Of a stretch of 64,000 nucleotides of DNA, positions 1-64,000 are shown piece after piece. The DNA comes from Eledone cirrhosa. Taxonomy: Eukaryota. The notes beneath the pieces are model-generated. The model was not told the origin of the DNA, ran no database searches, and was given only the letters and a program-made list of their open reading frames with translations. A program made the position numbers and the translations under genes. The stretch's first letter is position 1. Every line of letters begins with the position of its first letter. Location of the stretch: the NCBI GenBank assembly GCA_964016885.1, contig OZ024744.1, positions 124,868,001 to 124,932,000 on the forward strand, read 5' to 3'.

Positions 1-59
1 GAGATATTCAGTGCTAGTGTGGTGTTCTGTCAGTTGTGGAGATTGATGAATCTAAACAG

Positions 60-260
60 AAATATCAACAGCACTTTTCATTTCTGAGTAACACATTTGT
101 TACCAAGTGCTGCATGGCTGGAATGAAAATCAGTGCTGTGAAAACCAAGACATTCATCCTCTCAAGGAAGCTTGTGCAGTGCACTCTACATGTAAATGGA
201 GTCCCACTGAAGCAGGTAGAAAAGTTCATGTATCTCGAAGCTGTGTTCACGAGTGATGAC
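60..260 (+). mobile_element. Non-LTR (RTE-like) reverse transcriptase C-terminal fragment
   Basis: GMKISAVKTK...LKQVEKFMYLEAVFTSD resembles the RT region GLKIN..KTK...V..FKYLG. Confidence 0.65.
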
Positions 261-396
261 AGAGACGGCAAAGGCACAACACACAACAGAAGAAAAGAAC
301 AATGACAATTATTATTATTATTATTATTATTATTTGTTTTATTAGTTTTATTATAATAAAAATTGTGCTGTTAGTTTGCTTGCTATACCATCATGT

Positions 397-484
397 ACCC
401 TAACCCTAAACCTAACCCCAACTCCAACTCTGACCCTAAACCTAACCCCAACCCCAACCCTAACCCTAACCCTAACCCTAACCC
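397..484 (-). repeat. Interstitial telomere-like tract (CCCTAA)n with variants
   Basis: CCCTAA, CCCCAA and ACCTAA hexamers; perfect CCCTAA units at the right end. Confidence 0.9.
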
Positions 485-1408
485 ACGATAGAAGACGTTC
501 GTTACCGCTGGAGCAACGCAAATTACTCCTCGGTTGACGCCAAAAACGAACGCCTTCTCGACGGCTAGCCGCATTTCGTGATCCGCCTTTCGATTGCGCT
601 TCCGTCGCGGAAAAAGAATTGCCTTTATAGGCCGCCGCCGCCCGACCGGACCCACGATAGAAGACGTTCGTTACCGCTGGAGCAACGCAAATTACTCCTC
701 GGTTGACGCCAAAAACGAACGCCTTCTCGACGGCTAGCCGCATTTCGTGATCCGCCTTTCGATTGCGCTTCCGTCGCGGAAAAAGAATTGCCTTTATAGG
801 CCGCCGCCGCCCGACCGGACCCACGATAGAAGACGTTCGTTACCGCTGGAGCAACGCAAATTACTCCTCGGTTGACGCCAAAAACGAACGCCTTCTCGAC
901 GGCTAGCCGCATTTCGTGATCCGCCTTTCGATTGCGCTTCCGTCGCGGAAAAAGAATTGCCTTTATAGGCCGCCGCCGCCCGACCGGACCCACGATAGAA
1001 GACGTTCGTTACCGCTGGAGCAACGCAAATTACTCCTCGGTTGACGCCAAAAACGAACGCCTTCTCGACGGCTAGCCGCATTTCGTGATCCGCCTTTCGA
1101 TTGCGCTTCCGTCGCGGAAAAAGAATTGCCTTTATAGGCCGCCGCCGCCGCCCGACCGGACCCACGATAGAAGACGTTCGTTACCGCTGGAGCAACGCAA
1201 ATTACTCCTCGGTTGACGCCAAAAACGAACGCCTTCTCGACGGCTAGCCGCATTTCGTGATCCGCCTTTCGATTGCGCTTCCGTCGCGGAAAAAGAATTG
1301 CCTTTATAGGCCGCCGCCGCCGCCCGACCGGACCCACGATAGAAGACGTTCGTTACCGCTGGAGCAACGCAAATTACTCCTCGGTTGACGCCAAAAACGA
1401 ACGCCTTC
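481..1408 (+). repeat. 169/172-bp CpG-rich tandem repeat (5 units plus a partial); putative rDNA spacer/ETS subrepeat
   Basis: Units start at 481, 650, 819, 988, 1160 and 1332; length differs by one GCC. The ETS/IGS identity is inferred from its position upstream of the 18S start. Confidence 0.9.
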
Positions 1409-1765
1409 CGGTTCGGGCGACGTAAAAGTCTGTAGCCTTTTCGCCGATCCTCGACGATTATCCGCCTTCCGAACAACCGCCTTTCCGCCGTCACAGCAGT
1501 AGGTACTCGTCCGTCGTAATAGCCGTCATTTTAATGCAGGAGAAACGCCTAAATGCACTGCGATTAACGACGATCTACGACGCGCTTACTCTTCCTTGCT
1601 GCGACGAAGGTTTCGTTCGGCTTTTCGTCGTGGACCCGGTCAGGTCATGCCGCTGATCTCGCGTTGCGTCGTTACCGCTGGAGCAACGCAAATTACTCCT
1701 CGTTTAACGCCAACATCGAACGCGCTTCGGTTCTCGGTCGTCGTTGTTTTGTTTCGTGCGGAAGA
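1409..1765 (+). other. Putative 5' external transcribed spacer-like sequence
   Basis: CpG-rich, directly 5' of the 18S start, and contains a partial copy of the 169-bp unit at about 1671-1720. Confidence 0.55.
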
Positions 1766-1950
1766 TACCTGGGTGATCCTGCCAGTAGTCATATGCTTGT
1801 CTCAAAGCTTAAGCCATGCAAGTGGAAGTTCATGCCGTAAACGAAAATGGTGAAACCGCGAATGGCTCAGGAACCGGATCTAATCCTCGGGACCGTATTC
1901 CTCACCGCGAGGAGAGGATAACTGTGGCAATTCTAGAGCTAATACATGCA
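1766..1950 (+). pseudogene. 18S rRNA 5' fragment
   Basis: TACCTGGGTGATCCTGCCAGTAGTCATATGCTTGTCTCAAAG..AAGCCATGCA; GAAACCGCGAATGGCTCA; GGATAACTGTGGCAATTCTAGAGCTAATACATGC. These are conserved eukaryotic SSU 5' motifs; the gene is truncated after about 185 nt. Confidence 0.95.
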
Positions 1951-1956
1951 ATTGAG

Positions 1957-4900
1957 ATCGGAGAGGGAGCGATCCGTCTGCTTGATTCCGATAACGAACG
2001 AGACATTCGTATCCGAAAGAACGTTTGTCTGGAAACTGGTGAGTCAGTGAGTCGAAAAAAAAAATATCTCGGTGGTAGTAGCAAATATTCGAACGAGACA
2101 TTCGTATGCGAAAGAACGTTTGTCGGTGGTAGTAGCAAATATTCGAACGAGACATTCGTATGCGAAAGAACGTTTGTCGGTGGTAGTAGCAAATATTCGA
2201 ACGAGACATTCGTATGCGAAAGAACGTTTGTCTGGAAGTGGCGATCCATGCCCGGTGGATAGTTGGTTCCGGGTTTTACTATGATTGTTGCAAAACAGAA
2301 ACTTAAAGGGATTGACAGAATTTGCGATTCCAGAGAGAGGGCGATCCGTCTGCTTGATTCCGATAACGAACGAGACATTCGTATCCGAAAGAACGTTTGT
2401 CTGGAAACTGGTGAGTCAGTGAGTCGAAAAAAAAATATCTCGGTGGTAGTAGCAAATATTCGAACGAGACATTCGTATGCGAAAGAACGTTTGTCGGTGG
2501 TAGTAGCAAATATTCGAACGAGACATTCGTATGCGAAAGAACGTTTGTCTGGAAGTGGCGATCCATGCCCGGTGGATAGTTGGTTCCGGGTTTTACTATG
2601 ATTGTTGCAAAACAGAAACTTAAAGGGATTGACAGAATTTGCGATTCCGGAGAGGGGGCGATCCGTCTGCTTGATTCCGATAACGAACGAGACATTCGTA
2701 TCCGAAAGAACGTTTGTCTGGAAACTGGTGAGTCAGTGAGTCGAAAAAAAAAATATCTCGGTGGTAGTAGCAAATATTCGAACGAGACATTCGTATGCGA
2801 AAGAACGTTTGTCGGTGGTAGTAGCAAATATTCGAACGAGACATTCGTATGCGAAAGAACGTTTGTCTGGAAGTGGCGATCCATGCCCGGTGGATAGTTG
2901 GTTCCGGGTTTTACTATGATTGTTGCAAAACAGAAACTTAAAGGGATTGACAGAATTTGCGATTCCGGAGAGGGGGCGATCCGTCTGCTTGATTCCGATA
3001 ACGAACGAGACATTCGTATCCGAAAGAACGTTTGTCTGGAAACTGGTGAGTCAGTGAGTCGAAAAAAAAAATATCTCGGTGGTAGTAGCAAATATTCGAA
3101 CGAGACATTCGTATGCGAAAGAACGTTTGTCGGTGGTAGTAGCAAATATTCGAACGAGACATTCGTATGCGAAAGAACGTTTGTCGGTGGTAGTAGCAAA
3201 TATTCGAACGAGACATTCGTATGCGAAAGAACGTTTGTCTGGAAGTGGCGATCCATGCCCGGTGGATAGTTGGTTCCGGGTTTTACTATGATTGTTGCAA
3301 AACAGAAACTTAAAGGGATTGACAGAATTTGCGATTCCAGAGAGAGGGCGATCCGTCTGCTTGATTCCGATAACGAACGAGACATTCGTATCCGAAAGAA
3401 CGTTTGTCTGGAAACTGGTGAGTCAGTGAGTCGAAAAAAAAATATCTCGGTGGTAGTAGCAAATATTCGAACGAGACATTCGTATGCGAAAGAACGTTTG
3501 TCTGGAAGTGGCGATCCATGCCCGGTGGATAGTTGGTTCCGGGTTTTACTATGATTGTTGCAAAACAGAAACTTAAAGGGATTGACAGAATTTGCGATTC
3601 CGGAGAGGGGGCGATCCGTCTGCTTGATTCCGATAACGAACGAGACATTCGTATCCGAAAGAACGTTTGTCTGGAAACTGGTGAGTCAGTGAGTCGAAAA
3701 AAAAAATATCTCGGTGGTAGTAGCAAATATTCGAACGAGACATTCGTATGCGAAAGAACGTTTGTCGGTGGTAGTAGCAAATATTCGAACGAGACATTCG
3801 TATGCGAAAGAACGTTTGTCGGTGGTAGTAGCAAATATTCGAACGAGACATTCGTATGCGAAAGAACGTTTGTCTGGAAGTGGCGATCCATGCCCGGTGG
3901 ATAGTTGGTTCCGGGTTTTACTATGATTGTTGCAAAACAGAAACTTAAAGGGATTGACAGAATTTGCGATTCCGGAGAGAGGGCGATCCGTCTGCTTGAT
4001 TCCGATAACGAACGAGACATTCGTATCCGAGAGAACGTTTTTCTGGAAACTGGTGAGTCAGTGAGTCGAAAAAAAAATATCTCGGTGGTAGTAGCAAATA
4101 TTCGAACGAGACATTCGTATGCGAAAGAAAAATATCTCGGTGGTAGTAGCAAATATTCGAACGAGACATTCGTATGCGAAAGAACGTTTGTCTGGAAGTG
4201 GCGATCCATGCCCGGTGGATAGTTGGTTCCGGGTTTTACTATGATTGTTGCAAAACAGAAACTTAAAGGGATTGACAGAATTTGCCATTCCGGAGAGGGG
4301 GCGATCCGTCTGCTTGATTCCGATAACGAACGAGACATTCGTATCCGAAAGAACGTTTGTCTGGAAACTGGTGAGTCAGTGAGTCGAAAAAAAAATATCT
4401 CGGTGGTAGTAGCAAATATTCGAACGAGACATTCGTATGCGAAAGAACGTTTGTCTGGAAGTGGCGATCCATGCTCGGTGGATAGTTGGTTCCGGGTTTT
4501 ACTATGATTGTTGCAAAACAGAAACTTAAAGGGATTGACAGAATTTGCGATTCCGGAGAGGGGGCGATCCGTCTGCTTGATTCCGATAACGAACGAGACA
4601 TTCGTATCCGAAAGAACGTTTGTCTGGAAACTGGTGAGTCAGTGAGTCGAAAAAAAAATATCTCGGTGGTAGTAGCAAATATTCGTATGCGAAAGAAAAG
4701 ATCTCGGTGGTAGTAGCAAATATTCGAACGAGACATTCGTAGGCGAAAGAAAAATATCTCGGTGGTAGTAGCAAATATTCGAACGAGACATTCGTATTCG
4801 AAAGAACGTTTGTCTGGAAGTTGCGATCCATGCCCGGTGGATAGTTGGTTCCGGGCTTTACTATGATTGTTGCAAAACAGAAACTTAAAGGGATTGACAG

Positions 4901-7900
4901 AATTTGCGATTCCGGAGAGGGGGCGATCCGTCTGCTTGATTTCGATAACGAACGAGACATTCGTATCCGAAAGAACGTTTGTCTGGAAACTGGTGAGTCA
5001 GTGAGTCGAAAAAAAAAATATCTCGGTGGTAGTAGCAAATATTCGAACGAGACATTCGTATGCGAAAGAACGTTTGTCGGTGGTAGTAGCAAATATTCGA
5101 ACGAGACATTCGTATGCGAAAGAACGTTTGTCGGTGGTAGTAGCAAATATTCGAACGAGACATTCGTATGCGAAAGAACGTTTGTCTGGAAGTGGCGATC
5201 CATGCCCGGTGGATAGTTGGTTCCGGGTTTTACTATGATTGTTGCAAAACAGAAACTTAAAGGGATTGACAGAATTTGCGATTCCAGAGAGAGGGCGATC
5301 CGTCTGCTTGATTCCGATAACGAACGAGACATTCGTATCCGAAAGAACGTTTGTCTGGAAACTGGTGAGTCAGTGAGTCGAAAAAAAAATATCTCGGTGG
5401 TAGTAGCAAATATTCGAACGAGACATTCGTATGCGAAAGAACGTTTGTCGGTGGTAGTAGCAAATATTCGAACGAGACATTCGTATGCGAAAGAACGTTT
5501 GTCTGGAAGTGGCGATCCATGCCCGGTGGATAGTTGGTTCCGGGTTTTACTATGATTGTTGCAAAACAGAAACTTAAAGGGATTGACAGAATTTGCGATT
5601 CCGGAGAGGGGGCGATCCGTCTGCTTGATTCCGATAACGAACGAGACATTCGTATCCGAAAGAACGTTTGTCTGGAAACTGGTGAGTCAGTGAGTCGAAA
5701 AAAAAAATATCTCGGTGGTAGTAGCAAATATTCGAACGAGACATTCGTATGCGAAAGAACGTTTGTCGGTGGTAGTAGCAAATATTCGAACGAGACATTC
5801 GTATGCGAAAGAACGTTTGTCTGGAAGTGGCGATCCATGCCCGGTGGATAGTTGGTTCCGGGTTTTACTATGATTGTTGCAAAACAGAAACTTAAAGGGA
5901 TTGACAGAATTTGCGATTCCGGAGAGGGGGCGATCCGTCTGCTTGATTCCGATAACGAACGAGACATTCGTATCCGAAAGAACGTTTGTCTGGAAACTGG
6001 TGAGTCAGTGAGTCGAAAAAAAAAATATCTCGGTGGTAGTAGCAAATATTCGAACGAGACATTCGTATGCGAAAGAAAAATATCTCGGTGGTAGTAGCAA
6101 ATATTCGAACGAGACATTCGTATGCGAAAGAACGTTTGTCTGGAAGTGGCGATCCATGCCCGGTGGATAGTTGGTTCCGGGTTTTACTATGATTGTTGCA
6201 AAACAGAAACTTAAAGGGATTGACAGAATTTGCGATTCCGGAGAGGGGGCGATCCGTCTGCTTGTTTCCGATAACGAACGAGACATTCGTATCCGAAAGA
6301 ACGTTTGTCTGGAAACTGGTGAGTCAGTGAGTCGAAAAAAAAAATATCTCGGTGGTAGTAGCAAATATTCGAACGAGACATTCGTATGCGAAAGAACGTT
6401 TGTCGGTGGTAGTAGCAAATATTCGAACGAGACATTCGTATGCGAAAGAACGTTTGTCGGTGGTAGTAGCAAATATTCGAACGAGACATTCGTATGCGAA
6501 AGAACGTTTGTCTGGAAGTGGCGATCCATGCCCGGTGGATAGTTGGTTCCGGGTTTTACTATGATTGTTGCAAAACAGAAACTTAAAGGGATTGACAGAA
6601 TTTGCGATTCCGGAGAGAGGGCGATCCGTCTGCTTGATTCCGATAACGAACGAGACATTCGTATCCGAGAGAACGTTTGTCTGGAAACTGGTGAGTCAGT
6701 GAGTCGAAAAAAAAATATCTCGGTGGTAGTAGCAAATATTCGAACGAGACATTCGTATGCGAAAGAAAAATATCTCGGTGGTAGTAGCAAATATTCGAAC
6801 GAGACATTCGTATGCGAAAGAACGTTTGTCTGGAAGTGGCGATCCATGCCCGGTGGATAGTTGGTTCCGGGTTTTACTATGATTGTTGCAAAACAGAAAC
6901 TTAAAGGGATTGACAGAATTTGCGATTCCGGAGAGGGGGCGATCCGTCTGCTTGATTCCGATAACGAACGAGACATTCGTATCCGAAAGAACGTTTGTCT
7001 GGAAACTGGTGAGTCAGTGAGTCGAAAAAAAAATATCTCGGTGGTAGTAGCAAATATTCGTATGCGAAAGAAAAGATCTCGGTGGTAGTAGCAAATATTC
7101 GAACGAGACATTCGTAGGCGAAAGAAAAATATCTCGGTGGTAGTAGCAAATATTCGAACGAGACATTCGTATTCGAAAGAACGTTTGTCTGGAAGTTGCG
7201 ATCCATGCCCGGTGGATAGTTGGTTCCGGGCTTTACTATGATTGTTGCAAAACAGAAACTTAAAGGGATTGACAGAATTTGCGATTCCGGAGAGGGGGCG
7301 ATCCGTCTGCTTGATTTCGATAACGAACGAGACATTCGTATCCGAAAGAACGTTTGTCTGGAAACTGGTGAGTCAGTGAGTCGAAAAAAAAAATATCTCG
7401 GTGGTAGTAGCAAATATTCGAACGAGACATTCGTATGCGAAAGAACGTTTGTCGGTGGTAGTAGCAAATATTCGAACGAGACATTCGTATGCGAAAGAAC
7501 GTTTGTCGGTGGTAGTAGCAAATATTCGAACGAGACATTCGTATGCGAAAGAACGTTTGTCTGGAAGTGGCGATCCATGCCCGGTGGATAGTTGGTTCCG
7601 GGTTTTACTATGATTGTTGCAAAACAGAAACTTAAAGGGATTGACAGAATTTGCGATTCCAGAGAGAGGGCGATCCGTCTGCTTGATTCCGATAACGAAC
7701 GAGACATTCGTATCCGAAAGAACGTTTGTCTGGAAACTGGTGAGTCAGTGAGTCGAAAAAAAAATATCTCGGTGGTAGTAGCAAATATTCGAACGAGACA
7801 TTCGTATGCGAAAGAACGTTTGTCTGGAAGTGGCGATCCATGCTCGGTGGATAGTTGGTTCCGGGTTTTACTATGATTGTTGCAAAACAGAAACTTAAAG

Positions 7901-8272
7901 GGATTGACAGAATTTGCGATTCCGGAGAGGGGGCGATCCGTCTGCTTGATTCCGATAACGAACGAGACATTCGTATCCGAAAGAACGTTTGTCTGGAAAC
8001 TGGTGAGTCAGTGAGTCGAAAAAAAAATATCTCGGTGGTAGTAGCAAATATTCGTATGCGAAAGAAAAGATCTCGGTGGTAGTAGCAAATATTCGAACGA
8101 GACATTCGTATGCGAAAGAAAAATATCTCGGTGGTAGTAGCAAATATTCGAACGAGACATTCGTATTCGAAAGAACTTTTGTCTGGAAGTTGCGATCCAT
8201 GCCCGGTGGATAGTTGGTTCCGGGCTTTACTATGATTGTTGCAAAACAGAAACTTAAAGGAATTGACAGAAT
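1957..8272 (+). repeat. rRNA-mosaic satellite, about 19 units of 263-372 bp (about 209 + 54n)
   Basis: The unit contains 18S-like motifs GATTCCGGAGAGGG, ATTCCGATAACGAACGAGAC and GGTTCCGGG..TTGCAAA..GAAACTTAAAGG.ATTGAC, plus the 28S motif ATCTCGGTGGTAGTAGCAAATATTC. TTGGTTCCGGG recurs at 2263, 2580, 2898, 3270 ... 8214. Confidence 0.93.
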
Positions 8273-8289
8273 TTTCGAATCGACATCAA

Positions 8290-8655
8290 CTCGGCTACGG
8301 CTATCCCGTCGAGTACGAGAGTATCGCGGGATCAGAGCAACGGTTTGCTAGGCTGCCTCTGAGCGATAACGGCTGAACGCCTCCTCTAAGCCGGAACCCT
8401 AGCCGGACCCGAGTTGTTTTTCGACAAGCGTCTCGACCTTCTTAAGGCCCATGCCTTAGTTTGGCGATTGCCGTCCGTTCGCCGACGGCGGCAGCGTCAG
8501 CGGAAATGCCATTCTGTGACGACTACGACGATTCGTCGTCGTCGTCGTCCATTCGATTTCCTGAAAGAGATAGAGACTAAAGTGATCAAATTGTTCGGAG
8601 TTACGTGCTTAGTAGAGCAGCTACCACACTGCAATCTATTGAGAGTTTTCTGACG
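8290..8655 (+). pseudogene. Degenerate 28S rRNA 3' end
   Basis: Sarcin-ricin-loop-like AGTACGAGAG at 8312, then GCTGAACGCCTC(CTC)TAAG, then the terminal AGAGCAGCTACCACACTGCAATCTATTGA, in the correct LSU order. Confidence 0.85.
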
Positions 8656-9394
8656 AACGATACAATCCGCCCACGTGGCGCCAGAAAGGGAGAAGAAAAG
8701 AAAAGTTAGACGCCGCCGATCGATCGGTTCGTTGTTTTACGTGTACACAGCTTGTGTGTGTGTCTGTATGTGATACAAGCCGCCTATCCGTCTTCCAAGT
8801 AAGTTTTGTGTGTAGACTGCGGAAAGAAATCCAATCCGCCGTCTAGGCGGTTCTGCCGCCGACCCATACTTTTGCGAGTCGCTCCCGGGAAAGACAGGCG
8901 GCAAGACGGCGTGTATACACGACGCCTTCCGTCTTCCGCCTCGAACTCGGGCAAACGTTCCTTTATTCGTCCACGCCTTCCCGCTTCGATCGCGAGAAAG
9001 TAATCAATCTGTTTTGTGTGTGTGTCTGTGTGTGATACAAATTTGTTTTCTTAATTTGATAACCATGAATTGTTTCAACACCGGCCCTTTTAAGGGCCAC
9101 TTATATTTTCAATAATCAGTTTAAATGGGTTGCACCGTAGCCACTTGGTAATACACTGCAAATCTCCCGTCAATCTATGAAGGTTTTGTAGTAGATTAGA
9201 TCAAAACACAATCAGCAAGACAGTAATGGAATGAATAATATAAACATTTGTTTATAATTAAAGCCTTAAGATGTCCCTCCCTCCCTCCCTTCCTTCCTTC
9301 CTTCCTTCCTTCCTTCCTTCCTTCCTTACGATATACACTTTAATAACATTGAAACTTATTTAATAAGTTTAAATTTTAAACACTTTTTATTCAG

Positions 9395-9525
9395 ACGTAC
9401 CGCGATAAGTAACTAGATATGTTCTAACGAATAATCCGCGATGTGGCGAGGATTACCGCGATAGGAAATTAGATACGTTCCAAAGAAATATCCGCGAAAA
9501 GTGAACCGCGATATAGCGGGTTCAC
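9395..9525. mobile_element. Possible Tigger/pogo-type MITE terminus
   Basis: Repeated CCGCGA motifs ending GTGAACCGCGATATAGCGG; resemblance is from memory only. Confidence 0.35.
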
Positions 9526-9590
9526 CAGCCAGTGTATTACTGGTACTTTATTTTATCGACCCCCATAAGGATGAAAGGCAAAGTTAACTG
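9526..9590 (-). mobile_element. SINE fragment
   Basis: Reverse complement of the core TTAACTTTGCCTTTCATCCTT..GGGGTCGATAAAATAAAG.ACCAGT seen at about 21050-21100. Confidence 0.75.
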
Positions 9591-9689
9591 TGCAATAACA
9601 AAGGGAGATAACCTCGTCTTTTTTTTTTTTACGGAGTTATTTCCCTTTAAATTTTATCTATTACTTATGATGATACAATTTAATCAGTT

Positions 9690-9816
9690 CTTAGCTGTCG
9701 AGACACTGCATCCTTTAAAACCTCCATGGAACAAGCTACCTGCAACAGTTGTTAGCTGTCGAGACACTGCATCTTTTAAAACCTCCATGGAACAAACTAC
9801 CTGCATCAGTTGTTAG
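9690..9816 (+). mobile_element. CR1 ORF2 3' fragment, tandemly duplicated (about 60 bp)
   Basis: Encodes WNKLPATVVSCRDTASFK, matching the C-terminus of the CR1 ORF at 23424-24515. Confidence 0.85.
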
Positions 9817-9873
9817 GGTCTGAGTTCAAATCACGCCGAGGAGGTTAACTTTGCCTTTCATCCTTACGGGGTC
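9817..9873 (+). mobile_element. SINE fragment
   Basis: GTCTGAGTTCAAATCACGCCGAGG..TTAACTTTGCCTTTCATCCTTACGGGGTCG, near-identical to 21026-21080. Confidence 0.8.
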
Positions 9874-10084
9874 GGTCGGAAAACGAACCATTCCCGGTTC
9901 GCTTTCGAAGCGGGTTTCCGAAAACAGCGCTTCTCTCGACCGGGCCCGTCGTCCGCTCGGCGGTGGTTTTCATCGTCCCAGGCACGGCTAACAGGCGGAG
10001 ACGGGACAAACGCGCGTGTTCCTTTTTTTATCAGCCGCAGCGCCGTTCGTATATATGCTTAGGTTGTTTTTTTTTTAAATATCC

Positions 10085-10315
10085 TAAGTTAAGTTGGGGC
10101 TAAGTTAAGTTGGGGCTAAGTTAAGTTGAGGTTAAGTTGAGTTGGGGTTAAGTTAAGTGGGGGTTAAGTTAAGCTGGGGTTAAGTTAAGTTGAGGTTAAG
10201 TTAAGTTGGGGTTAAGTCAAGTTGGGGTTAAGTTAAGTTGGGGTTAAGTTAGGTTGGGGTTAAGTTAGGTTGGGGTTAAGTTAAGTTGGGGTTAAGTTAG
10301 GTTGCGGTTAAGTTA
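10085..10315 (+). repeat. G-rich 16-bp repeat (AAGTTAAGTTGGGGTT)n, telomere-like
   Basis: About 14 units with TTGGGG/TTAGG variants. Confidence 0.9.
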
Positions 10316-13300
10316 CATTCGCCGCCGGACTTCAGCTTCCTCATTTAGCATGGGCAGTCTTTCTTGAAAATCACACCACACACAGCAAATGTGTGTCCGC
10401 ACATGTACCAGTAATTACAGATCGATTCCGGTGAAAATTCACTGAAAACGGGCCATCCGGCCCTGTGCGTCGATCGTGGGCCGGCCGGATGTTGACGGAT
10501 CGATGTGTAATTAGAAGTACATGTGCGGACACTCATTGGCTGTGCGTGGTATGCATTTCAGCAAGATATCTCCGTAACATCAAGAGTTATGGCTGTGGAG
10601 GCACACCTAGTCAAACGTAAACAAGGTCTGGAGCGTTTACGCTTCGCGATTTTGTTTACGTTTGACTAGGTGTGCCTCCACAGCCACAACTCTTGATGTT
10701 ACGGAGATATCTTGCTGAAATGCATACCGCGCACAGCCAATGAGTGTCCGCACATGTACTTCTAATTACACATCGATCCGTCAACATCCGGCCGGCCCAC
10801 GATCGACGCACAGGGCCGGATGGCCCGTTTTCAGTGAATTCTCACCGGAATCGATCTGTAATTACTGGTACATGTGCGGAGACACATTTGCTGTGTGTGG
10901 TGTGATTTTCAAGAAAAACTGCCCATGCTAAATGAGGAAGCTGAAGTCCGCCGGCGAATGGTGTGCTTCGAAGAAAACTAATTCGAAAATGACCGTTTGC
11001 AGGCGGAGTAACCTTTTCGATCGTGGGCCAGCCGCCCGTGGTGGGATCCATCTGTAATTACTGGTACATGTGCGGACATACATTTGCTGTGTGTGGTGTG
11101 ATTTTCAAGAAGAACTGCCCATGCTAAATGAGGAAGCTGAAGTCCGCCGGCGAATGGTGTGCTTCGAAGAAAACTAATTCGAAAATGACCGTTTGCAGGC
11201 GGGGTAACCTTTTCGATCGTGGGCCAGCCGCCCGTGGTGGGATCCATCTGTAATTACTGGTACATGTGCGGACACACATTTGCTGTGTGTGGTGTGATTT
11301 TCGAGAAAGACTGCCCATGCTAAATGAGGAAGCTGAAGTCCGCCGGCGAATGGTGTGCTTCGAAGAAAACTAATTCGAAAATGACTATTTGCCGGCGGAA
11401 TCACCTTTTCGGTCCTGGTCCGGCCGGATCTTGCCGGATCGATCGGAAATTTGTGGACCATGTTCGGAAGGCCATTGTGCATGTGTGGTGAAAAAAATTT
11501 GTGTCGAAATCTTCTCGGAAAATAACGGATCGCCGGCGGAGATTGCCATTTCGATCGTGGGCCGGCCGGATCTTGTCGGATCGATTCGGACATATGTGCA
11601 TCGTGTTCGCAAGGCCCTTGTCTATGTGTGGTGTGATTTTCATAAAGAAATTCCGAAAAACCCAGTTTTAAATCTGATTTCGCCAAAGAATTTTGGCTAT
11701 CAGATCGGGTTGAAAGGTATGGTTTCAGGTCGATCTGAAAGTCTAAAATGGAATTCATTCGGTTAGCTAACTATTGATATATCGGAGATATCTTTCTGAA
11801 AATCACACCACACACTCCCAATGAGTGTCTGCACATGTACCAGTAATTACAGATGGATCCCACCACGGGCGGCCGGCCCACGATCGAAAAGGTTACTCCG
11901 AAGCACACCATTCGCCGGCGGAATTCATTTAGCATGGGCAGTTTTTCTCGAAAATCACACCACACACAGCCAATGAGTGTCCGCACATGTACCAGTAATT
12001 ACAGATGGATCCCACCACGGGCGGCTGGCCCACGATCGAAAAGGTTACTCCGCCTGCAAACGGTCATTTTCGAATTCGTTTTCTTCGAAGCACACGATTC
12101 GCCGGCGGACTTCAGCTGCCTCATTTAGCATGGGCAGTTTTTCTCGAAAATCACACCACACACAGCAAATGTGTGTCCGCACATGTACCAGTAATTACAG
12201 ATCGATTCCGGTGAAAATTCACTGAAAACGGGCCATCCGGCCCTGTGCGTCGATCGTGGGCCGGCCGGATGTTGACGGATCGATGTGTAATTAGAAGTAC
12301 ATGTGCGGACACTCATTGGCTGTGCGTGGTATGCATTTCAGCAAGATATCTCCGTAACATCAAGAGTTATGGCTGTGGAGGCACACCTAGTCAAACGTAA
12401 ACAAGGTCTGGAGCGTTTACGCTTCGCGATTTTGTTTACGTTTGACTAGGTGTGCCTCCACAGCCACAACTCTTGATGTTACGGAGATATCTTGCTGAAA
12501 TGCATACCGCGCACAGCCAATGAGTGTCCGCACATGTACTTCTAATTACACATCGATCCGTCAACATCCGGCCGGCCCACGATCGACGCACAGGGCCGGA
12601 TGGCCCGTTTTCAGTGAATTCTCACCGGAATCGATCTGTAATTACTGGTACATGTGCGGAGACACATTTGCTGTGTGTGGTGTGATTTTCAAGAAAAACT
12701 GCCCATGCTAAATGAGGAAGCTGAAGTCCGCCGGCGAATGGTGTGCTTCGAAGAAAACTAATTCGAAAATGACCGTTTGCAGGCGGAGTAACCTTTTCGA
12801 TCGTGGGCCAGCCGCCCGTGGTGGGATCCATCTGTAATTACTGGTACATGTGCGGACATACATTTGCTGTGTGTGGTGTGATTTTCAAGAAGAACTGCCC
12901 ATGCTAAATGAGGAAGCTGAAGTCCGCCGGCGAATGGTGTGCTTCGAAGAAAACTAATTCGAAAATGACCGTTTGCAGGCGGGGTAACCTTTTCGATCGT
13001 GGGCCAGCCGCCCGTGGTGGGATCCATCTGTAATTACTGGTACATGTGCGGACACACATTTGCTGTGTGTGGTGTGATTTTCGAGAAAGACTGCCCATGC
13101 TAAATGAGGAAGCTGAAGTCCGCCGGCGAATGGTGTGCTTCGAAGAAAACTAATTCGAAAATGACTATTTGCCGGCGGAATCACCTTTTCGGTCCTGGTC
13201 CGGCCGGATCTTGCCGGATCGATCGGAAATTTGTGGACCATGTTCGGAAGGCCATTGTGCATGTATGGTGAAAAAAATTTGTGTCGAAATCTTCTCGGAA

Positions 13301-15925
13301 AATAACGGATCGCCGGCGGAGATTGCCATTTCGATCGTGGGCCGGCCGGATCTTGTCGGATCGATTCGGACATATGTGCATCGTGTTCGCAAGGCCCTTG
13401 TCTATGTGTGGTGTGATTTTCATAAAGAAATTCCGAAAAACCCAGTTTTAAATCTGATTTCGCCAAAGAATTTTGGCTATCAGATCGGGTTGAAAGGTAT
13501 GGTTTCAGGTCGATCTGAAAGTCTAAAATGGAATTCACTCGGTTAGCTAACTATTGATATTTCGGAGATATCTTTCTGAAAATCACACCACACACTCCCA
13601 ATGAGTGTCTGCACATGTACCAGTAATTACAGATGGATCCCACCACGGGCGGCCGGCCCACGATCGAAAAGGTTACTCCGAAGCACACCATTCGCCGGCG
13701 GAATTCATTTAGCATGGGCAGTTTTTCTCGAAAATCACACCACACACAGCCAATGAGTGTCCGCACATGTACCAGTAATTACAGATGGATCCCACCACGG
13801 GCGGCTGGCCCACGATCGAAAAGGTTACTCCGCCTGCAAACGGTCATTTTCGAATTCGTTTTCTTCGAAGCACACGATTCGCCGGCGGACTTCAGCTGCC
13901 TCATTTAGCATGGGCAGTTTTTCTCGAAAATCACACCACACACAGCAAATGTGTGTCCGCACATGTACCAGTAATTACAGATCGATTCCGGTGAAAATTC
14001 ACTGAAAACGGGCCATTCTGCCCTGTGCGTCGATCGTGGGCCGGCCGGATGTTGACGGATCGATGTGTAATTAGAAGTACATGTGCGGACACTCATTGGC
14101 TGTGCGTGGTATGCATTTCAGCAAGATATCTCCGTAACATCAAGAGTTATGGCTGTGGAGGCACACCTAGTCAAACGTAAACAAGCTCTGGAGCGTATAC
14201 GCTTCGCGATTTTGTTTACGTTTGACTAGGTGTGCCTCCACAGCCACAACTCTTGATGTTACGGAGATATCTTGCTGAAATGCATACCACGCACAGCCAA
14301 TGAGTGTCCGCACATGTACTTCTAATTACACATCGATCCGTCAACATCCGGCCGGCCCACGATCGACGCACAGGGCCGGATGGCCCGTTTTCAGTGAATT
14401 TTCACCGGAATCGATCTGTAATTACTGGTACATGTGCGGACACACATTTGCTGTGTGTGGTGTGATTTTCACGAAAAACTGCCCATGCTAAATGAGGAAG
14501 CTGAAGTCCGCCGGCGAATGGTGTGCTTCGAAGAAAACTAATTCGAAAATGACCGTTTGCAGGCGGAGTAACCTTTTCGATCGTGGGCCAGCCGCCCGTG
14601 GTGGGATACATCTGTAATTACTGGTACATGTGCGGACACACATTTGCTGTGTGTGGTGTGATTTTCGAGAAAGACTGCCCATGCTAAATGAGGAAGCTGA
14701 AGTCCGCCGGCGAATGGTGTGCTTCGAAGAAAACTAATTCGAAAATGACTATTTGCCGGCGGAATCACCTTTTCGGTCCTGGTCCGGCCGGATCTTGCCG
14801 GATCGATCGGAAATTTGTGGACCATGTTCGGAAGGCCATTGTGCATGTGTGGTGAAAAAAATTTGTGTCGAAATCTTCTCGGAAAATAACGGATCGCCGG
14901 CGGAGATTGCCATTTCGATCGTGGGCCGGCCGGATCTTGTCGGATCGATTCGGACATATGTGCATCGTGTTCGCAAGGCCCTTGTCTATGTGTGGTGTGA
15001 TTTTCATAAAGAAATTCCGAAAAACCCAGTTTTAAATCTGATTTCGCCAAAGAATTTTGGCTATCAGATCGGGTTGAAAGGTATGGTTTCAGGTCGATCT
15101 GAAAGTCTAAAATGGAATTCACTCGGTTAGCTAACTATTGATATATCGGAGATATCTTTCTGAAAATCACACCACACACTCCCAATGAGTGTCTGCATAT
15201 GTACCAGTAATTACAGATGGATCCCACCACGGGCGGCCGGCCCACGATCGAAAAGGTTACTCCGAAGCACACCATTCGCCGGCGGAATTCATTTAGCATG
15301 GGCAGTTTTTCTCGAAAATCACACCACACACAGCCAATGAGTGTCCGCACATGTACTAGTAATTACAGATGGATCCCACCACGGGCGGCTGGCCCACGAT
15401 CGAAAAGGTTACTCCGCCTGCAAACGGTCATTTTCGAATTAGTTTTCTTCGAAGCACACCATTCGCCGGCGGACTTCAGCTTCCTCATTTAGCATGGGCA
15501 GTTTTTCTTGAAAATCACACCACACACAGCAAATGTGTGTCCGCACATGTACCAGTAATTACAGATCGATTCCGGTGAAAATTCACTGAAAACGGGCCAT
15601 TCGGCCCTGTGCGTCGATCGTGGGCCGGCCGGATGTTGACGGATCGATGTGTAATTAGAAGTACATGTGCGGACACTCATTGGCTGTGCGTGGTATGCAT
15701 TTCACTAAGATATCTCCGTAACATCAAGAGTTATGGCTGTGGAGGCACACCTAGTCAAACGTAAACAAGGTCTGGAGCGTTTACGCTTCGCGATTTTGTT
15801 TACGTTTGACTAGGTGTGCCTCCACAGCGACAACTCTTGATGTTACGGAGATATCTTGCTGAAATTCATACCACGCACAGCCAATGAGTGTCCGCACATC
15901 TACCTGTAATTACACATCGATCCGA
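10316..15925. repeat. Palindromic higher-order satellite (periods 1780, 1780, 1584 bp) built from 196-bp subunits in inverted blocks
   Basis: Symmetry centres near 10638, 12418, 14198 and 15782: GGCTGTGGAGGCACACCTAGTCAAACGTAAACAA-spacer-TTGTTTACGTTTGACTAGGTGTGCCTCCACAGC. The same ORF translations appear on both strands. Confidence 0.95.
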
Positions 15926-16004
15926 CGACGGACAGAGTATTCGGTTTATTTTCTTGACATATTTCTTTACATATCGTCCAGGCATGCACTTTTTCCATGA
16001 TTAG

Positions 16005-16066
16005 TTCTGTTGACGGCCCGCTTTCCAAAATACCTTATCCTGTGCAACGCCGGGTACCACTGCTAG
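16005..16066 (+). mobile_element. Helitron-like 3' terminus
   Basis: GC-rich hairpin CCTGTGCAACGCCGGG, then CTAG followed by T; a related copy lies inverted at 19157. Confidence 0.65.
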
Positions 16067-16285
16067 TATATATATGTGTATGTATATATATATATATATA
16101 TTGGTAAACGGAATAGAAAATTGTGACAAATTGTTCACAGTGAAAAATAGTTTAATTAGGAATAAGTGATAATTAGTAATAGTATTGGTTAGTATTAAGT
16201 TTTGGTTTTAAGTTTTACCGGTTGCGCATTTCTAATGCTTTTCAAAAATAATTTTGAGATAGAGCGTCCGTGATGTTTGCTCTGA

Positions 16286-16329
<44 letters not shown>

Positions 16330-16465
16330 AACAGTAGAAAGGAAAAAGATTTTTTCAGTAGAAATTGCTGAAGAGATTCTTTCAGTGTAATTTCAAAACA
16401 TTAATTTATTTATAAAGTGGATATTTCCACATTTAATAATGGCACTGGGTTCAGCATTATATACA

Positions 16466-16810
16466 TTGTCAATTGTGGATTCTACTTTTGGCACAAGGGC
16501 TGCAATTATCCAGTACATTACTGGTACTTTATTATTTATACAAATAATAATTGTTTCTACTTTTGGCACAAGGGCAGCAATTACCCAGTACATTACTGGT
16601 ACTTTATTATTTATACAAATAATAATTGTTTCTACTTTAGGCACAAGGTCAGCAATTACCCAGTACATTACTGGTACTTTATTATTTATACAAATAATAA
16701 TTGTTTCTACTTTAGGCACAAGGTCAGCAATTACCCCAGTACTTTATTTTATCGACCCCGTAAGGATGAAAGAAAAGTTAACCTCAACGGGATTTGAACT
16801 CAGTCTGTAA
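16466..16810 (-). repeat. 75-bp tandem repeat (about 3.7 units) derived from a SINE 3' region, followed by the SINE core
   Basis: CAAATAATAATTG at 16541, 16616 and 16691, then TTTATCGACCCCGTAAGGATGAAAG..GATTTGAACTCAG. Confidence 0.8.
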
Positions 16811-16894
16811 AGGGAGGTAACTGCTGGATTAATTTGGTTAATTAAGTTAACAGAAATTATGAACCGGTTTCTACAGAGCCTTCTGGACATTTAA

Positions 16895-17115
16895 TCCTTT
16901 AGCATTTAAACCAGCCATACCTAGCCAGAATACTCTCACATCTTTCTGTTCAAACCAGCCATAACTGGCCACTCATACTGACGTTAAGGTATTGTTCTCA
17001 ATATAAATAATATCAAAATCTCATAGATTCGATATTATATGAGATAATTATGTAAGATAAAGCCTTTACCACAAAAATACAATAGTATATATAGAGTAAT
17101 AAAAATGCTAAAGGG
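16895..17115. mobile_element. piggyBac-like MITE
   Basis: TTAA|(T/C)CCTTTAGCATTT ... AAATGCTAAAGGG|TAAA: terminal inverted repeats with a TTAA-like target site. Confidence 0.75.
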
Positions 17116-17479
17116 TAAAAGTAGCTTATTATTTTGTGAGCTCTTGCTACTTATTGCTCTTGTGCATCAAGAACATACACAGCTTACATTTTGTTGCTAA
17201 TCTCACTGAGATCCAACTACATCTCTTGTTTATCCATAGTTTGGAATTTCTACCTACTCCTTTCCTTTAGAATGATCAAGGCCATTTTCTTGTGGGGATC
17301 TAGGCCCTGTTTTCCTTTCTATTTTGCCAAGTTATCTTACATCACTTTCATTCTAGACCATGCTTCCAGGTTTGGAATTTCTCCTCTAATTTTACCACAG
17401 ATTAAGTGACAAGGGTTCAATCATGTGCATACAGGAGTTCCCATGGACAGCCAGTAATATGTAATAGCCTGCAGGATGA

Positions 17480-19010
17480 TAATAAACAGAAGAGGGTTAA
17501 TTACAGAGCCCTGATAGAGGGTTAATAACAGAGCCCTGATAGACTTGTTCACTCAACTCCTCACTATAGCCATCATTACTTTTAACCTTACTGACTGCTC
17601 CTCCATACATGGCTTTTACTGCTCTCACAAGCCACTCATATACCCCTAGTTTTCTAAGTTATACACCAGATTAGGGAAGGGGGAAGTCTCACAGAAGCTC
17701 TCTCTGGGTCAACAAATGCCAAGTAGAGGGGCTTATTTTAGCTAGGTACTACTCTTGCAGTTGCCACACAAGGAAGAGGACATCAGTGGTACTTTTACCT
17801 GGCACAAATCCAAACTTCATCTCATCTAGGTTAACTTGGTCCCTAATCAGCTGTGTTATAAATCTAACACCTTCATGAAGTGGTCCATCTAATATCTCTA
17901 TAGTTTTCTAGCTCTAGTACATCTCCTTTGCCCTTGTAGCAGTTGATGATGATGATACTACACCATTTATTTGGTATGACACCATTTTGTATTACATGCT
18001 GTACGATACCAGTGGTTAAGATGTGACCCACCATCCCAGATACTTTCAGTATCTCAGCAACTATCACCAATGGACAAGATACTTTCTCTGTCTTCATATC
18101 CTTAATTACCTTACTTCATATCCTTAATTACCTTACTGCTTACTTGTATGGCTGGACCCTCTGTTGGGCCCACTTTCCGTAGACTATCTTCCTCCCATGC
18201 ATTCTCCTCATTCAGTAATCTTTCATAAAGGCATTTCCATGTTACAAAGGTTGGCTGAAAAGTTCATAGACTATCAATGATAGCATGATGCTAGAGCTGT
18301 GAAATCTTGCCTGCATTAATTTCAACTCTTCTTATTAATAACTGCATTGTTTCCTTCCAGGGACTATGTTGAAAAATAAACCTCATTTGGTCATTCCATG
18401 AGTGTATCTTGGTCTGCCTATGAACTTTTCAGCTGACCCTATTCAGCATCAGTGAGCCCAAATGCCCCATTATCATCCTGGACACACTTTACCCCAACAT
18501 CACAATTTGCCCTCACACACTGCCTCACAATCCTGAACATCTCATGTATTTCATCCTCACATCATAAAACCAACTGAAATTATATATTCTCTGCTTCCCT
18601 CCTTGCAAAGAATACTTCTTGCCTAGCTTCCTGTAGTGTACCCTCCAGCTGCCTCCATTCTGCCATTATTCCATGCCTGTCTCTTGGCCTTAACTGTCTC
18701 ATCTACCCTAGTGTTTCACCACCAAGATACTCTCCTCTCTGAAGCCCTGCTCCAGCCACAGATCTAGTTTGACACCTTCAGCAAAGGTTCTTTAAGGAAC
18801 TCCCACTGTTCCCCTATATTGTATGTTTCTATTTGTTCTTCCTTACTGTTGTAAAGATCAAACAAAATATCTCTAAATTTGGAACTGGCTGAGGGGTCCT
18901 TTAACTTCCATATCCTTCTCCTCCAAGTTGCCCTCAGTCTTCAAGTTCATCTAAGTCTATGAAATCACTAACTACTGGGTTATGTTGGGAGGTGCATTCT
19001 TCCCCAGGGG
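17480..19010 (-). mobile_element. Degenerate RTE-clade LINE (linker plus RT N-terminal part)
   Basis: GVIPNKWCSIIIINCYKGKGDVLELENYRDI, then FGFVPGKSTTD and QGSVI on the minus strand; many stops. Confidence 0.85.
18245..18441. mobile_element. Tc1/mariner-type MITE nested in the RTE
   Basis: TIRs AGGTTGGCTGAAAAGTTCATAG ... CTATGAACTTTTCAGCTGACCCT, flanked by TA. Confidence 0.7.
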
Positions 19011-19156
19011 GTGGGGATTGTGTGTTTACAAATGTCAATATCTCATCTTCTGGTGAGGATAAAAATCTGACTGGCATGCTCCTCTGACCAATAGGTGTTG
19101 AAGTGGTTGTCGGGTAAACGTTAAGACCCTCTGATATACATATATATATATATATA

Positions 19157-19215
19157 CTAGCAGTGGTACCCGGCGTTGCACGGGATAACGTATTTCGGAA
19201 CGCGGGCCGCCATCT
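19157..19215 (-). mobile_element. Helitron-like 3' terminus
   Basis: Minus strand reads TTATCCCGTGCAACGCCGGGTACCACTGCTAG|T next to (TA)n. Confidence 0.65.
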
Positions 19216-19479
19216 TCCACTTCAGCCGGTCGCCCTAAAGTGTTGGCTATTCAGTCTACTTGAGGCCAGTTGGTGAGGGGGGGTAAAGCTTTCAGTGTGC
19301 TACTACCCTCACGGTCAAATAGAAAGGGAGAGGAAGAAAAGTCAGCGTTAATATCGTGCTACACGTTTGAAAGGTTGGATGACCTTAGAGTTCACCAGGG
19401 TGGGGGGTTCTAAAAGTATCTATCTTGGTATTTTATCTTAGAAGTAATCATTACAGAGTGTACTGGGTGTATTTTAGTG

Positions 19480-20330
19480 GGCAGTAATTCCATAAAGAAC
19501 ACAGTATAATCTGTGGACACAAGCCTTGCAGTGTGATTACAGGCAGGTTAATGGGAAAGATAGATTATATATGTGACATGATGTACATGAGAAGTGAGGA
19601 CACAGACCACACATGAAATAGATTCCTACAACTGTCAGGGAGGCTCCCTAGAATTACAGATGACATATTTCAATATCTCGGTGATCAAGTTAGCAGTGGA
19701 GGAAGAATCTCTAAAAGTGTAATACCCAGGATAAGGACAGGCTGGAAGAAGTTTAGAGTACTGTTCCATCTGTTGACAACAAAGGGCTTCTCTCTCAGAA
19801 TGGAGGCTAGACTGCTTGATACTTATGTGTGGTCTGCAATCTACACCCCAGCCATGCCCCTTCCACTACCACTCCTTAGCTATTTCTCTCCATTAATACT
19901 CCTCACATTTCAAGCAGTTTTCTCATCTCAATGAAAGAAAAATATTGGGCTCAAGAGAAGTCTTCAGTTATGCCATGGTGTGGCAACCTCCCTAGGGTTG
20001 GGCAGAGTGTAAATGAGAGTGAAATTAGGTATGAGAGGGATCATATGCAGTATACAAGAGAGTAGATTACATTGGTATGGTCATGTGATGGGTATAAAGG
20101 ATGACAGCTGTATAAAAATGTGCTGGGCAATCAAAGTTGATGGAAGTTATGAAGGCGGAAGACCCAGGATGACCTGGGATGAGGTGATAAAAGATGACTT
20201 TGCACAATTGCAACTCTCAAAGACAATGACACAGGATAGAGATCTTGAGATGTATGCAGCAATACAGAAGGCCTGCTTTCCAATGTGCACGGACTCAAAC
20301 ATACATCTAGTAGGCCCCTCCTAACCACTA
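19480..20330 (+). mobile_element. Degenerate RTE-clade LINE, C-terminal part
   Basis: FQYLGDQVSSGG..RIRTGWKKFRVL; RLHWYGHVM..GRPRMTWDEVIKDD. Confidence 0.85.
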
Positions 20331-20375
20331 TACTCCTTTCCAAACTCCCACACTCCCACTTCTGTACACACCACC

Positions 20376-20945
20376 TTTAGACTGTAAAGTGGTAGTGTAC
20401 AAGTCACAACAAAAGCACCCAGTCCACTCTGTAAAGTTGATGTGTTGGTGTCATAACAAAAGGCACTCAGTCCACTCTGTAAAGAGGTTGTGTAAGTGTC
20501 ACAACAAAGACATCTAGTCCACACTGTAAAGTGGTCATGTAGGTGTCACAACAAAAAGTACCAGTCATTATTGTAAAGTGGTTGTATAGGTGTCATAACA
20601 AAAAGCACCCAGTCGACACTGTAAAGTGGTTGTGTAGGTGTCAGAACCAAAAGCACCCAGTCCACCCTGTAAAGTGGTTGTGTAGGTGTCATGATAAAAA
20701 GCACCCAGTCCACACAGTAAAGTGGTCATGTAGGTGTCACTAAAAAAGCACCCAGTCTACTCTGTAAAGTGGTCATGTAGGTGTCATGACAAATAGCACC
20801 CAGTCCACCCTGTAAAGTGTTCATGTAGGTGTCATGATGGAGAGTAACCAGTCCACAATGTAAAGTAGCCATGTAGCTGTCACAACAAAGCACCCAGTCC
20901 ACACTGTAAAGTGGTCATGTAGGTGTCATTTCAAAAAGCACCCAG
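20376..20945 (+). repeat. 48-bp minisatellite (AAAAGCACCCAGTCCACACTGTAAAGTGG...)
   Basis: About 12 units; copy B is 144 bp (3 units) longer. Confidence 0.9.
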
Positions 20946-20949
20946 GTCC

Positions 20950-21170
20950 ATGGCTTGGCCTGCTAACCGACGCTATACCCAAGTCGGTCGCCATGCTTTC
21001 CAGCATAGAGTTACGTCTCTTTATGGTCTGAGTTCAAATCACGCCGAGGTTAACTTTGCCTTTCATCCTTACGGGGTCGATAAAATAAAGCACCAGTAAT
21101 GTACTGGGGTCGATTTAATCGACTTTCCCCTCCTCTGCCAAATGACACACACATGCATGGTTCGGGGGAA
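20950..21170 (+). mobile_element. SINE (cephalopod-type)
   Basis: B-box-like GAGTTCAAATC, then core TTTGCCTTTCATCCTTACGGGGTCGATAAAATAAAGCACCAGT; several dispersed copies in the window. Confidence 0.8.
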
Positions 21171-21175
21171 CCTAC

Positions 21176-21239
<64 letters not shown>

Positions 21240-22118
21240 GTAGGTCACTGGTTGAGTCGGTATTAACCACAGTAACTAAGGTACTCAATACATATTAGAT
21301 ATAGGTGTCTTTCTAATTGCTGGCCTTGTTCATAAGGTATACACAAGTATGATGTGTGTCTGTTTAACTGTACGTGTGAAAACATCGCGAAATTGCGCCT
21401 TTTAATATTTGAATATAAACAGTTAAAAAATAATTATTTTAGTAATTTTTAAATATCGATAATGTGTATATAAATATTAGAAATCAATTTAATTAGTTCA
21501 GTAACATTACTCGGAGTTAAGATAAACCTTCATTTGAAGAAATTCGAGATTTGACCAAATAAATAGATTATGTGATCAATAAAAAAAATATGTATACGCG
21601 CTTGGACGACGGGTTGCAGACAGTCAGGCATACAGACACATATTTTAAAGCGTGCGACGTTAAAAGTCTTACTCTCTCTCTTTTTAGATAGATAGACTTA
21701 ATTAAAGCAGTTTCACTCTCTCTATATTTCATCAGCTCCCTCTCTCTTAAATTGAAAGATTCATTAAGGCTGAAATAATCTAAACAGTAACATCATGTTT
21801 CGCCAGCTCTAGCTTGCGTCCAGAGATATACACACACATATATATATATTTTTTTTGTTATCGAGTTGAGCTTTGCCAAGCATAGAATTCCAAATTTGAC
21901 CATCTCCACTGAAAATGTTCGTGAAATAGTCTTTAAGAAGCAATTTAATTTTTTCCAACTGAAACTGTAAGTATTTTAAAATTTATTTCAACATGGTCTT
22001 AAAAGATTGTTGGCTTTTTTTAAATTCATAACTATTTACTATGAAATATAAATTATTAAATCCAATTTATTTGATAACCATGATTTGATTTTATAATTAC
22101 CTGAATCACGTTAACATG

Positions 22119-22161
<43 letters not shown>

Positions 22162-22419
22162 GTGTGTGTATATATATATATATATAATAATTGTTTCTAC
22201 GTTACGCAGTGTATTACTGGTACTGTATTTTACGATATTAAATATTAAATATTAACTATTAGATATTAAATATTAAATATTAGATATTAGATATTAAATA
22301 TTAAATATTAAATATGATATCCCTGAAATATATATAATGAAATAAATATGGTTTTATAAATGTAATTTCCATTTGTTTAATATCAAATATATATATATAT
22401 ATATATGTATTTATGTATA

Positions 22420-22462
<43 letters not shown>

Positions 22463-22690
22463 GAGGCAGACACAGACACAGAATATCGTATATATCACAC
22501 ACACACAATTAAGACTTGACGTGTTGCAGACAGCCAGACATACAGAGAGATATTTTAAAGCGTGCGACCTTAAATGCCTTACTCTTTCTCTTATCAAAAG
22601 AGAAAGAGTAATGCTAACACTTACGTCTACTTCACGCTCTCTTGAACCGTTACAGAAATTGCATCACATCTAATTATAACTTTGTACGTT

Positions 22691-22692
<2 letters not shown>

Positions 22693-22779
<87 letters not shown>

Positions 22780-22812
22780 GTGTGTGTGTGTATATATATA
22801 CACACACACGTG

Positions 22813-22874
<62 letters not shown>

Positions 22875-22925
22875 AATACACACACACGTGTGTGTGTATA
22901 TATATATATATATACACACACACAC

Positions 22926-23008
<83 letters not shown>

Positions 23009-23098
23009 CACACACACGTGTGTGTGTATATATATATATACACACACACACGTGTGTGTGTATATATTTATATATATATATATACACACGTGTGTGTG

Positions 23099-23143
<45 letters not shown>

Positions 23144-23147
23144 GTGA

Positions 23148-23178
<31 letters not shown>

Positions 23179-23275
23179 CACGTGTGTGTGTGTATATATA
23201 TATATATACACACACACGTGTGTATATATATATATATACATATATATATATACACACACACGTGTGTGTGTATAT
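22693..23275. repeat. Compound (TA)n/CACACGTGTG microsatellite
   Basis: Read directly from the sequence. Confidence 0.95.
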
Positions 23276-26200
23276 AATAATAATAATAATAATGAAATGA
23301 TTGTGTACAGTGCTCAGGTGCACTACAACTCATCAAAGGTGCATGTATAGTACATAGAATAATGTACAAACATCAGTAAAATGAACAGTGCACACATGTG
23401 TGCATGTGTATGGAAGGGGCACATCAGGTGTAGTTTTGGCGTATTTCGGGAAGCATGAGTGTCTTAAAGGATGCAGTGTCTCGGCAGCTAACAATTGACG
23501 CAGGCAGTTTGTTCCATGTTTCAGCAACTCTGAGCGTGAAAAAATGTCTGCGAAAGTCATGGGAGCTGTGCTGTTTTCTTATCTTGTAGGCATGTCCACG
23601 TGTGTTAGACACATGGAGATCAAAGAGGCGCTCAGGGTTGCAGTTGGCGAGATGGTTAAAAACTTTGTGGGTATTCACCAAGTCCACTGCCAGATGTCGG
23701 AGCTTCAATGAATCCATGCCCAGGGAAGCAAGGCGTTCAGAGTATGGTAGGTGTCTGATGGAGGGTATGCGCTTGGTTGCACGTCTCTGAACAGCTTCCA
23801 GGAGGTCAATGTTCCGAGCAAGATAGGGGTTCCAGACTGATGATGCGAATTCCAAGTGTGGTCGCACCATAGCTGTATACAGTTTTAAATAGATGGCTGG
23901 AGAGCGGCTAACAAAGGTCTTGCTGAGTGATGCCAAGACACCCTCGGCCTTCTTGACAATCTTAGAGACATGCTTTGTCCAACGCAAATCGTTGCCGACA
24001 GTAATGCCCAGGTCACGTTCACAAGAGGACTTTTTGATGTCAGTGTTGTGGAGGGAGTATGTGGACGCTGGATTTTTCCTTCCAAAATGCATGGTGGTAC
24101 ACTTGTCCACAGCCAGCTTCAGTTGCCAGTCTGTGATCCATTGCTGCATTGTGTCCAGGTCTGATTTTAGGAAAGAGTTGTAAATTTCAGGATCAGTCCT
24201 TTTGATTTCAAGGTACAGCTTGATGTCATCTGCATATTTTAGTACCGTGGCATTCTGTAAGTTGGCATCTATGTCATTAATATATGCCACAAACAAAAGA
24301 GGACCAAGAACAGATCCCTGTGGTACACCAGATGACATCTCATATGGTGAAGAATGCTGTCCTAGAACCGTGACTACCTCTTTTCGGCTGAGAATGAAGG
24401 ATTTCAACCAGTTGAAAAGATCATCCCTCACACCCATTGCAAAGAGTTTTGCCATAAGTCTTTTGTGTGGCACAGAATTAAAAGCCTTAGCAAAGTCAAG
24501 GTAAACAACATCCACCCATGAGCCGCTGTCAGTGATCCGGGTGATGTCTTCAAGGAACTCGATAAGCTGATCACAGCAGCTGGAGTTAGGGATAAATCCA
24601 AACTGTGAGGGCCGGATGAGGTTGTGAGAGCTCCAGAAGTTCCAAAGTGTTTCTCTGACACAGGATTCAACAGTTTGGCCATACAGCTAGTAAGACTGAC
24701 TGGACGATAGTTGACAGGTGACATGCGGTTGCCCTTTTTGAACAGGGGAATGACACTGGCAGTTTTCCACTGCTCCGGAGTAGCACCATTGCTGAGACAG
24801 TATTGAAAGAAGAAAGAAAGCTGGTGCAAAAGGAAATACTCACCACGTTTGAGAAGCAGGTATGTAACACCATCAAAACCAGGGGAGGCATAGTTGCGCT
24901 TATTCTTAAGGTGACGTCGCAACATTGCAGGTGTAAATTCCATAGTTGTTATGGAATTTGATGTTAGAGATGGTGGAGATGGTACATTCTGGTTTTCAAC
25001 AGTAAAAATATTGCATAGCACTCAGCAATGAGTTCTGCGCATTCTTTGGGATCGTCAGTGATCTGGCTTGTGTGGGGATTGCGAAGAGGACCAACTGGAG
25101 AGTGAGGTCGCTGCTTTGAATGAACATATTTCCAGAACACCTTACTGTCAGGATTGGTTGCTATGCACTGTTCAAATTCAAGCACTGCCTTCTTTGTCCC
25201 TTGCTTGAGATGGTTAGAAGATTTATTCCGCTTTTTTCTGTTGGCATCTGATCTATGCAGTTTATATTCCCGTTCAGCGTTCCGACGTTCTTTCCTGGCA
25301 AGTCGGACTGCTGAAGTTTCCCAGATTGCACTTTTGGGGTGGTTATTTTTCCGCTTCCGTGGCACTGATGCTGCACACGCTATCCATATTGAGTCCAGGA
25401 TGCTCTGGAGTATAGAGTTCACATCTCCAGAGTTATACATCTCATGCCAGTTTGGGCGCTGTAGCTCAGTGCAGTACAAGTTCCAATCCGCCCTCTTCCA
25501 ATCAAAGCAAGCAGATTGGAGATGGCTCTGGTTTTTGTTGCTGCCCTCAAGTGCCAGATTGGCAATGATCATAGCATGATCAGAGTCGCCTAGAGGTTCC
25601 TCAGTAGTACAACTGATAACCACTTCAGGAGTAGTGGTGAAGATCAGGTCCAAAGTGTTGTCACCTCTTGTTGGAGAGGTGACTACTTGTGACCAGTTTG
25701 AGTCCAGCACTAGTTCAAGGAAATCGTTTGCACCCTGTGGCCAACGAAAGGTTTCCCAATCGATCTCAGGATGATTGAAGTCACCTGCAATAAACACATA
25801 AGTGGCTGTTTTCTTGGCAGCAACTCTGAGGATATCGCAAAGCTGTGTGTCCTGATGGTAGTTTGGGGGGCGATAAACAACACCAAGCAGAAGTGTTGAC
25901 ATGGTCATACGTATGTCACAGAAAAAAACTTCTTCCTGTGATTCGTTCAAATCAACGCAAGGAATTACCGAAAAGTTTGAACGAACGTAGACCATCACAC
26001 CACCACCACGGCGGTTAATGCGGTCCTTGCGGAAAAGGTTGTACCCAGTAATGGTGAAAACCCCATCACAGAGTAAGGAATGTGCCCATGTTTCCGTGAC
26101 TGTGATGAAGTCAGGGTCGATGCTTCTGACGTAGGATTCGAACAGATGTATCTTGTTGCATAAACTGCGAGCATTTAAGGACAACAATTTGTACCCTGCT

Positions 26201-26397
26201 CGCAGTCTATGATGGTGTGTAGAGGGTGGCAGGTTGTTCTGGTTTAGTTTCCCAGAGTTGTAGCAGTTTTTACATTGCCAGTTATTGTGGGTAGATCACA
26301 CTCAGACCAGCTGGTATCTCTCTTCCACGTTTCACCCGCCTTGACAAACCTCCAGATCTGCCCATCATCACGCAGACTGAAACTTTCATCTTGTGCT
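23276..26397 (-). mobile_element. CR1-clade LINE, 5'-truncated, with complete but frameshifted ORF2 (APE endonuclease plus RT)
   Basis: LNARSL, TETW, GDFN, LDLIF and SDH endonuclease motifs (24964-26187); YRPVSLTS, GVPQGSVLGPLLF, YADD, ERDLG, VRPHLEF, VQRRATK, WNKLP. Frameshifts near 25015 and 24668; (ATT)n tail. Confidence 0.96.
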
Positions 26398-26463
26398 GTA
26401 TATATATATATATACACACGTGTGTGTGTATTTATGTATATATATATATATATACACACACAC

Positions 26464-26505
<42 letters not shown>

Positions 26506-26620
26506 GTGTGTGTGTGTATATATATTTATATATATATACACACACGTGTGTGTATATATATATATATATATACACGTGTGTGTGTATTTATATATATATA
26601 TATATACACACACACGTGTG

Positions 26621-26651
<31 letters not shown>

Positions 26652-26670
26652 GTGTGTGTATATATATATA
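26398..26670. repeat. Compound (TA)n/CACGTG microsatellite, right flank of the CR1
   Basis: Read directly from the sequence. Confidence 0.95.
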
Positions 26671-27011
26671 TCTGTCTCTCTCCCTGTCTCTCACTCTCCC
26701 TCTATCCCCCCTCTCTCTCTCTGTCTCTCTCTCCCCCCCCCTCTCTCTCTCTAGTAGTAGAGAGAGACAAAGAGAGAGAGATATAAACGTATAACCCTAA
26801 CCAAACCCTAACCCAACCCTAACCCCAACCCTAACCCTAACCTAACCCTAACCCATCTCTCTCTCTCTCTCTCTAGTAGTAGAGAGAGAGACAAAGAGAG
26901 AGAGAGATATAAACGTATAACCCTAACCCAACCCTAACCTCTCTCTCTCTCTCCCCTCTCTCTCTCTATTCCCCCCTCTCTATTTCCCCCCCCCCCTCTC
27001 TCTCTAGTAGT

Positions 27012-27042
<31 letters not shown>

Positions 27043-27126
27043 TATAAACGTATAACCCTAACCCAACCCTAACCCTAACCCAACCCCAACCCTAACCCAT
27101 CTCTCTCTCTCTCTCTCTCTCTCTCT
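26671..27126. repeat. Composite repeat: (CT)n-CTAGTAGTAG-(AG)n-ATATAAACGTATAA-(CCCTAA-like)n, 3 units
   Basis: Read directly; 5 units in copy B. Confidence 0.9.
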
Positions 27127-27267
27127 TTGTTTTTAACATTGTTTTGTTTTTCTTTTCTTTTCTTATTCAGATGACAAACGGCAGAGGATACAACAGAAGA
27201 AAAGAACAAAGATAATTATTATTATTATTACTATTATTATTTGTTTTATTATAATCAAAATATGCTG

Positions 27268-27840
27268 TTAGTTAGATCTGCATTGCGTACATTTTATATA
27301 ATTTATGCCAGTTCCTTTTCTGCATATCGAACATGGCCATTTCCCTGACGGAATAGAGTTTTGTCCTCTTTCGTGACACAAAGTACAGCCAGCGGCATCA
27401 TTGCGGACAGACTTAATCCCGAATTGCACTGACACACTGCCTCGCAATACGGAACACCGCACGTCTTTGATCTTCTTCCCGTCGATCAGCCTCCTTGCCA
27501 TGCTAAGTACACCTGACGTCTAGCTTCTCTCTTAGCGGCGGCTTTATATTCTTCTCTACTCCCACTAATTTTCCAAGCATTCCATGCTAGCCTTTAGTCT
27601 CCAATGGCCCGATCTACCGTGCTGTCCCACCACCATGTCACTCTCTGTCTGGTTGGAACTCTGATCCAGCCACAAGTTTAATCAGTAGCCTGCAATAAGT
27701 TGTCACATAAGAAAATCGAGTTCTCATGTATGTCATACGACTGTGAATCGTCTTCTTTTTCGTCATACACATATTGAAGGGCTTTCCTAAATTTCTATTT
27801 TAGTGAAATCTCTTTTAGCTTCCAGACCTTTCTTTTTTCC
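27268..27840 (-). mobile_element. RTE fragments
   Basis: SGKWPCSICRKGTGINYIKCTQC, plus a linker region homologous to 56018-56300. Confidence 0.75.
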
Positions 27841-28705
27841 ACATCTTCCTGTATGTCTCAATCATACCTGGAGCTGTCCAACATGACCATTGAAATCCCC
27901 TGCTAGCATAACGATGTCTCCGTCCTGTCATTGTGGCTGTTTGTAAAAATTGCTTGTAAATGAAGTCTTTCTTTTCTTTACCTAGCAGAAGCAATTAACA
28001 CTAACCCAACTGTAACACTAACCCTAACACTAACTTATGCAGGCCTAGGTAAAGACAAGAAAGATAAAACAAGGAGTGATGCTTCTTGAATTTTGTGATG
28101 CAAGTGTTTTAACCATTTGCAAAACCAACTTCCACAAACCTGCCTCACTGCCGCCTAATAACCTACAAATCAGGCAAGCACAGAAGCCGGATTTCTCGGT
28201 AGTTAGGCAGCGAGACAGACAGATGGGGTGTGAAGTACCAGGGTGTGCCCCGGGGAGGAATGTTTCCCACAGCGTGGGTTGGTTGTTGGTGATGTCTCGG
28301 TTATCTTGAGACGGAGTGAGACGTGCAGGAATACTCTCACGGAATCGCCAAATGAGGTTTATTTTTCAACATAGTCCCTGGAATGAAACAATGTGGTTAT
28401 TAAGAAGAATTGAAATTAATGTAAGATTTCACAGATCTATGATCAATCCTTCACAGTCAGCTTACAAAGTTTTCAGCCAAACCTTGTGTATTTCCAACAT
28501 TTCAAACCCTATCTAGGACTACATTATCTAATGTACAGTACAGTAGTTAGTATTAGTGGCTATCAGACATAGTGTATCTAAATGCAACATTTTTAACATT
28601 GTTTTTTTTTTCTTTTCTTTTCTTTTCTTATTCAGATGACAGACGGCAGAGGATACAATAGAAGAAAAGAACAATGATAATTATTATTATTATTATTGTT
28701 GTTAT

Positions 28706-29100
28706 TCCTTGAATCTCAGTCATTGATGTTGGTTAACTGGAAAGTCCGTTGGAATGAATATCAAGCCACTACCTGCAGCCTCAGATATTCAGGACGTATC
28801 GGAGGGTTCTTGCTGTTCCAAGCAAGCATGCCTTTTGAAGCGTTCCAAAAAGCGTGAAGGGGCCGATTTTCTTTAACCATCCCTGGAAACTTTTGGAGAT
28901 GGACAAAAAACTGGAACACAATAGACCTGACCTGGTGGTTGTGGACAAAGAAAAAAGATCGTGTCTGATTGTGGATGTGGCCTGCCCGTTCAACACGAGA
29001 GTGCAAGAGAAGGAGAGGGAGAAAATTAACCGATACCAGGACCTAAAGTGGGAGGTGAAAAGGATTTGGAACTGCCATGAAGTCAAAGTGATCCCGATTG
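28706..29100 (-). mobile_element. R4/Dong-like RLE non-LTR retrotransposon 3' end with internal inversion
   Basis: Plus strand 28899-29100 encodes HNRPDLVVVDK..IVDVACPF..EKINRYQDL..VKVIPI. Minus strand 28900-28781 encodes ISKSFQGWLKKIG..LQKACLLGTARTLR, followed by a 3' UTR and (TAA)n. Confidence 0.88.
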
Positions 29101-29141
<41 letters not shown>

Positions 29142-29164
29142 TATTATTTGTTTTATTATAATCA

Positions 29165-29705
29165 AAATATGCTGTTAGTTAGATCTGCATTGTGTACATT
29201 TTATATAATTTATGCCAGTTCCTTTTCTACATATCGAACATGGCCATTTCCCTGACGGAATAGAGTTTTGTCCTCTTTTCTACTCATCAACACTCATTCG
29301 TGACACAAAGTACAGCCAGCGGCATCATTGCGGACAGACTTAATCCTGATTTGCACTGACACACTGCCTCGCAATACGGAACACCGCACGTCTTTGATCT
29401 TCTTCCCGTCGATCAGCCTCCTTGCCATGCAAAGTACACCTGACGTCTAGCTTCTCTCTTAGCGGCGGCGGCTGTATATTCTTCTCTACTCCCACTAATT
29501 TTCCAAGCATTCCATGCTAGTCTTTAGTCTCCAATGGCCCGATCTACAGTTTCTGTCTCAACTCGTCTATGCTTGGTCGTTCCCGCACATTGACATTGCA
29601 CATCCAACGGAGCATGCTTGCTTCATTTCTCTCCAGCCGTCGCATGTCCTCTGCAGTTGCTGCCCGTGTCTCACTACCATGCAGCATCGCGCATCTAAAC
29701 CTGGC
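29165..29705 (-). mobile_element. RTE fragments (29165-29545 is a paralog of 27260-27615)
   Basis: Near-identical to 27260-27615; also MLHGSET..RRLERNEASMLRWMCNV. Confidence 0.8.
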
Positions 29706-29709
29706 CCTT

Positions 29710-30575
29710 ACCCTAACCCCAACCTCTTTGGTTTTCGTTTTCTCGACGGCTAGCCGCATTTCGTGATCCGCCTTTCGATTGCGCTTCCGTCGCGGCAAAA
29801 GAATTGCCTTTCCAGACCGCCGTCGCCCGACCGGACCCATGATAGAAGACGTTCGTTACCGTTGGAGCAACGCAAATTACTCCTCGGTTGACGCCAAAAA
29901 CGAACGCCTTCCCGCCTCGCGCCGCCTTCTCCTCGCCGACCCTCGGCCTCGACGATTAGCCACTTTCCGTCACAGCAGTAGATACGCGTCCGTCGTAATA
30001 GCCGTCATTTTAACGCAGGAGAAACGCCTAATTGCCCTGCACCGCGTTTGACGGCGATCTACGACGGCGACGATGCGCGCACTCTTCCTTGCTGCGACGA
30101 AGGTTTCGGCTTTTCGTCGTGGACCCGGTCAGGTCATGCCGCTGACCTCGCGTTACGGCGACGCGAGAAGACGTTCGTTACCGCTGGAGCAACGCAAATT
30201 ACTCCTCGGTTGACGCCAAAAACGAACGCCTCGCGCCGCCGCTTCCTCCTCGGCCTCGACGATTAGCCGCTTTCCGTCACAGCAGTAGATACGCGTCCAT
30301 CGTAATAGCCGTCATTTTAACGCAGGAGAAACGCCTTGACGACGATATACGACGGGTCGACGACGCGCGCACTCTTTCTGCTGCGACGAAGGTTTTGGCT
30401 TTTCGTTGTGGACCCGGTCGGGTCATGCCTCTGACCTCGCGTTGCGTCGCCACCGCCGCGGCGGGCTTGGGTTTAGCCGTAGCTACCCTCGTTTTGCCAA
30501 CGGCGACGCGAGAAGACGTTCGTTACCGCTGGAGCAACGCAAATTACTCCTCGGATGAGGCCAAAAACGAACGCT
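29710..30575 (+). repeat. Diverged orphan copies of the 169-bp/ETS-like sequence, with no 18S
   Basis: GTTACCG(C/T)TGGAGCAACGCAAATTACTCCTCGG occurs three times; 29965-30155 and 30270-30445 match about 1485-1670. Confidence 0.88.
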
Positions 30576-30653
30576 GAAGAGATATTGTCCATGGATATCG
30601 GGAATTTTACCCGCCCTAGATAGATAGATAGATAGGGATGTATGTATGTATGT

Positions 30654-30693
<40 letters not shown>

Positions 30694-31072
30694 GTATGTA
30701 TCTTTCTCATTCTCTCTGTATGTATGTATGTATGTATATATATATAATTATATATTTATAGACATCCTGAAAGCTTTTTAAATGTCTGAGAGATTGGCTA
30801 AATATGTTTTGCAGGTATGACCAGTAAGAGAGAGGTAAGTTATTTCAAAACAATTCTTTGACCATTATTTTAAGGTACTATCTCAGTGTATTTTTAAATT
30901 GACCTCTTGATAGGATGAAATGACCTGTATAATTTTTTTCATATTTAGATGGAATAGAAGAAAAACAAGAAAAATGAAATGAATTCAAACAGAAAATATA
31001 CACCAATGCCAATGGAGGTATGATTTCAGTTTAATCTTAACCTAATGACCACTTTACAGAGTGTACTGGATA

Positions 31073-31147
<75 letters not shown>

Positions 31148-31429
31148 AGGAAGCTCCAACCGTTAAGGTTGTCTTTCCATTTATTAATATATTGTGTATT
31201 TACTCCACTAAACTGTTGAGTGCTTTATATCAGTTATAAAAAAATTTCAGCTTGTTGAATCCCAAAATAGTTGTTGAAACAGCCACAGCTCAGCCGTCGG
31301 GGTCCTGAATATTTATCATATATATATACGTATGAGTGTGTGTGTTTTGAGAATTAATAATTATATAAACAAGTTTGTAATGAACAATTTATTTCTTATC
31401 AAAACTGTATAAACATGATATTATTTACA

Positions 31430-32092
31430 GTAAGAATAACAATAATAATGATGGTTTCTAGTAAAGGTGGAAGGCCAGTAATTTGGGGGAGGGGAAAGTT
31501 GATTAAATCGAAGAGAGAAAGAAAGAAAAAACAGAACGGGAAGGAGAGGGGATGGCAAGAGGTCCGGTGTCGCAGGAGAGAGGGGAGGGTGGTTGAGCTT
31601 TGAGTCTAGGGCAAGAGGGCAGAAATGCTGCGCCCCACGGATAAGACGGCAAAAATATTCTCGCGGACGATGGCCAGAGATACCCAATGCAACAACCACC
31701 CAACCTCGCGGTGTTCCCTCCTCAGATGGGCTGCTGACTCTCCGATCTTTTGGAGGAGCTCGGCAGTACAAGGTCCAAGTACTCCTGGGGTCTCGACGTT
31801 GACTGGTGCAGAGAGGAAGTGGCCGGACAATCCTCGGTATTTGTTTATTTTACGTTCTTCTGCGAGGTGGGCTGCGATGCCGGGGTTTGTGACCGAAACG
31901 ACTTGGAAACGAAGTTGTAGGCGGAGATTGTGTCGTAGCTGGTGGTGTCCCAGATGAGGGACCTACGTCCTTCGAATGGGAAGAGAGTGATTCCGTCGGG
32001 GCGCTTGCCATCTCCGGGACCTGTTGGCCCCAGTTGTGATGGGAAGCCAGCTGCGTCCAGGCTTCTTCTCAATATGTCGTTGACAACGACGT
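31430..32092 (-). mobile_element. CRE-like RLE non-LTR retrotransposon 3' fragment
   Basis: VVNDILRRSL..GDGKRPDGITLFPFEGRRSLIWDTT; PVNVETPGVLGP..WVSLAIVRENIFAVL; frameshifted. Confidence 0.78.
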
Positions 32093-32637
32093 GTATCTAT
32101 TCAATAATTATTTGAATATTGAAATTTTAGGTTTAACTACCTTTTAAACCAAATACATTAAGAAAGGCATGACCAACACCACATCATTTTTATTTCTATT
32201 TTGAAAGTAGGTTTATAAGTATTAAATTTCAGTAGATTCTTATATCCTTCATGGTGGTCTGGTGGGAGATACGAGAGATGGTGGAGGTTCTGGTCTGGGG
32301 TTCAATCCTGCTCAGGAGATACTCTAAGGGGGTTCATACTAAACTTCTTCAGTGTTTCTTATCTCTAGAGACAAATATATATACATAAGGTAATCTGGTA
32401 AAGTTGTTAGAACATCACATAGAATTCTTTGTAGTATTTTTTCCAGTTCTTCAATCTGAGTTCAACTTTACTTTTCTTCCATTCGGGGTTGATAATAACG
32501 TACCAGTCAAATACTAGGGGTTAATTCTTCCTCTATATCTCTTTCTCACTCTCTGTCTGTTTTATTAAGACCTGGAGAGGTGATGTACTCTACCAGGTTT
32601 TATAATGAGTGATGGGGTCATACCTGCCTGCTACACC

Positions 32638-32960
32638 TCTGTGTACTAAGTGTAGCATATTATATCCTTGTTCAGGGCCTTCCTGACATTACTGTGTACT
32701 AAGGGTAGCATTTTATATCCTTGTTCAGGGCCATCTTAACATTGCTGTGTACTAAGTGTAGCATATTATATCCTTGTTCGGGGCCTTCCTGACATTAGTG
32801 TGTACTGAGTGTAGATTTTAACATCCTTGTTCTGGGCCTTCCTAACATTACTGTGTACTGAGTGTAGATTTTAACATCTTTGTTCAGAGCCTTCCTTACA
32901 TTACTGTGTACTAAGTGTAGCATTTCATATACTTGTTCTGGGCCTTCCTAACGTTACTGT
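32638..32960 (+). repeat. About 53-bp minisatellite, about 6 units
   Basis: CTGTGTACTAAGTGTAGCATATTATATCCTTGTTCAGGGCCTTCCTGACATTA recurs. Confidence 0.88.
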
Positions 32961-33740
32961 GGAAATAGTAGTTTATATCCAATATGTAATATAGATATGG
33001 ATTCTACAGGACTAAAACTCATTAATATGAGGGGTATTAGTAGATTATATGCCATATTTAATAGAGAAATGGCTTCTACAAGACTAAAACTCATTAATAT
33101 GAGGGGTATTACAGTTTATATGCCATATTTAATACAGAAATGGCTTCTAAAGGACTAGAACTCTTTAAATTGAATAAAATAGTAGTATATATCCTATGTT
33201 TAATACAGAAATGCCTTCTAAAGGACTCATTAATATGAGGGTATTAGTAGATTATATAACATATTTAATACAGAAATGGCTTTTAAATTCAGGGACTCGT
33301 TAATTTGATGGAAATAGTAGTGTCTATGCAATATTTAATACAGAAATAGCTTCTACAGGACTAAAACTAATTAATATGAGGGGTATTAGTAGTATATGTG
33401 CCATATTTAATACAGAGATGGCTTCTAAATGGAGGTATCTCATTAATTCGATTGAAATGGTAGTGTATATGCAATATTTAATACAGAAATAGCTTCTACA
33501 AGAATAAAACTCATTAATATGAAGGTTATTATTACATTATATGCCATATTTAATACAGAAATCGGTTCTAAAGGACTAGAACTCTTTAATTCAAATCAAA
33601 TAGTAGTATAAAGCAATATTTACTACAGAAATGGCTTCTACAAGACTAAAAATCCTTAATATGAGGGGTATTGTTAGATTATATACCATATTTAATACAG
33701 AAATGGCTTCTAAATGAAGAAATCTCTTTAATTCGATAGT
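32961..33740 (+). repeat. About 70-bp diverged minisatellite, about 11 units
   Basis: ATATTTAATACAGAAATGGCTTCTA recurs about every 70 bp. Confidence 0.85.
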
Positions 33741-34393
33741 AATAGTAATAATAATAATAGTAATAGTAATAATACAGCCAATTTTCCACGCAATACTTTT
33801 AGTTAGCACCCCGAACGCATAATTGGGAATATAATCACTTATTTCCTAATGTTTGTTGAGTGAGTTGGGAAAAAAAACTTGGGAAATATATTTTCAGGGT
33901 CTCAAAATCTTAAAGAGAAAAAAAAGTCCTGTGGAAGGTAGCAAAACAATTAGGAAGAAAATGGTTTGAAGTTGGTTGGTGAGTATAAGATTACAGTATC
34001 TTGTTGATTTCTATAAAGTTTACTTTTAACTGAATTGGTAAAAATGGATAAATTAGAAGACACAATATAATAACTAATATTGTCTTCTAAAACAGGGAAT
34101 AAAAATATGTTGGTGTATTGGGGGGGGGGGGGGGTAAACATGTGAGTTAATGGGAATGTTTTTGTTTGTTTTTATTGAAACATATTCAATCTACAGATAG
34201 GTTGTTATAGTTATTTAGTCTCGGGTCTGCCATTATCTGCAGATTTATAATTGAGGGGTGTTCCAGGTGTGACCACCCTACATTATTCCTAGAGATTGTT
34301 ACTCCTTCATTCTTCAGTCATCTTGGTCTTCTTATGAGATGGTGGTGTAGTCTTATTTATTGTTAAGGTTATGGTCTTCCTTTGTCCACACTC

Positions 34394-34431
<38 letters not shown>

Positions 34432-34689
34432 AAAGGCTTCCTTCTCTGGAAAAAGATGATTTAATATTCACAACCATCTGTCTAATTGTTTTCTGATGAG
34501 AATAAAGTTAATCTTGCTTGTATGTCTACCTGATCAAATGACTGGCTGATATCTTGAAGTCATTTACACCACAGAACTGTAGGAGTCTTGATCCCTCAAG
34601 CCATACCTCTAGCCATCATGTACTCCAAAAGAGTCTCACCTTGGTGCTACTCAACATGTCCATTAAATTTAGCAGCAAGGATGCCCTCT

Positions 34690-35470
34690 TCTTAGTGAGA
34701 GACAACTACAAGAGAGGTTCTTAGAGAAGAATAAGCCACTATAGTTAACTTTTGTTGACATAGAGAACCCCGATCTGTCATCTGGTGGTCCTTAAGGAAA
34801 CTAGGTGTAGGGGAATGGCTTGTGAGGACAGTGCAAGCTATGTACAAGGGTGCTGTCAGTAAAGTGAGAGGAGGAATTCCAGAAACAAAGTAGGTGTACA
34901 TCAGGGTTCGGTCCTCAGTCCGCTCTTGTTCATTATAGTCCTCCCTCCCTCCCTCCCTCCCTCCCTCCCTCCAAGCCATAACAGAGGAGGAGTAGTTTAA
35001 GACTGGATGCCCATGGGAACTTCTCTATGCTGACGATCTGGTTCTTATAGCAGAATCAGTAGAGGAGCTAGCTAGAGAATAAATTCTGGCTATGGAAACA
35101 GCAGTAGTTGGAATCAAGAAGACTGAGAGTGAACCTAGCTAAGACAAAAGTGTTTATAAGTAGAAGAGAGGACAAAACTCTGATTCTGTCAGGGAAATGG
35201 CCATGTTCGATATGTAGGAAAGGAGTTGGCATAAATTCTATGAAATGTAGTACGCAATGCAGATCTTGGCTACACAAGAGATGTAGTGGGATAGCAGGAA
35301 AACTGACTGACAGGTAGGGAGAAATACGTATGCAGTAGATGTACAGGGAAATTTGACAGAGATTGCAGTGATAGACACATTTTTCAAATGCAGGTGGGAT
35401 CTATAGAGGGAGTTGATAGCTTCTGATACCTAGGTGATCAGATTAGTAAGGGAGGAGGGTGATATAAAAT
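34690..35470 (+). mobile_element. Degenerate RTE-clade LINE RT domain
   Basis: LRKLGVGEWLVRTVQAMY, VHQGSVLSPLLFIIVL, ELLYADDLVLIAES, LRVNLAKTKV, GKWPCSICRKGVG. Confidence 0.9.
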
Positions 35471-35789
35471 ATATTGTTATCATGACTGTCTTTATTATTT
35501 AAATTACCTCTGTCTATTTACAGATTTTACAGAGTGTACTGGGTGCTTTTATGATAGGAGCAGCAACTCTATACGATTTTACAGAGTGTACTTGGTGCTT
35601 TTATCATGGCACATGGCAGCAGCAGCAGCAGCAACTACGATTTTACAGAGTGTACTTGGTGCTTTTTACTCTGACATCAGCACTGAGGAAGTTGTCATAT
35701 TTTCAGCTAAATTAATGAGTAGAAAAACCAAGTTTCTGCTACAAAAAATTCTCAGATTCAAGGGAGACATTCAGTTTAAGTATGGTATA

Positions 35790-35970
35790 CTGTCACTAAG
35801 GCAGCAAATTGGCAGAGTCGCTAGAATATCAGATAGCATTCTTTACATTATTTGTTTCAGCTCTCTGTTCTCTCAATTCAAATCCTGCTCAGGTCAACTT
35901 TGCCTTTCATCCATACAAAATAGATTAATAAAAGTACCAGTGTATTACTGGGGTCAATTCTTCTTCTAAC
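35790..35970 (+). mobile_element. Diverged SINE
   Basis: TTCAAATCCTGCTCAGGTCAACTTTGCCTTTCATCC..ATAAAAGTACCAGT..TACTGGGGTC. Confidence 0.65.
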
Positions 35971-35990
35971 TCTTCTGCACTTCCATTCTC

Positions 35991-36023
<33 letters not shown>

Positions 36024-36576
36024 GCTTCTTTAGAACACATCTGCTGTATTCAGACCTGGAGCGGAGATGGGCTCCACCAAGTTTTAAAAATTGCCCTTTA
36101 AGCGCTGTATGTCAATATGGTGCCCCTATGATTCCCTCCCTCAGGAGTTATGGGACCATAGATACTGTCAATTGTAAAGAATAACAGAGATATTCAGTGC
36201 TAGTGTGGTGTTCTGTCAGTTGTGGAGATTGATGAATCTAAACAGAAATATCAACAGCACTTTTCATTTCTGAGTAACACATTTGTTACCAAGTGCTGCA
36301 TGGCTGGAATGAAAATCAGTGCTGTGAAAACCAAGACATTCATCCTCTCAAGGAAGCTTGTGCAGTGCACTCTACATGTAAATGGAGTCCCACTGAAGCA
36401 GGTAGAAAAGTTCATGTATCTCGAAGCTGTGTTCACGAGTGATGACAGAGACGGCAAAGGCACAACACACAACAGAAGAAAAGAACAATGACAATTATTA
36501 TTATTATTATTATTTGTTTTATTAGTTTTATTATAATAAAAATTGTGCTGTTAGTTTGCTTGCTATACCATCATGT

Positions 36577-36670
36577 ACCCTAACCCTAAACCTAACCCCA
36601 ACTCCAACTCTGACCCTAAACCTAACCCCAACCCCAACCCCAACCCTAACCCTAACCCTAACCCTAACCC
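36577..36670 (-). repeat. Telomere-like tract, copy B
   Basis: As 397-484, with one extra CCCCAA. Confidence 0.9.
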
Positions 36671-37600
36671 ACGATAGAAGACGTTCGTTACCGCTGGAGC
36701 AACGCAAATTACTCCTCGGTTGACGCCAAAAACGAACGCCTTCTCGACGGCTAGCCGCATTTCGTGATCCGCCTTTCGATTGCGCTTCCGTCGCGGAAAA
36801 AGAATTGCCTTTATAGGCCGCCGCCGCCGCCCGACCGGACCCACGATAGAAGACGTTCGTTACCGCTGGAGCAACGCAAATTACTCCTCGGTTGACGCCA
36901 AAAACGAACGCCTTCTCGACGGCTAGCCGCATTTCGTGATCCGCCTTTCGATTGCGCTTCCGTCGCGGAAAAAGAATTGCCTTTATAGGCCGCCGCCGCC
37001 GCCCGACCGGACCCACGATAGAAGACGTTCGTTACCGCTGGAGCAACGCAAATTACTCCTCGGTTGACGCCAAAAACGAACGCCTTCTCGACGGCTAGCC
37101 GCATTTCGTGATCCGCCTTTCGATTGCGCTTCCGTCGCGGAAAAAGAATTGCCTTTATAGGCCGCCGCCGCCGCCCGACCGGACCCACGATAGAAGACGT
37201 TCGTTACCGCTGGAGCAACGCAAATTACTCCTCGGTTGACGCCAAAAACGAACGCCTTCTCGACGGCTAGCCGCATTTCGTGATCCGCCTTTCGATTGCG
37301 CTTCCGTCGCGGAAAAAGAATTGCCTTTATAGGCCGCCGCCGCCCGACCGGACCCACGATAGAAGACGTTCGTTACCGCTGGAGCAACGCAAATTACTCC
37401 TCGGTTGACGCCAAAAACGAACGCCTTCTCGACGGCTAGCCGCATTTCGTGATCCGCCTTTCGATTGCGCTTCCGTCGCGGAAAAAGAATTGCCTTTATA
37501 GGCCGCCGCCGCCGCCCGACCGGACCCACGATAGAAGACGTTCGTTACCGCTGGAGCAACGCAAATTACTCCTCGGTTGACGCCAAAAACGAACGCCTTC
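36667..37600 (+). repeat. 169/172-bp tandem repeat, copy B
   Basis: Units of 172, 172, 172, 169 and 172 bp plus a partial. Confidence 0.9.
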
Positions 37601-37957
37601 CGGTTCGGGCGACGTAAAAGTCTGTAGCCTTTTCGCCGATCCTCGACGATTATCCGCCTTCCGAACAACCGCCTTTCCGCCGTCACAGCAGTAGGTACTC
37701 GTCCGTCGTAATAGCCGTCATTTTAATGCAGGAGAAACGCCTAAATGCACTGCGATTGACGACGATCTACGACGCGCTTACTCTTCCTTGCTGCGACGAA
37801 GGTTTCGTTCGGCTTTTCGTCGTGGACCCGGTCAGGTCATGCCGCTGATCTCGCGTTGCGTCGTTACCGCTGGAGCAACGCAAATTACTCCTCGTTTAAC
37901 GCCAACATCGAACGCGCTTCGGTTCTCGGTCGTCGTTGTTTTGTTTCGTGCGGAAGA

Positions 37958-38142
37958 TACCTGGGTGATCCTGCCAGTAGTCATATGCTTGTCTCAAAGC
38001 TTAAGCCATGCAAGTGGAAGTTCATGCCGTAAACGAAAATGGTGAAACCGCGAATGGCTCAGGAACCGGATCTAATCCTCGGGACCGTATTCCTCACCGC
38101 GAGGAGAGGATAACTGTGGCAATTCTAGAGCTAATACATGCA
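37958..38142 (+). pseudogene. 18S rRNA 5' fragment, copy B
   Basis: Appears identical to 1766-1950. Confidence 0.95.
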
Positions 38143-38148
38143 ATTGAG

Positions 38149-41100
38149 ATCGGAGAGGGAGCGATCCGTCTGCTTGATTCCGATAACGAACGAGACATTC
38201 GTATCCGAAAGAACGTTTGTCTGGAAACTGGTGAGTCAGTGAGTCGAAAAAAAAAATATCTCGGTGGTAGTAGCAAATATTCGAACGAGACATTCGTATG
38301 CGAAAGAAAAATATCTCGGTGGTAGTAGCAAATATTCGAACGAGACATTCGTATGCGAAAGAACGTTTGTCTGGAAGTGGCGATCCATGCCCGGTGGATA
38401 GTTGGTTCCGGGTTTTACTATGATTGTTGCAAAACAGAAACTTAAAGGGATTGACAGAATTTGCGATTCCGGAGAGGGGGCGATCCGTCTGCTTGATTCC
38501 GATAACGAACGAGACATTCGTATCCGAAAGAACGTTTGTCTGGAAACTGGTGAGTCAGTGAGTCGAAAAAAAAATATCTCGGTGGTAGTAGCAAATATTC
38601 GAACGAGACATTCGTATGCGAAAGAAAAATATCTCGGTGGTAGTAGCAAATATTCGAACGAGACATTCGTATGCGAAAGAACGTTTGTCGGTGGTAGTAG
38701 CAAATATTCGAACGAGACATTCGTATGCGAAAGAACGTTTGTCTGGAAGTGGCGATCCATGCCCGGTGGATAGTTGGTTCCGGGTTTTACTATGATTGTT
38801 GCAAAACAGAAACTTAAAGGGATTGACAGAATTTGCGATTCCGGAGAGGGGGCGATCCGTCTGCTTGATTCCGATAACGAACGAGACATTCGTATCCGAA
38901 AGAACGTTTGTCTGGAAACTGGTGAGTCAGTGAGTCGAAAAAAAAATATCTCGGTGGTAGTAGCAAATATTCGAACGAGACATTCGTATGCGAAAGAAAA
39001 ATATCTCGGTGGTAGTAGCAAATATTCGAACGAGACATTCGTATGCGAAAGAACGTTTGTCTGGAAGTGGCGATCCATGCCCGGTGGATAGTTGGTTCCG
39101 GGTTTTACTATGATTGTTGCAAAACAGAAACTTAAAGGGATTGACAGGATTTGCGATTCCGGAGAGGGGGCGATCCGTCTGCTTGATTCCGATAACGAAC
39201 GAGACATTCGTATCCGAAAGAACGTTTGTCTGGAAACTGGTGAGTCAGTGAGTCGAAAAAAAAATATCTCGGTGGTAGTAGCAAATATTCGTATGCGAAA
39301 GAAAAGATCTCGGTGGTAGTAGCAAATATTCGAACGAGACATTCGTAGGCGAAAGAAAAATATCTCGGTGGTAGTAGCAAATATTCGAACGAGACATTCG
39401 TATTCGAAAGAACGTTTGTCTGGAAGTTGCGATCCATGCCCGGTGGATAGTTGGTTCCGGGCTTTACTATGATTGTTGCAAAACAGAAACTTAAAGGGAT
39501 TGACAGAATTTGCGATTCCGGAGAGGGGGCGATCCGTCTGCTTGATTTCGATAACGAACGAGACATTCGTATCCGAAAGAACGTTTGTCTGGAAACTGGT
39601 GAGTCAGTGAGTCGAAAAAAAAAATATCTCGGTGGTAGTAGCAAATATTCGAACGAGACATTCGTATGCGAAAGAACGTTTGTCGGTGGTAGTAGCAAAT
39701 ATTCGAACGAGACATTCGTATGCGAAAGAACGTTTGTCTGGAAGTGGCGATCCATGCTCGGTGGATAGTTGGTTCCGGGTTTTACTATGATTGTTGCAAA
39801 ACAGAAACTTAAAGGGATTGACAGAATTTGCGATTCCGGAGAGGGGGCGATCCGTCTGCTTGATTCCGATAACGAACGAGACATTCGTATCCGAAAGAAC
39901 GTTTGTCTGGAAACTGGTGAGTCAGTGAGTCGAAAAAAAAATATCTCGGTGGTAGTAGCAAATATTCGAACGAGACATTCGTATGCGAAAGAACGTTTGT
40001 CGGTGGTAGTAGCAAATATTCGAACGAGACATTCGTATGCGAAAGAACGTTTGTCTGGAAGTGGCGATCCATGCCCGGTGGATAGTTGGTTCCGGGTTTT
40101 ACTATGATTGTTGCAAAACAGAAACTTAAAGGGATTGACAGAATTTGCGATTCCGGAGAGGGGGCGATCCGTCTGCTTGATTCCGATAACGAACGAGACA
40201 TTCGTATCCGAAAGAACGTTTGTCTGGAAACTGGTGAGTCGAAAAAAAAATATCTCGGTGGTAGTAGCAAATATTCGTATGCGAAAGAAAAGATCTCGGT
40301 GGTAGTAGCAAATATTCGAACGAGACATTCGTAGGCGAAAGAAAAATATCTCGGTGGTAGTAGCAAATATTCGAACGAGACATTCGTATGCGAAAGAACG
40401 TTTGTCGGTGGTAGTAGCAAATATTCGAACGAGACATTCGTATGCGAAAGAACGTTTGTCGGTGGTAGTAGCAAATATTCGAACGAGACATTCGTATGCG
40501 AAAGAACGTTTGTCTGGAAGTGGCGATCCATGCCCGGTGGATAGTTGGTTCCGGGTTTTACTATGATTGTTGCAAAACAGAAACTTAAAGGGATTGACAG
40601 AATTTGCGATTCCGGAGAGAGGGCGATCCGTCTGCTTGATTCCGATAACGAACGAGACATTCGTATCCGAAAGAACGTTTGTCTGGAAACTGGTGAGTCA
40701 GTGAGTCGAAAAAAAAATATCTCGGTGGTAGTAGCAAATATTCGAACGAGACATTCGTATGCGAAAGAACGTTTGTCGGTGGTAGTAGCAAATATTCGAA
40801 CGAGACATTCGTATGCGAAAGAACGTTTGTCTGGAAGTGGCGATCCATGCTCGGTGGATAGTTGGTTCCGGGTTTTACTATGATTGTTGCAAAACAGAAA
40901 CTTAAAGGGATTGACAGAATTTGCGATTCCAGAGAGGGGGCGATCCGTCTGCTTGATTCCGATAACGAACGAGACATTCGTATCCGAAAGAACGTTTGTC
41001 TGGAAACTGGTGAGTCAGTGAGTCGAAAAAAAAATATCTCGGTGGTAGTAGCAAATATTCGTATGCGAAAGAAAAGATCTCGGTGGTAGTAGCAAATATT

Positions 41101-42273
41101 CGAACGAGACATTCGTAGGCGAAAGAAAAATATCTCGGTGGTAGTAGCAAATATTCGAACGAGACATTCGTATTCGAAAGAACGTTTGTCTGGAAGTTGC
41201 GATCCATGCCCGGTGGATAGTTGGTTCCGGGCTTTACTATGATTGTTGCAAAACAGAAACTTAAAGGGATTGACAGAATTTGCGATTCCGGAGAGGGGGC
41301 GATCCGTCTGCTTGATTTCGATAACGAACGAGACATTCGTATCCGAAAGAACGTTTGTCTGGAAACTGGTGAGTCAGTGAGTCGAAAAAAAAAATATCTC
41401 GGTGGTAGTAGCAAATATTCGAACGAGACATTCGTATGCGAAAGAACGTTTGTCGGTGGTAGTAGCAAATATTCGAACGAGACATTCGTATGCGAAAGAA
41501 CGTTTGTCGGTGGTAGTAGCAAATATTCGAACGAGACATTCGTATGCGAAAGAACGTTTGTCTGGAAGTGGCGATCCATGCCCGGTGGATAGTTGGTTCC
41601 GGGTTTTACTATGATTGTTGCAAAACAGAAACTTAAAGGGATTGACAGAATTTGCGATTCCAGAGAGAGGGCGATCCGTCTGCTTGATTCCGATAACGAA
41701 CGAGACATTCGTATCCGAAAGAACGTTTGTCTGGAAACTGGTGAGTCAGTGAGTCGAAAAAAAAATATCTCGGTGGTAGTAGCAAATATTCGAACGAGAC
41801 ATTCGTATGCGAAAGAACGTTTGTCTGGAAGTGGCGATCCATGCTCGGTGGATAGTTGGTTCCGGGTTTTACTATGATTGTTGCAAAACAGAAACTTAAA
41901 GGGATTGACAGAATTTGCGATTCCGGAGAGGGGGCGATCCGTCTGCTTGATTCCGATAACGAACGAGACATTCGTATCCGAAAGAACGTTTGTCTGGAAA
42001 CTGGTGAGTCAGTGAGTCGAAAAAAAAATATCTCGGTGGTAGTAGCAAATATTCGTATGCGAAAGAAAAGATCTCGGTGGTAGTAGCAAATATTCGAACG
42101 AGACATTCGTATGCGAAAGAAAAATATCTCGGTGGTAGTAGCAAATATTCGAACGAGACATTCGTATTCGAAAGAACGTTTGTCTGGAAGTTGCGATCCA
42201 TGCCCGGTGGATAGTTGGTTCCGGGCTTTACTATGATTGTTGCAAAACAGAAACTTAAAGGAATTGACAGAAT
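38149..42273 (+). repeat. rRNA-mosaic satellite, copy B, about 12 units
   Basis: TTGGTTCCGGG at 38402, 38774, 39092 ... 42215. Confidence 0.93.
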
Positions 42274-42290
42274 TTTCGAATCGACATCAA

Positions 42291-42656
42291 CTCGGCTACG
42301 GCTATCCCGTCGAGTACGAGAGTATCGCGGGATCAGAGCAACGGTTTGCTAGGCTGCCTCTGAGCGATAACGGCTGAACGCCTCCTCTAAGCCGGAACCC
42401 TAGCCGGACCCGAGTTGTTTTTCGACAAGCGTCTCGACCTTCTTAAGGCCCATGCCTTAGTTTGGCGATTGCCGTCCGTTCGCCGACGGCGGCAGCGTCA
42501 GCGGAAATGCCATTCTGTGACGACTACGACGATTCGTCGTCGTCGTCGTCCATTCGATTTCCTGAAAGAGATAGAGACTAAAGTGATCAAATTGTTCGGA
42601 GTTACGTGCTTAGTAGAGCAGCTACCACACTGCAATCTATTGAGAGTTTTCTGACG
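42291..42656 (+). pseudogene. Degenerate 28S rRNA 3' end, copy B
   Basis: Appears identical to 8290-8655. Confidence 0.85.
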
Positions 42657-44059
42657 AACGATACAATCCGCCCACGTGGCGCCAGAAAGGGAGAAGAAAA
42701 GAAAAGTTAGACGCCGCCGATCGATCGGTTCGTTGTTTTACGTGTACACAGCTTGTGTGTGTGTCTGTATGTGATACAAGCCGCCTATCCGTCTTCCAAG
42801 TAAGTTTTGTGTGTAGACTGCGGAAAGAAATCCAATCCGCCGTCTAGGCGGTTCTGCCGCCGACCCATACTTTTGCGAGTCGCTCCCGGGAAAGACAGGC
42901 GGCAAGACGGCGTGTATACACGACGCCTTCCGTCTTCCGCCTCGAACCCGGCAAACGTTCCTTTATTCGTCCACGCCTTCCCGCTTCGATCGCGAGAAAG
43001 TAATCAATCTGTTTTGTGTGTGTGTCTGTGTGTGATACAAATTTGTTTTCTTAATTTGATAACCATGAATTGTTTCAACACCGGCCCTTTTAAGGGCCAC
43101 TTATATTTTCAATAATCAGTTTAAATGGGTTGCACCGTAGCCACTTGGTAATACACTGCAAATCTCCCGTCAATCTATGAAGGTTTTGTAGTAGATTAGA
43201 TCAAAACACAATCAGCAAGACAGTAATGGAATGAATAATATAAACATTTGTTTATAATTAAAGCCTTAAGATGTCCCTCCCTCCCTCCCTTCCTTCCTTC
43301 CTTACGATATACACTTTAATAACATTGAAACTTATTTAATAAGTTTAAATTTTAAACACTTTTTATTCAGACGTACCGCGATAAGTAACTAGATATGTTC
43401 TAACGAATAATCCGCGATGTGGCGAGGATTACCGCGATAGGAAATTAGATACGTTCCAAAGAAATATCCGCGAAAAGTGAACCGCGATATAGCGGGTTCA
43501 CCAGCCAGTGTATTACTGGTACTTTATTTTATCGACCCCCATAAGGATGAAAGGCAAAGTTAACTGTGCAATAACAAAGGGAGATAACCTCGTCTTTTTT
43601 TTTTTACGGAGTTATTTCCCTTTAAATTTTATCTATTACTTATGATGATACAATTTAATCAGTTCTTAGCTGTCGAGACACTGCATCCTTTAAAACCTCC
43701 ATGGAACAAGCTACCTGCAACAGTTGTTAGCTGTCGAGACACTGCATCTTTTAAAACCTCCATGGAACAAACTACCTGCATCAGTTGTTAGGGTCTGAGT
43801 TCAAATCACGCCGAGGAGGTTAACTTTGCCTTTCATCCTTACGGGGACGGTCGGAAAACGAACCATTACCGGTTCGCTTTCGAAGCGGGTTTCCGAAAAC
43901 AGCGCTTCTCTCGACCGGGCCCGTCGTCCGCTCGGCGGTGGTTTTCATCGTCCCAGGCACGGCTAACAGGCGGAGACGGGACAAACGCGCGTGTTCCTTT
44001 TTTTATCAGCCGCAGCGCCGTTCGTATATATGCTTAGGTTGTTTTTTTTTTAAATATCC

Positions 44060-44290
44060 TAAGTTAAGTTGGGGCTAAGTTAAGTTGGGGCTAAGTTAAG
44101 TTGAGGTTAAGTTGAGTTGGGGTTAAGTTAAGTGGGGGTTAAGTTAAGCTGGGGTTAAGTTAAGTTGAGGTTAAGTTAAGTTGGGGTTAAGTCAAGTTGG
44201 GGTTAAGTTAAGTTGGGGTTAAGTTAGGTTGGGGTTAAGTTAGGTTGGGGTTAAGTTAAGTTGGGGTTAAGTTAGGTTGCGGTTAAGTTA
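44060..44290 (+). repeat. G-rich 16-bp repeat, copy B
   Basis: Appears identical to 10085-10315. Confidence 0.9.
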
Positions 44291-47200
44291 CATTCGCCGC
44301 CGGACTTCAGCTTCCTCATTTAGCATGGGCAGTTTTTCTTGAAAATCACACCACACACAGCAAATGTGTGTCCGCACATGTACCAGTAATTACAGATCGA
44401 TTCCGGTGAAAATTCACTGAAAACGGGCCATCCGGCCCTGTGCGTCGATCGTGGGCCGGCCGGATGTTGACGAATCGATGTGTAATTAGAAGTACATGTG
44501 CGGACACTCATTGGCTGTGCGTGGTATGCATTTCAGCAAGATATCTCCGTAACATCAAGAGTTATGGCTGTGGAGGCACACCTAGTCAAACGTAAACAAG
44601 GTCTGGAGCGTTTACGCTTCGCGATTTTGTTTACGTTTGACTAGGTGTGCCTCCACAGCCACAACTCTTGATTTTACGGAGATATCTTGCTGAAATGCAT
44701 ACCGCGCACAGCCAATGAGTGTCCGCACATGTACTTCTAATTACACATCGATCCGTCAACATCCGGCCGGCCCACGATCGACGCACAGGGCCGGATGGCC
44801 CGTTTTCAGTGAAATTTCACCGGAATCGATCTGTAATTACTGGTACATGTGCGGAGACACATTTGCTGTGTGTGGTGTGATTTTCAAGAAAAACTGCCCA
44901 TGCTAAATGAGGAAGCTGAAGTCCGCCGGCGAATGGTGTGCTTCGAAGAAAACTAATTCGAAAATGACCGTTTGCAGGCGGAGTAACCTTTTCGATCGTG
45001 GGCCAGCCGCCCGTGGTGGGATCCATCTGTAATTACTGGTACATGTGCGGACATACATTTGCTGTGTGTGGTGTGATTTTCAAGAAGAACTGCCCATGCT
45101 AAATGAGGAAGCTGAAGTCCGCCGGCGAATGGTGTGCTTCGAAGAAAACTAATTCGAAAATGACCGTTTGCAGGCGGGGTAACCTTTTCGATCGTGGGCC
45201 AGCGGCCCGTGGTGGGATCCATCTGTAATTACTGGTACATGTGCGGACACACATTTGCTGTGTGTGGTGTGATTTTCGAGAAAGACTGCCCATGCTAAAT
45301 GAGGAAGCTGAAGTCCGCCGGCGAATGGTGTGCTTCGAAGAAAACTAATTCGAAAATGACTATTTGCCGGCGGAATCACCTTTTCGGTCCTGGTCCGGCC
45401 GGATCTTGCCGGATCGATCGGAAATTTGTGGACCATGTTCGGAAGGCCATTGTGCATGTGTGGTGAAAAAAATTTGTGTCGAAATCTTCTCGGAAAATAA
45501 CGGATCGCCGGCGGAGATTGCCATTTCGATCGTGGGCCGGCCGGATCTTGTCGGATCGATTCGGACATATGTGCATCGTGTTCGCAAGGCCCTTGTCTAT
45601 GTGTGGTGTGATTTTCATAAAGAAATTCCGAAAAACCCAGTTTTAAATCTGATTTCGCCAAAGAATTTTGGGTATCAGATCGGGTTGAAAGGTATGGTTT
45701 CAGGTCGATCTGAAAGTCTAAAATGGAATTCACTCGGTTAGCTAACTTTTGATATATCGGAGATATCTTTCTGAAAATCACACCACACACTCCCAATGAG
45801 TGTCTGCACATGTACCAGTAATTACAGATGGATCCCACCACGGGCGGCCGGCCCACGATCGAAAAGGTTACTCCGAAGCACACCATTCGCCGGCGGAATT
45901 CATTTAGCATGGGCAGTTTTTCTCGAAAATCACACCACACACAGCCAATGAGTGTCCGCACATGTACCAGTAATTACAGATGGATCCCACCACGGGCGGC
46001 TGGCCCACGATCGAAAAGGTTACTCCGCCTGCAAACGGTCATTTTCGAATTAGTTTTCTTCGAAGCACACCATTCGCCGGCGGACTTCAGCTTCCTCATT
46101 TAGCATGGGCAGTTTTTCTCGAAAATCACACCACACACAGCAAATGTGTGTCCGCACATGTACCAGTAATTACAGATCGATTCCGGTGAAAATTCACTGA
46201 AAACGGGCCATTCTGCCCTGTGCGTCGATCGTGGGCCGGCCGGATGTTGACGGATCGATGTGTAATTAGAAGTACATGTGCGGACACTCATTGGCTGTGC
46301 GTGGTATGCATTTCAGCAAGATATCTCCGTAACATCAAGAGTTATGGCTGTGGAGGCACACCTAGTCAAACGTAAACAAGCTCTGGAGCGTATACGCTTC
46401 GCGATTTTGTTTACGTTTGACTAGGTGTGCCTCCACAGCCACAACTCTTGATGTTACGGAGATATCTTGCTGAAATGCATACCACGCACAGCCAATGAGT
46501 GTCCGCACATGTACTTCTAATTACACATCGATCCGTCAACATCCGGCCGGCCCACGATCGACGCACAGGGCCGGATGGCCCGTTTTCAGTGAATTTTCAC
46601 CGGAATCGATCTGTAATTACTGGTACATGTGCGGACACACATTTGCTGTGTGTGGTGTGATTTTCACGAAAAACTGCCCATGCTAAATGAGGAAGCTGAA
46701 GTCCGCCGGCGAATGGTGTGCTTCGAAGAAAACTAATTCGAAAATGACCGTTTGCAGGCGGAGTAACCTTTTCGATCGTGGGCCAGCCGCCCGTGGTGGG
46801 ATACATCTGTAATTACTGGTACATGTGCGGACACACATTTGCTGTGTGTGGTGTGATTTTCGAGAAAGACTGCCCATGCTAAATGAGGAAGCTGAAGTCC
46901 GCCGGCGAATGGTGTGCTTCGAAGAAAACTAATTCGAAAATGACTATTTGCCGGCGGAATCACCTTTTCGGTCCTGGTCCGGCCGGATCTTGCCGGATCG
47001 ATCGGAAATTTGTGGACCATGTTCGGAAGGCCATTGTGCATGTGTGATGAAAAAAATTTGTGTCGAAATCTTCTCGGAAAATAACGGATCGCCGGCGGAG
47101 ATTGCCATTTCGATCGTGGGCCGGCCGGATCTTGTCGGATCGATTCGGACATATGTGCATCGTGTTCGCAAGGCCCTTGTCTATGTGTGGTGTGATTTTC

Positions 47201-50200
47201 ATAAAGAAATTCCGAAAAACCCAGTTTTAAATCTGATTTCGCCAAAGAATTTTGGGTATCAGATCGGGTTGAAAGGTATGGTTTCAGGTCGATCTGAAAG
47301 TCTAAAATGGAATTCACTCGGTTAGCTAACTTTTGATATATCGGAGATATCTTTCTGAAAATCACACCACACACTCCCAATGAGTGTCTGCACATGTACC
47401 AGTAATTACAGATGGATCCCACCACGGGCGGCCGGCCCACGATCGAAAAGGTTACTCCGAAGCACACCATTCGCCGGCGGAATTCATTTAGCATGGGCAG
47501 TTTTTGTCGAAAATCACACCACACACAGCCAATGAGTGTCCGCACATGTACCAGTAATTACAGATGGATCCCACCACGGGCGGCTGGCCCACGATCGAAA
47601 AGGTTACTCCGCCTGCAAACGGTCATTTTCGAATTAGTTTTCTTCGAAGCACACCATTCGCCGGCGGACTTCAGCTTCCTCATTTAGCATGGGCAGTTTT
47701 TCTCGAAAATCACACCACACACAGCAAATGTGTGTCCGCACATGTACCAGTAATTACAGATCGATTCCGGTGAAAATTCACTGAAAACGGGCCATTCTGC
47801 CCTGTGCGTCGATCGTGGGCCGGCCGGATGTTGACGGATCGATGTGTAATTAGAAGTACATGTGCGGACACTCATTGGCTGTGCGTTGTATGCATTTCAG
47901 CAAGATATCTCCGTAACATCAAGAGTTATGGCTGTGGAGGCACACCTAGTCAAACGTAAACAAGCTCTGGAGCGTATACGCTTCGCGATTTTGTTTACGT
48001 TTGACTAGGTGTGCCTCCACAGCCACAACTCTTGATGTTACGGAGATATCTTGCTGAAATGCATACCACGCACAGCCAATGAGTGTCCGCACATGTACTT
48101 CTAATTACACATCGATCCGTCAACATCCGGCCGGCCCACGATCGACGCACAGGGCCGGATGGCCCGTTTTCAGTGAATTTTCACCGGAATCGATCTGTAA
48201 TTACTGGTACATGTGCGGACACACATTTGCTGTGTGTGGTGTGATTTTCACGAAAAACTGCCCATGCTAAATGAGGAAGCTGAAGTCCGCCGGCGAATGG
48301 TGTGCTTCGAAGAAAACTAATTCGAAAATGACCGTTTGCAGGCGGAGTAACCTTTTCGATCGTGGGCCAGCCGCCCGTGGTGGGATACATCTGTAATTAC
48401 TGGTACATGTGCGGACACACATTTGCTGTGTGTGGTGTGATTTTCGAGAAAGACTGCCCATGCTAAATGAGGAAGCTGAAGTCCGCCGGCGAATGGTGTG
48501 CTTCGAAGAAAACTAATTCGAAAATGACTATTTGCCGGCGGAATCACCTTTTCGGTCCTGGTCCGGCCGGATCTTGCCGGATCGATCGGAAATTTGTGGA
48601 CCATGTTCGGAAGGCCATTGTGCATGTGTGATGAAAAAAATTTGTGTCGAAATCTTCTCGGAAAATAACGGATCGCCGGCGGAGATTGCCATTTCGATCG
48701 TGGGCCGGCCGGATCTTGTCGGATCGATTCGGACATATGTGCATCGTGTTCGCAAGGCCCTTGTCTATGTGTGGTGTGATTTTCATAAAGAAATTCCGAA
48801 AAACCCAGTTTTAAATCTGATTTCGCCAAAGAATTTTGGGTATCAGATCGGGTTGAAAGGTATGGTTTCAGGTCGATCTGAAAGTCTAAAATGGAATTCA
48901 CTCGGTTAGCTAACTTTTGATATATCGGAGATATCTTTCTGAAAATCACACCACACACTCCCAATGAGTGTCTGCACATGTACCAGTAATTACAGATGGA
49001 TCCCACCACGGGCGGCCGGCCCACGATCGAAAAGGTTACTCCGAAGCACACCATTCGCCGGCGGAATTCATTTAGCATGGGCAGTTTTTCTCGAAAATCA
49101 CACCACACACAGCCAATGAGTGTCCGCACATGTACCAGTAATTACAGATGGATCCCACCACGGGCGGCTGGCCCACGATCGAAAAGGTTACTCCGCCTGC
49201 AAACGGTCATTTTCGAATTAGTTTTCTTCGAAGCACACCATTCGCCGGCGGACTTCAGCTTCCTCATTTAGCATGGGCAGTTTTTCTCGAAAATCACACC
49301 ACACACAGCAAATGTGTGTCCGCACATGTACCAGTAATTACAGATCGATTCCGGTGAAAATTCACTGAAAACGGGCCATTCTGCCCTGTGCGTCGATCGT
49401 GGGCCGGCCGGATGTTGACGGATCGATGTGTAATTAGAAGTACATGTGCGGACACTCATTGGCTGTGCGTGGTATGCATTTCAGCAAGATATCTCCGTAA
49501 CATCAAGAGTTATGGCTGTGGAGGCACACCTAGTCAAACGTAAACAAGCTCTGGAGCGTATACGCTTCGCGATTTTGTTTACGTTTGACTAGGTGTGCCT
49601 CCACAGCCACAACTCTTGATGTTACGGAGATATCTTGCTGAAATGCATACCACGCACAGCCAATGAGTGTACGCACATGTACTTCTAATTACACATCGAT
49701 CCGTCAACATCCGGCCGGCCCACGATCGACGCACAGGGCCGGATGGCCCGTTTTCAGTGAATTTTCACCGGAATCGATCTGTAATTACTGGTACATGTGC
49801 GGACACACATTTGCTGTGTGTGGTGTGATTTTCACGAAAAACTGCCCATGCTAAATGAGGAAGCTGAAGTCCGCCGGCGAATGGTGTGCTTCGAAGAAAA
49901 CTAATTCGAAAATGACCGTTTGCAGGCGGAGTAACCTTTTCGATCGTGGGCCAGCCGCCCGTGGTGGGATACATCTGTAATTACTGGTACATGTGCGGAC
50001 ACACATTTGCTGTGTGTGGTGTGATTTTCGAGAAAGACTGCCCATGCTAAATGAGGAAGCTGAAGTCCGCCGGCGAATGGTGTGCTTCGAAGAAAACTAA
50101 TTCGAAAATGACTATTTGCCGGCGGAATCACCTTTTCGGTCCTGGTCCGGCCGGATCTTGCCGGATCGATCGGAAATTTGTGGACCATGTTCGGAAGGCC

Positions 50201-53200
50201 ATTGTGCATGTGTGATGAAAAAAATTTGTGTCGAAATCTTCTCGGAAAATAACGGATCGCCGGCGGAGATTGCCATTTCGATCGTGGGCCGGCCGGATCT
50301 TGTCGGATCGATTCGGACATATGTGCATCGTGTTCGCAAGGCCCTTGTCTATGTGTGGTGTGATTTTCATAAAGAAATTCCGAAAAACCCAGTTTTAAAT
50401 CTGATTTCGCCAAAGAATTTTGGCTATCAGATCGGGTTGAAAGGTATGGTTTCAGGTCGATCTGAAAGTCTAAAATGGAATTCACTCGGTTAGCTAACTT
50501 TTGATATATCGGAGATATCTTTCTGAAAATCACACCACACACTCCCAATGAGTGTCTGCACATGTACCAGTAATTACAGATGGATCCCACCACGGGCGGC
50601 CGGCCCACGATCGAAAAGGTTACTCCGAAGCACACCATTCGCCGGCGGAATTCATTTAGCATGGGCAGTTTTTCTCGAAAATCACACCACACACAGCCAA
50701 TGAGTGTCCGCACATGTACCAGTAATTACAGATGGATCCCACCACGGGCGGCTGGCCCACGATCGAAAAGGTTACTCCGCCTGCAAACGGTCATTTTCGA
50801 ATTCGTTTTCTTCGAAGCACACGATTCGCCGGCGGACTTCAGCTGCCTCATTTAGCATGGGCAGTTTTTCTCGAAAATCACACCACACACAGCAAATGTG
50901 TGTCCGCACATGTACCAGTAATTACAGATCGATTCCGGTGAAAATTCACTGAAAACGGGCCATTCGGCCCTGTGCGTCGATCGTGGGCCGGCCGGATGTT
51001 GACGGATCGATGTGTAATTAGAAGTACATGTGCGGACACTCATTGGCTGTGCGTGGTATGCATTTCAGCAAGATATCTCCGTAACATCAAGAGTTATGGC
51101 TGTGGAGGCACACCTAGTCAAACGTAAACAAGCTCTGGAGCGTATACGCTTCGCGATTTTGTTTACGTTTGACTAGGTGTGCCTCCACAGCCACAACTCT
51201 TGATGTTACGGAGATATCTTGCTGAAATGCATACCACGCACAGCCAATGAGTGTCCGCACATGTACTTCTAATTACACATCGATCCGTCAACATCCGGCC
51301 GGCCCACGATCGACGCACAGGGCCGGATGGCCCGTTTGCAGTGAATTTTCACCGGAATCGATCTGTAATTACTGGTACATGTGCGGACACACATTTGCTG
51401 TGTGTGGTGTGATTTTCGAGAAAGACTGCCCATGCTAAATGAGGAAGCTGAAGTCCGCCGGCGAATGGTGTGCTTCGAAGAAAACTAATTCGAAAATGAC
51501 TATTTGCCGGCGGAATCACCTTTTCGGTCCTGGTCCGGCCGGATCTTGCCGGATCGATCGGAAATTTGTGGACCATGTTCGGAAGGCCATTGTGCATGTG
51601 TGGTGAAAAAAATTTGTGTCGAAATCTTCTCGGAAAATAACGGATCGCCGGCGGAGATTGCCATTTCGATCGTGGGCCGGCCGGATCTTGTCGGATCGAT
51701 TCGGACATATGTGCATCGTGTTCGCAAGGCCCTTGTCTATGTGTGGTGTGATTTTCATAAAGAAATTCCGAAAAACCCAGTTTTAAATCTGATTTCGCCA
51801 AAGAATTTTGGCTATCAGATCGGGTTGAAAGGTATGGTTTCAGGTCGATCTGAAAGTCTAAAATGGAATTCACTCGGTTAGCTAACTATTGATATATCGG
51901 AGATATCTTTCTGAAAATCACACCACACACTCCCAATGAGTGTCTGCACATGTACCAGTAATTACAGATGGATCCCACCACGGGCGGCCGGCCCACGATC
52001 GAAAAGGTTACTCCGAAGCACACCATTCGCCGGCGGAATTCATTTAGCATGGGCAGTTTTTCTCGAAAATCACACCACACACAGCCAATGAGTGTCCGCA
52101 CATGTACCAGTAATTACAGATGGATCCCACCACGGGCGGCTGGCCCACGATCGAAAAGGTTACTCCGCCTGCAAACGGTCATTTTCGAATTCGTTTTCTT
52201 CGAAGCACACGATTCGCCGGCGGACTTCAGCTGCCTCATTTAGCATGGGCAGTTTTTCTCGAAAATCACACCACACACAGCAAATGTGTGTCCGCACATG
52301 TACCAGTAATTACAGATCGATTCCGGTGAAAATTCACTGAAAACGGGCCATTCGGCCCTGTGCGTCGATCGTGGGCCGGCCGAATGTTGACGGATCGATG
52401 TGTAATTAGAGGTACATGTGCGGACACTCATTGGCTGTGCGTGGTATGCATTTCAGCAAGATATCTCCGTAACATCAAGAGTTATGGCTGTGGAGGCACA
52501 CCTAGTCAAACGTAAACAAGCTCTGGAGCGTATACGCTTCGCGATTTTGTTTACGTTTGACTAGGTGTGCCTCCACAGCCACAACTCTTGATGTTACGGA
52601 GATATCTTGCTGAAATGCATACCACGCACAGCCAATGAGTGTCCGCACATGTACTTCTAATTACACATCGATCCGTCAACATCCGGCCGGCCCACGATCG
52701 ACGCACAGGGCCGGATGGCCCGTTTGCAGTGAATTTTCACCGGAATCGATCTGTAATTACTGGTACATGTGCGGACACACATTTGCTGTGTGTGGTGTGA
52801 TTTTCACGAAAAACTGCCCATGCTAAATGAGGAAGCTGAAGTCCGCCGGCGAATGGTGTGCTTCGAAGAAAACTAATTCGAAAATGACCGTTTGCAGGCG
52901 GAGTAACCTTTTCGATCGTGGGCCAGCCGCCCGTGGTGGGATACATCTGTAATTACTGGTACATGTGCGGACACACATTTGCTGTGTGTGGTGTGATTTT
53001 CGAGAAAGACTGCCCATGCTAAATGAGGAAGCTGAAGTCCGCCGGCGAATGGTGTGCTTCGAAGAAAACTAATTCGAAAATGACTATTTGCCGGCGGAAT
53101 CACCTTTTCGGTCCTGGTCCGGCCGGATCTTGCCGGATCGATCGGAAATTTGTGGACCATGTTCGGAAGGCCATTGTGCATGTGTGGTGAAAAAAATTTG

Positions 53201-53873
53201 TGTCGAAATCTTCTCGGAAAATAACGGATCGCCGGCGGAGATTGCCATTTCGATCGTGGGCCGGCCGGATCTTGTCGGATCGATTCGGACATATGTGCAT
53301 CGTGTTCGCAAGGCCCTTGTCTATGTGTGGTGTGATTTTCATAAAGAAATTCCGAAAAACCCAGTTTTAAATCTGATTTCGCCAAAGAATTTTGGCTATC
53401 AGATCGGGTTGAAAGGTATGGTTTCAGGTCGATCTGAAAGTCTAAAATGGAATTCACTCGGTTAGCTAACTATTGATATATCGGAGATATCTTTCTGAAA
53501 ATCACACCACACACTCCCAATGAGTGTCTGCACATGTACCAGTAATTACAGATGGATCCCACCACGGGCGGCCGGCCCACGATCGAAAAGGTTACTCCGA
53601 AGCACACCATTCGCCGGCGGAATTCATTTAGCATGGGCAGTCTTTCTCGAAAATCACACCACACACAGCCAATGAGTGTCCGCACATGTACCAGTAATTA
53701 CAGATGGATCCCCCCACGGGCGGCTGGCCCACGATCGAAAAGGTTACTCCGCCTGCAAACGGTCATTTTCGAATTCGTTTTCTTCGAAGCACACGATTCG
53801 CCGGCGGACTTCAGCTGCCTCATTTAGCATGGGCAGTTTTTCTCGAAAATCACACCACACACAGCCAATGAGT
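44291..53873. repeat. Palindromic higher-order satellite, copy B (periods 1780, 1584, 1584, 1584, 1388)
   Basis: Centres near 44613, 46393, 47977, 49561, 51145 and 52533; periods differ by multiples of 196. Confidence 0.95.
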
Positions 53874-53917
53874 TTAAAATACTCACCGTTTGATTTGGAA
53901 AAACTTAAAATGCTCAC

Positions 53918-53948
53918 ATATATATGTGTATGTATTTATCTATGCATG

Positions 53949-53994
<46 letters not shown>

Positions 53995-54474
53995 TATGTA
54001 TTTATCTATGTATTTATCTATATGCATGGATATATATATATATATATATATTTATCTATGTATTTATCTATATGCATGGATATATATATATATATATATG
54101 TATTTATCTATGCATGTATGAATATATAAAATATATATATATATATATGTGTGTATGTATTTATCTATGCATGTATGAATATATAAAATATATATATATA
54201 TATATATGTATGTATTTATCTATGCATGTATATATATATAAAATATATACATAAATATATATATATATGTATTTATCTATGCATGTGTGCATACATATAT
54301 ATATATATATGTATTTATCTATACATGTATGTATATATATATATATACATATATAAGTATTTATCTATACATGTATGTATATATATATATACATATATAT
54401 GTATTTATCTATACATGTATGTATATATATATATATATATATGTATATAAGTATTTATCTATACATGTATGTAT

Positions 54475-54507
<33 letters not shown>

Positions 54508-55018
54508 AGTATTTATCTATACATGTATGTATATATAAAATATTGTCATGTTTACAAAAATATTTTTCTAATATCGTGTTTAATATTTTATATTGTCGTC
54601 TGCTTCTCTTCTCACGTGGTTACTTACTCTCTCACCCTCTCTCTCTTTCCCCTCTCATACAACCCCTTCTTTCTCTTTCTTTCCCCTCTCACACAACCTC
54701 TTCTTTCTCTCTCTTTTTGCCAGTCCCTTCTCTCACTCTCTCTCCCTCTTCCTTTTTTATCTCTTTCTTTCTGTCTCTGTTTCCCTCCTATAGACATTCT
54801 CTCTCTCTCTTTCTGCTCTCACTCAGCCTTCTCTCTCTCTCTCTCTCTTTCCCCTCTCACACAGTCTTCTCTCTCTCTCTTTCCCCTCTCACACAGCATT
54901 CTCTCTCTCTCTCTCTCTCTTTCCCCTCTCACACAGCATTCTCTCTCTCTCTCTCTCTCTCTCTCTTTATTTCCCCTCTCACACAGCCTTCTCTCTCTAT
55001 CTATCTATCTCTCTCTCT
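53918..55018. repeat. TA-rich and CT-rich simple repeats specific to copy B
   Basis: Read directly from the sequence. Confidence 0.9.
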
Positions 55019-56017
55019 GGAGATTTTTTAACACAAAGTCACACAAGGATTAGAAAAATGGCGATAATCACTTTGAAAGTAACAATTATGCAATAAATAG
55101 TTGTTATTGCCACGTCTCGTATCCTCCTTTGGCAATGTGTAAAATGTTAGCGAGATCGAGTGAACAATACACAAGTTATAATACTTTACAGACGGGACTT
55201 ATACAGTAGATGTAGCCAAATGCGTAGATTACGATTCTTGAGACGAGATTAAAATATACGATTAGGGGATACTTTAAGAAGACGAGTAGATGTTTGAGTA
55301 GATTTAGCTGCTTTTTCTAGCATTTTTAGTTATACTTTGAAGCATATTTTTTTTGTTACTATTATATTAAAAGTTATCTGGTTACGTTATTTGACTGGTA
55401 TTTCTAGCATTTTACAAGGACCACGTGTGTGTTTTATTTAAGGAAGATCTAGTTGTTATTTCTGATATTTTCTTCATCAAGTTAGTTGCTATTTCCTGCA
55501 TCCTCTTGAAGACAAGAAATAATAATGAATTAGCTGCTGTTTCTAGTAGGTTCTATGGTAGTGATGAGCGTGGGAGGGAGGTTTGACTGCTATTTTTAGC
55601 AGGTTCTAAGGCATTGAGGTTTATGTTTTACGAGAGATTTGGCTGTTATTTCTAACATGTTATAATGGAGAGAGAGAGAGAGTATAAGATATACAGAGAG
55701 AGGGAGTATAAGATATAGAGAGAGGGGAAACGGCCGATGTTTACGTTGAGAAAACCTAATAAAATGTTATAAATGGGTTTATAAAGAATAGAATGAGATA
55801 AACAAGACAAAGTTAGATAAAATAAATCAGCTGTAAGGATATTATACGATATATTTATAATATTTTAATATATTTTTCCTGGTCGTCTGCTGCCATTGAT
55901 AGAGAGAGGAGTGGTGGGAGGTAGCCATAACAACCGTGGTAGCAGCACTGAGGTTTGTTTTTAAAGAAGTGAATACAAGAAAAACAAGCAACTAAGAATA
56001 TTAATCTCTTAAACCCT

Positions 56018-56620
56018 TCAAGATGTGTATGACAAGAAAGAAGACGTTTTAGAGTCGTATGACATAGATGATAACTGGAAATTCTTACGTGACAACTTAC
56101 TGCAGGCTACTGAAGAAACTTGTGGCTGGAGCAGAGCTCCGACCAGACAGAGAGTGACCTGGTGGTGGGACAACACGGTAGATAAGGCCATTAGAGACAA
56201 AAGACTAGCATGGAACACTTGAAAAAATGGTGGGAGTAGAGACCGATACACAGCTGCTAAGAGAGAAGCTAGACGTCAGATGTACTTAGCACGCACGGAG
56301 GCTGAGAGTAGGAGGTTTGCCAATGTTCTGTGATGGGAAGATCAGAGGCGTGCGGTGTTCCACATTGCAAGGCATGGTGTCAGTGTAAATCAGGATGTTG
56401 TTGGAGATAAGTGTATCCGGAATGATGCCAGTGTACTTGGTGTCACGAATGATCAAAAAAAGGAGGCCTGGAAATATCATTATGAGAGGCTGATGAATTG
56501 TGGAGAATGAATGGGAGAGAGGGAAACTATCCCCAGTAGACCCAACAGAGGGACCAGCTATTGAGATTGGGAAATATAGGGTACAAGAGGCAATTAAGGA
56601 AATGAAGAATGGCAAGGCTA
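56018..56620 (+). mobile_element. RTE linker-region fragment specific to copy B
   Basis: WKFLRDNLLQATEETCGW..RVTWWWDNTVDKAIRDKRLAW; VQEAIKEMKNGKA. Confidence 0.85.
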
Positions 56621-56627
56621 CATTTAA

Positions 56628-56848
56628 CCCTTTAGCATTTAAACCAGCCATACCTAGCCAGAATACTCTCACATCTTTCTGTTCAAACCAGCCATAACTG
56701 GCCACTCATACTGACGTTAAGGTATTGTTCTCAATATAAATAATATCAAAATCTCATAGATTCGATATTATATGAGATAATTATGTAAGATAAAGCCTTT
56801 ACCACAAAAATACAATAGTATATATAGAGTAATAAAAATGCTAAAGGG
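56628..56848. mobile_element. piggyBac-like MITE, copy B
   Basis: TTAA|CCCTTTAGCATTT...AAATGCTAAAGGG. Confidence 0.78.
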
Positions 56849-57212
56849 TAAAAGTAGCTTATTATTTTGTGAGCTCTTGCTACTTATTGCTCTTGTGCAT
56901 CAAGAACATACACAGCTTACATTTTGTTGCTAATCTCACTGAGATCCAACTACATCTCTTGTTTATCCATAGTTTGGAATTTCTACCTACTCCTTTCCTT
57001 TAGAATGATCAAGGCCATTTTCTTGTGGGGATCTAGGCCCTGTTTTCCTTTCTATTTTGCCAAGTTATCTTACATCACTTTCATTCTAGACCATGCTTCC
57101 AGGTTTGGAATTTCTCCTCTAATTTTACCACAGATTAAGTGACAAGGGTTCAATCATGTGCATACAGGAGTTCCCATGGACAGCCAGTAATATGTAATAG
57201 CCTGCAGGATGA

Positions 57213-58743
57213 TAATAAACAGAAGAGGGTTAATTACAGAGCCCTGATAGAGGGTTAATAACAGAGCCCTGATAGACTTGTTCACTCAACTCCTCACTAT
57301 AGCCATCATTACTTTTAACCTTACTGACTGCTCCTCCATACATGGCTTTTACTGCTCTCACAAGCCACTCATATACCCCTAGTTTTCTAAGTTATACACC
57401 AGATTAGGGAAGGGGGAAGTCTCACAGAAGCTCTCTCTGGGTCAACAAATGCCAAGTAGAGGGGCTTATTTTAGCTAGGTACTACTCTTGCAGTTGCCAC
57501 ACAAGGAAGAGGACATCAGTGGTACTTTTACCTGGCACAAATCCAAACTTCATCTCATCTAGGTTAACTTGGTCCCTAATCAGCTGTGTTATAAATCTAA
57601 CACCTTCATGAAGTGGTCCATCTAATATCTCTATAGTTTTCTAGCTCTAGTACATCTCCTTTGCCCTTGTAGCAGTTGATGATGATGATACTACACCATT
57701 TATTTGGTATGACACCATTTTGTATTACATGCTGTACGATACCAGTGGTTAAGATGTGACCCACCATCCCAGATACTTTCAGTATCTCAGCAACTATCAC
57801 CAATGGACAAGATACTTTCTCTGTCTTCATATCCTTAATTACCTTACTTCATATCCTTAATTACCTTACTGCTTACTTGTATGGCTGGACCCTCTGTTGG
57901 GCCCACTTTCCGTAGACTATCTTCCTCCCATGCATTCTCCTCATTCAGTAATCTTTCATAAAGGCATTTCCATGTTACAAAGGTTGGCTGAAAAGTTCAT
58001 AGACTATCAATGATAGCATGATGCTAGAGCTGTGAAATCTTGCCTGCATTAATTTCAACTCTTCTTATTAATAACTGCATTGTTTCCTTCCAGGGACTAT
58101 GTTGAAAAATAAACCTCATTTGGTCATTCCATGAGTGTATCTTGGTCTGCCTATGAACTTTTCAGCTGACCCTATTCAGCATCAGTGAGCCCAAATGCCC
58201 CATTATCATCCTGGACACACTTTACCCCAACATCACAATTTGCCCTCACACACTGCCTCACAATCCTGAACATCTCATGTATTTCATCCTCACATCATAA
58301 AACCAACTGAAATTATATATTCTCTGCTTCCCTCCTTGCAAAGAATACTTCTTGCCTAGCTTCCTGTAGTGTACCCTCCAGCTGCCTCCATTCTGCCATT
58401 ATTCCATGCCTGTCTCTTGGCCTTAACTGTCTCATCTACCCTAGTGTTTCACCACCAAGATACTCTCCTCTCTGAAGCCCTGCTCCAGCCACAGATCTAG
58501 TTTGACACCTTCAGCAAAGGTTCTTTAAGGAACTCCCACTGTTCCCCTATATTGTATGTTTCTATTTGTTCTTCCTTACTGTTGTAAAGATCAAACAAAA
58601 TATCTCTAAATTTGGAACTGGCTGAGGGGTCCTTTAACTTCCATATCCTTCTCCTCCAAGTTGCCCTCAGTCTTCAAGTTCATCTAAGTCTATGAAATCA
58701 CTAACTACTGGGTTATGTTGGGAGGTGCATTCTTCCCCAGGGG
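57213..58743 (-). mobile_element. Degenerate RTE with nested mariner-type MITE (57978-58174), copy B
   Basis: Duplicate of 17480-19010. Confidence 0.85.
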
Positions 58744-58889
58744 GTGGGGATTGTGTGTTTACAAATGTCAATATCTCATCTTCTGGTGAGGATAAAAATC
58801 TGACTGGCATGCTCCTCTGACCAATAGGTGTTGAAGTGGTTGTCGGGTAAACGTTAAGACCCTCTGATATACATATATATATATATATA

Positions 58890-58948
58890 CTAGCAGTGGT
58901 ACCCGGCGTTGCACGGGATAACGTATTTCGGAACGCGGGCCGCCATCT
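58890..58948 (-). mobile_element. Helitron-like 3' terminus, copy B
   Basis: Duplicate of 19157-19215. Confidence 0.65.
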
Positions 58949-59212
58949 TCCACTTCAGCCGGTCGCCCTAAAGTGTTGGCTATTCAGTCTACTTGAGGCC
59001 AGTTGGTGAGGGGGGGTAAAGCTTTCAGTGTGCTACTACCCTCACGGTCAAATAGAAAGGGAGAGGAAGAAAAGTCAGCGTTAATATCGTGCTACACGTT
59101 TGAAAGGTTGGATGACTTTAGAGTTCACCAGGGTGGGGGGTTCTAAAAGTATCTATCTTGGTATTTTATCTTAGAAGTAATCATTACAGAGTGTACTGGG
59201 TGTATTTTAGTG

Positions 59213-60063
59213 GGCAGTAATTCCATAAAGAACACAGTATAATCTGTGGACACAAGCCTTGCAGTGTGATTACAGGCAGGTTAATGGGAAAGATAGATTA
59301 TATATGTGACATGATGTACATGAGAAGTGAGGACACAGACCACACATGAAATAGATTCCTACAACTGTCAGGGAGGCTCCCTAGAATTACAGATGACATA
59401 TTTCAATATCTCGGTGATCAAGTTAGCAGTGGAGGAAGAATCTCTAAAAGTGTAATACCCAGGATAAGGACAGGCTGGAAGAAGTTTAGAGTACTGTTCC
59501 ATCTGTTGACAACAAAGGGCTTCTCTCTCAGAATGGAGGCTAGACTGCTTGATACTTATGTGTGGTCTGCAATCTACACCCCAGCCATGCCCCTTCCACT
59601 ACCACTCCTTAGCTATTTCTCTCCATTAATACTCCTCACATTTCAAGCAGTTTTCTCATCTCAATGAAAGAAAAATATTGGGCTCAAGAGAAGTCTTCAG
59701 TTATGCCATGGTGTGGCAACCTCCCTAGGGTTGGGCAGAGTGTAAATGAGAGTGAAATTAGGTATGAGAGGGATCATATGCAGTATACAAGAGAGTAGAT
59801 TACATTGGTATGGTCATGTGATGGGTATAAAGGATGACAGCTGTATAAAAATGTGCTGGGCAATCAAAGTTGATGGAAGTTATGAAGGCGGAAGACCCAG
59901 GATGACCTGGGATGAGGTGATAAAAGATGACTTTGCACAATTGCAACTCTCAAAGACAATGACACAGGATAGAGATCTTGAGATGTATGCAGCAATACAG
60001 AAGGCCTGCTTTCCAATGTGCACGGACTCAAACATACATCTAGTAGGCCCCTCCTAACCACTA
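59213..60063 (+). mobile_element. Degenerate RTE C-terminal part, copy B
   Basis: Duplicate of 19480-20330. Confidence 0.85.
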
Positions 60064-60108
60064 TACTCCTTTCCAAACTCCCACACTCCCACTTCTGTAC
60101 ACACCACC

Positions 60109-60822
60109 TTTAGACTGTAAAGTGGTAGTGTACAAGTCACAACAAAAGCACCCAGTCCACTCTGTAAAGTTGATGTGTTGGTGTCATAACAAAAGGCACT
60201 CAGTCCACTCTGTAAAGAGGTTGTGTAAGTGTCACAACAAAGACATCTAGTCCACACTGTAAAGTGGTCATGTAGGTGTCACAACAAAAAGTACCAGTCA
60301 TTATTGTAAAGTGGTTGTATAGGTGTCATAACAAAAAGCACCCAGTCGACACTGTAAAGTGGTTGTGTAGGTGTCAGAACCAAAAGCACCCAGTCCACAC
60401 TGTAAAGTGGTTGTGTAGGTGTCATGACAAAAAGCACCTAGTCCACACTGTAAAGTGGTCATGCAGGTGTCATGACAAAAAGCACCCAGTCCTCACTGTA
60501 AAGTGGTCATGTAGGTGTCATGTCAAAAAGCACCCAGTCCACCCTGTAAAGTGGTTGTGTAGGTGTCATGATAAAAAGCACCCAGTCCACACAGTAAAGT
60601 GGTCATGTAGGTGTCACTAAAAAAGCACCCAGTCTACTCTGTAAAGTGGTCATGTAGGTGTCATGACAAATAGCACCCAGTCCACCCTGTAAAGTGTTCA
60701 TGTAGGTGTCATGACGGAGAGTAACCAGTCCACAATGTAAAGTAGCCATGTAGCTGTCACAACAAAGCACCCAGTCCACACTGTAAAGTGGTCATGTAGG
60801 TGTCATTTCAAAAAGCACCCAG
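60109..60822 (+). repeat. 48-bp minisatellite, copy B
   Basis: About 15 units. Confidence 0.9.
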
Positions 60823-60826
60823 GTCC

Positions 60827-61047
60827 ATGGCTTGGCCTGCTAACCGACGCTATACCCAAGTCGGTCGCCATGCTTTCCAGCATAGAGTTACGTCTCTTTA
60901 TGGTCTGAGTTCAAATCACGCCGAGGTTAACTTTGCCTTTCATCCTTACGGGGTCGATAAAATAAAGCACCAGTAATGTACTGGGGTCGATTTAATCGAC
61001 TTTCCCCTCCTCTGCCAAATGACACACACATGCATGGTTCGGGGGAA
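60827..61047 (+). mobile_element. SINE, copy B
   Basis: Duplicate of 20950-21170. Confidence 0.8.
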
Positions 61048-61052
61048 CCTAC

Positions 61053-61094
<42 letters not shown>

Positions 61095-61975
61095 GTAGGT
61101 CACTGGTTGAGTCGGTATTAACCACAGTAACTAAGGTACTCAATACATATTAGATATAGGTGTCTTTCTAATTGCTGGCCTTGTTCATAAGGTATACACA
61201 AGTATGATGTGTGTCTGTTTAACTGTACGTGTGAAAACATCGCGAAATTGCGCCTTTTAATATTTGAATATAAACAGTTAAAAAATAATTATTTTAGTAA
61301 TTTTTAAATATCGATAATGTGTATATAAATATTAGAAATCAATTTAATTAGTTCAGTAACATTACTCGGAGTTAAGATAAACCTTCATTTGAAGAAATTC
61401 GAGATTTGACCAAATAAATAGATTATGTGATCAATAAAAAAAATATGTATACGCGCTAGAACGACGGGTTGCAGACAGTCAGGCATACAGACACATATTT
61501 TAAAGCGTGCGACGTTAAAAGTCTTACTCTCTCTCTTTTTAGATAGATAGACTTAATTAAAGCAGTTTCACTCTCTCTATATTTCATCAGCTCTCTCTCT
61601 CTCTTAAATTGAAAGATTCATTAAGGCTGAAATAATCTAAACAGTAACATCATGTTTCGCCAGCTCTAGCTTGCGTCCAGAGATATACACACACATATAT
61701 ATATATTTTTTTTGTTATCGAGTTGAGCTTTGCCAAGCATAGAATTCCAAATTTGACCATCTCCACTGAAAATGTTCGTGAAATAGTCTTTAAGAAGCAA
61801 TTTAATTTTTTCCAACTGAAACTGTAAGTATTTTAAAATTTATTTCAACATGGTCTTAAAAGATTGTTGGCTTTTTTTAAATTCATAACTATTTACTATG
61901 AAATATAAATTATTAAATCCAATTTATTTGATAACCATGATTTGATTTTATAATTACCTGAATCACGTTAACATG

Positions 61976-62016
<41 letters not shown>

Positions 62017-62274
62017 GTGTGTGTATATATATATATATATAATAATTGTTTCTACGTTACGCAGTGTATTACTGGTACTGTATTTTACGATATTAAATAT
62101 TAAATATTAACTATTAGATATTAAATATTAAATATTAGATATTAGATATTAAATATTAAATATTAAATATGATATCCCTGAAATATATATAATGAAATAA
62201 ATATGGTTTTATAAATGTAATTTCCATTTGTTTAATATCAAATATATATATATATATATATGTATTTATGTATA

Positions 62275-62348
<74 letters not shown>

Positions 62349-62377
62349 GCAGACACAGACACAGAATATCGTATATA

Positions 62378-62421
<44 letters not shown>

Positions 62422-62652
62422 AGAGGCAGACACAGACACAGAATATCGTATATATCACACACACACAATTAAGACTTGACGTGTTGCAGACAGCCAGACA
62501 TACAGAGAGATATTTTAAAGCGTGCGACCTTACATTTCTTACTCTTTCTCTTATCAAAAGAGAAAGAGTAATGCTAACACTTACGTCTACTTCACGCTCT
62601 CTTGAACCGTTACAGAAATTGCATCACATCTAATTATAACTTTGTACGTTTG

Positions 62653-62727
<75 letters not shown>

Positions 62728-62733
62728 GCACAC

Positions 62734-62764
<31 letters not shown>

Positions 62765-62767
62765 CAC

Positions 62768-62825
<58 letters not shown>

Positions 62826-62892
62826 GTGTGTGTGTGTATATATATACACACACACGTGTATATATATATATATATATACACACACACGTGTG

Positions 62893-62925
<33 letters not shown>

Positions 62926-62932
62926 GTGTGTG

Positions 62933-62963
<31 letters not shown>

Positions 62964-62985
62964 GTGTGTGTATATATATATATAT
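62653..62985. repeat. Compound microsatellite, CR1-empty site
   Basis: Flanks match 22692 and 26671 with no CR1 between them. Confidence 0.92.
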
Positions 62986-63327
62986 CTGTCTCTCTCCCTG
63001 TCTCTCACTCTGCCTCTATCCCCCCTCTCTCTCTCTGTCTCTCCCCCCCCTCTCTCTCTCTCTAGTAGTAGAGAGAGAGAGAGATATAAACGTATAACCC
63101 TAAACCTAACCCATCTCTCTCACTCTCTCTCTCCCCCTCTCTCTCTCTTCTCTCTCTCACTCTCCCTCTACCCCTCCCTCTCTCTATTTCTCTCTCTCTC
63201 TCTCCAGTAGTAGAGAGAGACAAAGAGAGAGAGAGATATAAACGTATAACCCTAACCAAACCCTAACCCAACTCTAACCCAACCCTAACCCTAACCCCAA
63301 CCCTAACTCTAACCTAACCCTAACCCA

Positions 63328-63358
<31 letters not shown>

Positions 63359-63692
63359 ACCCCCTCTCTCTCTCTCTAGTAGTAGAGAGAGAGACAAAGA
63401 GAGAGAGAGAGATATAAACGTATAACCCTAACCCATCTCTCTCTCTCTATTTCTCCCCCCCCCCCTCTCTCTCTCTCTAGTAGTAGAGAGAGAGAGACAA
63501 AGAGAGAGAGAGATATAAACGTATAACCCTAACCCAACCCTAACCTCTCTCTCTCCCCCCTCTCTCTCTCTATTCCCCCCTCTCTCTCTCTCTCTAGTAG
63601 TAGAGAGAGAGACAGAGAGAGAGAGAGAGATAGATATAAACGTATAACCCTAACCCAACCCTAACCCATCTCTCTCTCTCTCTCTCTCTCTC
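62986..63692. repeat. Composite CT/AG hairpin plus telomere-like repeat, copy B, 5 units
   Basis: Read directly from the sequence. Confidence 0.9.
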
Positions 63693-64000
63693 TTTGTTTT
63701 TAACATTGTTTTGTTTTTCTTTTCTTTTCTTATTCAGATGACAAACGGCAGAGGATACAACAGAAGAAAAGAACAAAGATAATTATTATTATTATTACTA
63801 TTATTATTTGTTTTATTATAATCAAAATATGCTGTTAGTTAGATCTGCATTGCGTACATTTTATATAATTTATGCCAGTTCCTTTTCTGCATATCGAACA
63901 TGGCCATTTCCCTGACGGAATAGAGTTTTGTCCTCTTTCGTGACACAAAGTACAGCCAGCGGCATCATTGCGGACAGACTTAATCCCGAATTGCACTGAC

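What the first reader, a model, noticed from the sequence alone, without database searches (positions are those of the whole stretch)
481..8655. Collapsed rDNA unit: 18S start and 28S end retained, interior replaced by an rRNA-fragment satellite
Seen: spacer-like repeats, the exact 18S 5' start (1766), 6.3 kb of satellite and the 28S 3' terminus (about 8655), all on one strand and in rDNA order. No 5.8S or ITS sequence was recognised. The start-to-end span is about 6.9 kb in copy A and 4.7 kb in copy B. Known: rDNA units run ETS-18S-ITS-5.8S-ITS-28S-IGS in tandem. Inferred: a pseudo-rDNA family that may keep Pol I entry and exit signals and yield a pre-rRNA-mimic lncRNA or rRNA-like small RNAs. 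I know of no described element with this layout.
Basis: partly seen in the sequence, partly recalled or inferred. Interest (0 to 1): 0.9.

Follow-up and report, generated by a model that had tools for sequence, protein, structure and literature searches.

The report
Scrambled ribosomal-gene satellite, amplified and transcribed
A broken copy of the ribosomal RNA gene unit, whose middle is a tandem repeat stitched from short out-of-order rRNA pieces, is repeated dozens of times in this genome and is likely transcribed at a low level, but it lacks the putative ribosomal promoter and is most likely a non-functional passenger of a larger repeat.

Summary
The layout is real: 5'ETS pieces, 18S nt 1-191, a satellite (19 monomers in copy A, 12 in B), the last ~460 nt of 28S, then spacer pieces. 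It sits in a ~37-kb macro-repeat: 61 copies and 998 monomers in the assembly, 44 copies in one 1.7-Mb array. Its junctions also occur in sequencing data, including another individual's raw reads. Each monomer is a non-colinear, all-sense mosaic of 18S, 28S and ITS1 pieces of 18-58 nt, several joined at 4-10-nt microhomologies. Two corrections: an ITS1 piece is present (19/19), and the upstream repeats come from the 5'ETS about 200 nt downstream of the putative Pol I start motif, which is absent from the array. Helix 1 of 18S and the 28S sarcin-ricin loop are mutated. One RNA-like run holds the monomer (depth 114) but not a neighbouring control satellite (0; 25-60 expected from DNA carry-over), so it is likely transcribed; strand, start and polymerase are unknown. 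Internally deleted rDNA copies are common here (8 of 17 loci examined). Verdict: a new variant of rDNA pseudogene/rDNA-derived satellite, most likely a passenger. A regulatory rRNA-mimic RNA is not excluded.

The parts
397..484 (+). Telomere-like (CCCTAA)n block with variant units; it abuts the element, sharing 4 letters with the first ETS repeat
   Evidence: and sequence. It is the only block of 3 or more perfect units in unit A.
481..1408 (+). 5.5 tandem copies of a 169/172-bp unit amplified from a 5'ETS subrepeat; each full copy carries a derived TATA-like word absent from 45S copies
   Evidence: 93-96% to the 45S ETS. Derived word in 10 repeat copies in the window and in 0 of 17 45S/orphon contexts.
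1409..1765 (+). 5'ETS pieces; about 840 bp of the canonical ETS is replaced by about 50 bp of ETS repeat
1766..1956 (+). 18S rRNA nt 1-191, decayed (4 substitutions, 2 indels)
1957..8282 (+). rRNA-mosaic satellite, 19 monomers of 263-372 bp. Order: 18S ~574-592 / 18S 2042-2080 / ITS1 289-307 / ~40 nt unassigned / (28S 2083-2121 + ITS1 289-307) x1-3 / 28S ~1393-1413 / 18S 1843-1900
   Evidence: whole monomer seen as a circular contig in runs X4 and X5
8283..8669 (+). 28S rRNA 3' end (canonical nt ~4642-5103) with three internal deletions of 15-33 bp and a disrupted sarcin-ricin loop
8670..9049 (+). About 30 nt of 3'ETS, a short further piece, then IGS pieces from about 2.07-2.35 kb behind the 28S end; stops short of the first spacer promoter motif
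9039..9122 (+). Histone-type 3' stem-loop, part of a dispersed palindromic repeat; lacks the purine-rich stretch that follows the genome's real H4 stem-loop
9880..10085 (+). Separate 28S fragment (canonical nt ~690-895), out of order, followed by a 16-bp satellite
29732..30574 (+). Second, independent cluster of 5'ETS fragments in the same macro-repeat unit
36667..43050 (+). Copy B of the element: ETS repeats 36667-37600, 18S 37958-38148, satellite 38149-42283 (12 monomers), 28S end 42284-42670, IGS pieces
1..36186 (.). One unit of the macro-repeat that carries the element, with other satellites, a broken LINE, SINE pieces and microsatellites
   Evidence: unit spacing median 37.5 kb over 43 intervals

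Best explanation
The element is a decayed, promoter-less copy of the 45S rDNA unit whose interior is a tandem array of a chimeric monomer made of short 18S, 28S and ITS1 pieces; it was likely built by microhomology-guided template switching during DNA repair, multiplied as cargo of a ~37-kb macro-repeat, and is likely transcribed weakly without a ribosomal or other selected function. Steps: (1) shown: derivation from this genome's own 45S unit, scrambled order, microhomologies, loss of the putative start motif, mutated rRNA cores; (2) inferred: a displaced rDNA copy of the kind that is common in this genome went through several short homology-guided jumps, and the resulting ~260-bp chimera expanded by unequal exchange or slippage; (3) shown: the whole neighbourhood was amplified as near-identical units that differ mainly in satellite length; (4) indicated by one run: monomer RNA exists; inferred: it comes from read-through or a cryptic start, probably Pol II, and is a by-product.
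For: All six significant source segments are sense-strand and non-colinear. Junction homologies of 5 nt (18S/18S), 10 nt (18S/28S), 4 nt (28S/ITS1), and 4 and 3 nt in the ETS; the chance per random junction is 0.7%, 0.005%, 2%, 2% and 6%. One of the six junctions tested (18S 191 to satellite) gave no exact homology at the position tried. 8 of 17 other rDNA loci examined carry internal deletions, one fusing ETS straight to the 28S 3' end. The element includes IGS from 2 kb behind 28S, and no poly-A tail or target duplication was seen. Start motif: 40 hits in three 45S regions, 0 in the window; 27 hits in the assembly, none on C28, C18 or unplaced contigs. Helix 1 and the sarcin-ricin loop are mutated; 90 mismatches in 1,494 aligned bases. 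The rDNA-derived parts are no better conserved between copies than the LINE/SINE flanks (mostly 99-100%). Satellite length varies 0.7-13.4 kb over 33 copies. The monomer folds no better than shuffles. Neighbourhood: a 16-bp satellite fills both 10-kb stretches scanned on the left flank, and other satellites lie in the unit.
Against: The monomer is present in run X5 while the adjacent control satellite of the same unit is not, so transcription is at least regional, not uniform noise over the unit. The 5' part has lost 0 of 76 CpG sites against 9 of 98 in the 3' parts (Fisher p 0.005, a post hoc test; the 3' CpG loss is not above the non-CpG rate, p 0.62), and its repeats gained a TATA-like word; both would fit a promoter-like head. 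All-sense short pieces fit reverse transcription at least as well as DNA repair.
Confidence: 0.62

Rival explanations
1. Same status (a passenger), different origin: the monomer was made by a retrotransposon reverse transcriptase (R2 or another LINE) jumping between fragments of rRNA and pre-rRNA, and the cDNA was inserted into or recombined with an rDNA copy.
For: All pieces are sense and 18-58 nt long. The element's homology starts inside the transcribed 5'ETS. A broken R2-like element lies in an rDNA copy at C14, and most fetched 28S copies are interrupted at the R2 site. In vivo R2 template jumps to small RNAs (PMC3414825, passages) and mostly sense 28S/LINE-1 chimeras (PMC13174262, passages) are described.
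Against: No retrotransposon sequence is joined to the mosaic; the R2-site insert matches the unit only at one 21-nt stretch 12 kb away from the element. IGS from 2 kb behind 28S is included. Monomer junctions were not listed on chromosomes C1-C17 or C19-C27 (only the first 100 of 998 places are listed, in contig order), so there is no sign of dispersed retrocopies. Junctions carry homology, which end-to-end jumping does not need (own knowledge).
Confidence: 0.22
2. The array is a co-opted locus: the ETS repeats act as a new promoter and give a long RNA with about 17 repeats of conserved 18S/28S motifs that binds ribosome-assembly factors or snoRNAs, seeds nucleolus-associated heterochromatin, or is cut into rRNA-like small RNAs; or the DNA acts as a natural pseudo-NOR.
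For: Monomer RNA in X5 above DNA carry-over. Copy number of the order of the 45S genes (3,693 against 3,633 depth at one diagnostic base in X1). Derived TATA-like word and intact CpG-rich head. A histone-type stem-loop lies 410 nt behind the 28S end.
Against: One run only, at about 3% of the pre-rRNA junction depth per unit (114/17 against 212). No special fold. No sign of constraint beyond the flanks. Free variation of array length. The stem-loop lacks the purine-rich downstream stretch. Synthetic pseudo-NORs are arrays of UBF-binding enhancer elements and are not transcribed (PMC3923965, passages); this element holds only short spacer pieces and no spacer promoter motif.
Confidence: 0.12
3. 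A Pol I-transcribed mini-rDNA that keeps its own entry and exit signals.
For: ETS, 18S start and 28S end are kept in order, and RNA exists. The derived word in the repeats shares 6 letters with the putative start motif.
Against: The putative start motif and the 170 nt after it are absent, and most of the 3' spacer is deleted. The motif's role is inferred from position and likeness to plant and arthropod start sites (PMC6589552 and PMC2590618, passages), not mapped in this species.
Confidence: 0.04
4. Assembly or library artefact.
For: The array is bounded by assembly gaps on both sides, and the C18 copy is rearranged, so placement and copy count are uncertain.
Against: Element-specific contigs at depth 3,600-3,770 and the satellite-to-28S junction in X1; 37 raw reads with the first-monomer base in a RAD run of another individual and study; monomer in X4. 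Monomers per unit are 17.4 in reads and 16.4 in the assembly.
Confidence: 0.01

Closest known systems
Displaced, degrading rDNA units / rDNA pseudogenes (human: Robicheau et al. 2017, PMC5381670, abstract seen)
   Same: 45S plus spacer sequence away from the arrays, decaying, in a satellite-rich setting; many such copies with deletions exist in this genome.
   Different: Here the interior is scrambled and tandemly amplified, and the whole copy is re-amplified to tens or hundreds of near-identical units.
rDNA-derived satellites (tomato IGS-derived repeat: Jo et al. 2009, PMC2679016, abstract seen)
   Same: A satellite that grew inside an altered rDNA unit and spread by segmental duplication.
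   Different: The tomato satellite is an IGS subrepeat and eliminates coding sequence; this monomer is a mosaic of coding and ITS1 pieces framed by the 18S start and 28S end.
SINE28 (Longo et al. 2015, PMC4994717, abstract seen) and 28S/LINE-1 chimeras (PMC13174262, passages seen)
   Same: Genomic elements built from rRNA fragments, the 28S 3' end included; SINE28 is transcribed.
   Different: Those are dispersed retrocopies of one contiguous piece; this is tandem, multi-piece, includes spacers and shows no retroposon tail.
R2 SIDEs, short internally deleted elements (PMC3414825, passages seen)
   Same: Both ends kept and the interior lost, in the rDNA setting.
   Different: SIDEs are deleted retrotransposons that keep working ends; here the rDNA unit itself is deleted and its functional start is lost.
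Pseudo-NORs (PMC3923965, passages seen)
   Same: A megabase array of promoter-less rDNA-derived sequence outside the NOR.
   Different: Pseudo-NORs are synthetic enhancer arrays that bind UBF and are not transcribed; factor binding is untested here, and the rDNA-derived part is only about a fifth of each unit.

Membership tests
Functional 45S rDNA unit | Complete colinear 18S-5.8S-28S | tested here: not met
Functional 45S rDNA unit | Pol I promoter/start site upstream of the ETS | tested here: not met
   Putative motif absent; the motif's role is inferred, not mapped
Functional 45S rDNA unit | Intact conserved cores (18S helix 1, sarcin-ricin loop) | tested here: not met
rDNA pseudogene (orphon) | Derived from the species' own rDNA, outside the arrays, with disabling changes | tested here: met
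rDNA pseudogene (orphon) | No selected function | tested here: inconclusive
   No constraint or fold seen, but RNA is present
rDNA-derived satellite DNA | Head-to-tail array of homogenised monomers of rDNA origin | tested here: met
   998 monomers in the assembly; 41 distinct monomer sequences in 6 arrays; origin mapped
rDNA-derived satellite DNA | Monomer from IGS subrepeats, as in the tomato case | tested here: not met
   Monomer is from 18S, 28S and ITS1
rRNA-derived SINE / retrocopy | Dispersed copies with retroposon tail and target-site duplication | tested here: not met
   Copies confined to the macro-repeat; no tail seen
Pseudo-NOR | Binds UBF and Pol I machinery, secondary constriction, silver staining | not testable with these tools
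   Needs chromatin and cytology data
Regulatory lncRNA locus | Defined, stranded, reproducible transcript | tested here: inconclusive
   One run kept as contigs; no strand, ends or replicate

The most novel reading that the evidence does not exclude
A natural rRNA-decoy locus: tandem 5'ETS repeats that gained a TATA-like start drive a multi-kilobase RNA carrying about 17 repeats of the most conserved 18S and 28S motifs, from an array about as numerous as the real rRNA genes and possibly on the sex chromosome; the RNA titrates ribosome-assembly factors or feeds small RNAs aimed at rDNA and its R2 insertions.
Probability: 0.12. Interest if true: 0.85.

Novelty: new variant of a known kind. Interest (0 to 1): 0.5.

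Why it matters
It catches the birth of a satellite from rRNA coding sequence with its breakpoints still readable, and links three known but separate processes in one locus: rDNA displacement and deletion, homology-guided scrambling, and macro-repeat amplification. In practice, about a thousand assembled monomers hold conserved 18S/28S stretches of the kind used as universal primer sites (own knowledge), and an 18S 5' variant is as deep as the real one in one DNA run. This can distort rDNA copy counts, barcoding and rRNA depletion or mapping in this species. If the RNA has a role, it would be a new kind of rRNA-mimic regulator.

Tried and rejected
Rfam at gathering score on the whole window found only two histone stem-loops; SSU and LSU matches appeared only when the ends were searched alone. 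About 40 nt of the monomer (2025-2066) could not be assigned: 51 of 60 shuffles scored as well against the 45S unit, and nothing beyond A-runs and one 11-mer matched the other fetched loci. An rRNA-like fold was rejected. Coding potential: the long frames over the satellite are repeat read-throughs; they were not searched against protein libraries. A second species sharing the satellite was rejected: run X4 (other organism label) holds both satellites and the ETS at low depth in DNA-like proportion (16.7; 6.6-8.7; 4.2-4.4), which reads as DNA of organism A in that library. A closer donor among other rDNA copies was not found. CpG hypermutability in the 3' part was not significant. Telomerase healing at the 5' seam is possible but untested. 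The absence of unit-specific contigs in X5 is not used against a full-length RNA: the expected depth of about 7 lies beside paths of depth 200-3,900 that contig building would likely favour. Two look-ups of earlier findings returned nothing. Literature searches that found no element of this layout: (listings only; the library lacks most subscription papers; no supplements were read).
Full report
Setting. The window is G000:C28:124,868,001-124,932,000 of a 3.0-Gb assembly. The organism looks like an octopod: this rests on a recalled SINE signature and on the very long 18S (2.9 kb) and 28S (5.1 kb) seen, and was not tested with a tool. The window holds about 1.8 units of a large repeat, and the finding is one part of that unit.

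Reference. A 5.8S search gave 29 matches from 40 candidates scored. I fetched tandem 45S units at C12, C25 and C4 and annotated the C12 unit (28S and 5.8S by Rfam; 18S ends read from the sequence). These copies carry an insert at the R2 site and may be silent. The 18S alleles in the RNA-like run X5 match them at all five diagnostic positions listed (1773, 1825, 1844, 1879, 1911-1915), so they are a valid sequence proxy.

Anatomy. From 481 the element reads: 5.5 copies of a 169/172-bp unit that is 93-96% like a 5'ETS subrepeat; ETS pieces with about 840 bp missing; 18S nt 1-191; the satellite; 28S nt ~4642-5103; and short 3'ETS and IGS pieces to about 9049. Rfam scores the two ends above threshold when they are searched alone. 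Mapping the monomer to the 45S unit gave sense-strand pieces from 18S 581-592 (574-592 in internal monomers, read from the sequence), 18S 2042-2080, ITS1 289-307, 28S 2083-2121, 28S 1396-1413 and 18S 1843-1900; on the reverse strand only A-runs matched. The null maximum was 16 in 200 shuffles. The pieces scoring 36, 36, 28 and 19 exceed it. The 28S 1396-1413 piece (15) is borderline there but beat 60 of 60 shuffles in a gapped test. The 18S 581-592 piece (12) is within the null and rests on its overlap with the next piece. About 40 nt stay unassigned. The order is not colinear. Junction homologies are 5, 10 and 4 nt in the monomer and 4 and 3 nt in the ETS, each rare by chance; one junction tested showed none (the 10-nt word is read from the printed flanks because my coordinate was off by one).

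Signals. The motif TATTATATAGGG lies about 2.2 kb upstream of 18S and again in each spacer repeat of the 45S units: 40 hits in three regions, none in the window on either strand. With its flanks it has 27 hits in the assembly, none on the array contigs. It resembles start motifs reported for plants and arthropods (PMC6589552 and PMC2590618, passages); its role here is inferred. In agreement, the ETS repeats downstream of it are deep in X5. The element's homology begins about 180-220 nt after this motif, directly behind a telomere-like block. One lead remains: the element's repeats have a derived TATA-like word in 10 copies in the window, against 0 of 17 contexts in other rDNA copies, and no CpG loss (0 of 76 sites, against 9 of 98 in the 3' parts; post hoc). 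Helix 1 of 18S and the sarcin-ricin loop are mutated, and the monomer folds no better than shuffles on either strand.

Copy number and reality. The satellite-to-28S junction occurs 61 times, all exact: 44 on C28 over 1.72 Mb, 1 on C18, 16 on six small contigs. A monomer junction occurs 998 times, 16.4 per unit. Units are spaced at a median of 37.5 kb, and the satellite spans 0.7-13.4 kb in the 33 copies measured. Non-satellite blocks are mostly 99-100% identical between the copies compared, with rDNA-derived parts and flanks alike, while the element differs from the 45S unit at 90 of 1,494 aligned bases. The rearrangement is therefore much older than the amplification. In run X1, possibly the assembled sample, element-specific contigs have depth 3,600-3,770 against 3,633-4,526 for 45S contigs, and monomers per unit come to 17.4. 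In X4 the ratio is nearer 1 to 4-5. The element is thus between about a fifth as abundant as the 45S genes and equal to them; these depths are rough. Raw RAD reads from another individual and study (X22) cover the monomer junctions, and 37 carry the first-monomer base next to the 18S seam. The array is bounded by assembly gaps and flanked on the left by a long 16-bp satellite.

Transcription. Run X5 has no recorded type. It behaves as RNA: 18S depth 3,903 against 212 for the ETS-18S junction, where DNA run X1 gives 4,526 and 3,633. It holds a 289-nt contig covering the whole monomer at depth 113.9, with one other letter and one gap. As a control I laid the neighbouring 1.6-1.8-kb satellite (368 copies in the assembly). 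Its unique part has depth about 14,000 per contig in X1, 6.6-8.7 in X4 and 0 in X5, although X5 keeps a contig of depth 17. DNA carry-over would have given 25-60. The monomer is therefore likely transcribed, at roughly 3% of the pre-rRNA junction per unit. Limits: one run, contigs only, no strand, ends or length; the monomer's A-run could favour capture by oligo-dT; no element-specific 5' contig was seen.

Context in the genome. Of 17 other rDNA loci aligned to the 45S unit, 8 carry internal deletions, among them C14:23.82 Mb where the ETS joins the 28S 3' end directly. Their 18S starts carry 0-4 private changes, comparable to this element's six. Collapsed rDNA copies are thus a recurring product here; what is special is the scrambled, amplified interior.

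Mechanism. I favour a displaced rDNA copy rearranged by short homology-guided jumps during DNA repair, local tandem growth of the chimera, then amplification with its neighbourhood, with weak incidental transcription (0.62). Origin by reverse-transcriptase jumping is a serious rival (0.22), since R2-like elements are present and such jumps are described (PMC3414825 and PMC13174262, passages). A co-opted regulatory RNA or pseudo-NOR is not excluded (0.12). A Pol I mini-gene is unlikely (0.04).

Comparison and novelty. It works like an rDNA pseudogene (PMC5381670, abstract) that spawned a satellite (PMC2679016, abstract). It differs from the tomato case in using coding and ITS1 pieces, and from SINE28 (PMC4994717, abstract) in being tandem and multi-piece. 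A review of rDNA and mobile elements (PMC10946416, passages) named no such layout in the passages seen. Searches listed none, within a library that lacks most subscription journals; no supplements were read. I rate it a new variant of a known kind, interest 0.5.

Noticed in passing
G000 45S copies at C12:25.07, C25:23.02, C4:352.07, C2:7.58, C3:366.05, C6:69.59, C4:153.43, C2:170.23, C10:26.69 Mb (L017-L032, L059-L073): 9 of 11 fetched 28S copies that reach the R2 site are interrupted or end there, most by a 1.2-1.4-kb insert (the C12 one has no long sense frame); one more resumes just behind a broken R2-like element and one is intact. This suggests an abundant non-autonomous R2-site element, and that the active uninserted rDNA array is not assembled.
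   Followed up: partly
G000:C14:23.16-23.18 and 23.82-23.83 Mb (L069-L071): Two strongly collapsed rDNA copies lie next to long degenerate telomere-repeat arrays; all 50 blocks of 3 or more telomeric units in 447 kb of non-array loci were here.
   Followed up: partly
window 9039-9122; C18 4.9-12.7 Mb; C28 126.58-126.91 Mb: A dispersed palindromic repeat whose arms each hold a histone-type stem-loop, about 90 bp apart on opposite strands; dozens of copies cluster on C18 and beside the array, and 150-390 bp of their flanks also match window 9133-9520.
   Followed up: partly
window 10316-15924 and 44291-53870; C18 6.735-6.85 Mb: A second satellite of 1.6-1.8-kb units built from 196-bp subunits in both orientations with long inverted repeats; 368 copies in the assembly, and the 196-bp family is extremely deep in DNA reads.
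   Followed up: partly
G000:C28:124.66-124.69 Mb; window 10085-10315: A 16-bp telomere-like satellite fills both 10-kb stretches scanned left of the array, in opposite orientation to a 14-copy patch inside each unit; possibly pericentromeric.
   Followed up: no
contig C28 (136.5 Mb): It breaks the descending size order of the numbered chromosomes (C25 is 29 Mb), as a sex chromosome listed last would; cephalopods have a ZZ/Z0 system (10.1101/2024.12.09.627507, passages). Z linkage is untested.
   Followed up: no
window 23424-26295 (minus strand): A frameshifted LINE with endonuclease- and reverse-transcriptase-like frames (named by eye, not scanned) is carried in most units and lost from some.
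   Followed up: no
G000:C18:6.70-6.76 Mb (L051-L057): A single rearranged copy of the macro-repeat with a truncated 28S end and a second partial start, merging into a pure array of the 1.8-kb satellite; either the ancestral site, a transposed copy or a scaffolding error.
   Followed up: partly
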